A stretch of 55,504 nucleotides of DNA from a virus (taxonomy: Duplodnaviria; Caudoviricetes): IMG/VR virus record IMGVR_UViG_3300027749_000136, positions 1 through 55,504 of that record; one strand, given 5' to 3'. The translations under genes were made by a program, and so were the position numbers. Positions 1-55,504 of the stretch are shown piece after piece (positions within the stretch are counted from its first letter, which is position 1; every line of letters begins with the position of its first letter). A model generated the notes under the pieces. It searched no databases, was not told the origin of the DNA, and saw nothing but the letters and a program-made list of their open reading frames with translations.

Positions 1-2
1 TT

Positions 3-566
3 GACAACAAGATCCATAAGGATGTTGTAGGGTTCTTAACTTTCTCTAAAAAGGATCTGTACGACTTTGATCCAAAGTCAGCAAGCCGTGCGTTTGCTAC
101 TCCACGTAGTTGGGCGTTTGTATCTGAGTTGTTGTTTGATGACGAAGAAGATACTGACACATTGACCGATTTGATCTCGGGTGCGGTTGGTGAAGGTTTG
201 GCTGTTAAGTTTATGGCTCACCGCAAGATTAGCTCAAAGTTGCCTGATCCTACAGACATCTTAAACGGCAAGGTTAAGAAAATGGATACTAAAGAAATCA
301 GTGCCATGTACTCATTAACTGTGTCATTGTGCTATGAGCTCAAAGATGCCTCTGACAAAAACGACAAGAAGTTTAACGATAAAGTTAACTACTTCTTCCA
401 GTTTATGATGGACAATTTTGAAACTGAGTTAGTTGTTATGGGTACCAAACTTGCATTGACTCAATACCAACTGCCGTTGGATCCGGACGAGATCAAGTGT
501 TTTGATGACTTCCATACTAAATATGGCAAGTACATTGCGGCAGCTACAGAAAAGCATTCACGCTAA
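3..566 (+). CDS. MoxR/AAA_5-like ATPase, C-terminal part (5'-truncated by window)
   Basis: The frame is open from base 3 (DNKIHKDVVGFL...RAFATPRSWAFVSELL). The FATPRSW sensor-II-like motif is present and the gene lies directly upstream of a VWA protein, the usual MoxR partner. Confidence 0.8.
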   Translation, partial: DNKIHKDVVGFLTFSKKDLYDFDPKSASRAFATPRSWAFVSELLFDDEEDTDTLTDLISGAVGEGLAVKFMAHRKISSKLPDPTDILNGKVKKMDTKEISAMYSLTVSLCYELKDASDKNDKKFNDKVNYFFQFMMDNFETELVVMGTKLALTQYQLPLDPDEIKCFDDFHTKYGKYIAAATEKHSR

Positions 567-582
567 TTTGAGCTAGCGTCAG

Positions 583-611
583 TTGACAGGAGCTTCGGCT
601 CCTGTTATAAT
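583..611 (+). promoter_or_regulatory. Consensus sigma70 promoter
   Basis: TTGACA (583-588), 17-nt spacer, TATAAT (606-611); AGGAG and ATG (643) follow. Confidence 0.85.
586..605 (+). terminator. c(UUCG)g hairpin embedded in the promoter spacer (possible terminator or processing stem)
   Basis: ACAGGAGC-TTCG-GCTCCTGT is a perfect 8-bp stem 20 nt after the AAA stop; the U tail is weak. Confidence 0.5.
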
Positions 612-642
612 ATATACATACAGCAAATACTTAGGAGCAAAT

Positions 643-1818
643 ATGTCAAGTTATCTAGATCCAATTGTTGACAAAATTATTGTAGCACGAGTTGGTCTGC
701 TACTACGCCATCCGTTTTTTGGTAATATGGCTACTCGTCTTAAAATTGAAGATGCTACAGAATGGTGTGCTACTGCTGCAACGGATGGACGTCATCTTTA
801 TTATAATAAAAACTTCTTTGCAGATTTAACTACTAAACAAGTTGAGTTTGTTGTTGCACACGAAATCCTACATAACGTTTTTGAACATATGCTACGAGTA
901 GAAGGTCGTGATCGTAAGATATGGAACATTGCTGCTGACTATTCAGTTAACGGTACGTTGGTCCGTGATCGTATCGGCGAAGTTCCTCCTAAGATTAAAA
1001 TCTTCCACGATCCTGTTCACTACGGCAAAAGTTCAGAGCAGATCTATGATGAAATCTACGATACTATGGATGACGATGAACTTAATGCATTGGGTCAACT
1101 TTTAGACGAGCATATTGACTGGGAGAAAGAAGGCAAGGGACGTCCTGCTTACTCAAAAGAAGAACTTAAACAAATCCGAGACGAAGTCAAAGAAGCAATG
1201 ATGACCGCGGCACAGGCCGCTGGTGCCGGAAATGTGCCTGCGGAAATTGGTCGTATGATCAAAGAGCTTACTGAGCCAAAAATGAACTGGCGTGAAATTC
1301 TGCGTCAGCAAATTCAAAGTACTATTAAGAATGACTACACCTTTATGCGTCCTAACCGTAAAGCGTGGCACATGAGTGCAATTTTGCCAGGTACTAACTA
1401 CGACGAGACAATTGATATCTGTATTGCTATTGACATGTCAGGTTCTATTAGTGATGAGCAGGCAAAAGACTTTATCAGCGAGATTAAAGGCATTATGGAT
1501 GAGTACAAAGAGTATAAGATTAAACTTTGGTGCTTTGATACCAAAGTATATAACGAAGCAGACTTTGACGGCTATGGTGCAGACATTATGGAATACGAAG
1601 TTAAAGGTGGCGGTGGTACTGAATTTGATGCTAACTGGGACTACATGAAACAACATGATATTAATCCTAAGAAGTTTATCATGTTTACAGATGGCTATCC
1701 TTGGGGATCATGGGGTGATGAAAATTACTGTGATACAGTATTCATTATCCACGGCAATAATACTATTGTTCCACCTTTTGGTGCTCACGCATACTATGAG
1801 TCTAGTGATAAAACTTGA
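643..1818 (+). CDS. DUF2201-type metallopeptidase plus VWA domain protein
   Basis: AATDG and HEILH (HExxH) in the N-half; MIDAS DMSGS, GGGGT and FTDG in the C-half. Start moved to ATG 643 because of the SD AGGAG at 633-637. Confidence 0.85.
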   Translation: MSSYLDPIVDKIIVARVGLLLRHPFFGNMATRLKIEDATEWCATAATDGRHLYYNKNFFADLTTKQVEFVVAHEILHNVFEHMLRVEGRDRKIWNIAADYSVNGTLVRDRIGEVPPKIKIFHDPVHYGKSSEQIYDEIYDTMDDDELNALGQLLDEHIDWEKEGKGRPAYSKEELKQIRDEVKEAMMTAAQAAGAGNVPAEIGRMIKELTEPKMNWREILRQQIQSTIKNDYTFMRPNRKAWHMSAILPGTNYDETIDICIAIDMSGSISDEQAKDFISEIKGIMDEYKEYKIKLWCFDTKVYNEADFDGYGADIMEYEVKGGGGTEFDANWDYMKQHDINPKKFIMFTDGYPWGSWGDENYCDTVFIIHGNNTIVPPFGAHAYYESSDKT

Positions 1819-2365
1819 TCCTGACGCATTCAGTGCTGGTCAAATTGAAAGTAAAATTTGGGCGGCACGTGAGTTAGAAACTGTAGTGCCTCAACTAAAA
1901 ATTGAGACACTACGTATTGCCATTTTAGGTGGATGGTATGCGCTACTACATTTTATTTTGCAAACTAGAGAACGTGTCACTATTGAATATTGCAGATCTT
2001 ATGATGTTGATCCGAGTGCGTGTATAGATGCAAATCTTATCAATAACACTTGGGAAATTAAAGACTGGCAATTTAGATCGTTCCCTAGAGATGCTAATAA
2101 AGCTATATACGATGATAACATTAATCTGGTAGTCAATACATCCACTGAACATTTTACCAGTAGAGAATGGTATGATCGTATTCCTACAGGAACGCTGTGT
2201 TTGTTTCAAGGTAATGATCTAGTTATTGATGATCACGTACAACGTCCGGAAAGTTTAGAACATTTTAAATCTCTTTGGCCGCTTAAAGAACTGTTTAGTG
2301 GATCTTTGCATTTTGATTTTAAAGATGCGCCCTACACTAGACATATGACTATTGGCTACAAATAA
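1796..2365 (+). CDS. Putative class I SAM-dependent methyltransferase-like protein
   Basis: IAILGGWYA glycine motif, acidic YDVDP after the second strand and VVNTSTEH. The likely start is ATG 1796 or GTG 1805, not 1655. Confidence 0.55.
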   Translation: MSLVIKLDPDAFSAGQIESKIWAARELETVVPQLKIETLRIAILGGWYALLHFILQTRERVTIEYCRSYDVDPSACIDANLINNTWEIKDWQFRSFPRDANKAIYDDNINLVVNTSTEHFTSREWYDRIPTGTLCLFQGNDLVIDDHVQRPESLEHFKSLWPLKELFSGSLHFDFKDAPYTRHMTIGYK

Positions 2366-2643
2366 TGGCATTAAAAAACGGCAAACCTAATCCACTTAAT
2401 GTACACGACTTGAGAAAAGTGTCATTTCCAGCAGATCACTTTCATTATGCACTATTAGGAAAATATACTCCTTCTTATTGTAAAACTGTAGACTCATGGA
2501 TTTACCATAATTTAAACAGTAGGTACTATATAGGACAAGCGGTAGACTTAGTTAATAATACTATTGTCTACACTACTAAAATCGGGTTTGAGCAAGAAAA
2601 AGAACTTAGTTTTTTCAAACTTGCCTGCCCACATCTAACGTAG
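2365..2643 (+). CDS. Hypothetical protein
   Basis: 92-aa ORF translationally coupled by a TAATG overlap. Confidence 0.7.
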   Translation: MALKNGKPNPLNVHDLRKVSFPADHFHYALLGKYTPSYCKTVDSWIYHNLNSRYYIGQAVDLVNNTIVYTTKIGFEQEKELSFFKLACPHLT

Positions 2644-2686
2644 ATGATAATTAATATGCATATATAAATGCATATAAGGAGGTCGT

Positions 2687-2911
2687 ATGACTGAAGAAAC
2701 TAATACACAACAACCAGCAGATGAAACTGCTCCACAACAAGAATCAGCTGAATTAACAATTTCTGATCTTAATGCAATGAGATCTATTATTGATATTGCT
2801 AGTTCACGCGGTGCATTCAAACCAAATGAAATGGTAGCTGTTGGACAAACATATATTAAACTAACTGCATTTTTAGATCAAGTTGCCAAACAACCTAAGC
2901 AAGGAGTTTGA
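2687..2911 (+). CDS. Hypothetical protein
   Basis: 74 aa with a strong SD AAGGAGG. Confidence 0.75.
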   Translation: MTEETNTQQPADETAPQQESAELTISDLNAMRSIIDIASSRGAFKPNEMVAVGQTYIKLTAFLDQVAKQPKQGV

Positions 2912-2912
2912 T

Positions 2913-3563
2913 ATGGCCCAAAATTTAAAACATGTAGGCCGTATTAAATCAACTGGGCGTAGATGTATGGTAGTGTTTAGAACACTACCCGGCGACGCAT
3001 TTAGCTGTTTAATTATTCAAACAGAAAGTTTAGAGCCTGATTACCATGATCAACTTGTTAGACTAGTTGAAACCCCAGGTGCTCAGCAGGCAAATGAATT
3101 TAGTGAAGTACTTGCTCGTGCAACATTCTCTGATGGTAGCACAATGTTGCCAAGTCTACATGTTAAGGGTCTATTAACTAAAGTTGGAACAGATCAAGTT
3201 GAAATGGTTCCAAACATGCAGGCTACAATTTTGTTATCAGAGTTAAATCAAGTTATTGCACAACAGGCCGGAATTAGTGTGCAGGATCTTGCAATTAAAC
3301 CAACTCCGCAAGACAATGTACAAATACAAGAATTAGCCAGAGTAAAAGATATTAGTCCTACTACTGGCAATACAGAGCCAATTGGTGATCAAGATTTTGG
3401 TCGGACTACTAGTGCTTCAGTTAATGAAGAACCATTAAGTGACGAATCTCTTGCTAAAAAATTCCGTAGTGACGCAGATCGTTTGAGCAAAGAGGCTGCT
3501 GAACTTCGTCGGCAAGCTGAAGAACTTGTACCTACAAAGAAAAAACAAACAGTTAAAGAGTGA
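2913..3563 (+). CDS. Hypothetical protein with C-terminal coiled coil
   Basis: SD AAGGAG before ATG 2913 (MAQNLKHVGRIK). Confidence 0.75.
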   Translation: MAQNLKHVGRIKSTGRRCMVVFRTLPGDAFSCLIIQTESLEPDYHDQLVRLVETPGAQQANEFSEVLARATFSDGSTMLPSLHVKGLLTKVGTDQVEMVPNMQATILLSELNQVIAQQAGISVQDLAIKPTPQDNVQIQELARVKDISPTTGNTEPIGDQDFGRTTSASVNEEPLSDESLAKKFRSDADRLSKEAAELRRQAEELVPTKKKQTVKE

Positions 3564-3880
3564 CTAAGGGAAGAATTTTTCCCAAAGATGTGGTTGAACA
3601 TTGGCCAGAAGTATTTGGGGAAATTACGTTAAACGTAGTTCCCCTAAAATACTTAGATTCAATCACTGTTGCATTTAAAAACAAAAAAGTTTGGGAAATA
3701 AAAATAAGTGCAAAACAGGCGCAGGAAGACTGGGAATCTTTTGAAAAGAATCTCAAAGAAATGCTTGCCTCGTACGAAAGCGAAATTGAAAATGTTGATT
3801 TTAAACTAGACACAGAACGAGTTAAAAAAGACATGATTAAGCATACTAATCTTTTTTTAAGAAAACGAAAATTAAAATGA
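3560..3880 (+). CDS. Hypothetical protein
   Basis: 106 aa; GTGA overlap with the upstream gene and ATGA overlap with thyX. Confidence 0.7.
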   Translation: MTKGRIFPKDVVEHWPEVFGEITLNVVPLKYLDSITVAFKNKKVWEIKISAKQAQEDWESFEKNLKEMLASYESEIENVDFKLDTERVKKDMIKHTNLFLRKRKLK

Positions 3881-4578
3881 ATGTTAAACTTCTATCTTAT
3901 TCACAACCAACTAAAGAATTTGCTAGTTTAGGAGTTGATGATGCGCAAGAACTCATTGCATATTGTGCTCGTGTCAGCAATCCCAGCAATCAACTCAACA
4001 CAGACACATCAGAAAAACTTATCAGATACTTGGTCAAACACCAACACTGGAGCCCACTCGAAATGGTCTCAGCCTGCATCGAAATTACTACAACCCGAGA
4101 TATTGCCCGTCAAATCTTGCGACACAGAAGTTTTAGTTTCCAAGAGTTCAGTCAGCGATATGCTGACCCTACTAAAGACTTGTCGTTTGTACGTAGAGAT
4201 GCACGAAAGCAAGATACAAAGAACAGACAAAACTCAATTGAATTAGACATTCAAAATGATGATGCTGATCGGTTCCTTGCTTATCAGTGGGAACAGATGC
4301 AAAATAAAGTTATTGAAACAGCCCAAAATGCTTATACATGGGCTATTGAAAAAGGCATCGCTAAAGAACAAGCCCGAGCTGTACTACCCGAAGGACTTAC
4401 AGAGAGCCGTTTGTATATGAATGGCACATTACGTAGCTGGATTCATTTTATTGAATTACGTAGTGCCAATGGCACACAGAAAGAGCATCAAGAAGTTGCA
4501 ATTGCCTGTGCTAAAGTTATTGCTACTATATTTCCAATGGCATCTGATTTAATTACTCAGGCCGATACGGCAACTTAA
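3877..4578 (+). CDS. thyX: Flavin-dependent thymidylate synthase
   Basis: ThyX motif RHRSFSFQEFSQRY, plus HWSPLE, KEQARAVLP and HFIELR. Confidence 0.95.
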   Translation: MNVKLLSYSQPTKEFASLGVDDAQELIAYCARVSNPSNQLNTDTSEKLIRYLVKHQHWSPLEMVSACIEITTTRDIARQILRHRSFSFQEFSQRYADPTKDLSFVRRDARKQDTKNRQNSIELDIQNDDADRFLAYQWEQMQNKVIETAQNAYTWAIEKGIAKEQARAVLPEGLTESRLYMNGTLRSWIHFIELRSANGTQKEHQEVAIACAKVIATIFPMASDLITQADTAT

Positions 4579-5623
4579 CATTAAGTTTAAATTGTTCGTA
4601 TAACCAGGACCAGTCATTAATTTTACTTAATGCGTCCTGGTTATTTTTATTCTCCGTTCCGTATTGCATACCTGACCTTGCACCAGGTATAACATACTCT
4701 CCAAATCGTCTATCTAAACCCTTACTGGTCCAGACAGACAGTCTTGTAGAATTTTCATTTTGGTCTGATCGTGCAATAGTATTACTGGCTAGTTTGGCGG
4801 CTTCGCGAAATCCACTGCGCCATGCATTCCACGGACTAGATGCAAATCTGTTAACGCTTGCAACTTTAGGCACTATAGTGAGTTTATTACTAAGACTAGT
4901 AGTTATGTCAACACCATCTTTTGTTATATCAAATAACATTTTAGGTAGTAGTTTAATAGCACCATTACCATACTCTAGATCGTTTATTTCATTACGGCTG
5001 TGCCAAATGTGTACTAGATCAAAATTATAATCCTCTACAAAATAATCAAAATCAAATGTGTCTAATACTTCATTATCCCCGTCAACTACCCAAAAATAGT
5101 CAGTTGTAGATTGTTCGGCACATGCTTTGTGACTAAGGTATATATTCTTTTCTCCGTATATACGTTTTGCCTGCGGAAATCTCTTACTTAATATTTGCCA
5201 GTTATCCCAACTGTTAGGTTCGTTGTAAGATAGAAAAAATATATCATATAGTATATCTGCTTGTATAACATATTCATTGACATATTTTAAATTATCAAAA
5301 AATTCTTGAGTTGTGTCTATATAATGATTTTTTGATATAAGATAACACTGAAACTTATCAACGTATTTTTGATATAGCTTAAAAACATGAACGTATTCTT
5401 TGTCCCATTTTTTAGGTTCAAAGGTTAACATTGCATCTAAGAATTCATAATTTGAATCTATAAACCAAAAGAATTTAGTAATTACAATTTTCTTAGCTAA
5501 GTCAGCAGTTGTAGTTAGTGTGCCGTTAAACTCTACAAATTTAGCAAAAGGATATTTTTCTACTAAGAGTGTTTTACGCTCTTCAGATAGCGGTTTAGAA
5601 TTATAAAATACTATATCGTACAT
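4553..5623 (-). CDS. Glycosyltransferase-like protein (GT-A fold, duplicated domain)
   Basis: YDIFFLSYNEP...FWVVDGD...YGNGAIKLLPK...WRSGFRE; a degenerate copy at the N-terminus (YDIVFY...FWFIDSN). Paralog of 5623-6534. Confidence 0.65.
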   Translation of the reverse strand: MYDIVFYNSKPLSEERKTLLVEKYPFAKFVEFNGTLTTTADLAKKIVITKFFWFIDSNYEFLDAMLTFEPKKWDKEYVHVFKLYQKYVDKFQCYLISKNHYIDTTQEFFDNLKYVNEYVIQADILYDIFFLSYNEPNSWDNWQILSKRFPQAKRIYGEKNIYLSHKACAEQSTTDYFWVVDGDNEVLDTFDFDYFVEDYNFDLVHIWHSRNEINDLEYGNGAIKLLPKMLFDITKDGVDITTSLSNKLTIVPKVASVNRFASSPWNAWRSGFREAAKLASNTIARSDQNENSTRLSVWTSKGLDRRFGEYVIPGARSGMQYGTENKNNQDALSKINDWSWLYEQFKLNVKLPYRPE

Positions 5624-6534
5624 TATTCTTTTTCCAAAAATCCAAAACCGGTACGATACTGATTTAAGTGTACGGCTTTAAAAAATTTACTAGCGTCAGC
5701 ATCTAATTCTGCTATCTCAAGATCAAGTGCGTTTTTTAAGCTGACACCGTAGGTATTGATCAAGTCTTCAACATTCATATGCTCTACCTCACTATGCCAT
5801 AGACTAGCAAGGTAATCAAAATCTCTAACTTGCACATAATCCCAATCTGTACAGTTAGTCAAATAACACCCGTGGCGAGCACCAAGGATTGCCCACAGAC
5901 CGTTTGTTGAGTCAGCTCCAACATTGAGCCATACTCGCAAACGATCTAAATTTTTCCAATGAATTTCTTTTTTAAATTCTTTGTTAGCAGTTCTAACTCC
6001 ACGCTCAAGTGACATCTTAACACCTTCACGGAAACCTGCTCGCCATGCCTGGAACGGACTTGCATTATTATACACATCACTAAAGCATCTATTCATCTGT
6101 ATGTACTCTGCATCCCAACAAAAATCTACCTGTGCATTAGGATCGTCAGCAGGTGCATTTTCGTGCGTTTTCATATCTAGAACATATTGTTTAGGCCATA
6201 ACTTTAATCCGCCATTACCGTACATAAGTCCGTTAACTACATTATATCCTGCCCAGCTGATAACACATTTTGATAAATCTTTATGTTCTTCAAAGTTAAC
6301 TTCTTGATTTAGGAAATCTTCACGTACAATATTGTCACCGTCAACTGTGACAAATCTTTCAGTTTCACTTAGATTTGCACAGGCTTTGTGTGCCGCATCA
6401 CTACCTTTAACTCCATGTACACGTTTAGCCCAAGGAACTTTAGCGCACAAATCGGCATAGTTTTTTTCAGCATTTGGCTCGTCATAACTAAGATAGATAA
6501 TATCATAGTCTAAAATTTTAACTGTTTGTGTCAT
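5623..6534 (-). CDS. Glycosyltransferase-like protein (GT-A fold)
   Basis: YDIIYLSYDEP, DxD motif VTVDGD, YGNGGLKLWPK and WRAGFREG. Confidence 0.7.
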   Translation of the reverse strand: MTQTVKILDYDIIYLSYDEPNAEKNYADLCAKVPWAKRVHGVKGSDAAHKACANLSETERFVTVDGDNIVREDFLNQEVNFEEHKDLSKCVISWAGYNVVNGLMYGNGGLKLWPKQYVLDMKTHENAPADDPNAQVDFCWDAEYIQMNRCFSDVYNNASPFQAWRAGFREGVKMSLERGVRTANKEFKKEIHWKNLDRLRVWLNVGADSTNGLWAILGARHGCYLTNCTDWDYVQVRDFDYLASLWHSEVEHMNVEDLINTYGVSLKNALDLEIAELDADASKFFKAVHLNQYRTGFGFLEKE

Positions 6535-7144
6535 ATAATATTTGATACCCTATTGTTGAGAAAAAATTTCTCACAAAGATTCTATTTTCAGTGTTTGCTT
6601 CTTTAGGTGAAGCGTGTGCAACGTATAATCGATCAGTATTAATTAAGTCGTTTAATGACATTTTAATACCTCTAATTAACATATTGTTATTATTTTTATC
6701 AACTACAAAAACTTCAAATGTAGTATTAAGATTATGAGATTGTAAAGTATCTCGTTGATCTGGTCTTAATTGAAATCCCCATTGCTCCAGTAGTGGATAA
6801 TTTTCAATAGTAAATGTACTATCCCAATTATCCACTAACGGTACTTGATCAATAGATACTAACTTAATATCGCCTTCGGATTTAGAAACAATAGTTGGTG
6901 TTGTTTGATCAGCAAATATAATCTTATAGTTAGACAATTGCTTTTTACCAATTAAGAATGGTCTAACTACTGCATAATCAACGTCTATAGAATTAGTAAA
7001 TTCTAAATTTTCTTCGTTGGTTATTGATAGTATATCTCCGGTATCTTTACTAAAATATACTTTATAGACAGCTGGCACATTACTTATTGCAAGTGCGTGT
7101 GCTAGTAGCTCAGGAGGAATAATATCTTCTTCTGGATTATACAT
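6518..7144 (-). CDS. Hypothetical protein within the glycosyltransferase operon
   Basis: 208-aa ORF overlapping both neighbours. Confidence 0.7.
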   Translation of the reverse strand: MYNPEEDIIPPELLAHALAISNVPAVYKVYFSKDTGDILSITNEENLEFTNSIDVDYAVVRPFLIGKKQLSNYKIIFADQTTPTIVSKSEGDIKLVSIDQVPLVDNWDSTFTIENYPLLEQWGFQLRPDQRDTLQSHNLNTTFEVFVVDKNNNNMLIRGIKMSLNDLINTDRLYVAHASPKEANTENRIFVRNFFSTIGYQILYDTNS

Positions 7145-7961
7145 TTAATTTCTTTATAATTTCGTCAGTTAAAAACTTGTCGTTAACATAATGGAACACT
7201 CCACGTTGTTTAAAATTATTCAAATATAATTCGTGAGTATCAGTAAAGTTAATTAACAACTGACTTAGGCAAGATTCGGGAATCGGGTCCCATCCCTGTA
7301 ATGCTGGTTTTAAATGTGTAAAAGTAAATGGACTATTTTTGTTTGTAATAACGTCATCAATTCCTAATAAAGTAGCAGCTATTGCAATTGACACATCAAG
7401 ACTATAAAAATTCTGCATGTTTTTAGGAGCAACAGTATAATACATTTTCTCCCAATTGTATGTTATAAATTCTAACAATTTAAAAAATTCAAGAGCAGTA
7501 TCTGACTTTCTAAAATAACACATACCTGAATATAGATTTGGTAAGTCATTAGCCACAAACATTTTTCTATATGTAGAATTATCAATCACACGATTTTTAT
7601 AATCAACTACTAACGATGTAAACACTAAATTTCGATCGTTGACAAAATCCCATACACCTTCAATATTATCTAGTACTAACATATCAGTATCAAATATTAT
7701 AGTTTTATCGTAAGGGCTAGCGTAATAAAGTTTCCATCTATTTTCAACTTTCCATGTACTATTAGATGCCGCATCATTAAATGGAATTGGAATTATTTTA
7801 TCAAATGCTGACTGATATTCTTCAGGGATTGAATCATTAGTGACAATACTGATATTATTAATATTGGGCTGAGTTGCTTTAATACTTAATGCCAATGCAT
7901 ATGCTTGTCGGACATAATCAACATCACTATTTTGAGCAAGAACTAAAAACCCTTTACTCAT
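7137..7961 (-). CDS. GT8-like glycosyltransferase
   Basis: ALALSIK, SPYDKTIIFDTDML (DxD), YSGMCYF and FTHLK, a GT8-like motif arrangement. Confidence 0.7.
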   Translation of the reverse strand: MSKGFLVLAQNSDVDYVRQAYALALSIKATQPNINNISIVTNDSIPEEYQSAFDKIIPIPFNDAASNSTWKVENRWKLYYASPYDKTIIFDTDMLVLDNIEGVWDFVNDRNLVFTSLVVDYKNRVIDNSTYRKMFVANDLPNLYSGMCYFRKSDTALEFFKLLEFITYNWEKMYYTVAPKNMQNFYSLDVSIAIAATLLGIDDVITNKNSPFTFTHLKPALQGWDPIPESCLSQLLINFTDTHELYLNNFKQRGVFHYVNDKFLTDEIIKKLNV

Positions 7962-8797
7962 TTAGCAGTCCCCATATCTATACATCTTGTTAAACTATAT
8001 TTGTTCATAACATGCATATCTAAACTATCTGTTTTAGTAGCTATAAATTCACCAAAGTAGTTTTTCTTTTCTACTAAAAATTTTAAAGAATTTTCTTTTA
8101 TTTCTATTAGCAGGTCTCTATCAAGAGTATAATTCATCTTTCCGGGAAGCTCTGCAAAAAATTCTTTCCCCATTATATGTATTGCTATACTAAATGCAAA
8201 ATCATTTCTAAAAATTGCAGAATCAATGTTATATAACGACCTATAGTAAGACCAATTTTCTTTTATGTAATTGACAATATCAAAAAATGATTTATTAGTG
8301 GAAGTTTTTTTAAAATAAAATGTAGTTGCCCAATAAAACGGAATTGAATATTGATTCAAATATTTAAAGCTACTGTCATCTCTCCATTGCGCTAGATCAA
8401 AGCTATTAGAATAGATTAAAAAATCATTCTGATTATTCCATATGTTTGATAAATTACTACTACTAATAATATAGTCACTATCAATAACTAGTGTTTCGTC
8501 GTATGGGGTTAAATTATAACAATCAGACCGTGATAAGTTTTTCCATACCAATGTTTTTGACGATAATGTTCCGTCGTAGAATTGTTTAGTTTGATCTGTG
8601 TCAGTCCATATAGGTATAATATTATCAAATACTTCATCAGCGTCTGGCTGGCTTGCTAATAACCAGTCTTTGCTGTCTGTCACTAGGCTAACTGGAACAT
8701 TTAAATATTGTTTTACCCGCTTGGCTGCAAATAGTGAGATTTTAGCATAATCAATCTCACTGTTGTTTTGAGCAAAAATTAATACGCCACGTGTCAT
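7958..8797 (-). CDS. GT8-like glycosyltransferase
   Basis: TPYDETLVIDSDY (DxD), FRNDFAFSIA and HVMNK. Paralog of 7137-7961 with a shared GxLxxAQN N-terminus. Confidence 0.7.
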   Translation of the reverse strand: MTRGVLIFAQNNSEIDYAKISLFAAKRVKQYLNVPVSLVTDSKDWLLASQPDADEVFDNIIPIWTDTDQTKQFYDGTLSSKTLVWKNLSRSDCYNLTPYDETLVIDSDYIISSSNLSNIWNNQNDFLIYSNSFDLAQWRDDSSFKYLNQYSIPFYWATTFYFKKTSTNKSFFDIVNYIKENWSYYRSLYNIDSAIFRNDFAFSIAIHIMGKEFFAELPGKMNYTLDRDLLIEIKENSLKFLVEKKNYFGEFIATKTDSLDMHVMNKYSLTRCIDMGTAK

Positions 8798-9141
8798 AAA
8801 TTAATTAAATCTTCAACTTTTCTTTTAGACTTAATTGATCCATATTTAGACAAATACGTATTAGTTGCTAATGTATAAACTTCTCGTAAATTGTCTAAAA
8901 ATTCTTTTAAATTTTTAACATTTAACGGAATATAATTATCATCTAAAATAATAGATTCGTTATCTCCGAGCTCAATTAACGTATGTACGAATACTATCAA
9001 TTCTCGTGTCACTGTGAAACTCGAACCTTGAAAATAATATATAAGACTTTGTTGATATTCTTCTAATGCTGTTTTCCTAAGATTACTTAGGGTAGCCATA
9101 TAATTGGCTGTTTGAAATGCTTTTTCTATTCGTTCGTCCAC
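8794..9141 (-). CDS. Hypothetical protein, first gene of the GT operon
   Basis: GTG start with SD GGAGG (9147-9151). Confidence 0.75.
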   Translation of the reverse strand: MDERIEKAFQTANYMATLSNLRKTALEEYQQSLIYYFQGSSFTVTRELIVFVHTLIELGDNESIILDDNYIPLNVKNLKEFLDNLREVYTLATNTYLSKYGSIKSKRKVEDLINL

Positions 9142-9155
9142 AGAGACCTCCAGAT

Positions 9156-9180
9156 TAACTACTATACAGTATAGTAGTTA
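9156..9180. repeat. Perfect 12-bp inverted repeat (operator-like)
   Basis: TAACTACTATAC-A-GTATAGTAGTTA, covering the -10 box and most of the spacer. Confidence 0.8.
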
Positions 9181-9189
9181 TCTTGTCAA
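9161..9189 (-). promoter_or_regulatory. sigma70 promoter of the GT operon
   Basis: Minus strand TTGACA (9189-9184), 17 nt, TATAGT (9166-9161). Confidence 0.75.
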
Positions 9190-9202
9190 TGGTAGTTGGA
9201 GG

Positions 9203-9230
9203 TAAAATCCTGACTGCGTAGCAGTAGGAT
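9203..9230 (-). terminator. Probable intrinsic terminator of the tail operon
   Basis: Minus strand ATCCTACTGC-TAC-GCAGTCAGGAT followed by TTT, right at the stop of 9230-10147. Confidence 0.55.
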
Positions 9231-10147
9231 TATGATAAGCCGGTGCCGCTAGCAGTTGGACTTGCTACAGATACATTCGAGCCGCTTGGGCGATATTGTG
9301 AAACAATGCTGTTTAATGTAGGAGTTACATTTTCATCAAAGTTTGGATCACCGAGGTCGTTATCCTGGAATTCAATTGTTAAAATAATCTGTGTACTATC
9401 TACGCTTTTTCTTGCTCTTATTACATAAAGATTTTCAGCGTACGAACCAGACGGTGCTGATTTTTGTCCAATAATTTGATTACTTGTAGTTAAGTCATTA
9501 AAACCTATATTTGACCCTGTTGCACTTGCCCCAGTATACGTAGTTTGGGTATAGTTCATAACAAACTCACCCATTTGTGTAAACATTAGACTCCATGTGT
9601 TATTTTTAGAACTTCCGCTAGTTATATTAGCAGCAATTCTAATTGAGCCGCCAGCATTGAAAAAATATTTTAAATTATTTAATGAGCCGCCGCCTGATGT
9701 TGAACCTGTTATTGCCACTGTATGCGTTAATGTACCATTCCAAGCTGAAGTTTGAGATCCTGTGACTAACCCTTCAGACGAATACTGACCACCTACATTA
9801 TCAATATCTATAGATGTTTTATTAGAATTAACTGTACTTGCAAATAGTGCAAATTGATTTCTTAAAGCTTCTGTTATTGTTGCGCCGCTAGTCGGCACTA
9901 CTAAATTACGACCATCATTTGCTGAGGTTGAGCCAACTGCCGAACCAATTTGGTGTTGTCTTGCTTTAACTAGATCAGTACGTAGATTAAACCATTGCAA
10001 TGCTGTTATAATCGATCCAGCAGTTGTGTCCGATGATAAAAGAGATTGCCCGTATCCGTCGGCGTTTGCACCTATGACGCTATCTACAATAGATCTAATG
10101 CTATTGTAATCAGTATTTTGAATTAGTTGTCCAACACCTGCTGTCAT
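9230..10147 (-). CDS. Putative virion structural (tail-associated) protein
   Basis: S/T/G-rich with a YFFNAGGSIRI motif; last gene of the tail cluster. Confidence 0.6.
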   Translation of the reverse strand: MTAGVGQLIQNTDYNSIRSIVDSVIGANADGYGQSLLSSDTTAGSIITALQWFNLRTDLVKARQHQIGSAVGSTSANDGRNLVVPTSGATITEALRNQFALFASTVNSNKTSIDIDNVGGQYSSEGLVTGSQTSAWNGTLTHTVAITGSTSGGGSLNNLKYFFNAGGSIRIAANITSGSSKNNTWSLMFTQMGEFVMNYTQTTYTGASATGSNIGFNDLTTSNQIIGQKSAPSGSYAENLYVIRARKSVDSTQIILTIEFQDNDLGDPNFDENVTPTLNSIVSQYRPSGSNVSVASPTASGTGLS

Positions 10148-10156
10148 TTTTATTCC

Positions 10157-11299
10157 TTACAATATAATTGATTCAATTAGCTTTTCGCTAGCATCGTCAC
10201 TAGATTCTAAAGCTACTGCAAACACGCCACTAGCATGTGGAACTGCTACAGTAGCACACCCGTTGTCTGCTGCAATCAATTCATCGCCTTTATTAACTCG
10301 ACCTATAACTTTAACTGGAACGCGACCTTTTAATGCAACTGGGGTTCCTCCCTTTAATTCACTATTCATTAAATACGCAGGATTAGTAGATACTGCTCCA
10401 ATTGCACGTTTACCCCATCTGCTTGCTGTAATTTCTTTGTTGCCACCAATTATAACAACTGTACCAGGAGCATATTCTGCATCTGCAAGATAATGTTCAG
10501 CTAAGTCAGCATATTTTGCACTAGACGCTACTCCCTGAAATACATTAGCAAATATGTCGCCGCTACCGTTTCTTGCGGCAACTGTATTACCAGTTGCAGC
10601 ATTGGCAGTTGCTGTTCTACTAGTGCCGTCTACATTCAATGCTTCAGCCTTTAACGAATTACTAGCAGTTCCCCAAAATCTATGACTAGTAGTAGTAATA
10701 CCAGATATTCCAGTATTAACTAATGTTAATCCCTTTTTAATATTTGCAAAACCAATTTTAGAATTAATTGCATTATCTAACGTAAATTCGTCTGCTGAAA
10801 TTATGTAAGTTGTCACATCGTTAACTACTGCTGACATGATAGCATGTGGTTGGTTAGTGTCATCTATTACTGTTTCAGATACAAATTGAGTGACTCCTTG
10901 ACCAGAGGCTGTTTGTGGACCAATTAACACATACCCGCCAGCGGCCGATTTAGCATAAAGCTGGCTGTTTGCATCATCAAACCAAAAATCTCCAGTGCTT
11001 AACCCCGACGGTGCAGTGCCGCCAATTTCGGCTCCACCGGTAGTTCTCCATTTATTGTTTTTATCAAAAAATTTAAGTTTATTTTTGTCACTATCATACC
11101 AAAGCTGGCCGCTTAGTGGACGAGGAGGTTCGCCGGTGCCTGAGAAATTTTCTAATAAATTTACGAAATTTTCATTTTGTACTTCTCCATAGCCAGCATA
11201 ATTTTTACCGATTAATTTAATATCGAGAGTGCTGTTTATAGTACCGTCTTCGACAACAGTTATTTCTGTTCCATTATATCTATTAATGCTGTATGGCAT
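10157..11299 (-). CDS. Tail fibre/baseplate protein with C-terminal intramolecular-chaperone (peptidase G2-like) domain
   Basis: N-domain LIGKNYAGYGE..NENF..LLENF; C-domain YADLAEHY...GTVV..GG..EIT...VALKGRVPVKV. Confidence 0.65.
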   Translation of the reverse strand: MPYSINRYNGTEITVVEDGTINSTLDIKLIGKNYAGYGEVQNENFVNLLENFSGTGEPPRPLSGQLWYDSDKNKLKFFDKNNKWRTTGGAEIGGTAPSGLSTGDFWFDDANSQLYAKSAAGGYVLIGPQTASGQGVTQFVSETVIDDTNQPHAIMSAVVNDVTTYIISADEFTLDNAINSKIGFANIKKGLTLVNTGISGITTTSHRFWGTASNSLKAEALNVDGTSRTATANAATGNTVAARNGSGDIFANVFQGVASSAKYADLAEHYLADAEYAPGTVVIIGGNKEITASRWGKRAIGAVSTNPAYLMNSELKGGTPVALKGRVPVKVIGRVNKGDELIAADNGCATVAVPHASGVFAVALESSDDASEKLIESIIL

Positions 11300-11325
11300 T
11301 CGTGCTACCCCTTAACTTTATATAT

Positions 11326-12426
11326 TTAGTTCAAATCTTGCCAACCGCTTGGCGTATAAGTTTGTACTGCATCAGTGCTAGTATTATAAATTAACTCTCC
11401 GTAATTTGCAGAGCTTAATGTTCGTGCATCACGGGTTGTAGTTGTATACTGTGGCAATTTAAACTGCGAACTGGCTCTAAAACTTCCGTTAACATCTAAC
11501 GTATAGCTAGGATTTTCATTAAAAATACCAACTCTTTCAGTTATGCTTTTAGCTGTTATTGCATCCTTTGTTCCGCCAGAATTTTTAACTCTAATCTTAT
11601 AATCTTGTCCAGAATTATTGCTAATGATTGTAAGAGCTGCAGTATTAGCGGAAATTTCAAAATTTTGATTAGGGCCAAGTATCAATGGCAATGCATTTTG
11701 TATAGTAAGTGTTCCTGCTGAGCTATTACCAGCAGGATCTACTTTATTCATAAAATCATCAGCAGTGTAAGTTAATGTGCCTTGTAAATTAGCCACTCGA
11801 TCTGCTTCGCTTGCTCTAACATTAAACTTCATCCCTGAAAGGGTACCTGCGTTAAACCCAGGTTTAATTGTACCGCTAAACCCAGATATTACACTTTTTG
11901 GTTCAAATTCTACAGAGCTTTTACTAAAAATTCCAAGTAATATATCACCTACCCACAACTTAACAACTACTCTAAGTGCATTATTTGAGTCATAGATAGA
12001 CTCAGCGGTTAGTCCAGATTTTCCCTGACTATCATTCCATATTTTACTAGCTTCGTATCGGTTGTTGGCTGACGAATAAAAATACAAGCGATTTTCTAAA
12101 CTATCAATCCACATATCACCCTGAACAACGTTGACAGGAGGTGTGCCTTGTACAATAGGTCCACTGCCTATTCTAAATCCTTGTCCATCGTATACTTTTA
12201 ATCTGTTTGTAGCAGTATCAAACCAAATTTGTCCTGCTATGGGGTTGTTAGGTGAAGATGTATTAGCAAAATTTTCTAATAATTTTACTAAATTTTCATT
12301 AAAAAATTCGCCGTAGCCTGCTACGTTTTTACCTATAAGAGTAAGATCAGTAGCTGTTTGATCAACTGTACTGTCAACAATTTCAGTTAACAACGAACCG
12401 TCTGTTTTATTAATTTTGTAAGTCAT
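11326..12426 (-). CDS. Tail fibre/baseplate protein
   Basis: Same N-domain (LIGKNVAGYGE..NENL..LLENFA..GQIWFD); RVGIFNENPSYTLDVNG fibre motif. Confidence 0.65.
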   Translation of the reverse strand: MTYKINKTDGSLLTEIVDSTVDQTATDLTLIGKNVAGYGEFFNENLVKLLENFANTSSPNNPIAGQIWFDTATNRLKVYDGQGFRIGSGPIVQGTPPVNVVQGDMWIDSLENRLYFYSSANNRYEASKIWNDSQGKSGLTAESIYDSNNALRVVVKLWVGDILLGIFSKSSVEFEPKSVISGFSGTIKPGFNAGTLSGMKFNVRASEADRVANLQGTLTYTADDFMNKVDPAGNSSAGTLTIQNALPLILGPNQNFEISANTAALTIISNNSGQDYKIRVKNSGGTKDAITAKSITERVGIFNENPSYTLDVNGSFRASSQFKLPQYTTTTRDARTLSSANYGELIYNTSTDAVQTYTPSGWQDLN

Positions 12427-14549
12427 TAATCAATCCTACCAGTGAAAATTATATAGTTTATTGTTAAGTAAGGATTCATAACATTTAAAGGAACATCAAT
12501 TTGTGTGGAATCAACAGGGCCGGCATTTGGTAGTAATCTTGAAAATCCTTCAGTTAGTTGCGAAGTTTTTCCTACTGCATTATCATCAATAATATCTACC
12601 GAGCCCGTAGTGTCAATAGTTGGTGCATAGAATTGTGTTCCATTGCTACCTGTTAAATTGTGAGTATGCTGTGGTAAGTTTTTAGTCTGAACTGACTTTT
12701 CTTCGTTGCCATTTGCTAATCCTACAGTATCAGCAGTTACATCGGTCACTCGATTAGCCATTGTTCCTATAGTAGGTCCGGCAGTATTACCGTCCGGTAA
12801 TAACGGAACAGCTATATCGTTATTCATGTTGTCAGCACCTAAAGGAAATCTACCTCTAAGATCAGGTAATCGAAAAGTTGATACTCCAATATATGGATTA
12901 GATCCTTTATATATGTTTCCTATAACCGAATATAATGTGGCATACTGACTAATTTGTACTTCAGCACCATCACACATTAAGTACCCCGAAGGAATACTAG
13001 TACTTGCGCCGGCAAACGGCATTATACATCCAACTGGTACAAATGGCAATTTAGATAAAAATGTATTTTTGGTAATTTTCTTTAGGCCGGTACCAACTCG
13101 ATTAATTAATAACTCATCAGTAGACAACGAATCAAATGCTTGATCTTTTGTGGAAATAACGTCTGTACTTAGTACAGTATTAAAAATTGCAACACCGCCT
13201 AACTGAGCACCGTTAAAACTAACAGTATTACTTGAGATATCACCGGTTAATGAAAAATCAGTAGAGCTAGTTAGTCGAGATGCGGTACCAGTCACTGATC
13301 CGTTGAACGCTCCAGAGAACGAACCTCTAAATACTGTTGATAAGTCTTCATTACCTATTGTGTTAGCGTATATTGTTTTGTATCTTAAAGAATTAGTTCC
13401 TAAGTCGTATAAATTATTTGCAGAGGGGCGTATATTATTAGATGTTAAATTTCCGGATATGTTTGCACCAGTACCAACATATAATGTTTTTGCTATACTG
13501 GCGCCACCTGCCGTAGTAATACTTCCAGTTGTTAAATTAGTAGAGTCAGTTATAGCATTAACAATTAATCCATCACTTGTTTGTATTTTTCCAATAACAT
13601 CTAATGCTTCTGTAGGATTAGTTTTATTAATACCAACAGTGGTTCCAGTCACGGTTAATACATCTTTTAACGTTCCAGATTGATTAACTCTTACATAAAT
13701 TGTAGAGCCTTCTGTTTTATTGTATAATACAGTAGATCCGTTAGAATTATTCGATAATACTGTGTTTAAATCAGCACCTATGGTCAGTCCAACATTATTT
13801 CGTATGTTAATACCAAATCCAGTTGTATTAGTTACATCAGTTCTTAAGAAACTATTTGCATCTAATCCCTCTGCATAGCCAGAAACTACTAATTTGTCTG
13901 CCCTATCAGCTGTGCCCCAAAATTTGTTAAGCATTGTTCCGTTAAGATCAAAGTCTTTTGATGACATGTTGATGCCTTGATTAATCCCGATAAAGCCTTC
14001 AATAACAGCTTTAGGAGTAAATGCATCTTTACTAACAATTGCAACAGTTTGGCCGCTAATAATAAAACTTAGAATTGTGTGCGGATTATTTGATGCATCA
14101 TATACAACATCAACTTTAGGACCAGTTTGAGCACCTTCACTAAATTGCGGGCCTACTAAAATCCAATTTGATCCAGACCACAAATATAATTGTTGATTAG
14201 AAGTATCTACCCAAAGATCACCAATAACTGCACTAGTTGGACGAACAATTTTTTTAGTGACGTTGCCAGCAGCTACCCAATTAGTGCCGTCCCATACCTT
14301 TAGCTGAGGTTGTGATGGAATATTATTAATATTGGTATCATACCAAAGTTGTCCAATGATCGGATTAGGCGGTGCCGTTGCCTTTGCAAAATTTTCTAAT
14401 AAATGTAAAAAATTTTCTGCTAGGCTTTTTGCATAGCCAGTATAATTCTTTCCAACAAATCCTAAACTAGTTTCTTGATTTATTGCTTGATCTGCAACGG
14501 TTATACTGCCGTAGTTTGTAAGATCTGAATGGTCTATTTGATAAGACAT
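12426..14549 (-). CDS. Tail fibre protein with phage tail collar domain
   Basis: Collar motif PVGCIMPFAG..IPSGYLMCDG..YATLYSVIG..FRLPDLRGRF; HTH motif and NPYLTINYII at the end; shared N-domain. Confidence 0.8.
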   Translation of the reverse strand: MSYQIDHSDLTNYGSITVADQAINQETSLGFVGKNYTGYAKSLAENFLHLLENFAKATAPPNPIIGQLWYDTNINNIPSQPQLKVWDGTNWVAAGNVTKKIVRPTSAVIGDLWVDTSNQQLYLWSGSNWILVGPQFSEGAQTGPKVDVVYDASNNPHTILSFIISGQTVAIVSKDAFTPKAVIEGFIGINQGINMSSKDFDLNGTMLNKFWGTADRADKLVVSGYAEGLDANSFLRTDVTNTTGFGINIRNNVGLTIGADLNTVLSNNSNGSTVLYNKTEGSTIYVRVNQSGTLKDVLTVTGTTVGINKTNPTEALDVIGKIQTSDGLIVNAITDSTNLTTGSITTAGGASIAKTLYVGTGANISGNLTSNNIRPSANNLYDLGTNSLRYKTIYANTIGNEDLSTVFRGSFSGAFNGSVTGTASRLTSSTDFSLTGDISSNTVSFNGAQLGGVAIFNTVLSTDVISTKDQAFDSLSTDELLINRVGTGLKKITKNTFLSKLPFVPVGCIMPFAGASTSIPSGYLMCDGAEVQISQYATLYSVIGNIYKGSNPYIGVSTFRLPDLRGRFPLGADNMNNDIAVPLLPDGNTAGPTIGTMANRVTDVTADTVGLANGNEEKSVQTKNLPQHTHNLTGSNGTQFYAPTIDTTGSVDIIDDNAVGKTSQLTEGFSRLLPNAGPVDSTQIDVPLNVMNPYLTINYIIFTGRID

Positions 14550-15160
14550 TATACTACCTCACTTAGACCAGTTAAACTTTGAATCCGTACTGTATAGTCA
14601 ATTTGAATTAATCTATTCAAAGATTTTTGTACAGGATGAAAAATAACATGAGTCAATAGCTTGCTTGTTCCTGTATTACTGTAAGATTTTAATCCCAGTT
14701 CATCAAACACATAAGTGTTGTTTGATAAGGCTGAATTATCAAATGCATCTTGATTATTTGGCTCGCCGTAGTCCAATAAACAAGTGACAAATACATCAGT
14801 GTAATTGGTCCCAGTCACATGTCTAGTTTCAATTTTATTTCGAATAGGGTCTAAATTTACAGTTGCTCTATCGTCAACCACTTTAGAATAAGTTTTATTG
14901 TAGAGATCGGCATTTGTACCTGTACTGTTTGGTGTCAAGTATGTTATTATTCCAGTAGGATCAATAGTTGTACCGCCATTGCCAAAAGACATTTCATATA
15001 TAAAACCCTGCCCAGCATTAGCTATACTCTCAGCTAATGAGATGCTCATGTTTTCATAGTGAATAGCATTACGTTTATTAACAAATACTTCTCCAGTGTC
15101 TGGATTATGTATCTTAATATGTCCTTCGATGTGTATTCCTGATAAGTCTTTACCTTGCAT
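14549..15160 (-). CDS. Putative baseplate/tail structural protein
   Basis: Beta-rich 203 aa (FDELGL, HPVQKSLNR) in the baseplate operon, with a TAAATA promoter upstream. Confidence 0.55.
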   Translation of the reverse strand: MQGKDLSGIHIEGHIKIHNPDTGEVFVNKRNAIHYENMSISLAESIANAGQGFIYEMSFGNGGTTIDPTGIITYLTPNSTGTNADLYNKTYSKVVDDRATVNLDPIRNKIETRHVTGTNYTDVFVTCLLDYGEPNNQDAFDNSALSNNTYVFDELGLKSYSNTGTSKLLTHVIFHPVQKSLNRLIQIDYTVRIQSLTGLSEVV

Positions 15161-15206
15161 ATTATGTCTCTTTTTTATATTTACCTAATATTAATAACTG
15201 CATATA

Positions 15207-16307
15207 TTATAAAATAACTGCAATAACAATTCCCGGACCGTGTGTAGTTTTATCTTCTAAACTTTTTGCAAAAACTGCGTTTGGAGGAGACTGTGGGTCT
15301 GCAACTTGTGCAAAACCTGCTATATTGCTAGTCACTAATAGGTCACCTTTCTTAACAGTTCCAATTATCTTTACAGGGACTTTACCCCTAAGCGCAACTG
15401 CCTGTCCTATAGAGTCTCCGTTCATAACATATGCCGGATTTGACGATATTGCGCCAGCAACTCGAGTATCTGCGTAAGTATTTGAAACTGTAATTTCTTC
15501 AATTCCGCCAAACACAACTACAGTTCCTTCTTCGTATGTAGTGTCTGATATATATTTTTCAGCCAAGTCTGCATAAGTTGCTTGGAAAGTTCCAGTTATA
15601 CTCCAATTTCCAGTTATTGATCCTGCTGTAATTGCGCTGCCAGTTGTTATAGATGTAGTTGTCACTGTGCCGGTAAATATTGGTTCAGAAAACATTGTTT
15701 GCTTTGATTCGTTAGTGACATTTGCTAACCCTACATCATCAGCAGTCACTGTACTCCAATACGGGGATCTGGCAACAGATCCGGTTCCGGTACCAGTTAA
15801 AAACTTTTTAGTAGTTGTTATATTGCCAGGGAGAACAGAAGTTGTACTTGTGCCAGTTTGGTATGGTATTCCTCCAATTGCTCCGCCTATGATATTAGCA
15901 CCTTCTACTGATATAGTTCCATTGTTTACTGCAATTCCCGATCCTATTCGCACTCCTCCAAGTTGTACAGGAGATGCCGTGGGCAAATTGTATGTATAAC
16001 TTACACTTAATACACTAGTATCATCAATTGTTAGTCCACTACCTACTCGTATGCCTCCTAATACTTCACTTGAAGCAGGAGGTAATGTGTATCCGCTATA
16101 ATTCTTAACAGATAGTACACCAGTGTCAGATACAGCTAGTCCTGCGCCTACTTTTATTGATCCTAAAATAGTTGGCGTAGCTTGTTTTACAATTGAATTT
16201 TTTAAATCAAGAAGAGTAAGTTTTCTAGTAAGTTGGCCATCACTGATTGGGAATACATTATTATCCGACGGGGATTCAATTTTTGGTAAATCTGTTATGC
16301 GTGCCAT
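15207..16307 (-). CDS. Tail fibre protein with repeats and C-terminal intramolecular-chaperone domain
   Basis: MARITDLP start; three A(S/T)xxxLG(G/S)(I/V)(K/R)(V/I)GxG repeats; YADLAEKY...VALRGKVPVK C-domain paralogous to 10157-11299. Confidence 0.7.
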   Translation of the reverse strand: MARITDLPKIESPSDNNVFPISDGQLTRKLTLLDLKNSIVKQATPTILGSIKVGAGLAVSDTGVLSVKNYSGYTLPPASSEVLGGIRVGSGLTIDDTSVLSVSYTYNLPTASPVQLGGVRIGSGIAVNNGTISVEGANIIGGAIGGIPYQTGTSTTSVLPGNITTTKKFLTGTGTGSVARSPYWSTVTADDVGLANVTNESKQTMFSEPIFTGTVTTTSITTGSAITAGSITGNWSITGTFQATYADLAEKYISDTTYEEGTVVVFGGIEEITVSNTYADTRVAGAISSNPAYVMNGDSIGQAVALRGKVPVKIIGTVKKGDLLVTSNIAGFAQVADPQSPPNAVFAKSLEDKTTHGPGIVIAVIL

Positions 16308-16309
16308 GT

Positions 16310-19300
16310 TTAATCAAGCTCCAATGGGTCATTATCGTCGGTAGTTAGTGTCTGATTGTCATCACTAGATAATATGTACTGGTATTTATCCTCCAGATAC
16401 TGTGAAAATACAGCCTCAGTATTCTTAATAAACTTAATAATATCAGTACTGGTATGTGTCGGATCAGTTAGCGGAGTATCCCACTGCTGACCTATCTTCT
16501 TAACAACTACTATTCTTGAATTTTCAGGCACGGTATTATTCAACTGCACAGTTGAAGAATTACTGCTTACTGTAAATTCAGCGTCAAAACTGCTATCTCC
16601 TTCTGGGCTGTACGGGTATCCATTTGACTCTTCGAATAAAGAATACGAATTCTTTTTCAATCTATATCCGCCGACAAAGATATCAATACTGTTATTACTA
16701 GTTGGATTGTAATTTAAATCAACACTGTTGGTACTACCATTGCTAATAAAAGTTTCAACTACATGTTTATCCATGTATGGAATAGTTTCAGTTGGACCAA
16801 TATCAAGAACTATCGTTCTAACTCTATGTAATATTGGGGCACCTGTACCCAATGTACCGCGGCGTAATTTTCCTAAAATATTTCCAGTTTTACTAAAATA
16901 TTCAATACGCTCACCATTTATTTCAATAATACCTGGTAGGTTAAGTTCTGAGTTCGGCGGGCTTAATACTTCTCCGTTAACTACTGTTATTGTTGCATCT
17001 TTTTGTAATAGGTCTTTAGCTAGTCTAGTTGATTTAGCTTTTGAAATTCTCTTATAATGCACACGATTAAGCATATCTTTAAATTGCATATATCCGTAGC
17101 TATGATTAACTATGTTATCGTTAAAACAAATAATATCGATCTTGTCACTAAAGTAAACACTATCTTTTAATCTAATTGTTGTTAAATCTGAATCTAGATA
17201 ATAATCAACGCTATGTGTTAACATTAATCCGTTTTTAATAACCCAAACATAATCATCAAATGCTACCATTCGTTCTAATGTAATTTTTCCACTAGTCACA
17301 TTTTGATAGCTATAATATGTCGAAGTACCTGGAATAATATTATTTTGATACACTGTATATTCCGAAGTTCTTTGAATATCTTCAACATTATGGTTAAACA
17401 TTGAAATAACTTCGATAACATTGCCGGCAAATAATGTAGATGTAAATGTAATTTGATCATCTGTTATAGTATATTCTGCGTTGGTAAAATTTACTACCGT
17501 TAAAGTTGAGTCTTGTTTATATACTTGTTTATTAATAGTAATAGAAACATTTGGTACATCATATATATAATCAGCTCCAAAATTTAATTCAACTCCGTCC
17601 AAATAAACTTTAAAGTTTGCCGGATTCATAACCGTTTCATTTTCTTTATATTTTTTTAGATTATACGTTAGTTCATCATTTGTTAGAGTGAAATATGCTG
17701 AACTAGAAGGAGTTAGTACACGATTATCTTTTATTACTATAACATTATTAGATAAAGGTAGACTGTTTCCTATAATATTACTTAGAGTGAGTGTTTGTGA
17801 TAATCCGTCTGATACAAAATTTTCAGATTTAATAATTGATGCTGACTGATTTTTATCAGCAGTTATCATATATGTTATTAACGATCCCTGAGGAATATTT
17901 TGTACAATACGTATTCCTGTTTTTTCAGGAGAGTCATACGACTCGCTAGTTCTAAATAATTCGTAATTAACAGCTTGTCCATCCACTAGCACTATAGATC
18001 CTAATGTATCAATCCACGGTGCTTTGGTAATATATTCTGTAGTGATACCATCACTGATAAAATAATCCGAATCTAATAAATCTTGACTTGCTACTCCAAA
18101 TGTTATAATACTTAATATAGATTTATCTGTTGGGGCAACCGCCAGCGTAATAGTTTTGTCTTGCCAGTTAACAATATAATCAACATCTTGTTTTAAAATA
18201 ATATTATTGCCAAGTTTGACAAATATAGACGCAAGATTGTTAGGAATCTGAGCTAGCTCAAATACATTAGTAATTCCGTCACCAATATAATTTTTAAACA
18301 TTATTTTAGCGGACCCAGCTGTTGGTAGTTGATAAACTTTAATAGCAACTGCATCTGTAATATGTCCTGGAACAATTTCTTCAGGGGCTGCACTAGATGT
18401 TGGTGTTATTAGCCCGTCTCCATCTAAAATAATGTCATCAGGTGCAAGACCTGTTGCAGTACTGTACGCTAAATTGCCGCCAGATAATTGAGTGTCATAT
18501 TCTCCAGGCAATGGTGTGAAGCTACCATCGCTAGTACTCTTGCGGAATATAATAGTATCACCAGCATTGATAACTAGTGTTAAATTAGGAATTGTAAAAG
18601 TTTTTGTAGTACCATTGCCAACAATTGTTTGCATAACAGTATTTGCAGGAGCTATTTTTCGTCCGTTAGGTTGTTCAGTGACTCCGTCATACGTATTAAA
18701 ATATGGGTCGTCGATGCGTACACTGTTAATATACACGTTAATTTTTTCATTTAATACTGGTGCATACGGTAATGTGTATGTATAGGTACTGGCGCCAGCA
18801 ATTACAATATAATCATCAAACGCTGCATCAAATCCGTCCCATGAGTCCGTAAACCATGGTAGACTGTCCCAACCTCCGCTAATATTAAATCCAATTCCAG
18901 TAATGCTAACTCCTCCGTAATCAATACCTGTCATTAATTGTGCTAAATCTTTACCGTACATTCCGCTTTCAGGATTGTAATAAAAATTAATCCTATCAGT
19001 AGCTGATAAATGGTTAAAGTTTTTAGTATAACTTACCACAATTTCTTCTCCAGCTGCTGGAGCAGTTTGTAATGTCAGTGATCCAGAATAACTTGTAAAG
19101 CCTTTTGACGTTGACGTTTTAGTAGTTAATAAAAATTCATTTCTTAAAACATCAACGCCGTTGATCTTAACTGAGTTAGTTCCAGTAGTAGGAACTGGAC
19201 TAAATTTTAAAGGCCATTGTAGTCTTGAACCAGTTCCTACAAATGTTTCTGTTTCAGTTAACTCTGTCACATAATATGTCCTAGTTATCCTATCAAATTT

Positions 19301-22300
19301 AATAGTAATTTTATTAGATCGAACAACTTCGCTTTCTATCTTAACTGCTGCCCTTGCTGCAATCCCGTACTCAGATAGACCTCCTTCAATAGAGATTAGA
19401 GGAGCTTTTAAATACCCAGTTCCGCCTGATATTAGTTGAATTCTATTAACTGATCCGTTTGCAATATATGCTTTAGCGATAGCGCCGTTGCCAAATCCGC
19501 CTTGGATGCTAACTGTTGGTTGGGAAATATATCCTGAACCACCGTCTATTAAAAATAGTTCTTGAACCGTAAATCCAATATTATCATACCAATGTTTCCA
19601 CGGATAAGAATTGAAAACATTATTCTCAGATTGAATAATACCTGCGCTATCAATTTTTGTGGTTATTGGAACTACTTTAAAATTAGAATCAATAATAGGC
19701 AATAGATCAAAGTCGCTGACAGAATTATATGAAGGATCTAATTTAGTATAAGAACTAATATATTCTCTAATTTGTGTTCTATAAGGTTTAACTTCTTTAA
19801 TATAATCTTCAAAATTTTCTAAATTATCGCTATTATAATTTACTTTTTGTGTCAATGCTCCTACGTTATGAGTTGCTTTTACAAAACTAGTTTTCATAAC
19901 CCAGTCTGAGAATGTTTGCTCGCTTAACACGTATCGAATACTTGCAAAAAATAATGTTAAGTATTCTGTTCGTAAGTCATCAACTAGTATTTTATTCTTA
20001 ATTGTTTCAATAATTATCTTTAACTCTGTAGATGCAACATTATCATATAGTGTAGAATCAAATAATGCACTGTCATAACCTAATCCATTAAAAGTATATA
20101 AGGAATTAGAAAATTGTATAGTACCGTTATTACGTCCAACAACTTTAAAATTTTGTGTATAATCAATAGTAGTTAAATTATTATACTGTTCTAATAACAA
20201 CCAACCGCCGGTGCCAATATTTTTAACTTTTACTAGTTGTCCTATTGACGATTCCAATAGTGCTAACTCATAAGTATTGTTAACTATATGATCAATTTTA
20301 GTAAATTGAGTGTATCCCGTGGCATACCAATCAGTATAATTCCAGTATCTATTAACATCAAATGCCTGTCCTCGTGTGCGTTCCCATTTTAGAGTAGCGG
20401 CAATCCATTGGTATGTGCTCCATTTATCAAAAATATTTGCATCGCTATTAACAAGCACAGTATAAGGTCTAACTGATAATATTGTATTTGCAGTTAGTAT
20501 ATTATATGGAGAAGAATTGTCTAGATATCCTTCTCCAGGATTTAATACTTTTACATCAATAACTTGACCTTCTAAATTTATTATAGTACGTAAACTAGCA
20601 TTTCTACCTTGTTTTTTACTGTTAACAACAACATAAGGAGCATTAACATACCCTGCCCCCGAGTTAACAATAGTGGCGCCTGTTATACGCCCATTTTTAA
20701 TTATAGGATGCAAAACTGCTTGCTGCAAAGTAGCAACTCCTACAAATTTTAATTCAGCGTCTGTGTCAATTGATAAGTCCCATTCGCCAGACATATCACT
20801 TGGTGGCAAGTTGTATGATTTAAGATCGGTTAAGTCATATTCATCTACAATTAATCTTGTAGACAACACTAAATTAACTCTTTCAATAAATTGTTTTAAT
20901 GCTTCGGTACGGTTGATAAACATACTCTGGCGAGGGCGGAAACTAACACCATATCGTTGTTTAAAAGGTAAATTGATATCGGGTACTACTCGATCGTTGT
21001 CGTCTTTTCCTGTTAAACTATGAATCCATTTTTTTTCAATTTCAATCGGAATAACTGTATTAACATGTTCGCTTATAACTTTCCATTGACTGTGAGCGTT
21101 AGTTCCAGTATAACGGTCATCTACTAGCCAATATTGTATTGTTAGATTATAGTCAGTGCTATTAATAATTGACGGAACATTAACTAAGTTAAAGGAATCA
21201 GTACCTGTTAGTGCTAGGCATACATAACCTTCAGAAATAGGATCAGCGATTAAACGAGAAATATTATATGCTGATAAATTTCGACCTATAGATTTAGGAA
21301 CTACTGTTGAATTTTTAACCCAATAATAGTAAGTGCTTTGGAAAGATTTAGATATAGTGTCGTATTTTTTCTTAACACTATAAACAGTATCTCCGTATCG
21401 ACTTTTTCCGCTAATACTTAATGCATCACCTTTGTCAGTACCCGATAACTTATCCCACTCTGATGGAAGATATTTTGTTTCTATCCATTCATAGATATCA
21501 ATACTAGCAGTTTCATATAATTTATTCCAAGTAGTAGATCTATATACTACATTACCACATTGGTTATCTAAAAACTTAGCGCGAGTTAAGTCCCACCACA
21601 CTGCGCCTACTTGCGCCGTAGTCCAGTTTAGACCACTATCTACATTAACTGGCAATCCGTTGACAACAACATTATCTCCAATAGAATATGTAGCTGGATC
21701 AAAATATGTTTTATAATTAATTTCTTGATCAGCGGGTCCTGGAATTTTTCCCTGTATAGGATCAACTACATCCAAATAAGATGTTAATTCATTTTTAGTT
21801 CGGTTGTAGATAAATGATTTTTTAATTTTGTAAGCGTTTGGTCTAGGATTTTCTTGGTGTAATATTTTCCAAGACGTACTATTAACTGGTCGTGTATAAG
21901 ATAATACTGTGCCGCTGTTATCATTATCGTTAGGTGCTCCTACTAATACAATGTCATTTGATACAGCAATTGCAGAACCGTATGCGTCTGAAAAATCAGT
22001 AGTTGTTCCTGTTTCTAAAGTTTCGCCGTATATAAAATTATTATTGTAGCGATCAAAAATATCAACACGTCCAGAATCTATCTGTATGTCGATGAGTTGT
22101 AAAGAAGAATTATCAAAAGTTGTATAATTAGGAGTATCAAAGATTGTTTTGCGGGCAGTATCACCGTTAGCTGAGAAAACAACTAAGGAGGTATCATCTT
22201 TCATAAAGTTAACAGTAAACCCAAATTTTTCAAAATTTTCAGTTTTAACACTTATTAATGTTTGCTGTAGATCAAACAATGGAGCAGTTCCTAATGAAAA

Positions 22301-25300
22301 AACATAAACTTTACCGTCATTTAAAGAATCAGTAGTTGCAAATGGCGCACCAACTGCTAATAGTTTTCCATTAGCTGAAATATCAATAGAATTTCCAAAT
22401 TGATATTCGTCATCTAAGTTAAGAGAGTCTACAGATCGATCTATTAGATCTATAAATTCGTATTGGCCACTGTTTAATCTATAAAGATAAACTGCTCCAG
22501 CATTGTTATCGTAGTTAGGTGCAGACGCTGCAAAAATATTACCATTAGCAGATAGTGAAATACTATACCCGTATTGATCAGGGTCGTTTGTTCCGCTTGT
22601 TAACGGATTAGCAAATGTAGTCCATATAATGTTTCCACTTCCTTGTTTATAAAAATAAACTTTACCTTCTGAACCGCCATATCCAATTGCCGATACTGCT
22701 AATATAAAAGTATTATCTAATGTTTTTGCAAATGATAATTTAGATCCAAAGAATTCATTGTTGGCCTCATCTTGGCTAACAATAACTTGAGCAAACTCAT
22801 AATTTATCGATGTTGCTCTATAGTATAATGCTACATATCCCTGTTTGTTATACCCGCTACTGTTTACATTCGATGCTGTCTTTGCTGAAATTGCAAGCCA
22901 GTATCCGTCGGGAGAAAATTTTATATCAGTTGCAAAGTTTAGATTTGAGAGATCTGATATTTCTGGGGGTCTGATAACATCATGGGCTATCCATGAATTT
23001 AATTTACCATCCTTAGAGTATATTCTTGCAGAGTTAATTGAAGCTACTACTGCAATAGATCCGTCCGGACTAATTCTTATAGTCTTTCCAAAGTATGCGT
23101 TCGAAGCAGGAGTAAAGTCAGCTAATACTTTTTTATTAAATACTTTGACATTTGTGTATACGGAATATAGCCCTGCTCCGTTATCATCTGCCCAAATATT
23201 TTCTAACGGTTGTAAACTACTAGGGATGAGTTCATTAATATTATCAACTCCTCGAGAAATAAGTTCTCCAGTAATACTGTCATATACATTTTTTGCTCTT
23301 GCTGAATAGAATTGGAAAGTTAATATTTGATCAGTAAATGGGGATACCCAATTAGTAATAGTTGCTCCGATGAGTATAGTTCTGTTATTAACTGCCGTGA
23401 CTTTATAAAATCCGGCAATAGATGTAGAATTAGTTATGCCAAAGATATCGCCTGGTTGGGCACTTGGTATCCTATCGCAAGTAATAGTCAATGTTTTATT
23501 AGAATAATTAACACTCTCAACATTAAATTTAGATTTTGTAAATCGATATATGTTCCAGTCTCTTTCTTCAAATGCGCACCATACGTAGTTGCCTTCTTGG
23601 AAAGACGTAATGTCTTTAGAAAGTATATCATCTAAAGAATCAATATTTAATTTAACATCTTCGTACCTTACGTATCCAGGAGTTCTAAGATAATTAACAG
23701 TTCCGTTAGTAGACCATAAATTATTAGTATATCCTGTTGGTTTTATATAAACATCTGTAGGAAGTTGTCTATAAACAAAATCTACAACTGTTGGATCAAT
23801 AGATGATACTAATTCAACAGGTTGGGGAGTTAATTTAAATAAACTTTCATCCAACTTAAATTCAATTTCTTTAAAAGAATCAACTGCTCCGTAGTTGCCG
23901 ACACGAATTGCCCATTCTTCATTAAATGTTAAACTTTCCATACCGTCGGCACTGAGTACATCGAATAATTTACTAAACACATTCTGTGTACCTTTTTCAA
24001 TGATCATTCCTTGATAGAATTTGTATTGACTTACATCATCTTGAATAATATTTTCTAAATACTGTCTTTTTTGGTATCCAATTAAATGCTGGGCCATCTT
24101 TTGCTGACCTACATCAAAATTGTCGCTATCTAAACTATAAAAGTCGGCAAATTGATTAGCTTTATAATCCCAGTTTGGTATCATTCTACTAGTTGGTTGC
24201 TGATCAAGTCTAACCCATGCATCTGAAACAAATGCATCAGTACCGGGTAAAAAGTTATTTGCAGAGTAATAGAATTCTTTATGTTTTACTATATCTCCAA
24301 GACGATAGTCAGTCCAAGGTTCCCATATTTGTAGAATTGCCTGATCGTATATAAATCCTGGAATATTAAAACTTCCGTTCCAGTTAGTAGAAATATAACC
24401 AATAATTTTAATTCTTTCTTGTCTGTATCCCGGAACTTGGTCGTATACTATATCGTTAAACAATGTAGTATTATCTAAAAGTAATACATGTTCTTTCTGT
24501 ACTAGATATAATGTTGCACCATAGATTCCATGGACAGTATTTGATGGTGATAATGTAAATGTATTGCCTTCTCTAAAGCTATTCACAAAGTTAGATTGTA
24601 ATGGTTGTCCGTCAACTTTAAATATTTGATAATCAAACGAACGATCTAGTACGTTATTAACAACTGAATTAATACTTTTAAATACTAAATTACTAGCGGC
24701 TGGGCTTAGAGATAGTACTGCGCCAACTGACCAGTTTTGTGTAGTCCAGAATAAAAATTCTTTTATTGCTGCTTCCCAATTATTAATATTTCTTAAGGCA
24801 GGGTTAAACTCGTCAAATACAAATCCTTCATTTTCTAAGTATGCGCTATATCCTTGCAGGAAATCTACAGTGTCTTGTATAGACTTAAATTTTGTACCGT
24901 ACCCAATAACTATAGGAGTATCGGCGTTCCATGCTTTTCTAAATTCTGCAGATCTTCCGCCAGTGACTGGTAATTCTGCAAGTTTTACGTAGTATGAATT
25001 ATCAAATATATTCCCGCTTTGATGAGAAATTTTTACTCGGTAATATTGATTATTTGCTTTAATTAGTTTACCAACAGCATAATATTTGTTCGATTCCCAT
25101 ACTATAAAACTTTCTGAGATTCCTCCAACTGTTATAGATTTCCCAGGCAGTGTGTATGGATAGTAGGTAAAATAAGGGTTATCGTTGTTATAACCTTTTA
25201 CTTCATAGCCGTCGGCATATTTTGTAATAACAACTCCGCTATAAAAAACTTTTTTAACTGAAGAGCTAGTGTTTAAAACAATATTATAATTTTCGTCTGG

Positions 25301-28300
25301 GATAAAAACTCCTCCAGAACTTGAAACATTTTTACTATCTAATAATAATCTAAATTTAGGTTTGCTAGTAAATCCGCCTAATTTTGAGCTTAGTTTGTTT
25401 GTTAGTGCTGATAAATCATTAGAATATTTTGTCACTAAAGTTGTCACATCACTAGTAATATAATCAACAACGTAATTAATTAAACCTGAAGTAAACACTC
25501 GATCAATACTAAATGTAGTTGAAGGTATTTTAATGTCTGCTAAAGAAATTCGTAAATCAGTATCTCGATATACTAATTGATTATTTAAATTTCTAAAAAT
25601 TCTACTACGGTCTAGGCAAGTTCCTAGTACATAATTAGGTTGTAATAATAGTGCAGTTTCTATCAATGCAAACGCATAATAAGAACTGCGTCTCCATGCT
25701 GATTCAACTGGCCCGCAATCACCGAATACATAGTACCCTTCAGGTGTTGGGTTAATATATCCACTAACTTGTCCTGCATTATACGGGTCTAATAAATTAC
25801 CATTTTCATCTACTGGAACTCCAGTGGCTAGTATGGGTTTTGCAAATTGTGGGGATGTTCGAATTGGGAATCCGGGTTGTCTAATAATTCCATTTTTAAT
25901 ATCGTCCCATAAAATATAATTGTTGTTAGTATATGGTGAAGGCCCATATACTTCATTCCACCACTTAGGCTTTATAGAAAATCCTAAACATTCCCAAGGA
26001 TGCGTGTCGGGGCGATCAGTATCTAACGTCCATCGATATATTCCTCTCCAGAACGCTGGAGTATTGGCACCATCAGCTGTATAATTTTCTCTATAATTCC
26101 ATGTAAACGGATTTAATCTGTCCCAAAGAGTATTATCTTGACTAGTATAATCTTTGTTTATGTTTGTAATCCATTGAAAGAAATACTGACTTAATACTTT
26201 GTCAAATTCTGTTTTATCGTACGGAGTAGTTCTACTATATCCAGGAATAATATTATACAAATTAAAAATTTGCGGATCGTATTTAATTTTAATATTATTA
26301 AAAATACGCATTTCTAATTCTAATATTAATGCATCTCGATAATCATTATAAGCTATTACTATGCTACCGTCATGCCCTTGAATAACCGTTGTTGGTTCAA
26401 GGTAAGAATTATCAACATAGATGCACGGTTCATATGCAGGGTACAGCCCTAACTTAGTAGGAGTAGATGGACAAAAAGATCCATCAGTAGTCTCGTACTC
26501 AAAGGCTTCAATTAAGTCTCCTTCATTTAAACTTACTAAAATTTCAAAAAATACATCGTCACCAAATAGATAATCTCTACCGTGTACTAATTGGTATCCA
26601 TTAATGTATACTCCAACTGCACGGTTCGATAATTGTAATAGGTTAAAAGGTGCCGTTAATGGATATGTTTTAACTCTACTATCTAATACAACATACTCAA
26701 GTCTAGTTGATCCAGAATGCGGAAACATGTCTGAAAGATAATATGGTTGTGTTTTTGTTTTATCTTTTGCTAATTCTTCTAATATAAAATCTACATGTCG
26801 GCGAGGATCAGTATCTATTCCTGACTCACTAGCAAATAAAATAAAAGATCTTTTAAATTTTCCATAATCTATTCTAGCCTGGTCTAATGCATTAACTATG
26901 CTAGTAGAATTTTCTCCAAAGTGATACAAACTTAAATTTAATGGGCCGCTATGTTGCACAAATCGAGTACCATAAGGAGTTATGTTGCCTAAATCTCGTA
27001 TATTACTGTATCCTGGATATGTTCCAGCAAATCCGTTAATGTTTTCTACAATGGTGTCAACATGGTCAATAACTTCACCTAATGTCAGTTGAGTAATATT
27101 TTTATTCAGCGGATTATTTTGTAGATTTAACGGAATTTCATAGTAGCCATTTTCATTCTTTGGCTGTGTTGCTATACATTTTAATGTTAATACATCAGTT
27201 AAATTAATAGGAGTAGTTAATACTACTTTTTTCCTAATAGGGCCGTCTTGTATAACAAAAGATTCTTTATTTTGACGTTTTCCGTTTATGTAAACTTTAA
27301 CTTGTAAGTCATCTAAATTATTTTTAAAATCATAAACATCTATAGGAAAATCGTTAGTTAATCCACTTTCTTTAAATATACGAACAATTGGCTGAACGTT
27401 TTTAATAGTTGACTCTACCCACCCATTTTGGTAAGAAAAATTATCAATAGAAGCAACAATTTTTAAATATCCAATATTGGTATTTTTACTTAATACATCA
27501 GTTAATGATTTATAATTAAAACTATCACTTAGTAAATTAAAGTCAAATACAATATCGCCGATATTATTAATATTTTGATAACTTAAAGGAAATTTAAGCT
27601 CAGCATCATTTGTACCAGATCCTATTTTATAAGAAAATAATTTGGTACCAATAAAATTAGAACCCTCATAAACTTCCGCGTTGCCATAACTTACTCCATT
27701 ATTATCAAATATATCAAACAGTGGAGGTTGACTAATTGAGATTTTATCTTGCCCTAATTGCCAGGTATGGCCATTATACCAAAACATACTTCCTTGGTTT
27801 ACATTGCCTAATTTAACTAAAATAGTTTCGTTATTAACAGGTATTGAATCAGTGTCTTCTACAAGATTAATCTGTCGACGAAGTCCGCCAAATACTTCAA
27901 TTTTATGTGTGCCACTACCTGTGTTAAATAATTTAACTTGGGAAGTTAAGTTCTTGTCTGTATATAATTTAATTTTTGTAGTATCAACTACTACTACAAA
28001 ATATATCTTACCGTTAATTAATCCTTCTATATTTGTATTACCGTTATTACGATATTCAATTTGATTTCCAGTAGTAAGACCGTGGGCGGTTGGAAATGTT
28101 AGTATACTAGTAGTTGTATCTACTCCTGTAGTTGCTACAAAATCTATAAGCCTGCCAGGTATTGAAATTTCAACAAAATTAACTTTAAAAATTTTACCGT
28201 TGACAAATCTATCAGTATCGGCTGTAAATAATACTCGCATTCCATTTACTAAATTAACACCGTCAATATTATATCCTAATGATCCTTCAATAGTTGAAAA

Positions 28301-29653
28301 TACATCCGTTGTAAATGTATCTATAACATCAACATTTTCTTTTGATGCATGACCAAAATTAAACAATTTTAATCCAGCATTAAATTCAATAATAGGGCGA
28401 GTGGCTCGTTGGGCTTGATCTAATTCAGGAACTTGTCCGTTTGCTTTTGCCGATGCAATAATAATATCTTGGTGGAACCATCTATTGTTTCTGCTCCAAG
28501 GATTTCGGTCAATGCTTGCTCTATTGATAACAATATAATCTTTGTCTTTTGGAAAAGAAGTTAGTGTGCTGAACGGTGCTTTATCAAATGGCTCATCATC
28601 AAATAATAATGCAACTTCTTGCGTAAAAGAACTTATAATTTCAAGGTCGGCTTCGTTAACTAACGTAATTGCCGAGCCTACTCCTTCAACATACCAATAG
28701 CCCGTTGAATATTTTTTAGGAGCAATATTACCTTTGAAAAACAATTTCATTCCGTTAGATAACGGAACACCATTATTCATAGTATATGTTTTTTTACCTA
28801 TAATATCTTTTTCTAAATTAAGAAAAGAATTTTCGTCAATATCTTTTACTTGTAATACACCACCTACATTAGGGTCTTGTTCACTAACATAAAATAATAC
28901 ATCAGGTGTATCATTCCCTACTTTAAAAGTTAATGTTCCAATTTCAACTGCACTTGCTGATACTCCTTCAGTATATCTATCTAGCTCACCAGGTGTCCTA
29001 GTTGTTTTTATTGAAAACGGATTATTAGGCGTATTAATGGAAAAATGATAAGTTTGCCCTCTATATAAGGTCAATGCAGGATTACGAGTTAATCCGTCTG
29101 GACTAAAAATATATGCATAAGTATCGCCTTCATCTTCAGCAATGACAGTATACGTACTTTCAATAGCTAATTGTTGGCCTTCTACTTCTACGGGAGTAGG
29201 ACCGTAAGGTAGCCAATAGTACTGTTGAAAATTAACAAATTTATCCCAGCTGATGTGCGGATTCCAAGAATAAAACTCTTGTTTATTAAGTCTTTCGTGA
29301 TTATTTACAATACCACCGGCAACAGAAATATGATTAATATGATCAATATAATCTTTAAAAAATGTAGTATTTCCAAGATAATCTTGTATAACTGCCGCAG
29401 GCTCTAATTGATAATCTTGTCTAGTTTTATCAGATGCTGACAGAAAAACATCTGCCGATTTAACAGATTTTGCACTTTGTCTACCAATAAACCCTGTTAT
29501 TTTTTTAACAGTTCCGGGCTGTGTTAATTGATCTAATGTGGCTGATAAGAATTTTTTATTACTATCGGTTCGATAAAAACGAGGTAATAGATCAGCTGAC
29601 TTTCTATTTTCTCTATTAGAAAGAGGCAAATTTGGTTCGTCTTGATTAGCCAT
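16310..29653 (-). CDS. Giant (4447 aa) multidomain baseplate wedge/virion protein, gp7-like position
   Basis: One uninterrupted ORF directly after the gp6-like gene. It contains FG-GAP-like propeller repeats, GxGY repeats, FxxDG repeats and two WxxxxxYxxG CBM5/12-like motifs. Confidence 0.75.
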   Translation of the reverse strand: MANQDEPNLPLSNRENRKSADLLPRFYRTDSNKKFLSATLDQLTQPGTVKKITGFIGRQSAKSVKSADVFLSASDKTRQDYQLEPAAVIQDYLGNTTFFKDYIDHINHISVAGGIVNNHERLNKQEFYSWNPHISWDKFVNFQQYYWLPYGPTPVEVEGQQLAIESTYTVIAEDEGDTYAYIFSPDGLTRNPALTLYRGQTYHFSINTPNNPFSIKTTRTPGELDRYTEGVSASAVEIGTLTFKVGNDTPDVLFYVSEQDPNVGGVLQVKDIDENSFLNLEKDIIGKKTYTMNNGVPLSNGMKLFFKGNIAPKKYSTGYWYVEGVGSAITLVNEADLEIISSFTQEVALLFDDEPFDKAPFSTLTSFPKDKDYIVINRASIDRNPWSRNNRWFHQDIIIASAKANGQVPELDQAQRATRPIIEFNAGLKLFNFGHASKENVDVIDTFTTDVFSTIEGSLGYNIDGVNLVNGMRVLFTADTDRFVNGKIFKVNFVEISIPGRLIDFVATTGVDTTTSILTFPTAHGLTTGNQIEYRNNGNTNIEGLINGKIYFVVVVDTTKIKLYTDKNLTSQVKLFNTGSGTHKIEVFGGLRRQINLVEDTDSIPVNNETILVKLGNVNQGSMFWYNGHTWQLGQDKISISQPPLFDIFDNNGVSYGNAEVYEGSNFIGTKLFSYKIGSGTNDAELKFPLSYQNINNIGDIVFDFNLLSDSFNYKSLTDVLSKNTNIGYLKIVASIDNFSYQNGWVESTIKNVQPIVRIFKESGLTNDFPIDVYDFKNNLDDLQVKVYINGKRQNKESFVIQDGPIRKKVVLTTPINLTDVLTLKCIATQPKNENGYYEIPLNLQNNPLNKNITQLTLGEVIDHVDTIVENINGFAGTYPGYSNIRDLGNITPYGTRFVQHSGPLNLSLYHFGENSTSIVNALDQARIDYGKFKRSFILFASESGIDTDPRRHVDFILEELAKDKTKTQPYYLSDMFPHSGSTRLEYVVLDSRVKTYPLTAPFNLLQLSNRAVGVYINGYQLVHGRDYLFGDDVFFEILVSLNEGDLIEAFEYETTDGSFCPSTPTKLGLYPAYEPCIYVDNSYLEPTTVIQGHDGSIVIAYNDYRDALILELEMRIFNNIKIKYDPQIFNLYNIIPGYSRTTPYDKTEFDKVLSQYFFQWITNINKDYTSQDNTLWDRLNPFTWNYRENYTADGANTPAFWRGIYRWTLDTDRPDTHPWECLGFSIKPKWWNEVYGPSPYTNNNYILWDDIKNGIIRQPGFPIRTSPQFAKPILATGVPVDENGNLLDPYNAGQVSGYINPTPEGYYVFGDCGPVESAWRRSSYYAFALIETALLLQPNYVLGTCLDRSRIFRNLNNQLVYRDTDLRISLADIKIPSTTFSIDRVFTSGLINYVVDYITSDVTTLVTKYSNDLSALTNKLSSKLGGFTSKPKFRLLLDSKNVSSSGGVFIPDENYNIVLNTSSSVKKVFYSGVVITKYADGYEVKGYNNDNPYFTYYPYTLPGKSITVGGISESFIVWESNKYYAVGKLIKANNQYYRVKISHQSGNIFDNSYYVKLAELPVTGGRSAEFRKAWNADTPIVIGYGTKFKSIQDTVDFLQGYSAYLENEGFVFDEFNPALRNINNWEAAIKEFLFWTTQNWSVGAVLSLSPAASNLVFKSINSVVNNVLDRSFDYQIFKVDGQPLQSNFVNSFREGNTFTLSPSNTVHGIYGATLYLVQKEHVLLLDNTTLFNDIVYDQVPGYRQERIKIIGYISTNWNGSFNIPGFIYDQAILQIWEPWTDYRLGDIVKHKEFYYSANNFLPGTDAFVSDAWVRLDQQPTSRMIPNWDYKANQFADFYSLDSDNFDVGQQKMAQHLIGYQKRQYLENIIQDDVSQYKFYQGMIIEKGTQNVFSKLFDVLSADGMESLTFNEEWAIRVGNYGAVDSFKEIEFKLDESLFKLTPQPVELVSSIDPTVVDFVYRQLPTDVYIKPTGYTNNLWSTNGTVNYLRTPGYVRYEDVKLNIDSLDDILSKDITSFQEGNYVWCAFEERDWNIYRFTKSKFNVESVNYSNKTLTITCDRIPSAQPGDIFGITNSTSIAGFYKVTAVNNRTILIGATITNWVSPFTDQILTFQFYSARAKNVYDSITGELISRGVDNINELIPSSLQPLENIWADDNGAGLYSVYTNVKVFNKKVLADFTPASNAYFGKTIRISPDGSIAVVASINSARIYSKDGKLNSWIAHDVIRPPEISDLSNLNFATDIKFSPDGYWLAISAKTASNVNSSGYNKQGYVALYYRATSINYEFAQVIVSQDEANNEFFGSKLSFAKTLDNTFILAVSAIGYGGSEGKVYFYKQGSGNIIWTTFANPLTSGTNDPDQYGYSISLSANGNIFAASAPNYDNNAGAVYLYRLNSGQYEFIDLIDRSVDSLNLDDEYQFGNSIDISANGKLLAVGAPFATTDSLNDGKVYVFSLGTAPLFDLQQTLISVKTENFEKFGFTVNFMKDDTSLVVFSANGDTARKTIFDTPNYTTFDNSSLQLIDIQIDSGRVDIFDRYNNNFIYGETLETGTTTDFSDAYGSAIAVSNDIVLVGAPNDNDNSGTVLSYTRPVNSTSWKILHQENPRPNAYKIKKSFIYNRTKNELTSYLDVVDPIQGKIPGPADQEINYKTYFDPATYSIGDNVVVNGLPVNVDSGLNWTTAQVGAVWWDLTRAKFLDNQCGNVVYRSTTWNKLYETASIDIYEWIETKYLPSEWDKLSGTDKGDALSISGKSRYGDTVYSVKKKYDTISKSFQSTYYYWVKNSTVVPKSIGRNLSAYNISRLIADPISEGYVCLALTGTDSFNLVNVPSIINSTDYNLTIQYWLVDDRYTGTNAHSQWKVISEHVNTVIPIEIEKKWIHSLTGKDDNDRVVPDINLPFKQRYGVSFRPRQSMFINRTEALKQFIERVNLVLSTRLIVDEYDLTDLKSYNLPPSDMSGEWDLSIDTDAELKFVGVATLQQAVLHPIIKNGRITGATIVNSGAGYVNAPYVVVNSKKQGRNASLRTIINLEGQVIDVKVLNPGEGYLDNSSPYNILTANTILSVRPYTVLVNSDANIFDKWSTYQWIAATLKWERTRGQAFDVNRYWNYTDWYATGYTQFTKIDHIVNNTYELALLESSIGQLVKVKNIGTGGWLLLEQYNNLTTIDYTQNFKVVGRNNGTIQFSNSLYTFNGLGYDSALFDSTLYDNVASTELKIIIETIKNKILVDDLRTEYLTLFFASIRYVLSEQTFSDWVMKTSFVKATHNVGALTQKVNYNSDNLENFEDYIKEVKPYRTQIREYISSYTKLDPSYNSVSDFDLLPIIDSNFKVVPITTKIDSAGIIQSENNVFNSYPWKHWYDNIGFTVQELFLIDGGSGYISQPTVSIQGGFGNGAIAKAYIANGSVNRIQLISGGTGYLKAPLISIEGGLSEYGIAARAAVKIESEVVRSNKITIKFDRITRTYYVTELTETETFVGTGSRLQWPLKFSPVPTTGTNSVKINGVDVLRNEFLLTTKTSTSKGFTSYSGSLTLQTAPAAGEEIVVSYTKNFNHLSATDRINFYYNPESGMYGKDLAQLMTGIDYGGVSITGIGFNISGGWDSLPWFTDSWDGFDAAFDDYIVIAGASTYTYTLPYAPVLNEKINVYINSVRIDDPYFNTYDGVTEQPNGRKIAPANTVMQTIVGNGTTKTFTIPNLTLVINAGDTIIFRKSTSDGSFTPLPGEYDTQLSGGNLAYSTATGLAPDDIILDGDGLITPTSSAAPEEIVPGHITDAVAIKVYQLPTAGSAKIMFKNYIGDGITNVFELAQIPNNLASIFVKLGNNIILKQDVDYIVNWQDKTITLAVAPTDKSILSIITFGVASQDLLDSDYFISDGITTEYITKAPWIDTLGSIVLVDGQAVNYELFRTSESYDSPEKTGIRIVQNIPQGSLITYMITADKNQSASIIKSENFVSDGLSQTLTLSNIIGNSLPLSNNVIVIKDNRVLTPSSSAYFTLTNDELTYNLKKYKENETVMNPANFKVYLDGVELNFGADYIYDVPNVSITINKQVYKQDSTLTVVNFTNAEYTITDDQITFTSTLFAGNVIEVISMFNHNVEDIQRTSEYTVYQNNIIPGTSTYYSYQNVTSGKITLERMVAFDDYVWVIKNGLMLTHSVDYYLDSDLTTIRLKDSVYFSDKIDIICFNDNIVNHSYGYMQFKDMLNRVHYKRISKAKSTRLAKDLLQKDATITVVNGEVLSPPNSELNLPGIIEINGERIEYFSKTGNILGKLRRGTLGTGAPILHRVRTIVLDIGPTETIPYMDKHVVETFISNGSTNSVDLNYNPTSNNSIDIFVGGYRLKKNSYSLFEESNGYPYSPEGDSSFDAEFTVSSNSSTVQLNNTVPENSRIVVVKKIGQQWDTPLTDPTHTSTDIIKFIKNTEAVFSQYLEDKYQYILSSDDNQTLTTDDNDPLELD

Positions 29654-32600
29654 TAATTATTTCCTGCACTAGTTATTGTTTGTTGACTTATTGTCATTGT
29701 ATTTGAGGTTATTGAGCCTGCACTTTTTATCTTACTTGCAGTTATTGCTGATATTATTTCTATATCATTCACCGTGGCACCATTGATAAAAATTTGATCT
29801 TTTTCTGCTCGTATTTCATATAGACTACCAAATGTTAGTGTTGATTGCTTTGGTACTATAATAAAATTTACAATATTTGGAGCAAGTCTATTCATAACAT
29901 ATGTTGATAGTTCAGTAAAATAAAAGTTGCCACCAAAATCCCAATTCTCTAAAGCAAAGAATTCGTTAATTGCAGATAATACTTTTGATTTAACATCGTT
30001 ATCACTGATAACAATTTCTGAATTTTTAACAATTTTAAAAACTGATTGCACATCTGCGCTGGCCTTAGATCCAAATAGTACTTTATACCTAACAGGATGA
30101 TATATAATTTCATCACTTATACTTTTAATTTTATTGAGATCGGATGAAAGTAGATTGTATAAAAAATCAGAACTAGGTGCTAGTGGTTCTGTAATACGTG
30201 TACCGTCTAGCCATTCTCTAAACACTTTATCATAATCTTTAGTTAGAATAAAAACGTCAATTAAATTAGTTAGTCCAGGATCAATACGTGATTCGTAATC
30301 TGCATTATGTATATACTGAAATTTAATATTTGAGCGGCCTTCATAAACTTTATAATTTAATGAAACTACAAACCCTAATGTTAAACTATATTGTTTAACT
30401 ACATTAGTGTCAATGAAATAATAATATTGCCCGTCTACCCCACTGGTTGGTTCTGTGGTCATTATTATAACAACATCGTTGGCATTATCTATCCATCTAT
30501 AATCTTCTTGCCCTTGTTCTATTAAGTATAGTTCAAGCACTACATATTTTGTTGTAGTATTAGTATTAGGATCAACAATTTCTTCAAACAGTGTTGGATT
30601 GTCAACTACGCCATCATCGTCGGCGTCAGCAAAAGTAATTTCAATTTTTTTAGTATCGATGTATCCGTCAATTCCAACATATTCATTTGATATTTCCCAG
30701 TCTCTATCATAAGTAAAAGGAATAATATTGTCGGGTTTGGTATTGATACTTAGAATTTTAATGTTATCTTTAACTATAGTATTAGTTCTAGTATCATAAA
30801 TTTTATCGCTAGCATCAAAATAAAATCTCAATTGTTGATCGCTTTCAAAAATAAATCTTAACAATCTAGACTTAACTGTATAAAATTCAGAATCTGTTGT
30901 GAATAACAATAACCAACTAGAATCTAATTGTTGATTAGAATTATCTCCTTGTTTTCCTAAACTAAAATCACTTGCAGTATTTAAATTAACATTGAATACT
31001 AATTTCCAAGTTCGAGACTCAACATCATATCTTAGACCAAAAGACTTATTGTCAAATATTAAATCAATCATTGTACTGATAATATTAGTGTCAAGTACTG
31101 TTCTCCATGCAGGAATTATTTGACTTAGTATTGCAGTTGACGGAACGATGTCATTTAATACAACAGTTCCTGAGCCGCCTAATAATTTACCAATACCGTT
31201 GTTAGTGCCGTCTCCACTAACTGAAATAATCTTACACCATAATATAGTCGTTGCATTAAAAGGCAAAGGTCCTGTAATAGGCATTAACTTATTAAAATTA
31301 GATTTGTCAAAATAATGAGTATATGTTTTTACTCCAGCATTGTCAGTAGTGAATAAAGATTCAAATTTTACTAAGGCGCTGGGAGTTATAAATCTTAAAA
31401 GTGTGCTAGTATATGTTCCGAGTTTTAGAGGGGCAACAAATCCAATATTAGAACCAATAAATCCTGTACTTTGATTAGTATCGGTAGTTGCATTATACCA
31501 AGAAATCTCAGTTCCTACGGCAATTGCTGTAAATTTAGAATAGTAATAATCTCGTAGTTGTTTTGACTTAAGAGTGTCTAATAATTGATTATATATAACT
31601 GCTTCAATATCTGTTCTAGTACTATATGTAAATCTAAAACTATCATCATATTCTTCTCGGTACAATGCCCCGTCGTCTGCAAATAAATTAGTCTTAGAAT
31701 ATTTGCCTGTTGGGTCTACTAGATCATAATATCGACTTATTCCACTACTTGATCTATTAATAGCTTTAACTTTTATAACTTGCTGATTAACACTTAACGG
31801 ACTAATGTTGTAATCTTCGCCAGTTATCATACGATTTTGTGTATAGTATGTTGCAGGAGCGTTTGCCTTAATGCTAGTGTTTGACTCAGTTGCTGACGAG
31901 TTAGTAATTGAAGACTGCAAACTGAAAGTTATTGATATAGTTTCAGATTGATTATTATTAGAGATGTACGGTACTTCTATAGATATATTTCGCATATCTT
32001 TAGGATTAACTGTATATGCAACTCCGATACTTTGTCGATAATAAGTTCTAAACGAGCCTCTTGGAAGATTTCCAAACACTCCGTCGCTAAACGATAAACT
32101 AACTTTATCATCTGAGCGTGTTATAACACTATAGATATTTCTAATTGATTTTGTTAAACTATTGTAGATAGTGTTGTTGCCCTCTAGAGCTGGGATTTTA
32201 GCCCAATATTCTGACTCTACGCCTGCCTGATCTAATTTATATAACCACACATCGTCGTTGTTTATATTAACAGCATCAATGTCTACAGTCTCAGTTGTAG
32301 ATGGTTGATCAATTGTAAATGTTCCCTGATTTAAAATACCTTGTCGAAAATGGATGAAAAACCCAGTATTTGCACTTCCGTTGCCGCGGCCATCATTTCT
32401 GTATAAAAATGCTAATCTATTACCAACAGCCGGTGGCTCTTCGTAGATATAATTTTCACCTTTAAATGTTGTACTAACAATTTCAAAAGGCAATACTCGA
32501 CCATCTACAGATTTTGAAAAACCATATACCGGAACATCAGTATTCCTGGCTTGGAATCTATATTGTTCTGTAGGTATGTTGTATACTGTAGATTTATCAT

Positions 32601-33120
32601 CTGGTGTACCAAATTGTCTATTAGCAGGTAATGCAGCATTAAGAATTTTAATAAATTGATCATACCAATTTGGATTAGTAGGATCATTCCATGTCACTGT
32701 CTGCCCTGATAAGTTTCTTCCATTAGAATCGTATATAACTTGGCTAGTTGATAAGGTAGAAAACTTTAATAATCCGCTGCCGGCAATATTTCTTTTAGTA
32801 TTATAGCTCAATAGGCGGGCAAGACGGAGAATACTTTCACGACGCTCTGCTAGCTCTAAAAAGTTATCTCGGGCATTTAAATCAATACGGAAAGCTATGC
32901 TTTGTCCCAAGAACGCAATAAGGTCAATTAGAGCAAGGTATTCACTAGATTCAATGTAATCGTTAAAATCTTCAGGATAATTTTCCCTGATATAATTAAC
33001 CATAACTCTGCGAAGATTTTCAAAATCGTAGCTTTGAAAGTCTGCATTGCGGAAGCTTTGGTAAATTCGTGTCCAGTCTTCTGCTACTAGTAATCTATTT
33101 TGTCTATCAGTTGTTGACAT
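29653..33120 (-). CDS. Baseplate wedge protein, T4 gp6-like
   Basis: YDFENLR..YIR..PEDFNDY..SS..LIDL.AF....F..D..ARDNFL..A.RRES...LA..L.Y N-terminus and QNRMITGEDY; follows the gp25-like gene. Confidence 0.85.
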   Translation of the reverse strand: MSTTDRQNRLLVAEDWTRIYQSFRNADFQSYDFENLRRVMVNYIRENYPEDFNDYIESSEYLALIDLIAFLGQSIAFRIDLNARDNFLELAERRESILRLARLLSYNTKRNIAGSGLLKFSTLSTSQVIYDSNGRNLSGQTVTWNDPTNPNWYDQFIKILNAALPANRQFGTPDDKSTVYNIPTEQYRFQARNTDVPVYGFSKSVDGRVLPFEIVSTTFKGENYIYEEPPAVGNRLAFLYRNDGRGNGSANTGFFIHFRQGILNQGTFTIDQPSTTETVDIDAVNINNDDVWLYKLDQAGVESEYWAKIPALEGNNTIYNSLTKSIRNIYSVITRSDDKVSLSFSDGVFGNLPRGSFRTYYRQSIGVAYTVNPKDMRNISIEVPYISNNNQSETISITFSLQSSITNSSATESNTSIKANAPATYYTQNRMITGEDYNISPLSVNQQVIKVKAINRSSSGISRYYDLVDPTGKYSKTNLFADDGALYREEYDDSFRFTYSTRTDIEAVIYNQLLDTLKSKQLRDYYYSKFTAIAVGTEISWYNATTDTNQSTGFIGSNIGFVAPLKLGTYTSTLLRFITPSALVKFESLFTTDNAGVKTYTHYFDKSNFNKLMPITGPLPFNATTILWCKIISVSGDGTNNGIGKLLGGSGTVVLNDIVPSTAILSQIIPAWRTVLDTNIISTMIDLIFDNKSFGLRYDVESRTWKLVFNVNLNTASDFSLGKQGDNSNQQLDSSWLLLFTTDSEFYTVKSRLLRFIFESDQQLRFYFDASDKIYDTRTNTIVKDNIKILSINTKPDNIIPFTYDRDWEISNEYVGIDGYIDTKKIEITFADADDDGVVDNPTLFEEIVDPNTNTTTKYVVLELYLIEQGQEDYRWIDNANDVVIIMTTEPTSGVDGQYYYFIDTNVVKQYSLTLGFVVSLNYKVYEGRSNIKFQYIHNADYESRIDPGLTNLIDVFILTKDYDKVFREWLDGTRITEPLAPSSDFLYNLLSSDLNKIKSISDEIIYHPVRYKVLFGSKASADVQSVFKIVKNSEIVISDNDVKSKVLSAINEFFALENWDFGGNFYFTELSTYVMNRLAPNIVNFIIVPKQSTLTFGSLYEIRAEKDQIFINGATVNDIEIISAITASKIKSAGSITSNTMTISQQTITSAGNN

Positions 33121-33173
33121 ACGCCTATCCCAATTATTGAGTATTTAGCGTATATTATTATGTGTGTAGTTAA

Positions 33174-33620
33174 TTACATTCCTGACAAGCCGTTAGCTTT
33201 GTCAAACTTTAACTGGATTGCTTCTTGAATGTTGTAAGGATAATATACTAGTACACACTCAATTTGTATGCCGGTATCATACGAAGTCACTAAAATTTGT
33301 TCAGCACGTACTCTACTATCATAGTTAATAATAGTCTCTACATCTTTAGTAATTAAATTTTTAACTTCTTCAGTTAACGGTTCAAATAAAATATCCCAAA
33401 TCACTGTACCAAAATTAGGCTGTTCTAGTCGTTCGCCAAGTCGTATATGAAAATGATTTAGTATATCTTGTTTGATTAACTGTAGATCATACAGGGCAAA
33501 ACTATCTGCCACAGAAGAAACTGTACTAAAACCTTTATAAGTTTTACTACCTGGTACTATCTGGCTTGCAGATTTGCCTTTTAGTGTAATCTTATCATAT
33601 AACCGAGAACTGGATGCCAT
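33174..33620 (-). CDS. Baseplate wedge protein, gp25/GPW-like
   Basis: IKQDILNHF..RLGER..PNFGT.IWD.LFEPL...YDSRV. Confidence 0.9.
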   Translation of the reverse strand: MASSSRLYDKITLKGKSASQIVPGSKTYKGFSTVSSVADSFALYDLQLIKQDILNHFHIRLGERLEQPNFGTVIWDILFEPLTEEVKNLITKDVETIINYDSRVRAEQILVTSYDTGIQIECVLVYYPYNIQEAIQLKFDKANGLSGM

Positions 33621-33627
33621 CTAGTAT

Positions 33628-35532
33628 TTACTCCTCTTCGGGCGGTTCTTGATTAGCCGCTGGCACTTTAGCAAATGTATCAGTTGTAGTCGAATAGACT
33701 CTCCATGCTCCTGGAGGAGTGTTCATATCATCTGTAAAATCACTCTGGTCATTCAATTCTTCACCGTCAGTTGATTCATATCTACCAGCTTCGTCTCTAT
33801 CTAATTTATCAGGTTTATAATTTACAGGATCTAAATTTTCATGGTGGGGATAAGGTTCAGGTGTGGGCATCCTACGCATTATTGACTCAGTACTAGTAGG
33901 AGATTCCCATTGATCTTGTCCTGATAAATCAATAATAGTGTGTAATTTTAATCGTTGAGGCAAATTTGCTTCTTCTGCTTCTTCTGCAACCTCTGCCGCA
34001 GAACCGGTTGCCGCAGTTGCGGCGCCTGGACCGTTCATATGAATTGCTGGGGCGGTTTCAACTATATTACCTCCAGCATGGGTTTCGTTTGATCCGCCAG
34101 ATGTGTGGAATATGTGGCCGCCGGCATTAAGATCATAACTACCGTCCATACTTGTTATTACACTTCCTCCGTTTGTTGACGAACTATCTCCATCTACGCT
34201 AGTAGTAATACCACCGTCAACTTTTATATCTATATTACCCACTACATGATGTAAGAAATTTTGATCATACACCTTATTAACATCTTGTTTTACCAAATGT
34301 TTATAATTTTGATCAAATAATTTATCAACATCTTGCTTAACATGTTGTTTATAATTTTGCTCGTACGTTTTATCTACATCTTGTTTAATATGTATTTTTT
34401 GATTACCATCAACAATTAAAATTTGATCGCCAATAACATGTGTATGTTTCTCACCTTTAACTTTTGTGTTAAAGTTTCTACCAGCTTCCATGTTGATATC
34501 TCGATCTGCATAAAAATTAAAATCTTGCTTAGTTCTAAAACTAATACTATCTTCCGCATAAACTTCTATTTTGCCGTCACTGGTTAATTCGATCCATGCA
34601 GTTCCACGACTATTTCCAATATAAATTAAATCTTCACTATTATGTAATACTATTTGATGGCCAGTTCTTGTACGGAATCTAATTAGTTCATTATGCAATA
34701 TATCTTTTATGCCGTCTTCACCTTGTTCAAGTGAAGCGTACTCAGGAGGGCCGTCAGTAGGTTTTGTTTTACGTAAAAACTTATCATCACCGTCGTCCAT
34801 AACAAAACTAGATCCGCCAAGACGACTAACAAATGCATTATTAATCTTATGTTCGTGTTTACCTACTTTGCCTGTTGGTCCTTGTTTGTCAACTGGTCCA
34901 GGTGTACTAATTCCAAATACCATACTAGGAACTTCTCGACGTGCGCTACTAGTTGTTATTCCACGTATATCATCTTTAAGAAGCCCTTGATCTTCTAATT
35001 TCTTAGCGGCTGGATTTTCAGGTTTTAGTTTTCTTGTAGTATCGCTTTCGGTGTCAACATGTATAACTTTATTATAATCTGATACTGGTACCCGTTCTTT
35101 TTCGGTATCAGTCTCTCTACTGTCGTCTACTACATATTGAGTTGACGCATATCCGGGGAGAGCAAAATTCATGTCTTCGTTTTGAACACATCCAATCCAG
35201 AAGCCTTTTCTAGTATCTCCTCCAATAAAAATTACAACTACAATAGTGCCCACATCTGGAGGTACCATCCACATTCCATAACTTTTTTGCGTATTACCAT
35301 GTGTGTCAGAATCTTCTGAAACGTAATCAATATGTGTTGATCCGTAAAAAGGATTTAAGTATTTTACAGTACGTAGTTGTCCTTCTCTGTCGTCGTCATT
35401 TCCTGCTTCGTGCAGAACTTGCACTTCTAGAGTGCCCATGTATGTAGGGTCTAAGTGGCTAACAATTTTAGCTAAAAAGGGGCCGGCGTCTAGTTCGACT
35501 GAATTGGCCCCTAGTCTGGTTTCTTCTGGCAT
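33628..35532 (-). CDS. Baseplate central spike, gp5/VgrG-like, without an evident lysozyme domain
   Basis: OB-fold motif DPTYMGTLEV...PPDVGTIVVV.F..GD....FWIG; RTRTGHQI; repetitive beta-helix region (VKQDVDK repeats, VxG repeats). Confidence 0.8.
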   Translation of the reverse strand: MPEETRLGANSVELDAGPFLAKIVSHLDPTYMGTLEVQVLHEAGNDDDREGQLRTVKYLNPFYGSTHIDYVSEDSDTHGNTQKSYGMWMVPPDVGTIVVVIFIGGDTRKGFWIGCVQNEDMNFALPGYASTQYVVDDSRETDTEKERVPVSDYNKVIHVDTESDTTRKLKPENPAAKKLEDQGLLKDDIRGITTSSARREVPSMVFGISTPGPVDKQGPTGKVGKHEHKINNAFVSRLGGSSFVMDDGDDKFLRKTKPTDGPPEYASLEQGEDGIKDILHNELIRFRTRTGHQIVLHNSEDLIYIGNSRGTAWIELTSDGKIEVYAEDSISFRTKQDFNFYADRDINMEAGRNFNTKVKGEKHTHVIGDQILIVDGNQKIHIKQDVDKTYEQNYKQHVKQDVDKLFDQNYKHLVKQDVNKVYDQNFLHHVVGNIDIKVDGGITTSVDGDSSSTNGGSVITSMDGSYDLNAGGHIFHTSGGSNETHAGGNIVETAPAIHMNGPGAATAATGSAAEVAEEAEEANLPQRLKLHTIIDLSGQDQWESPTSTESIMRRMPTPEPYPHHENLDPVNYKPDKLDRDEAGRYESTDGEELNDQSDFTDDMNTPPGAWRVYSTTTDTFAKVPAANQEPPEEE

Positions 35533-35558
35533 TTAATTATCCGTTATTAACTTGTGTA

Positions 35559-37787
35559 TCAAGGATCAGGTGCGTCACCACTGTCTTGTGGTGGTGGTAA
35601 TTTTGGAGGGAAACTTCCGCCACCACCTTCAGTGACTGTTTGTTTAACTAAGCCTAACGTCTGCGTAAATTTTCCTCTGTTAAACTCACTATCAACTTGG
35701 AGTACCTTATATATACCTGTAAACTCTCTCACCGCAGAAGTATTTCCAAAATCATACTTACCGCTGTCAGTATTTGCATCATCAGGCGTTCTAAATGCTA
35801 CCCTGCAAAAAATTTCTCCAGTTTGCCAATCCATTGATCCTTCGGCATTGATTCCTGCACCTGCTGTTGGAATAGTAAAATTGCCGTGGCCGGTATCTCC
35901 TAAGAAATACGGATCGCCTAATACTTTTAAATTTAGATTGAGCATATCATATCCGCGAGTTGCTAGATCCATAAACTGTCTAGCTGCCGTTGTTGCTGCA
36001 TCGTCAAATCCAGTTCCGCCACCAAATTTTGCAGTTTTAGTTCCAAGTTGATCTTTGCGTGATTGCTCAGGGCCGCCGCTGCCGCCGGCCGCTTCTGCTG
36101 GTAAAGACCCCGAATCAGTTATGTTATCTGAGGCTCCGCCCGTTGAGGATGCGAGGGTTTTATCTTCAGAATTTTTGCCACCATCAGCGTTAAAAGCTCG
36201 ATAAAATCCTACTTTATATTCAATAGCAAAATCAAGTATGTCATGATTTTTACCGGTATAGATATAATTATACTCTCTGGAAATAGCCATTGAAGCAGAC
36301 CCTTTTGATCCAGTATTGGGCGTAGTAAACACCGTGGCATCTACCATATAAGGAACTACTCTAAAAATAACTTTTTTAGCTTTTGTTCCAGTTTTTGGAT
36401 CTTCGCTAGAAATGTTATGCAAGTGAGTTTCTATTCGCCACCATACAACTTTTCCATCAGGTGTTTGGTTGGCTTCTTCTAAGGCTTGTCTACCGTAGTC
36501 ACTAGTTAAAATAACTTGATTAATAATATCTTGTACTGTAGATCCTTGTGCAAATTTAAAGTTTGCATTCTTAGTATCTATTTGTATTTCGCCGCGTTTA
36601 TAAATTCCAGTAGCAGGATCGTATGTTGCGTTATCTTTGGCCATTGGAGTGTCACCTTTGTTATACACATCAAGGCCTAATTTTGATTCTCCAATAGGAT
36701 TGCCCATATCATTACTAGTATATGGATATGTTGGAAAGACAATATCTATTTCATGTGCATATGTCACATTTTTCTTTTTATCTTTATCGTGTTTTAGTTT
36801 ATCATTAATAATCGATTTTAAGCTCTTAGATCCTTCTGACAATAAATTTTTTACTGTGTAGGGGCCTTTTTCGTCACACGCTATCATTGCATCAGTTTTT
36901 ATTTGTGCAAATGTTGACGACATGCCTTGTTCATTCCACGGATACGCTTCGATATCATATTCAGAACCTCGAGCAGTGACTCGCATGGTCACATCTCTAA
37001 TTTTCATATGAATATATTTGTTTGTTTTAGGAATAGTTTGAAACGGTTCGTCTGGACTAAAGTGTCCTTTGAACTCAATTTTTAACATATACGGAGCATC
37101 TACGTAGTTTTTATGTCCTGCTTGTAATGCTGCCGTTTGTAATGTTTCCCAAAATTTTCCCATGCTGTACGGTTCAATAACTTTGAAACTTATACTTAAT
37201 GCATTGCTATTGCCTGCTTGTTTATCAAGTCCTACTGTACCAGATATCCTAACATTATCCATAAATGTGGTTGCGCCAACTGTGTCTCCGTTAGGCATTT
37301 GTATAATCGGCAACCCGCCGCCACGGACTCCGCCATTGACTTCTCCGTCACTAAGTGCATATAGTCCAAACATGTAAGTATAAGATGCATAGGCATGTAG
37401 AGGATTAGACGGAGCACTGCCACCAGCTGCTCCAATTGCTCCAGCAAATCCATTTAGAGAATTTGCAAAGTTTGCAAGTGTGCTAGCAAGACTGGATGCT
37501 CCTAAGGCTCCTGCAACTCCACTAAGGCTTCCTGCAACTCCCGATATGCTTGAAATTGCATTTCGAGCTGCTCCAGCAATACCGGCAGCAGTGTTTGCTA
37601 CTCCTGCAATCTGTCCTATTACCCCAGATCCTGTATTTGTTAATCCGTTAGATACTAAACTTTTAATATTGGCTGCAGATTGACCCACTGCATATATGCT
37701 GTTAGTGGCCTGTGCTACTCCACTAACAGTTCTATTAACATTAGTTAATGCTGTTGTAGCTGACCCTACGCTGTCAAATAATCCCAT
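35559..37787 (-). CDS. Putative baseplate hub protein (gp27/gpD-like)
   Basis: Lies between the gp53-like and gp5-like genes; LKVLGDPYF and FTGIYKVLQVDSEFNRGKFTQTL C-terminal motifs; G/A-rich N-terminal extension. Confidence 0.6.
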   Translation of the reverse strand: MGLFDSVGSATTALTNVNRTVSGVAQATNSIYAVGQSAANIKSLVSNGLTNTGSGVIGQIAGVANTAAGIAGAARNAISSISGVAGSLSGVAGALGASSLASTLANFANSLNGFAGAIGAAGGSAPSNPLHAYASYTYMFGLYALSDGEVNGGVRGGGLPIIQMPNGDTVGATTFMDNVRISGTVGLDKQAGNSNALSISFKVIEPYSMGKFWETLQTAALQAGHKNYVDAPYMLKIEFKGHFSPDEPFQTIPKTNKYIHMKIRDVTMRVTARGSEYDIEAYPWNEQGMSSTFAQIKTDAMIACDEKGPYTVKNLLSEGSKSLKSIINDKLKHDKDKKKNVTYAHEIDIVFPTYPYTSNDMGNPIGESKLGLDVYNKGDTPMAKDNATYDPATGIYKRGEIQIDTKNANFKFAQGSTVQDIINQVILTSDYGRQALEEANQTPDGKVVWWRIETHLHNISSEDPKTGTKAKKVIFRVVPYMVDATVFTTPNTGSKGSASMAISREYNYIYTGKNHDILDFAIEYKVGFYRAFNADGGKNSEDKTLASSTGGASDNITDSGSLPAEAAGGSGGPEQSRKDQLGTKTAKFGGGTGFDDAATTAARQFMDLATRGYDMLNLNLKVLGDPYFLGDTGHGNFTIPTAGAGINAEGSMDWQTGEIFCRVAFRTPDDANTDSGKYDFGNTSAVREFTGIYKVLQVDSEFNRGKFTQTLGLVKQTVTEGGGGSFPPKLPPPQDSGDAPDP

Positions 37788-37788
37788 A

Positions 37789-38091
37789 TTATAGTCCTAA
37801 AATTTTAGATAGACTATTACCTTTTGGAATGTAAATTTGCACTCCTGGGATAAAATCGTAGATTGGATCTTGAAGTACATTTAAATTTCTTTGAGTAAAT
37901 ACCCACCATAATTTAGATGTTTTGTATAAGTCGTAGGCTAAGAGATCAGGCCTATGAGTGTATTGGCTTTCAATAGTATATAAGAAATCATCTGGCTCTG
38001 CAGGAACAGGTCTAATTTTTAAAAAACTTAGATGATTTCCTACTATAGGAGTTTCTTTCCATGGGCTGGTTGATTTGTACACTGCTGACAT
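37789..38091 (-). CDS. Baseplate wedge gp53/LysM-like (tail X-type) protein
   Basis: Y.I...Y.HRPDLLAYDLY....LWWVF...N..PG..IYIP. Confidence 0.8.
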   Translation of the reverse strand: MSAVYKSTSPWKETPIVGNHLSFLKIRPVPAEPDDFLYTIESQYTHRPDLLAYDLYKTSKLWWVFTQRNLNVLQDPIYDFIPGVQIYIPKGNSLSKILGL

Positions 38092-38918
38092 TATATGAAT
38101 CCTGCGGCTCCGCCGCTAATAAACGATTGTAAGTTAAATGTTTTAACTTTTTCTCTACTGTAAATTGGTTGTAATTGTACATTAAAAGAACTTTTGATAG
38201 GCACATGACTTGCACCGCAGGCAATGTAATCTACATCTGCTGGCAAATCGCAAGAATAACTTTTTACAATAACAGGAATGTCTTTAAACACATAATCTCC
38301 GTAGGCATTAAACTTTAATATGATTGGAGGATTTCCATCTGAAAACATTTTTGTACATGCTCTTAAAAAATTTAAAGCACTAATCCATGCTTGTCCTTCT
38401 ACAGAATCCGATACAAAGAACGGTGCTTGTATAGTTATGCTTTCTGCTTTGCTATTTTGATAAGCAAAAAATGAATAATTTTGATGTGTTATAGCAACTT
38501 CTTCGTAGCTGGCTCCGCCACTGATCGAAATAGTAGGAGTAAATGGAAACACTAATTTTCCAACTACTGCTCCAGTTAAGGTTGCTCTCCAATCAGATCC
38601 GCCGCCGCCGCCACTTAATGCACTTGCAAGTCCACCTACTGCGCCCGCAAGTCCACCTACTGCCCCTAATGCATTAGTAAATAACGCTGCGCCTGCGGCA
38701 AATGATGCAACTGGATTACCTCCATCAGGAAGATTAAAACTTCTTAAACTTGATAGTGCGTCGGCTGCATTAGATACATTACCGATAGCTGATGAGATCC
38801 TGCTTGCTGTACCAGTTACATTATTCAATACACCCATTGCTTGCACTTGGGCAGATCCAATAGATGCAGCCGCTCCGGTGATAGTTGACAATCCGCTGGT
38901 TAAGTCAGAAAAAGACAT
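38091..38918 (-). CDS. Putative tail tube initiator/baseplate protein (gp48/gp54-like)
   Basis: LVFPFTPTI...GNPPIILKFNAYGDYVF..IPVIVKSY fold motif; first gene of the baseplate operon. Confidence 0.55.
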   Translation of the reverse strand: MSFSDLTSGLSTITGAAASIGSAQVQAMGVLNNVTGTASRISSAIGNVSNAADALSSLRSFNLPDGGNPVASFAAGAALFTNALGAVGGLAGAVGGLASALSGGGGGSDWRATLTGAVVGKLVFPFTPTISISGGASYEEVAITHQNYSFFAYQNSKAESITIQAPFFVSDSVEGQAWISALNFLRACTKMFSDGNPPIILKFNAYGDYVFKDIPVIVKSYSCDLPADVDYIACGASHVPIKSSFNVQLQPIYSREKVKTFNLQSFISGGAAGFI

Positions 38919-38938
38919 TTTGGACTCCTTAGTGTATG

Positions 38939-38944
38939 TATTTA
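38939..38944 (-). promoter_or_regulatory. Late promoter TAAATA for the baseplate operon
   Basis: CTAAATA on the minus strand upstream of SD AAGGAG and ATG 38918. Confidence 0.7.
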
Positions 38945-38945
38945 G

Positions 38946-38974
38946 TTGACAAAATTAAGTGCATAGTTTATAAT
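38946..38974 (+). promoter_or_regulatory. Consensus sigma70 promoter of the late sigma gene
   Basis: TTGACA (38946-38951), 17 nt, TATAAT (38969-38974). Confidence 0.85.
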
Positions 38975-38993
38975 AGTAGAAAATAGGACTATA

Positions 38994-39815
38994 ATGAAAG
39001 TTAATTATCTAAACAACAAAGATTTACTGGAAGAAATACATAAAAGCAAGAATACATTTTGTAGTTTTATTGACCCGGCATATCATCGATATGATCTAAT
39101 ACTACCTAGTATAGATAAAGTTAACATACGAACTATTGCCGAAGCAAAGCGGGCCCAGGCTAAGCGACAAGGTAGCGAAGAATACCAACGACGTAAAGCT
39201 CTTGGAGAAAAGGTCAAGCAAGCAGATACAGAAGTTGACTATAAGAAAATTGCCAAGACTGATGTTATTTTTCGCATTATGTCATTTGATCATATTCCGT
39301 TAAATGGCACACGCAAGAAAAATCCTAAAACTCTAGCAGATCATAGAGATAAAGTTAACTTTCCTCCTTTCCAGCATTGGAAATTTGACGACAAAGATAT
39401 ACTAATATGTGTCGGTAAATCGCACTGGAAGGGTGACTTAGAGACAGGCAAGTTTAATAAAGATCACGGACAGATTACAAACACTCTAGCCCGCATGTAC
39501 ATTAAACTATGTGAACGCTATGCTACTCGCGGCAATGTACGTGGCTACACTTACAATGACGAGATGCGTGGGCAGGCTATCTTACAGTTAACTCAGATTG
39601 GTTTGCAATTCGATGAAAGTAAAAGCGATAATCCCTTTGCATACTTTACCGCCGCGGTGACTAACAGCTTTGTTAGAATTATTAATTTAGAAAAACGTAA
39701 TCAAAATATTCGAGACGACATGTTGGAAATGAACGGTATGAATCCTAGCTATAGCAGGACCGGTGCTGGTGAACATGCGGCTGCTGTCAAACGATTTGAC
39801 GAAACAACCGATTGA
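38994..39815 (+). CDS. Late-transcription sigma factor, T4 gp55-like
   Basis: NYLNNKDLL N-terminus; YTYNDEM...QFDESKSDNPFAYFTAAVTNSFVRIINLEK; upstream of gp47/gp46 as in T4-like phages. Confidence 0.85.
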   Translation: MKVNYLNNKDLLEEIHKSKNTFCSFIDPAYHRYDLILPSIDKVNIRTIAEAKRAQAKRQGSEEYQRRKALGEKVKQADTEVDYKKIAKTDVIFRIMSFDHIPLNGTRKKNPKTLADHRDKVNFPPFQHWKFDDKDILICVGKSHWKGDLETGKFNKDHGQITNTLARMYIKLCERYATRGNVRGYTYNDEMRGQAILQLTQIGLQFDESKSDNPFAYFTAAVTNSFVRIINLEKRNQNIRDDMLEMNGMNPSYSRTGAGEHAAAVKRFDETTD

Positions 39816-39840
39816 TCTTTATTGACAACTAGTCTATAAT
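39812..39840 (+). promoter_or_regulatory. sigma70-like promoter for the gp47-gp46 operon
   Basis: TTGATC (39812-39817), 17 nt, TATAAT (39835-39840). Confidence 0.65.
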
Positions 39841-39860
39841 AAGCTAACGGAGACATTATT

Positions 39861-40874
39861 TTGAGTAATCTTTTTAAGAAAGTTGCCTGCTTCACAGATA
39901 TTCACTTTGGATTGAAGTCTAATAGCAGTGTTCATAACCAGGACTGCGAAGACTTTGTAGACTGGTACATTGCTAAAGCCAAGGAGGAAGGGTGTGATAC
40001 AGGAATTTTTATGGGTGATTGGCATCACAATCGCAATAGTCTTAATATCACTACTATGGACTATAGCCTTAGGGCCTTGGAAAAGCTCGGTCAGGCGTTT
40101 GATCAATTTTACTTTTTCCCTGGTAATCATGATTTATATTACAAAGACAAACGGGATATACACTCTGTCGAGTTCGGAAAATATATTCCCGGTATCACAG
40201 TGGTACACGAACCGACTACCATTGGGGACGTTACACTCTGTCCGTGGCTTGTAGGCGACGAGTGGCGGGCAGTAGGCAAAAAAGGTGGCAAGTATATCTT
40301 TGGGCATTTTGAGTTGCCCAGCTTTTTTATGAACGCCATGGTACAAATGCCGGATCACGGTGAAATACAGTTAGACAGTTTTAAAAATTACGAACTAGGG
40401 TTTAGTGGGCATTTCCACAAACGCCAACAACAGCGTAATATGATCTACATTGGCAATGCATTTCCGCACAACTATGCAGACAACTGGGATGATGACCGTG
40501 GCATGATGATCCTTGAGTGGGGAGGTCAACCAGAATATCATAGTTGGCCTGCTCAACCTACATTCCGTACGATTAAGCTAAGTCAATTAATTGATGATGC
40601 TGACAAGATTATATTACCTAATCAACATTTAAGAGTTAGTTTAGATATTGATATAACTTACGAAGAAGCGAGTTTTATTAAAGAAGACTTTATGAACAAA
40701 TACAGTATTCGAGAACTAACTTTGATTCCTGAAAAGAAAGAAATAGAGATTAACACAACTATGGATATTCAATCATTTGAATCAGTTGATCAAATTGTTA
40801 GTAATCAGCTGGTTAGTATCGAAAGCGATACATATGATACAAAAATTCTATTGAGCATCTATAACAGCCTATGA
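39861..40874 (+). CDS. Recombination endonuclease subunit, gp47/Mre11/SbcD-like
   Basis: Phosphoesterase motifs DIHFG, GDWHH, GNHD, GHFE and SGHFH; TTG start with GGAG SD. Confidence 0.92.
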   Translation: MSNLFKKVACFTDIHFGLKSNSSVHNQDCEDFVDWYIAKAKEEGCDTGIFMGDWHHNRNSLNITTMDYSLRALEKLGQAFDQFYFFPGNHDLYYKDKRDIHSVEFGKYIPGITVVHEPTTIGDVTLCPWLVGDEWRAVGKKGGKYIFGHFELPSFFMNAMVQMPDHGEIQLDSFKNYELGFSGHFHKRQQQRNMIYIGNAFPHNYADNWDDDRGMMILEWGGQPEYHSWPAQPTFRTIKLSQLIDDADKIILPNQHLRVSLDIDITYEEASFIKEDFMNKYSIRELTLIPEKKEIEINTTMDIQSFESVDQIVSNQLVSIESDTYDTKILLSIYNSL

Positions 40875-42649
40875 TAAAAATTAAAGATTTAACGGTTAAG
40901 AACTTTATGAGCGTGGGCAATCAAACCCAGGCTGTTAACTTTGATAAAGAAAACCTAACACTGGTACTGGGTGAAAATCTAGATCAAGGTGGGGATGACA
41001 GCGGTTCACGCAACGGTACAGGTAAAACTACTATTGTTAATGCATTGAGCTTTGCCTTGTTTGGTAATGCTCTAACTAACATTAAAAAAGATAATCTTAT
41101 CAATAAGATTAACAATAAAAATATGTTAGTGACCTTGTCGTTTAACAAAGACGGTACTGATTATCGCATTGAGCGAGGTCGTAAACCGTCAATTATGAAA
41201 TTCTATGTTAATAATCAAGAGCAAAGTATAGAGTCAACTGACGATAGTCAGGGTGACATGCGTGAAACGCAGAAGGATATAGATGAACTATTGGGTATGA
41301 GTCACGACATGTTCAAGCATATTGTTGCACTTAACACCTATACAGAACCGTTTCTCAGCTTAAAAGCTAATGAGCAACGAGAAATCATTGAACAGTTGCT
41401 AGGTATAACTCTATTAAGTGAAAAAGCAGACGCACTCAAAGAACAAATTAGACAAACTAAAGAATCAATTTTTCAAGAGACTGCTGATATTGAAGCGGCT
41501 AAAAAGTCTAATGAAAAAATACAATTAAGCATAACTGGTCTAGAAACTAGACTATCGGCTTGGTACTCGCAACAGAAAACAGACTGTGAGAAAATTACAA
41601 AAAGTATTACAGAACTGCAAAGTGTCGATATTGAACGAGAATTAACACAGCATACTAAACTAAAGACCTACGTGGAGCAGGCTGCTAAAATTAAAAGTCT
41701 TAATAAAGAAAAAGCCACGCTTGAAACTGCTGTTATTCAAGCAGACAAGAGTGTTAACAAATACACTAAAGAAGTAGAACAGTTAAAAAATAAAACTTGT
41801 CCTGCTTGTGAACAAGAATTGCACAGTCATAAGCACGAAGAAATGACTGCTGGGGCTGAAAAGAATCTTGCAGATGCCTTAATTTACTTGCAGGGCGTTA
41901 GCGACAGCTATGCCAGCGTTATTCAAGAGTTAGATGTTATAGGCGATATCAACGGAAGACCAAAAACTTACTATGATACACTAGAACAGGCACTTAAACA
42001 TCAAAATAATCTTGCTAGTTTAGAAACTGCGTTGGCTACAAGACAACAAGAAACAGATCCTTATCAAGAACAGATTGACGACTTACGTAATACTGCTATT
42101 CAAGAAATAACTTGGGATAATATTAATGCGTTAACCGGCATGAAGGATCATCAAGAGTTCTTGTTAAAGTTATTAACCAACAAAGATAGTTTTATTCGTA
42201 AAAAGATCATAGATCAAAACCTTGCCTATTTGAATAACAGGCTAACGTACTATCTTGACAAAATGGGGTTGCCTCATCAAGTTAGCTTCTTAAACGATCT
42301 AAGCGTTGAGATAACACAATTAGGACAGGATCTAGACTTTGATAACTTGTCGCGTGGCGAGCGTAATCGTTTAATTCTAGGATTAAGCTGGAGTTTCCGC
42401 GATGTGTGGGAAAGTCTATATCAAAGCATTAACTTATTGTTTGTTGACGAACTTATTGACAACGGATTAGATGCCGCTGGCGTTGAAAATGCACTGAGCG
42501 TACTAAAGAAAATGGGCCGTGAACGTAAAAAGAACATTTTCTTAATATCGCATAAAGACGAACTTATTGGTCGTGTTAATAATGTGCTTAAAGTTATTAA
42601 AGAGAACGGATACACTAGCTATTCAAATGATATTGAAATAACAGAGTAA
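40871..42649 (+). CDS. Recombination ATPase, gp46/Rad50/SbcC-like
   Basis: Walker A NGTGKT, coiled coil with zinc hook CPAC, signature LSRGE, Walker B LLFVDE and H-loop ISH. Confidence 0.93.
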   Translation: MIKIKDLTVKNFMSVGNQTQAVNFDKENLTLVLGENLDQGGDDSGSRNGTGKTTIVNALSFALFGNALTNIKKDNLINKINNKNMLVTLSFNKDGTDYRIERGRKPSIMKFYVNNQEQSIESTDDSQGDMRETQKDIDELLGMSHDMFKHIVALNTYTEPFLSLKANEQREIIEQLLGITLLSEKADALKEQIRQTKESIFQETADIEAAKKSNEKIQLSITGLETRLSAWYSQQKTDCEKITKSITELQSVDIERELTQHTKLKTYVEQAAKIKSLNKEKATLETAVIQADKSVNKYTKEVEQLKNKTCPACEQELHSHKHEEMTAGAEKNLADALIYLQGVSDSYASVIQELDVIGDINGRPKTYYDTLEQALKHQNNLASLETALATRQQETDPYQEQIDDLRNTAIQEITWDNINALTGMKDHQEFLLKLLTNKDSFIRKKIIDQNLAYLNNRLTYYLDKMGLPHQVSFLNDLSVEITQLGQDLDFDNLSRGERNRLILGLSWSFRDVWESLYQSINLLFVDELIDNGLDAAGVENALSVLKKMGRERKKNIFLISHKDELIGRVNNVLKVIKENGYTSYSNDIEITE

Positions 42650-42909
42650 TGATTGAAGAACTTCACGATAAGTTAATGAAGGAGTTTCGAAGTTATTTCG
42701 AAAACTACACAGACTGGGCAACTAACGAAACTCATGCTGCTGGTAAACGTACACGGACTAACTTATCAGAAATTAGACACATAGTCTTAAAAATGAGGCA
42801 AGAAATACTAGAAACCCGCAGGCTTAAACCCAAAATTAAATCACCAAAATACAAAGCAGAGCAACTAGCTCAGAAACAACAGGCACAAGACGACTCAAAC
42901 ACTAACTAG
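42649..42909 (+). CDS. Small basic protein, histone H1-like Hc1 family-like
   Basis: HAAGKRTRTNLSEIRHIVLKMRQEI resembles the KAAGTRARKxLxExxK motif of Hc1-like proteins. Confidence 0.5.
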   Translation: MIEELHDKLMKEFRSYFENYTDWATNETHAAGKRTRTNLSEIRHIVLKMRQEILETRRLKPKIKSPKYKAEQLAQKQQAQDDSNTN

Positions 42910-42912
42910 TTG

Positions 42913-43350
42913 ATGTCATGGTATTATCAAGAAACTTTAATTGAAACCCTTCCAGAAGAATGTATAGGTTTCGTCTATTGTATCACTAATAACATCACTG
43001 GTCGCAAATATATAGGCAAGAAACTAGCAAAATTCTCCAAAACTACTTACAAAACAGTAAAACAAAAAAACGGCATAAAGAAGAAAAAGAAGATTCGTTC
43101 TAAAATTGATTCTGACTGGCGTGAATACTATGGCTCAAGCGACCATCTAACAAAAGATATAGAAACTCTAGGCGCAGAGAATTTCAAAAGAGAAATACTT
43201 TACTACTGCACATCAAAGGCTGAATGCTCATACATAGAGGCAAGAGAACAATTTACAAGACGTGTTCTCGAAAGTGACGACTACTACAACGGACAGATAT
43301 CTGTTCGTGTACACGGAAGTCACATTAAAGGCAAACAACTAAACGGTTAA
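42913..43350 (+). CDS. Stand-alone GIY-YIG family nuclease with Lys-rich insert
   Basis: GFVY-x10-YIG (GFVYCITNNITGRKYIGKK), YYGSS, conserved Glu helix (SYIEAREQ) and YYN. No C-terminal DNA-binding repeats. Confidence 0.75.
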   Translation: MSWYYQETLIETLPEECIGFVYCITNNITGRKYIGKKLAKFSKTTYKTVKQKNGIKKKKKIRSKIDSDWREYYGSSDHLTKDIETLGAENFKREILYYCTSKAECSYIEAREQFTRRVLESDDYYNGQISVRVHGSHIKGKQLNG

Positions 43351-43790
43351 AGCTCGCACAGGCTAATTTCGTGTGCCGAACAGAAGAAACCTGGACCTAG
43401 TGTCGCAGGGATCCGTAGACTCTTGCCGTTAAGAGCACTCAATCACTATCCTTAACAGGACGAGGATCGCAAAGCTGCCGCGGTTTGATTGTTTAAAGGA
43501 AATACAGGCAAAAAGAGGGAGAAATACCCACGTTTGCAAGCATGTTAGCGTATGTTTGTAGACCGCCGTCATATAAAGACACAGCTCGAGGTACCGGATG
43601 ACCGCCTCTGTAATGCTGTAACGCTAAGTGATAAAGGTGCAACTCAGATAATGTTGATTTTATTTCTTTGCCCGCAAGGGCAAAGTGTGACTGAACAATC
43701 TAGATAATATTTAAATGCTTCGCATTAATCATTATTAAGTAAAAAAAAATAGTTCGAGCGCAAGCGAAGAACAGATGTACGCAGTACATC
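43351..43790 (+). ncRNA. Candidate large structured non-coding RNA (family not recognised)
   Basis: No listed ORF in 460 nt of an otherwise gene-dense genome; at least 10 stems, G-U pairs valid on the + strand, a GNRA loop, and a 7-bp loop-to-downstream complement (TTAGCGT 43545-43551 / ACGCTAA 43621-43627). Confidence 0.7.
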
Positions 43791-43796
43791 ATTAAC

Positions 43797-43802
43797 TAAA
43801 TA
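43797..43802 (+). promoter_or_regulatory. Late promoter TAAATA
   Basis: CTAAATA, 7 nt before ATG 43810, with no SD. Confidence 0.65.
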
Positions 43803-43809
43803 TAATACT

Positions 43810-44859
43810 ATGAAAGTTTATCAAATTATTAAGGAAGACTACGACTTTAGAGTAGGTGATAGCCCTGCTTCAGCAGCAACTGATGTTGTAAAAAGTGCTG
43901 GATCTGCTGTAAAAGATGTTGCTGGATCTGCAGGTACTAGTTTCTCTAACTTTTACAAAGAACTAGGAATAGATACAAAAACTTTAGTAGTAGGTAGTGT
44001 TGCCGCTGGTATAACTGTAGCTGGCCTAAGTAAAATTGCTTCTAAGTATTCTGAGAAGTATGCAACATCGATAGAAAAAAACGGCAAGATAATGAAGTTG
44101 TATGGCGCATGGGGTAAAGTGTTTACCGTTATTGGCTTAGCAATTGCAATATCACAACTATATGCCGAACTAGCAGTAGTAGAAGCTATGTATGTACAAG
44201 GTAAATTGCCTGGAGACGACGGCGGTGCTGAAATGCTACAACAGCACCGCGAGTTTGCATTTGGAGTATTTCAAGTTCAAATATTAACTCCGCTGATAGT
44301 AAAATTACTTAGCCGAGTCATTGGAGCAACTACTTTAATAAAATGGTTTATTCGAGCACTAGGTGGAGTTAGTGTTTTTGCTAGTATGGGTGCAAGCATT
44401 GTGGCAATTGCTGCATCTGAAGCATTTACACGTTGGCTACAAGCATGGTTAGGGTCTGGTCCAGGAAAAGACTTTATTGCAAAATATATATTTGACGTTA
44501 TACGTTTTACAGGTAAACCATTAGAATCGTTCTGGAGCGATATTATGGGATTCTATAAAGGTGCTGATGTTAAGAAATACGGCAGCGAAGAAGGCGCCAA
44601 AAAAGCCAGTGCTGAAAGAGAAAAGAAGAAACAAGATAATGATACTGGTGTAGGAAGCCTGTCAGGTAAAACTGCAAAAACTGGACAAGTTAACGGGATT
44701 GTAGTGACTGATGCACAAGGATACTTGTTGCCGGCATTAAAACTAATGGCTGATCAAGAACTACAGCAAGCTCGTCGTGATGCAATTAAAGCAGGTACAC
44801 CGGACCCATTAGCTAAATTTCCTATACGTCCCGGACAAAAGCTACCTGAAATTATTTAA
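43810..44859 (+). CDS. Late hydrophobic protein, candidate internal/ejected virion protein
   Basis: Several hydrophobic helices; the N-terminus MKVYQIIKE resembles the T4 capsid-targeting sequence. Confidence 0.65.
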   Translation: MKVYQIIKEDYDFRVGDSPASAATDVVKSAGSAVKDVAGSAGTSFSNFYKELGIDTKTLVVGSVAAGITVAGLSKIASKYSEKYATSIEKNGKIMKLYGAWGKVFTVIGLAIAISQLYAELAVVEAMYVQGKLPGDDGGAEMLQQHREFAFGVFQVQILTPLIVKLLSRVIGATTLIKWFIRALGGVSVFASMGASIVAIAASEAFTRWLQAWLGSGPGKDFIAKYIFDVIRFTGKPLESFWSDIMGFYKGADVKKYGSEEGAKKASAEREKKKQDNDTGVGSLSGKTAKTGQVNGIVVTDAQGYLLPALKLMADQELQQARRDAIKAGTPDPLAKFPIRPGQKLPEII

Positions 44860-45098
44860 ATTATAGGCATACCACTTTTCTTAGTAGTTTCAATATTTTC
44901 TTTAATAATTTCGTTGATCAACATTCTATCTTCATACGAATAAATGTGGAAGAGATCTTGACTAGATACTCCTCCTCGCATGTACCAACTTAGTCGAAAA
45001 ATTTCATCTTTTATGCCTTTGGCTTCTTGCGAGAGGTAGTCGACATACTTCTCAATTTCAGAATTTGAAAGTCGCAGAAGCCTTATGCGAAAAAATTT
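44856..45098 (-). CDS. Startless reading frame (gp51-like position), probably translated by -1 frameshift from the gp26-like gene
   Basis: KFFRIRLLRLSNSEIEKYVDYLSQEAKGIKDEIFRLSWYMRGGVSSQDLFHIYSYEDRMLINEIIKENIETTKKSGMPII*. Absent from the ORF track; no ATG/GTG/TTG before 44981. Confidence 0.7.
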   Translation of the reverse strand, partial: KFFRIRLLRLSNSEIEKYVDYLSQEAKGIKDEIFRLSWYMRGGVSSQDLFHIYSYEDRMLINEIIKENIETTKKSGMPII

Positions 45099-45907
45099 GC
45101 TTGATCCAGTGTCACGGTCACAGTACTTTCAGTACCACAGCTAGCGCATTTAACTGGTTGACTTGGAATATTCCAAGCTTCTTTATTTTCTTCTAACTTA
45201 GTTTTAACTAGTTTGTAAGTGTCTCTGTCAGCATTACGCATCCATTCTTCAATAAATTGTTTTTCTGTGACAGTTTGTCCGTCAACTTGTACACTTTCAA
45301 CTGCTGTTAAAAATAATTGTAGCTGTAGTTCTGACAAGTCTTTATAAATCTGATCGATAGTCTGTTGTTTTTCTTCTTCTTTTAACTCAGCACTTTGATA
45401 TAAAGTCTTTTGTAATTTAAAATTTTCTATACTAAAATAATTCATTTCTTCGTACTGTAAAGGACGGATTCTAATAGTTAATGATTCATCTACTGGTATA
45501 GTATTAATGAATTTTAAATTATTAAAGTAATCTAACAGTTTGCCTAACTCAACATCGTAATCATTTTCTGTAGCACAATTACCGCAAGTTTGAGTCACCC
45601 CCATTTTATCGCCAAATGTTGCAATTCTAATAGCAATAAGAATAGCATCAATATCAATACCTGGCATATGTTTAGCATTTTTAATGTACGGACAGCACGA
45701 TTCAATAACTTTAGCTGTAGACTCACCTGTAAATAAGGCATCAGGAGTCTTCATAATGATTTCATCCATACCACTCATGGCAAACACGGGTACATTATTA
45801 TAATCCCCCTGTAATGATCCGGGCTCGTAATACAACCCTTTGCTAGGCAATGAAATAAACACTTTTGGTTGTCTAAAGTATTTTTGTAATGGGTTAAGTT
45901 GGCTCAT
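45083..45907 (-). CDS. Baseplate hub assembly protein, T4 gp26-like
   Basis: ISLPSKG..Y, DIDAILIAIRIAT.G, two CxxC pairs (CGNC, CASC) and C-terminal NFF. The real start is ATG 45907 (MSQLNPL), downstream of TAAATA. Confidence 0.75.
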   Translation of the reverse strand: MSQLNPLQKYFRQPKVFISLPSKGLYYEPGSLQGDYNNVPVFAMSGMDEIIMKTPDALFTGESTAKVIESCCPYIKNAKHMPGIDIDAILIAIRIATFGDKMGVTQTCGNCATENDYDVELGKLLDYFNNLKFINTIPVDESLTIRIRPLQYEEMNYFSIENFKLQKTLYQSAELKEEEKQQTIDQIYKDLSELQLQLFLTAVESVQVDGQTVTEKQFIEEWMRNADRDTYKLVKTKLEENKEAWNIPSQPVKCASCGTESTVTVTLDQANFFA

Positions 45908-45919
45908 AATTAGTTCCGA

Positions 45920-45939
45920 TAAATATATTATCGTATTTA
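45920..45939. promoter_or_regulatory. Overlapping divergent late promoters
   Basis: TAAATA on + (45920-45925) and on - (45939-45934), between the gp26-like and tape-measure-like genes. Confidence 0.7.
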
Positions 45940-45966
45940 TATGCGCAGATTTCACTAGGAAAAATA

Positions 45967-48900
45967 ATGGCAGAAGAAATTGATTATAAAAAATTAGCCG
46001 AAGCGCAGGCAATAGCTAATGCCAAATATCTAAAACAGGGGGGTAGTGGCGGGGGCGGCAAAGGTACCGGAATGGGTGCTATTGACGTAGGTGTTGACAC
46101 GTTTAAAAAAGCAATTGATCCTTTTGGATCTGCTATAGGTGTGGCGGGTAAAGGAGTCTCAGCACTATCTGATGCACTCAATGAAGGCAAAGATGCATGG
46201 CGCGATCTAAGTAAATCTGGCGCAGGTTTTAATAACGACATTATAGGTATGACCGTTGCCGCAGCCGGCTCACGTTTACCATTACGAGAATTTGCAGGAG
46301 TTATAAAAGACAACACAGACATACTAGGACAACTAGGTGGAAGTGTAACTAGAGGTGCAGAATCTTTTGCTAAGATGAGCAAAGGTTTCTTTGAAAGCGG
46401 AGCCACTGACAGTTTAAAACAATTAGGCTATACAAATAAAGATCTAAATGAAGTATTGGCTTTACAAGCAGTTACACTTCGCGGCAAGTTTAAAGACGAT
46501 CAGCAACGTGATGCAGTAGCATATGAAAGTGCTACTAAGCTAGCAACTGAAATGGACTTGATGGCCAAACTAACTGGCAAGAGTCGTGAAGCTCAAATGG
46601 AGCAGATGAAAAAGAATCAAATGGACATGCAGTTTGAAGCTGCCATTAGGTTAAAAACTGCTGGAATGAGTGCAGAAGAGGCTGCTAAGTTTGAAGCTAA
46701 TGCTAGGATGCAGTTAAAAGATGCACAGCTACGCGGCTCAGGTGATATGTTTAAAGAAGTATTTGCCACAGGGCAGATAATGAGCAAAGAAGCGGCAATG
46801 CAAGCAGCCGTTAATCAAGAACAAGCTGAAGCTACAATGAAGCAAGCTAGGGCTAGTGCAATTGGTGATGAGAACGCTGCTAATGCTGCTAACAGAGAAG
46901 CACAACGAGCAGCGGTAGCCGATGCAAATAATACTACTAAATTAGGTATGGTAGCATTAGGTGCTGCTGGCGGTGCCGCAGGTAAAGCACTTACTGACTC
47001 TATGGGTGCTCAAATAACTTATACTAAGAGTTTAGAAGCTACTGCTGTTGCTAATGGATACGATTTAAAAACAAAAGAAGGCCTTGCTAAAGCTCAAGAA
47101 AAAATGGAAGAAGAGGCTAAGAAAGCCCAATCAGGACAAGATAAAGATGGCAAGCAAGTAGATGGAGTGACAAAAGCTGCAGTGACTCTTGAAAATACTG
47201 TTGATAAAGTACGTGCAGGATTAACAGCTGGATTATTAGAACCATTAAACAAAGAAGTTGGCCCTAAGCTAGGAGAATTTGCAAAAAATGTAGATGCAAT
47301 GAATAAAAACTTTGGCGGCAGTGGTAAAGATACTAGTAGAGCTATTGAAGATTCAACTAAGAAAGGTTTTGCAGGAGGAGTTAGCGATAAAACTACTAAC
47401 AGGTATGAACGAGAACCTGGTGCAGGTGGTCCATTAGGTATTGCAGAAAGTGTAGGTGGCTTAGCCGGAGGTGGAACTAGATTATTAACTGGTGGGATTG
47501 ATAAAGTAAATCAATACATGGAGCCTAAAAAACGCCAAGGCGGTTCTATGGATATGACTGGCGGTATGTTTGAAAATTGGGGCAAGGGCGAAATGGTTGA
47601 GTTGCATGGCATGGAAGGTGTTATGCGTCCACAAGATATTGAAAAGATTGTTGAAACTTCACTGGGTGGAGCTAAAAAATCTTTAAGTTCTGCTAGTGCA
47701 GGTGATATTAGCAAATCTATAAGCAATATGCCGATGCCTAAATTTGAAATGCCTAAATTTGAAATGCCTAAGATGGAAATGCCTAAGATGCCTAAGATGG
47801 AAATGCCTAAGATGGAAATGCCTAAGATGGAAATGCCTAAGATGGAAATGCCTAATCTAACTGCTGGTGGTGGAATTGGCGGAGGCATGGGGGGTCTTGA
47901 TTTAAGCAGCATAACTAAAAATCTCAATACATCTTTTAGTAGTTTAACATCTGGTATTAAATTACCAGACATGAAAGAATTATCAATGCCTTTTAGTTCT
48001 GCATTTAAAGATTTTAATCTAAGTTTCAGTTCAATAACCAAAGACGGTGCAGAAAAGATTGCAAAGACTCCTATCCCTAAAGAACCGTTTGACGAGTTTG
48101 GCAGCAACTTTGACGAAGTAGTTGCTAAGATGGCTGCTGATGTATCCGATGCAATGCCATTAGATGCAATGGATCAAAATGCCGCTGCTTTAGAGTATGC
48201 ATCAAAACGTAGAGCAGAACTTGAACAGCTAATGTCAGATGGCCAAGCAAGGACTGGTAAAGAATGGGATGAAATTTTTGACGAAGCAGAGCAACTAGAT
48301 GGTCAAATTGACAAGTTAGTCACAAAGCAGATAGAAGCAATGACCAACTACAGCGATGGTTGGGATGAATCTGGCAACATGATGGATAAAATCAATAGTG
48401 ATATTGTAGAAGCTGTTGGCGGATCTAAATCTAAAATTGCACAAGATAAAATTGATGCTGCGATTGAAGAAAAGAAAAAAGCAAATGAAACTATAGCGTT
48501 TATGCTTAATAACATTGCAGACGAGGACTGGGACGATGAAGCTCAAGCTGCATGGGACGAGGCAATTGATCGTAGAGATGCTGCAAAAGAAAAGTTAGAT
48601 AAAGTTATAGAAGAGTCAATTGGCGATCTAGCAGACGGATTTGATGACTTTGGCGACGGGTGGAATGATTCTGTTGACAAAATCACAGCTGACATAGCTG
48701 ACTCTTTACCAGTAGATACTGAGTTTGGGGATCTTGACGGTGCAATAGCTAAACAAGCATCTATGCAAGATAATGAGTTTGGTGATCTTGACGGAGCAAT
48801 AGCAAGAAACAAACAAGATGATGAAGCTAAATCAGAACTTGCAAGAGAAAGCAAACGCGGTGCAATGAAAGATGTAGTAGCCGGGTCTAGCCCAACTGCT

Positions 48901-49272
48901 ACACAGAGTCGTGGCATTACTATGGACAGTTTTACACTGGGTCCAAACGGTATGCCTATTGCTAAACCAAAATCTACTGCGGCAGCAACTCCTGATAAGC
49001 CTGCAGAAAAACAAGCAAGTCCCGGAAAAAAGATTAATCCAGAAACTGGAGAAGAGTACACTCCAGTAGGAGATGCTAAACCTGGAGATAAATCCGGAGA
49101 CAAGAAAGGTGCTGCTGGCGGAGGAGAAAAAGCTGCTACTCTAGACGACGTTGTTAAGAGCTTAAATGCGTTAAATACTAAGATGGGTCAACTGATTTCT
49201 GTTAATGAAGATGGCCATAAGGCTTCAGCCAAAGCTGCTAAAAGCGGTAGTACTAATTTATACGCGAGATAA
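45967..49272 (+). CDS. Tape-measure-like protein (1101 aa)
   Basis: A/G/M-rich helical low-complexity protein with internal repeats, next to the gp26-like chaperone. Confidence 0.6.
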   Translation: MAEEIDYKKLAEAQAIANAKYLKQGGSGGGGKGTGMGAIDVGVDTFKKAIDPFGSAIGVAGKGVSALSDALNEGKDAWRDLSKSGAGFNNDIIGMTVAAAGSRLPLREFAGVIKDNTDILGQLGGSVTRGAESFAKMSKGFFESGATDSLKQLGYTNKDLNEVLALQAVTLRGKFKDDQQRDAVAYESATKLATEMDLMAKLTGKSREAQMEQMKKNQMDMQFEAAIRLKTAGMSAEEAAKFEANARMQLKDAQLRGSGDMFKEVFATGQIMSKEAAMQAAVNQEQAEATMKQARASAIGDENAANAANREAQRAAVADANNTTKLGMVALGAAGGAAGKALTDSMGAQITYTKSLEATAVANGYDLKTKEGLAKAQEKMEEEAKKAQSGQDKDGKQVDGVTKAAVTLENTVDKVRAGLTAGLLEPLNKEVGPKLGEFAKNVDAMNKNFGGSGKDTSRAIEDSTKKGFAGGVSDKTTNRYEREPGAGGPLGIAESVGGLAGGGTRLLTGGIDKVNQYMEPKKRQGGSMDMTGGMFENWGKGEMVELHGMEGVMRPQDIEKIVETSLGGAKKSLSSASAGDISKSISNMPMPKFEMPKFEMPKMEMPKMPKMEMPKMEMPKMEMPKMEMPNLTAGGGIGGGMGGLDLSSITKNLNTSFSSLTSGIKLPDMKELSMPFSSAFKDFNLSFSSITKDGAEKIAKTPIPKEPFDEFGSNFDEVVAKMAADVSDAMPLDAMDQNAAALEYASKRRAELEQLMSDGQARTGKEWDEIFDEAEQLDGQIDKLVTKQIEAMTNYSDGWDESGNMMDKINSDIVEAVGGSKSKIAQDKIDAAIEEKKKANETIAFMLNNIADEDWDDEAQAAWDEAIDRRDAAKEKLDKVIEESIGDLADGFDDFGDGWNDSVDKITADIADSLPVDTEFGDLDGAIAKQASMQDNEFGDLDGAIARNKQDDEAKSELARESKRGAMKDVVAGSSPTATQSRGITMDSFTLGPNGMPIAKPKSTAAATPDKPAEKQASPGKKINPETGEEYTPVGDAKPGDKSGDKKGAAGGGEKAATLDDVVKSLNALNTKMGQLISVNEDGHKASAKAAKSGSTNLYAR
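47734..47855 (+). repeat. In-frame 15-bp tandem repeat (MPKME/MPKFE)
   Basis: 2x ATGCCTAAATTTGAA, 5x ATGCCTAAGATGGAA, one 9-bp partial unit and a terminal partial unit. Confidence 0.95.
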
Positions 49273-49274
49273 TA

Positions 49275-50996
49275 ATGAGTTGGAAAAAATACTTTACACC
49301 TGTTGCAGTTGATGCTACTCCTGGAACTTACAGTCCAATTGGAAATGGATCGTCACGTCCAGGCCCGGCCCGCTCAAATTATTCTAGCTACTTGCCAGAT
49401 GTCTATACTGGCGCACCTAATCGTATTGATCGTTATTTGCAATATGATACAATGGATATGGACAGCGAAGTTAATGCGGCCCTGGACATTATTGCAGAAT
49501 TCTGTTCACAAAAGAACAAAGAAAATCATACACCGTTTAATTTATTCTATAGAAATAAAGCAACTAATAGTGAAATTGCTATCCTTCGAGAGTACCTACA
49601 GCAGTGGTGCAAACTACAAAAATTTGAAACTAGAATCTTTAGAATTGTACGAAACGTATTCAAATACGGTGATGCATTCTTTGTTCGTGATCCTGAAACA
49701 AAGAAGTGGAGTTATGTAGATCCCGGTAATATAACTAAGATAATTGTTAATGAAAGCGACGGAAAGAAACCAGAACAATATGTTATACGTGACTTAAATC
49801 CTAACTTTCAAAATCTAGTAGTCACTACAATTCAACCAAATACTACTAATACTAACAATCGCGGAACAGCATTTATATCAGGCGGCGCAGCCGCTAGAGG
49901 TATGGCTGGTGCATATCCTGCAAGCAACGGCACACGCTTTAGCAACAATCAAAATGAAGTGTCTATTGACGCAAAACATGTAGTACATCTAAGTCTATCG
50001 GAAGGATTAGATAATAATTTTCCGTTTGGTAATAGCTTGTTAGAAAGTATTTTTAAAGTATACAAACAAAAAGAATTGCTCGAAGATGCTATTTTAATCT
50101 ATCGTATACAACGTGCGCCTGAACGTAGAATCTTTTATATTGACGTTGGTAATATGCCTAGTCACTTGGCTATGAGCTTTGTTGAACGTGTTAAAAATGA
50201 AATTCATCAACGTAGAATGCCTAGTGCTACAGGTGGCGGTCAGACTGTTATTGATAGTGCTTACAATCCTTTATCAATTAACGAAGACTACTTCTTTCCT
50301 CAAACAGCAGAAGGTCGTGGTAGTAAGGTTGAAACACTACCAGGCGGTACTAACCTAGGCGAGATTGATGATTTAAAGTACTTTACTAACAAGTTATTTC
50401 GTGGTTTAAGAATTCCAAGTAGCTATCTGCCTACAGGTGCAGATGATAGTCAAGCGCAGTATAACGACGGGCGAGTTGGCACAGCATATATTCAAGAACT
50501 ACGTTTTAACAACTACTGCCAACGTTTACAAAGTCTGATGCAAGACGTGCTTGATCAAGAATTTAAGCTATATTTGTATGATCGCGGCGTTAATATTGAC
50601 TCAAGTTTGTTTGAATTACAATTCCAACCACCACAAAACTTTGCCACATATCGTCAAGCAGAATTAGATGGACAACGTGTACCTCAGTTCCAAACTATGA
50701 GTCAAGTTCCATTTATGAGTAAACGCTTTGCAATGAAACGTTTCTTAGGAATGACCGACGAAGAAATGGCAGAAAACGAACGTTTATGGGCAGAAGAAAA
50801 TGGCAAAGGTAAAGCTATTCCTACTGACAGTAGCGGAGAACTACGTGGAGCAGGCATTAGTCAAGCTGGTATTGAAAGTGACCTGAGTGACCTGAGTGAT
50901 GAAACTGTACCACCGGAAGAAGGCGCAATGCCCGGCGCTGCACCAGGAGCCGATGGCGCAGGAGCTGCTCCTACAGCAACGCCACCGGCTGCATAA
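49275..50996 (+). CDS. Portal protein, T4 gp20-like
   Basis: EDAILIYRIQRAPERRIFYIDVGNMP, EDYFFP, TLPGG.NLGEIDD..YF..KL...L.IP.S. Confidence 0.95.
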   Translation: MSWKKYFTPVAVDATPGTYSPIGNGSSRPGPARSNYSSYLPDVYTGAPNRIDRYLQYDTMDMDSEVNAALDIIAEFCSQKNKENHTPFNLFYRNKATNSEIAILREYLQQWCKLQKFETRIFRIVRNVFKYGDAFFVRDPETKKWSYVDPGNITKIIVNESDGKKPEQYVIRDLNPNFQNLVVTTIQPNTTNTNNRGTAFISGGAAARGMAGAYPASNGTRFSNNQNEVSIDAKHVVHLSLSEGLDNNFPFGNSLLESIFKVYKQKELLEDAILIYRIQRAPERRIFYIDVGNMPSHLAMSFVERVKNEIHQRRMPSATGGGQTVIDSAYNPLSINEDYFFPQTAEGRGSKVETLPGGTNLGEIDDLKYFTNKLFRGLRIPSSYLPTGADDSQAQYNDGRVGTAYIQELRFNNYCQRLQSLMQDVLDQEFKLYLYDRGVNIDSSLFELQFQPPQNFATYRQAELDGQRVPQFQTMSQVPFMSKRFAMKRFLGMTDEEMAENERLWAEENGKGKAIPTDSSGELRGAGISQAGIESDLSDLSDETVPPEEGAMPGAAPGADGAGAAPTATPPAA

Positions 50997-51004
50997 ATAC
51001 TACT

Positions 51005-51244
51005 ATGATACTTAGAGAATTATTTTATGCGGATAAAGATATGAAAGCAATATCTAACGATTTGCAATACTCTCCAGCACACGATGATTCCGGTATGCAT
51101 CGTGGCGATACACGTAAAACTAGACTATCATTAAGACAGATTAATGAACTACGAAAAGCAAGCGAAGCACACATTTTAGAACAAGAAAAAGATTTAGAAC
51201 TAGTTAGTTCAATGTATGCTACACCGGCAGCACCTGCCGCGTAA
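51005..51244 (+). CDS. Small head-module protein
   Basis: 79 aa, 5 nt after TAAATA (50994-50999). Confidence 0.7.
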   Translation: MILRELFYADKDMKAISNDLQYSPAHDDSGMHRGDTRKTRLSLRQINELRKASEAHILEQEKDLELVSSMYATPAAPAA

Positions 51245-51364
51245 TAAATAACCTATCGGGTATTTTATTAAAAATACCTGAAAAAACCACCATTATACCC
51301 TTAATATTACAATTAAGTGTAAATATATTTGACAGCCTTGCAATACAACATATAGGAGATAAAC

Positions 51365-52243
51365 ATGACTGATCGATCAAAGTTCGAGCAGATGCTAGAG
51401 CATCTTGTTAATGAAGAGAGTGACAAAGCCAAAGAGCTTTTCCATCAACTAGTAGTTGAAAAATCCCGCGAAATCTATGAAACTATTCTTTCTGAAGACT
51501 TCACAACAGAAGCTGAAGAAGACGAAGAAATGGACGAGTCTGCTGAAGAAGAAGACGAGTCAATGGACGAAGCTAAGGAAGAAGACGACGAAGAAGACCT
51601 TGATGAGAATTTTGGTTTTGCCGAAGCAGGTGACGAAGAAGAGCATGGAGATATCGGCGGCGACGCAGGTGACGACATGGTACACGATATCGATGCCGGC
51701 GGTGATGAAGGTGACGAAGAAGGCATGGGCGGAGAAGGCGATATTGAAGATCGCGTTATGGACCTAGAAGATGCACTTGACGACCTACGTGCCGAATTTG
51801 AAGCATTAATGGGCGACGAAGCTGGTGAAGGCCACGACGACATGGGCGGTGACGACATGGGCGGAATGGACGACATGGGCGGCGAAGAAGAATTAGAAGA
51901 CAGCTTCATGCGTGAATACGTAGAGAAAGTTGGCAATCCAAAGCACGGTGACAATGGCGCAAACGCTAAGTCTATCGTAGCAAAAGCAAACAATATGGGC
52001 GGTACAACTGCTAATATTGTAAAAGGTGGAGAGAGCACAACAGGCGGTACAAAAGGCGGTTTGTTAAATCCTTCAACTAAAGAAGAAAACTTTGGCAACG
52101 TTAATGTCCCAGGCGGCAACGCAGGTAAGACAGCGTTCAAGAAGAAAGAACCTGGACACGGCGCTGAGAAAAAAGCAACTGGCGACAATGGCGACAGAAG
52201 TGCTGATAGCCCGTTAAATGGCGCTCCTAAAAGAGCAAAGTAA
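51365..52243 (+). CDS. Highly acidic prohead core-like protein
   Basis: D/E/G-rich; lies between portal and protease (T4 gp67/gp68 position); SD AGGAG and TAAATA at 51320-51325. Confidence 0.65.
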   Translation: MTDRSKFEQMLEHLVNEESDKAKELFHQLVVEKSREIYETILSEDFTTEAEEDEEMDESAEEEDESMDEAKEEDDEEDLDENFGFAEAGDEEEHGDIGGDAGDDMVHDIDAGGDEGDEEGMGGEGDIEDRVMDLEDALDDLRAEFEALMGDEAGEGHDDMGGDDMGGMDDMGGEEELEDSFMREYVEKVGNPKHGDNGANAKSIVAKANNMGGTTANIVKGGESTTGGTKGGLLNPSTKEENFGNVNVPGGNAGKTAFKKKEPGHGAEKKATGDNGDRSADSPLNGAPKRAK

Positions 52244-52247
52244 GTAG

Positions 52248-52880
52248 ATGACGATGAATTATCTTCGTGAGAACCTGAGTTTCGACCAAGCGAGAGTGGT
52301 CGTTGAATCCGACGGCGAGAATGGAAAGAACCTTTATATGAAAGGTATTTTCATTCAAGGCGATAAAAGGAATCAAAATCAGCGAGTTTATCCTGGACGT
52401 GAAATTGCCAGGGCTGTCAAGACCCTGAACGATCAAATCGCAGGTGGATATTCAGTATTAGGCGAAGTAGATCATCCAGACGACTTAAGAATCAACCTTG
52501 ACCGTGTGAGCCATATGATTACAGAAATGTGGATGGATGGCGCAGACGGTTATGGAAAATTAAAAATCCTTCCAACACCCATGGGACAACTAGTGAAAAC
52601 TATGTTAGAAAGTGGAGTGAAGTTAGGAGTATCATCACGCGGATCCGGGAATGTCAGTGATGGCAGTTCCGGTGAAGTATCAGATTTTGAGATTATCACA
52701 GTTGATGTGGTAGCTCAACCTAGTGCCCCTGGCGCATACCCTACACCAATTTATGAACACCTGATGAATAGTCGCGGTGGTTATAACAGCTTACGCATAG
52801 CGCAAGAGGTTAAAGGTGACCCTAAAGCACAGAAATATCTCAAAGAGAGCTTATTAGGTATAATAAGCAAACTCCAATAA
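52248..52880 (+). CDS. Prohead protease, T4 gp21-like
   Basis: GIFIQG..RNQNQRVYP, GEVDHP, VSH, GVSSRGSG and DVVAQPSAP. Confidence 0.95.
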   Translation: MTMNYLRENLSFDQARVVVESDGENGKNLYMKGIFIQGDKRNQNQRVYPGREIARAVKTLNDQIAGGYSVLGEVDHPDDLRINLDRVSHMITEMWMDGADGYGKLKILPTPMGQLVKTMLESGVKLGVSSRGSGNVSDGSSGEVSDFEIITVDVVAQPSAPGAYPTPIYEHLMNSRGGYNSLRIAQEVKGDPKAQKYLKESLLGIISKLQ

Positions 52881-52893
52881 AGAGGAGAATCAC

Positions 52894-53988
52894 ATGTTGG
52901 ACGCACTAAAGAATTTGTTTGAAAATAATGTGATTTCGGAAGAGATCCAAGAATCTATTGAGAAAGCCTGGGAAGCTCGCATCGTCGAGAATCGCACCCA
53001 AGTTACTCAACAACTACGTGAAGAATTCGCTCAACGCTATGAACATGACAAACAAGTTATGGTCGAAGCAATTGATCGTATGTTGGGAGACCAACTACGT
53101 GAAGAGATTTCACAATTTGTAGAAGATCGTAATCAATTAGCAGAAGCTAAAGCACGTTATACAGTAAAAATGCATAACGATGCACAGTTAATGAAAGAGT
53201 TTGTTACTCGTCAATTAGCTAGCGAAGTTAAAGAATTACACGAAGATCAAGTACAAATGGCTTCTAAGTTTCACACACTTGAGAAGTTTGTAGTAGAAGC
53301 ATTGGCTCAAGAAATCGCAGAATTCCATACAGACAAGCAAGACATTGCAAAAACTAAGGTACGTTTGGTACGCGAAGGCCGTCAGGCTCTAGCTAAGATG
53401 AAGGAACAATTTATTGTCCGTGCCGCTAAACTTGTCGAATCTACAGTTGAAAAGACTCTAAACAAAGAGATTGGTCAATTGAAAGAAGACATCGAAGCCG
53501 CAAGACGCAACGACTTTGGTCGTAAGTTGTTCGAAGCATACGCTAGCGAATATCAAAACAGTTATCTAAACGAAAAATCAGAAACAGCTAAATTGCTCAA
53601 AGTCATAGACAAGAAAGATTTACAAGTTGCCGAAGCTCATCACGCTGTAGCACACGCAACTAAAGTCCTAGAAAGCAAAGAAGCACAAGTTAAAGCTCTA
53701 ATGGAGAGCAAAGAACGTCAATCAATTATGACTGAACTAGTAGCACCATTGGCTAATACCCAAAAAGCTATTATGATAGAATTACTTGAAAGTGTACAGA
53801 CTGCAAAACTACGTACTAGTTTTGACAAGTACATTCCAGCAGTCATTGCTGGCGAAGCTCCACAGAAGAAGAAGGCACTAGTAGAGGCAAAAGAAGTCAC
53901 AGGCAACAAAGAAACCCACAGCGTCGGTAGCAGCGAGCACGAAAGCAACATTTTCAACATGCGTCGTCTTGCTGGAATTAAACATTAA
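52894..53988 (+). CDS. Prohead scaffolding protein, T4 gp22-like
   Basis: Long coiled coil between protease and major capsid genes. Confidence 0.8.
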   Translation: MLDALKNLFENNVISEEIQESIEKAWEARIVENRTQVTQQLREEFAQRYEHDKQVMVEAIDRMLGDQLREEISQFVEDRNQLAEAKARYTVKMHNDAQLMKEFVTRQLASEVKELHEDQVQMASKFHTLEKFVVEALAQEIAEFHTDKQDIAKTKVRLVREGRQALAKMKEQFIVRAAKLVESTVEKTLNKEIGQLKEDIEAARRNDFGRKLFEAYASEYQNSYLNEKSETAKLLKVIDKKDLQVAEAHHAVAHATKVLESKEAQVKALMESKERQSIMTELVAPLANTQKAIMIELLESVQTAKLRTSFDKYIPAVIAGEAPQKKKALVEAKEVTGNKETHSVGSSEHESNIFNMRRLAGIKH

Positions 53989-54002
53989 TTAGGAGAAAAT
54001 AA

Positions 54003-55181
54003 ATGTCAGAACTACTAACAGGCCGTTGGGCAGAAACAAAAGAAGCACTTCTTGAAGGCCTTCAAGGCACAAAGAGAGCTGTAATGGCATCTACGCTAGA
54101 AAATACTCGCAAGTATCTAGCTGAGAGTGCTAGCACAGGTGCTACTTCTGCCGGAAACGTCGCAACATTAAACCGCGTCATTCTACCAGTAATCAGACGT
54201 GTGATGCCAACAGTTATCGCTAACGAGTTGGTCGGTGTACAACCAATGACTGGTCCAGTTGGTCAGATCCATACACTACGTGTTCGCTATAGCGATTCAC
54301 TTGGTGGCGCATCTGGTGCTACAGCTGGTGAAGAAGCTCTAAGCCCATTCAAAATTGCAGAAGGCTATTCTGCTGGTAAGACTGATGGTTCAGTAACTGC
54401 TGCATCAACTGCATCCTTAGAAGGTGCCGCTGGTAAGCGTTTGAGCATTCAGATCTTGAAACAAACAGTTGAAGCTAAGACACGTAAGTTATCAGCTCGC
54501 TGGACATTCGAAGCTGCTCAAGATGCACAAGCCCAACAAGGTATTGACATCGAAGCAGAAATCATGGCTGCTCTTGCACAAGAGATCACAGCTGAGATTG
54601 ACCAAGAGATCATTGCATCTTTGACTACACTAGCTGGTTCACAGAACACAGCAGCGTATGACCAAGCTGCCGTATCTGGTACTGCTACATTCGTTGGTGA
54701 CGAACACGCTGCTTTAGCTGTTCAGATCAACCGTGTTGCTAACCGTATCGCTCAGCGCACACGTCGTGGCGCTGGTAATTGGGCCGTTATCGGACCAACA
54801 GCATTGACAATCCTACAATCTGCTACTACAAGCGCATTTGCTCGTACAACAGAAGGTACATTCGAAGCACCTACAAACACTAAGTTTGTTGGTACATTGA
54901 ACAATGCTATGAAGATTTATGTTAACACATATAGCGCATCTGACACAACACCAGTGTTGATCGGATACAAAGGTGCTAACGAGTCTGACGCAGCAGCATT
55001 CTATTGCCCATACATTCCATTGATGAGCAGTGGTGTTGTTCTAGATCCAAGCACATTCGAACCAGTCGTATCATTCATGACACGTTATGGTTATGTAGAG
55101 TTAAGCAACACTGCTTCTTCTCTAGGTAATGCAGCTGACTATCTAGGTACTGTAACTATTGCTAACGCAGTATTCAGTTAA
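54003..55181 (+). CDS. Major capsid protein, T4 gp23-like
   Basis: GVQPMTGPVG, AKTRKLSARWTFEAAQD, EITAEIDQEI, FYCPYIPL and TRYG. Confidence 0.96.
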   Translation: MSELLTGRWAETKEALLEGLQGTKRAVMASTLENTRKYLAESASTGATSAGNVATLNRVILPVIRRVMPTVIANELVGVQPMTGPVGQIHTLRVRYSDSLGGASGATAGEEALSPFKIAEGYSAGKTDGSVTAASTASLEGAAGKRLSIQILKQTVEAKTRKLSARWTFEAAQDAQAQQGIDIEAEIMAALAQEITAEIDQEIIASLTTLAGSQNTAAYDQAAVSGTATFVGDEHAALAVQINRVANRIAQRTRRGAGNWAVIGPTALTILQSATTSAFARTTEGTFEAPTNTKFVGTLNNAMKIYVNTYSASDTTPVLIGYKGANESDAAAFYCPYIPLMSSGVVLDPSTFEPVVSFMTRYGYVELSNTASSLGNAADYLGTVTIANAVFS

Positions 55182-55208
55182 TCAACTTACCGTAAGGTAG
55201 TTAATTAT

Positions 55209-55233
55209 AAAGGGCTCTTCGGAGCCCTTTCTT
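55209..55233 (+). terminator. Intrinsic terminator after the major capsid gene
   Basis: AAAGGGCTC-TTCG-GAGCCCTTT-CTT. Confidence 0.85.
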
Positions 55234-55242
55234 ACGAACGGA

Positions 55243-55248
55243 TAAATA
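55243..55248 (+). promoter_or_regulatory. Late promoter TAAATA
   Basis: GATAAATA immediately after the terminator. Confidence 0.7.
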
Positions 55249-55256
55249 TATTGTAT

Positions 55257-55314
55257 GACTTACACAGGGTAAGTTTTATGCGGAAATCCAACCGCGTACA
55301 GCCTAGAACGCTGT
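55257..55314 (+). other. Three-hairpin 5' leader of the post-capsid gene
   Basis: GACTTAC/GTAAGTT, TATGCGG/CCGCGTA and CAGC/GCTG stems, nearly abutting. Confidence 0.55.
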
Positions 55315-55335
55315 CTTTCTTAAGGAGAAAACAAA

Positions 55336-55504
55336 ATGGGACGTCCTTTAAACAAAAAATATTTTGGTAACCGTAATATTGGTTCCGCAAGCACAACAGC
55401 TGATGATAAGATCGGTGGTGAAGGCATAGCAAGTATCAGTGTAGCAACAGCTGGTAGCTTTACTGTTAACAACACTTACAAAAACTTTCCACTATTAAAT
55501 ATTG
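55336..55504 (+). CDS. Late virion protein, N-terminal fragment (3'-truncated by window)
   Basis: SD AAGGAG and ATG 55336; MGRPLNKKYFGNRNIGSAST... is open to the window end. Confidence 0.75.
   Translation, partial: MGRPLNKKYFGNRNIGSASTTADDKIGGEGIASISVATAGSFTVNNTYKNFPLLNI

Follow-up and report, generated by a model that had tools for sequence, protein, structure and literature searches.

Large, strongly conserved RNAs without an assigned function are, to our knowledge, rare, and they have been a recurrent source of new biochemistry. The phage-borne RNAs GOLLD and ROOL, which are large, contain multiple pseudoknots and are of unknown function, were recognized by comparative genomics only. In the OMEGA systems, TnpB or IscB is paired with an omega RNA, so that a small nuclease gene is combined with an RNA of several hundred nucleotides that carries a short variable word. 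The type III toxin-antitoxin RNAs (ToxI) and their phage mimics are pseudoknotted, are built from identical direct repeats recognized by one protein reader, and lie beside a nuclease gene. A further system, the Polynucleobacter-1 motif (RF01718), is reportedly described in Rfam as residing in the 5' leaders of genes that share one conserved domain, and the two columns marked for it in the table of a 2010 catalogue are said to be headed 'RNA?' and 'cis-regulatory?'. In that table, the Polynucleobacter-1 row carries a 'y' in two columns (Weinberg et al. 2010, PMC2864571). The freshwater setting of the motif agrees with that of the RNA described here.

The window analysed here, a 55,504-nt stretch of DNA (IMG/VR record IMGVR_UViG_3300027749_000136), derives from an uncultured freshwater T4-like phage in which an RNA region adjoins a small nuclease gene on its 3' side. 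The region fills a gene-free gap, 43351-43809, extending from the stop codon of the ORF at 42910-43350 to an ATG at 43810. A first-pass annotation of the sequence had singled out this gap as the longest between genes and as GC-richer than other spacers; it does rank first when ORFs of at least 80 aa are listed, and its GC content is 0.47 over 43325-43624 vs about 0.27-0.43 in the flanks. The same annotation postulated a functional RNA, some 350-440 nt long, on the + strand, and named ribozyme, RNP scaffold and replication RNA as candidate roles. The existence of such an RNA is now supported by conservation of the full unit in the window and in 211 fetched loci, and by covariation above shuffled and slid controls; the limits drawn in the annotation, 43351-43790, agree well with those of the conserved unit. 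Its failure to assign the RNA to a known family was justified for only part of the molecule. The first 144 nt match RF01718 over its full length (90.9 bits vs a cut-off of 37; model positions 1-141 of 141; + strand), whereas for the remaining ~300 nt no Rfam family reaches its cut-off. The RF01718 cut-off is also exceeded in the relatives L415, L022, L400 and L052, and the divergent RNA classes L350, L376, L362, L385, L404 and L396 match no Rfam family. The Polynucleobacter-1 model covers only about one-third of the conserved unit; outside it lie domain 2 with its two pseudoknots, the twin boxes and three end hairpins (Table 1). A literature search found no paper on the full-length RNA or the boxes. 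A 2023 survey of structured RNAs in IMG/VR reports candidates of 29-151 nt with Rfam overlaps discarded, and its supplements may list pieces of domain 2.

Table 1. Features of the nuclease-RNA locus (positions of the window)
Feature	Positions	Strand	Sequence	Basis or remark
GIY-YIG (SegE-type) nuclease gene, 146 aa	42910-43350	+		Stop codon abuts RNA
Domain 1, Polynucleobacter-1 motif	43351-43494	+		Rfam RF01718 match and covariation
PK0, small 5' pseudoknot in P1 loop	43351-53/43362-64	+		Covariation
P1 hairpin	43356-76	+	GCACA/TGTGC	
P2 hairpin	43390-409	+	CCTGGAC/GTCGCAGG	
P3 hairpin	43420-35	+	CTCTT/AAGAG	
P4 long-range stem	43440-45/43486-91	+	CAATCA/TGATTG	Encloses two further hairpins
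Domain 2, pseudoknotted core	43507-43627	+		No Rfam model; covariation
P5	43517-19/43527-29	+	GGG/CCC	
P6	43532-43/43552-63	+		12 bp
PK1	43545-51/43621-27	+	TTAGCGT/ACGCTAA	
PK2	43568-72/43598-602	+		Covarying long-range helix
P7	43581-85/43615-19	+	ACAGC/GCTGT	
P7a	43588-91/43605-08	+	GAGG/CCTC	
Twin box 1	43640-54	+	CAACTCAGATAATGT	Core 43646-52, AGATAAT
P8 hairpin between boxes	43666-85	+	CTTTGCCC-GCAA-GGGCAAAG	Covariation
Twin box 2	43696-710	+	CAATCTAGATAATAT	Core 43702-08, AGATAAT
Small hairpin	43715-25	+	ATGCTTCGCAT	Stem changes in step round constant CTTCG
Hairpin	43752-72	+	GTTC GAGCGCAAGCGAA GAAC	Outer stem changes in step
Last hairpin	43774-90	+	GATGTAC-GCA-GTACATC	Stem changes in step

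Stems were scored on 111 related sequences and on a separate 29-sequence tool alignment. For domain 2, the latter has two-sided changes in 31 of 39 pairs, and the paired fraction of cells is 88.8% vs 73.8% in shuffles, with 0 of 500 shuffles reaching the observed value. Among the helices of the RF01718 model, P1, P2, P4 and P4b covary in the 111 sequences, as illustrated by the P1 pair 43358-74 (AU 76, GC 33), the P4 pair 43444-87 (CG 60, AU 30, UA 8) and another domain 1 pair, 43470-80 (CG 55, GC 35). Covariation supports P1, P2 and P4 as they had been drawn by eye; for P3 it extends to the outer pairs only. In domain 2, PK1 was originally proposed from the exact complementarity of a hairpin loop to a downstream segment, and all seven of its pairs are double-changed, with 94% of cells paired. 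Two additional pseudoknots covary: PK0, whose pair 43352-43363 is GC in 86/111 and AU in 22/111 sequences (97% canonical), and PK2, with pairs 43570-43600 (UA 68, CG 43) and 43571-43599 (GC 70, AU 31, GU 10 of the 111 sequences). P6, first read as a 13-bp stem, covaries but is 12 bp long, because its last base belongs to the pseudoknot. P7 and P7a are likewise upheld, and P5 has moderate support (63-67% of sequences paired in the 29-sequence alignment). The small CGG/CCG stem once placed at 43595-97/43602-04 is invariant and competes with PK2. Domain 2 also holds the near-invariant stretch AGGTACCGGAYRACCGCC. An nhmmer search with domain 2 alone was positive in 44 of the first 125 loci, and its score frequently exceeded that of domain 1. 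A scan of genome contigs for the domain 2 motif gave mostly chance matches in high-GC bacteria, the true ones being the short MAG contigs L152, L155, L166, L171, L205, L218 and L229. Folding energy, which had been offered as a measure of structure, is unremarkable (z = -0.80 on the + strand and -0.85 on the - strand, with 18/100 and 20/100 shuffles, respectively, folding equally well), and the covariation outweighs this z-score.

In size class and pseudoknots this RNA resembles GOLLD and ROOL, but it is smaller, and neither family gave a sequence or model match (Rfam, E <=10, 43200-43900). Over the same interval and threshold, Rfam gave no match to group I or II introns, RNase P RNA, tmRNA or known self-cleaving ribozymes; ARAGORN found no tmRNA in the window, and no split gene flanks the unit. 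The hairpin with a UUAGC loop, CCGCC, GGAUGACC and GUAA give 43532-43636 a weak local likeness to cow-rumen-2 (RF02947), but the score is 19.7 bits vs a cut-off of 66 (E = 0.47) and does not establish homology.

Transcription from the + strand is supported by the RF01718 match on that strand and by the many G-U pairs, which fit the + strand only; pair 43465-43485, for example, is GU in 109/111 related sequences. The earlier statement that the gap contains no listed ORF is loosely true, although short ORFs are present, e.g. one of 51 aa at 43552-43707. These are unconserved, an ATG-initiated ORF of at least 50 aa on either strand occurring in only 24/111 related RNAs. A coding reading was rejected because no ORF is conserved and because the TAA/TGA of the twin-box core is missing from divergent cores.

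The 3' part of the unit is organized around P8, for which the proposal of a GNRA hairpin stands: its pairs are 95-100% canonical and covary, pair 43669-82 being UA 66, AU 18, CG 7, UG 7, GU 5 and GC 3. P8 has a U-rich tract on its 5' side and lacks a U-run on its 3' side. The three end hairpins were recognized by eye in the downstream regions listed of 156 unique sequences. Variants of the first include ACTGCTTCGCAGT, AACGCTTCGCGTT and TTGCGCTTCGCGCAA, and the second has a conserved interior, GAGCG-NNN-GCGAA, that is kept also where the next gene lies on the opposite strand. Many relatives have a T-rich tail at the last hairpin, and an ATAAATA-like motif follows between this hairpin and the next gene. 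The 3' end of the unit likely lies at the last hairpin, an end that we can only infer because the window's + strand tail fails the terminator scan; the sole terminator-like site of that scan is on the - strand. A promoter scan of 42500-43950 detected no sigma-70-like site. RNA-library contigs from two studies span the junction of nuclease gene and RNA (43077-43423 and 43327-43588) at low depth, and these libraries may carry DNA. The RNA is probably made as a 3' extension of the nuclease transcript, ending at the last hairpin.

The most unusual feature of the unit is a pair of direct boxes that flank P8 and share a 7-nt core that differs among phages. At the variable core positions, box 1 equals box 2 in 111/111 aligned RNAs and in 190/190 loci retrieved with a regular expression that leaves the core positions free; in eight divergent loci, checked visually, the cores are different ones, and again the two boxes of a locus agree. 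The 161 unique RNAs comprise ten core variants. On a tree computed from the remainder of the RNA, the minimum numbers of changes in the four core columns are 23, 6, 10 and 16. Box mismatches number 0/111, and intermediate states, such as an A/G disagreement between the boxes, are absent from the 111 sequences. The boxes obey an identity rule, not a complementarity rule. A reader shared by both boxes would demand triple changes, and the absence of intermediates is more in keeping with direct coupling or copying than with slow co-evolution. Outside the matching positions, box 2 of standard-frame loci differs from box 1 by transitions, namely CTC to TCT (a difference fixed by the search pattern) and mostly G to A; the free position 3' of the core shows a transition in 82% of 159 modules. 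Among 22 loci missed by the regular expression, nine are not cut short at the boxes, and all nine keep both, with no single-box (deleted) form among them.

Recombination cores and iterons also follow an identity rule, raising the possibility that the element acts at the DNA level as a replication origin or recombination site, with boxes that are iteron- or core-like direct repeats under a need for identity and a transcript that primes DNA synthesis. A T-rich tract between box 1 and the hairpin, the location 3' of the recombination genes gp47 and gp46, and the missing intermediate states, which suit a copying mechanism, would all agree with such a role. Yet the cumulative GC-skew minimum of the window is at ~38-39 kb, where genes diverge, and not at the RNA, the boxes are 47-61 nt apart without phasing, and none of its constant neighbours encodes an initiator or recombinase. 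A DNA site, moreover, has no need of heavy RNA covariation, and the boxes differ from each other by transitions only, which points to wobble at the RNA level. We regard a DNA-level role as highly improbable.

A pairing partner for the boxes was sought in several ways. None was found from -500 to +250 nt, exact and near complements of the boxes occur at chance level in the window, and 12-mers scored against both boxes gave no consistent position. A cluster of 8-mers at ~43469-43491 with pairing potential, including wobble, to both boxes in 36/161 RNAs was rejected because it is an invariant U/G-rich P4 strand without covariation. The complete 347-kb phage genome G003 contains no box complement, and its wobble-complement pattern count equals the control. 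Among the whole records G001-G010, a third exact copy of box 2 lies far away in G001 and G002 (within an ORF in G001) and a third exact copy of box 1 far away in G004, copies that may be due to chance; G003 has no third copy. A partner that reads the boxes would most likely be a nucleic acid that pairs at the RNA level, since the fixed differences between boxes keep the purine or pyrimidine class, which a G- or U-bearing strand tolerates.

The neighbourhood of the RNA is constant on one side only. A GIY-YIG-only nuclease of 142-146 aa is encoded upstream on the same strand in 117/120 RNA loci and is directly adjacent in 106; in two of the others, L020 and L054, a PD-(D/E)XK nuclease occupies the GIY slot, and L316 has no nuclease. 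When 73 loci were fetched via the GIY protein alone, 61 contained the RNA and 11 of the other 12 had a divergent non-coding region instead; of five such regions viewed, four have twin boxes, hairpin and end hairpins, L396 being uncertain. The locus is syntenic between gp46 and baseplate genes. A blastn search with 42600-45000 against cultured phages gave no match, and the sequencing runs with matches are freshwater or lake metagenomes by label. Downstream, the nearest ORFs of 44 loci sort into 20 clusters and occur in either orientation, which argues that the unit is not the leader of the next gene. Contrary to the 5'-leader description of Polynucleobacter-1, the constant neighbour is thus an upstream nuclease, with variable genes downstream.

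The nuclease itself matches Pfam PF19835, a SegE-type family, with 115.5 bits over residues 4-130 of the 146-aa protein, and also PHROG 447. It shows the GIY-YIG domain match with the motifs kept: G20, V22-Y23, Y34-I35-G36, R94, E110, E113 and N127 are invariant in 21 homologs, whose mean column identity is 81%. Twenty relatives are 74-96% identical to the window's protein, and at least 595 close relatives exist in the scanned viral contigs. The protein is under strong purifying selection, even beside diverged RNA classes. A PDB sequence search returned nothing significant. A fold search with an AF2 model (pLDDT 78) was weak, its best PDB matches being GIY-YIG proteins (E 0.2-0.3), among them the I-TevI catalytic domain (probability 0.87-0.94, E 0.3). 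By its length and domain match, the protein comprises a catalytic domain only, with no space for a DNA-binding domain.

This gene arrangement is reminiscent of OMEGA: a structured RNA, several hundred nucleotides long and bearing a short variable word, directly adjoins the gene of a small nuclease. It is enticing to speculate that the GIY protein binds the RNA and that the twin boxes guide its cutting of DNA or RNA. The protein's missing DNA-binding domain, its strong conservation, the adjacency of gene and RNA on one strand, and the guide-like character of variable words held under strict identity all speak for an RNA-guided or RNA-assisted nuclease. Unlike OMEGA, however, the fold is GIY-YIG, the word is present twice, no transposon ends were found, and the nuclease can be swapped or absent, so that the strict co-occurrence expected of an OMEGA-like pair fails (2/120 loci with another nuclease, 1/120 with none). 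The GIY gene also lies 200-900 nt from the RNA in 11/120 loci, with an extra ORF between the two in 6 loci of the first set, and of the GIY family's cultured representatives, the two checked, Melnitz (48% identity) and P-HM1 (40%), lack the RNA. In addition, box states do not covary with GIY residues beyond background and no matching target was found in the complete genome G003. A guided nuclease is therefore very doubtful in our judgement, and the specific form of the idea, in which the boxes are programmable and the knotted RNA recruits the adjacent GIY-YIG or PD-(D/E)XK nuclease to a matching word, is still less credible. Comparison with ToxI also reveals differences: here the repetition is confined to a core of 7-9 nt, the two modules that contain it being otherwise unlike each other, and the repeats lie 3' of a gene of DNA-endonuclease type.

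The exchange of nucleases of two unrelated folds in one slot invites another explanation, namely that the RNA is simply a conserved gene of the phage and that selfish homing-endonuclease genes have settled next to it, in the way that segB of T4 is found among tRNA genes; adjacency would then say nothing about the function of the RNA. The SegE-type Pfam assignment, the naming of PHROG relatives as homing endonucleases and the extra ORFs inserted between gene and RNA in some loci are in line with such settling. The GIY gene, however, is near-fixed and highly conserved, unlike decaying selfish genes, and its syntenic slot is immobile. We consider this explanation unlikely, and note that it is compatible with the one preferred below. 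As a separate observation, the tight abutment of the RNA to the GIY stop codon would also suit a functional link to the nuclease.

The RNA might alternatively be a cis-acting untranslated region that acts on the GIY message, through its stability, translation or termination, or that governs read-through into the following (late) gene. Its 5' end abuts the GIY stop codon and its terminal hairpins lie just ahead of the ATAAATA-like motif and the next gene, and such a role would be close to the cis-regulatory reading in the 2010 catalogue. Against this, ~440 nt with three covarying pseudoknots and near-invariant single strands far exceeds what known stabilisers or attenuators need, the downstream genes vary and are often on the opposite strand, the unit stays when the upstream gene is swapped or missing, and the boxes have no alternative pairing partner in cis. 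Regulation in cis is, on balance, distinctly unlikely.

The explanation that we prefer, with the full scheme that follows, stands at an even balance of belief: the locus encodes a large structured RNA, stand-alone or in an RNP, that displays one recognition word twice. In this scheme, 43351 to ~43790 (+) would be the full-length form of a family whose 5' third is Polynucleobacter-1. Its body, two domains locked by three pseudoknots, would form a rigid scaffold that probably accommodates a protein partner, and its 3' part would present the word twice, each copy in a single-stranded tail behind a helix, PK1 before box 1 and P8 before box 2. The same single partner would read both copies. The nuclease would be a constant but replaceable neighbour and not a required subunit, as suggested by the PD-(D/E)XK replacement and by the locus that has none.

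An identity rule maintained over dozens of independent changes is an unusual signal that falls outside the scope of standard covariation tools, and the twin boxes offer a direct handle for experiments. If the programmable-box reading were true, giant freshwater phages would harbour a new kind of RNA-directed nuclease with a scaffold unlike CRISPR or OMEGA RNA. For the family itself, these findings correct the gene association usually quoted for Polynucleobacter-1 and recast the 141-nt motif catalogued in 2010 as the front end of a ~440-nt RNA with three pseudoknots.

The 5' third of the RNA encoded downstream of the GIY gene (a small GIY-YIG nuclease gene) belongs to a known family, as 43351-43494 (+) matches the entire Polynucleobacter-1 model (RF01718) at 90.9 bits, the cut-off being 37. 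A permissive Rfam scan of 43200-43900 returned, beyond this match, sub-threshold matches only; the best were a - strand match to CRISPR-DR57 with 21 bits (cut-off 39) and, at 43532-43636, one to cow-rumen-2 with 19.7 bits (cut-off 66). Families of introns, RNase P, tmRNA or ribozymes were not among its matches, and ARAGORN found nothing over the whole window. The first-pass annotation had been unable to assign the RNA to a known family, which proves wrong for the first third and right for the remainder. Relatives were gathered by domain-1 pattern, domain-2 pattern, downstream protein and GIY protein. Single-sequence nhmmer detected 43495-43700, 3' of the Rfam model, in 44 of the first 125 loci, where it often outscored the Rfam part, and 43701-43809 in 13 loci; a profile search placed the RNA in 211 fetched loci (148 at an earlier stage). 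Four features 3' of twin box 2 are shared by the unique sequences listed (out of 156). With homology past the Rfam model and these shared 3' hairpins, the unit spans 43351 to ~43790, as originally drawn, and we infer its 3' end, since the window's own + strand tail fails a terminator scan.

The RNA lies in a 55.5-kb genome fragment from an uncultured T4-like phage (CheckV estimates completeness at 15%), which has domain matches to gp47- and gp46-like recombination nucleases, the gp20 portal and one baseplate gene. No other gap in the list of ORFs of at least 80 aa is as long as the 459 nt from the GIY gene to the next gene, and GC is 0.47 in 43325-43624 vs 0.27-0.43 in the flanks. At the end of the baseplate gene, the TTTTTTC run and the open -1 frame would fit a programmed -1 frameshift.

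Features of the RNA, its relatives and the surrounding window (window positions unless a locus is named)
Feature	Position	Strand	Description
RNA	43351 to ~43790	+	domain 1, 43351-43494; domain 2, 43507-43627
P1	43356-76	+	stem
P2	43390-409	+	stem
P4	43440-45/43486-91	+	stem
P6	43532-43/43552-63	+	long hairpin
P7	43581-85/43615-19	+	stem
P7a	43588-91/43605-08	+	stem
P8	43666-85	+	GNRA hairpin
Pseudoknot	43545-51/43621-27	+	pair 43550-43622, GC:88, AU:21; pair 43549-43623, CG:99, UA:12 (n=111)
Additional long-range helix	43351-53/43362-64	+	pair 43352-63, GC:86, AU:22 (n=111)
Additional long-range helix	43568-72/43598-602	+	pair 43570-600, UA:68, CG:43 (n=111)
Box 1	43640-54	+	CAACTCAGATAATGT; one side of P8
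Box 2	43696-710	+	CAATCTAGATAATAT; other side of P8
Feature 1	3' of box 2		small hairpin around CTTCG
Feature 2	3' of box 2		A-rich spacer
Feature 3	3' of box 2		hairpin, interior GAGCG-NNN-GCGAA
Feature 4	3' of box 2		last hairpin, often then T-rich sequence and ATAAATA-like motif
GIY gene product	42910-43350	+	146 aa; residues 4-130, SegE-type GIY-YIG domain, 115.5 bits
Next gene 3' of gap	start 43810
Hc1-like ORF	42649-42909	+	86 aa, between gp46 and GIY gene; sub-threshold histone H1-like Hc1 match, 22.3 bits (cut-off 23.5); homologs in same slot in 20 of first 51 loci
Large ORF	16310-29653	-	single 4447-aa ORF, then 1155-aa ORF at 29653-33120
Freshwater-2 RNA (RF02980)	55258-55338	+	second Rfam match, 73.9 bits (cut-off 49.9); just 3' of ORF 54003-55181
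Baseplate gene end	45083-45100	-	3' end of gp26-like gene 45083-46012 (PF12322), AAT TTT TTC GCA TAA; -1 frame open from TTTTTTC down to ~44856
PD-(D/E)XK nuclease	L020:3963-4484; L054, ORF just upstream of RNA		173-188 aa; PF24608, PHROG 244 (named RusA-like resolvase)
Type B	L350, L376, L362, L389, L398, L399, L402, L403		~450-nt non-coding region 3' of GIY homolog
Type C	L385, L404		~450-nt non-coding region 3' of GIY homolog
Type D	L396		~450-nt non-coding region 3' of GIY homolog; boxes uncertain

Covariation establishes that the RNA is real and folds largely as first proposed. In the main alignment of 111 sequences (the window and the 110 representatives left after thinning a set of 158 on shared 9-mers), stems P1, P2, P4, P6, P7, P7a and P8 are each 90-100% canonical with several pair types, and the predicted pseudoknot covaries at 89-100% canonical; of two additional long-range helices, the covarying 43568-72/43598-602 supersedes an invariant CGG/CCG stem of the initial model. 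In an independent domain 2 alignment of 29 sequences, with shuffles and slid partners as controls, paired cells reach 88.8% vs 73.8% in shuffles, both sides change in 31 of 39 pairs vs a shuffled mean of 19.7, and the covariation score is 0.472 vs 0.189 for shuffles and 0.06-0.11 for slid partners, values that 0 of 500 shuffles reached, the structure being drawn partly from the same sequences and four rows having hand-estimated ends. The MFE z-score reaches only -0.8, which by the folding-energy comparison proposed at first counts against structure; covariation is the stronger test. The abundant G-U pairs (n=111) are compatible with a + strand RNA only, as had been predicted, and the related RNAs scanned hold no conserved ORF. 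That the locus instead acts as DNA, as an origin or recombination site, is highly improbable, the skew minimum lying 4.5 kb from the RNA.

Part of the stretch occurs in 20 public runs, six of them metatranscriptomes with 17-31% of sampled words. RNA-library contigs from two studies (43077-43423 and 43327-43588) bridge the GIY/RNA junction, which fits co-transcription of gene and RNA, DNA carry-over being possible and the contigs showing no ends. Downstream genes fall into 20 clusters among 44 loci, on either strand, and a role as a cis-acting untranslated region is quite improbable.

The neighbouring nuclease is constant but replaceable. The nearest upstream ORF encodes a GIY homolog in 41 of the 47 first-set loci, and 117 of the 120 loci with room have one at most 1.5 kb upstream in the same orientation (adjacent in 106), within the kept order gp47, gp46, variable genes, GIY, RNA, variable genes, baseplate, portal. 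Conversely, the RNA is present in 61 of 73 loci fetched via the GIY protein alone with at least 420 nt downstream. In L020 and L054, a PD-(D/E)XK nuclease gene (PF24608, 102.8 bits), flanked by the Hc1-like gene and the RNA, replaces the GIY gene, and L316 has no nuclease gene upstream of the RNA; the nuclease is dispensable to the RNA. The RNA is likewise dispensable to the GIY protein family, relatives of which occur in 498 cultured-phage records, all below 60% identity, and in Melnitz and P-HM1, the two cultured phages inspected, no such RNA follows the gene. An RNA-guided nuclease is accordingly a very doubtful reading. That homing nucleases have settled next to a conserved RNA gene, a reading itself compatible with a stand-alone RNA, is unlikely. 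Six loci of the first set carry an extra ORF between the GIY gene and the RNA. Inserted ORFs of 257-259 aa (L017, L065, L079) and 266-272 aa (L024, L097) match nothing in Pfam or PHROG, and one of 88-93 aa (L362, L389 and relatives) carries a CxxC motif.

Among the 12 reverse-test misses, 11 have a ~450-nt non-coding region that nhmmer does not recognise; four of the five read further show twin boxes, hairpin and end hairpins, the boxes of L396 being uncertain. These regions, types B, C and D, are unrecognised by the family profile, and the six scanned match no Rfam model; the loci read of types B and C keep the twin boxes, hairpin and end hairpins, and types C and D additionally share a GGTACCG...AACCGCC stretch. 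All three types resemble as yet unlisted sister classes of the RNA. Their upstream GIY homologs are close (73-83% identity), and the GIY protein averages 81% column identity over 21 homologs, even next to diverged RNA classes.

The twin boxes, direct repeats with a 7-nt core, obey an identity rule. In the unbiased alignment, each of the 111 RNAs has the same bases in box 1 as in box 2 at the four variable core columns, the column counts being A/G 49/62, G/C/A 104/6/1, A/G 68/43 and U/A/G 90/18/3. A regex with these positions free gives boxes identical there in 190 of 190 loci, identity at the frame places (A at three, T at one, CTC or TCT before the core) being by construction since the regex fixed them. 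There are ten core variants among 161 unique RNAs, and divergent members have very different cores that still match within the locus (AGACGAA, ACATGAA, AGCAGAAG, AGGATAAT, GTGTCAAGT). A tree inferred from the remainder of the RNA requires no fewer than 23, 6, 10 and 16 changes in these four columns, as many as helix base pairs undergo, although tree error and recombination may inflate these numbers; the boxes nevertheless show zero mismatches. Outside the core, the boxes show CTC vs TCT before it, set by the search pattern, and mostly G vs A after it, transitions accounting for 82% of 159 modules; a single partner strand with GGG and U could base-pair with either box. Spacing is 47-61 nt, with two outliers of 74 and 79. 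No partner was found in cis in the RNA loci searched or in the complete 347-kb genome G003, and box states are not linked to GIY residues. In three other virus records (G001:C1:62634-62646, G002:C1:200580-200592, G004:C1:87818-87829) the phage's own box (12-13 nt) recurs as a third exact copy far from the RNA, whereas G003 has no such copy; the G001 copy, the only one of the three read, is inside a coding region, and these copies may be chance.

The full-length architecture and twin-box rule were not found in the part of the literature searched, which did not extend to the supplements of the 2023 IMG/VR survey. We give an even chance to a stand-alone RNA or RNP, in which the knotted body would serve as a scaffold and the two tails would each display one word for the same reader to recognise, most likely through pairing at the RNA level.
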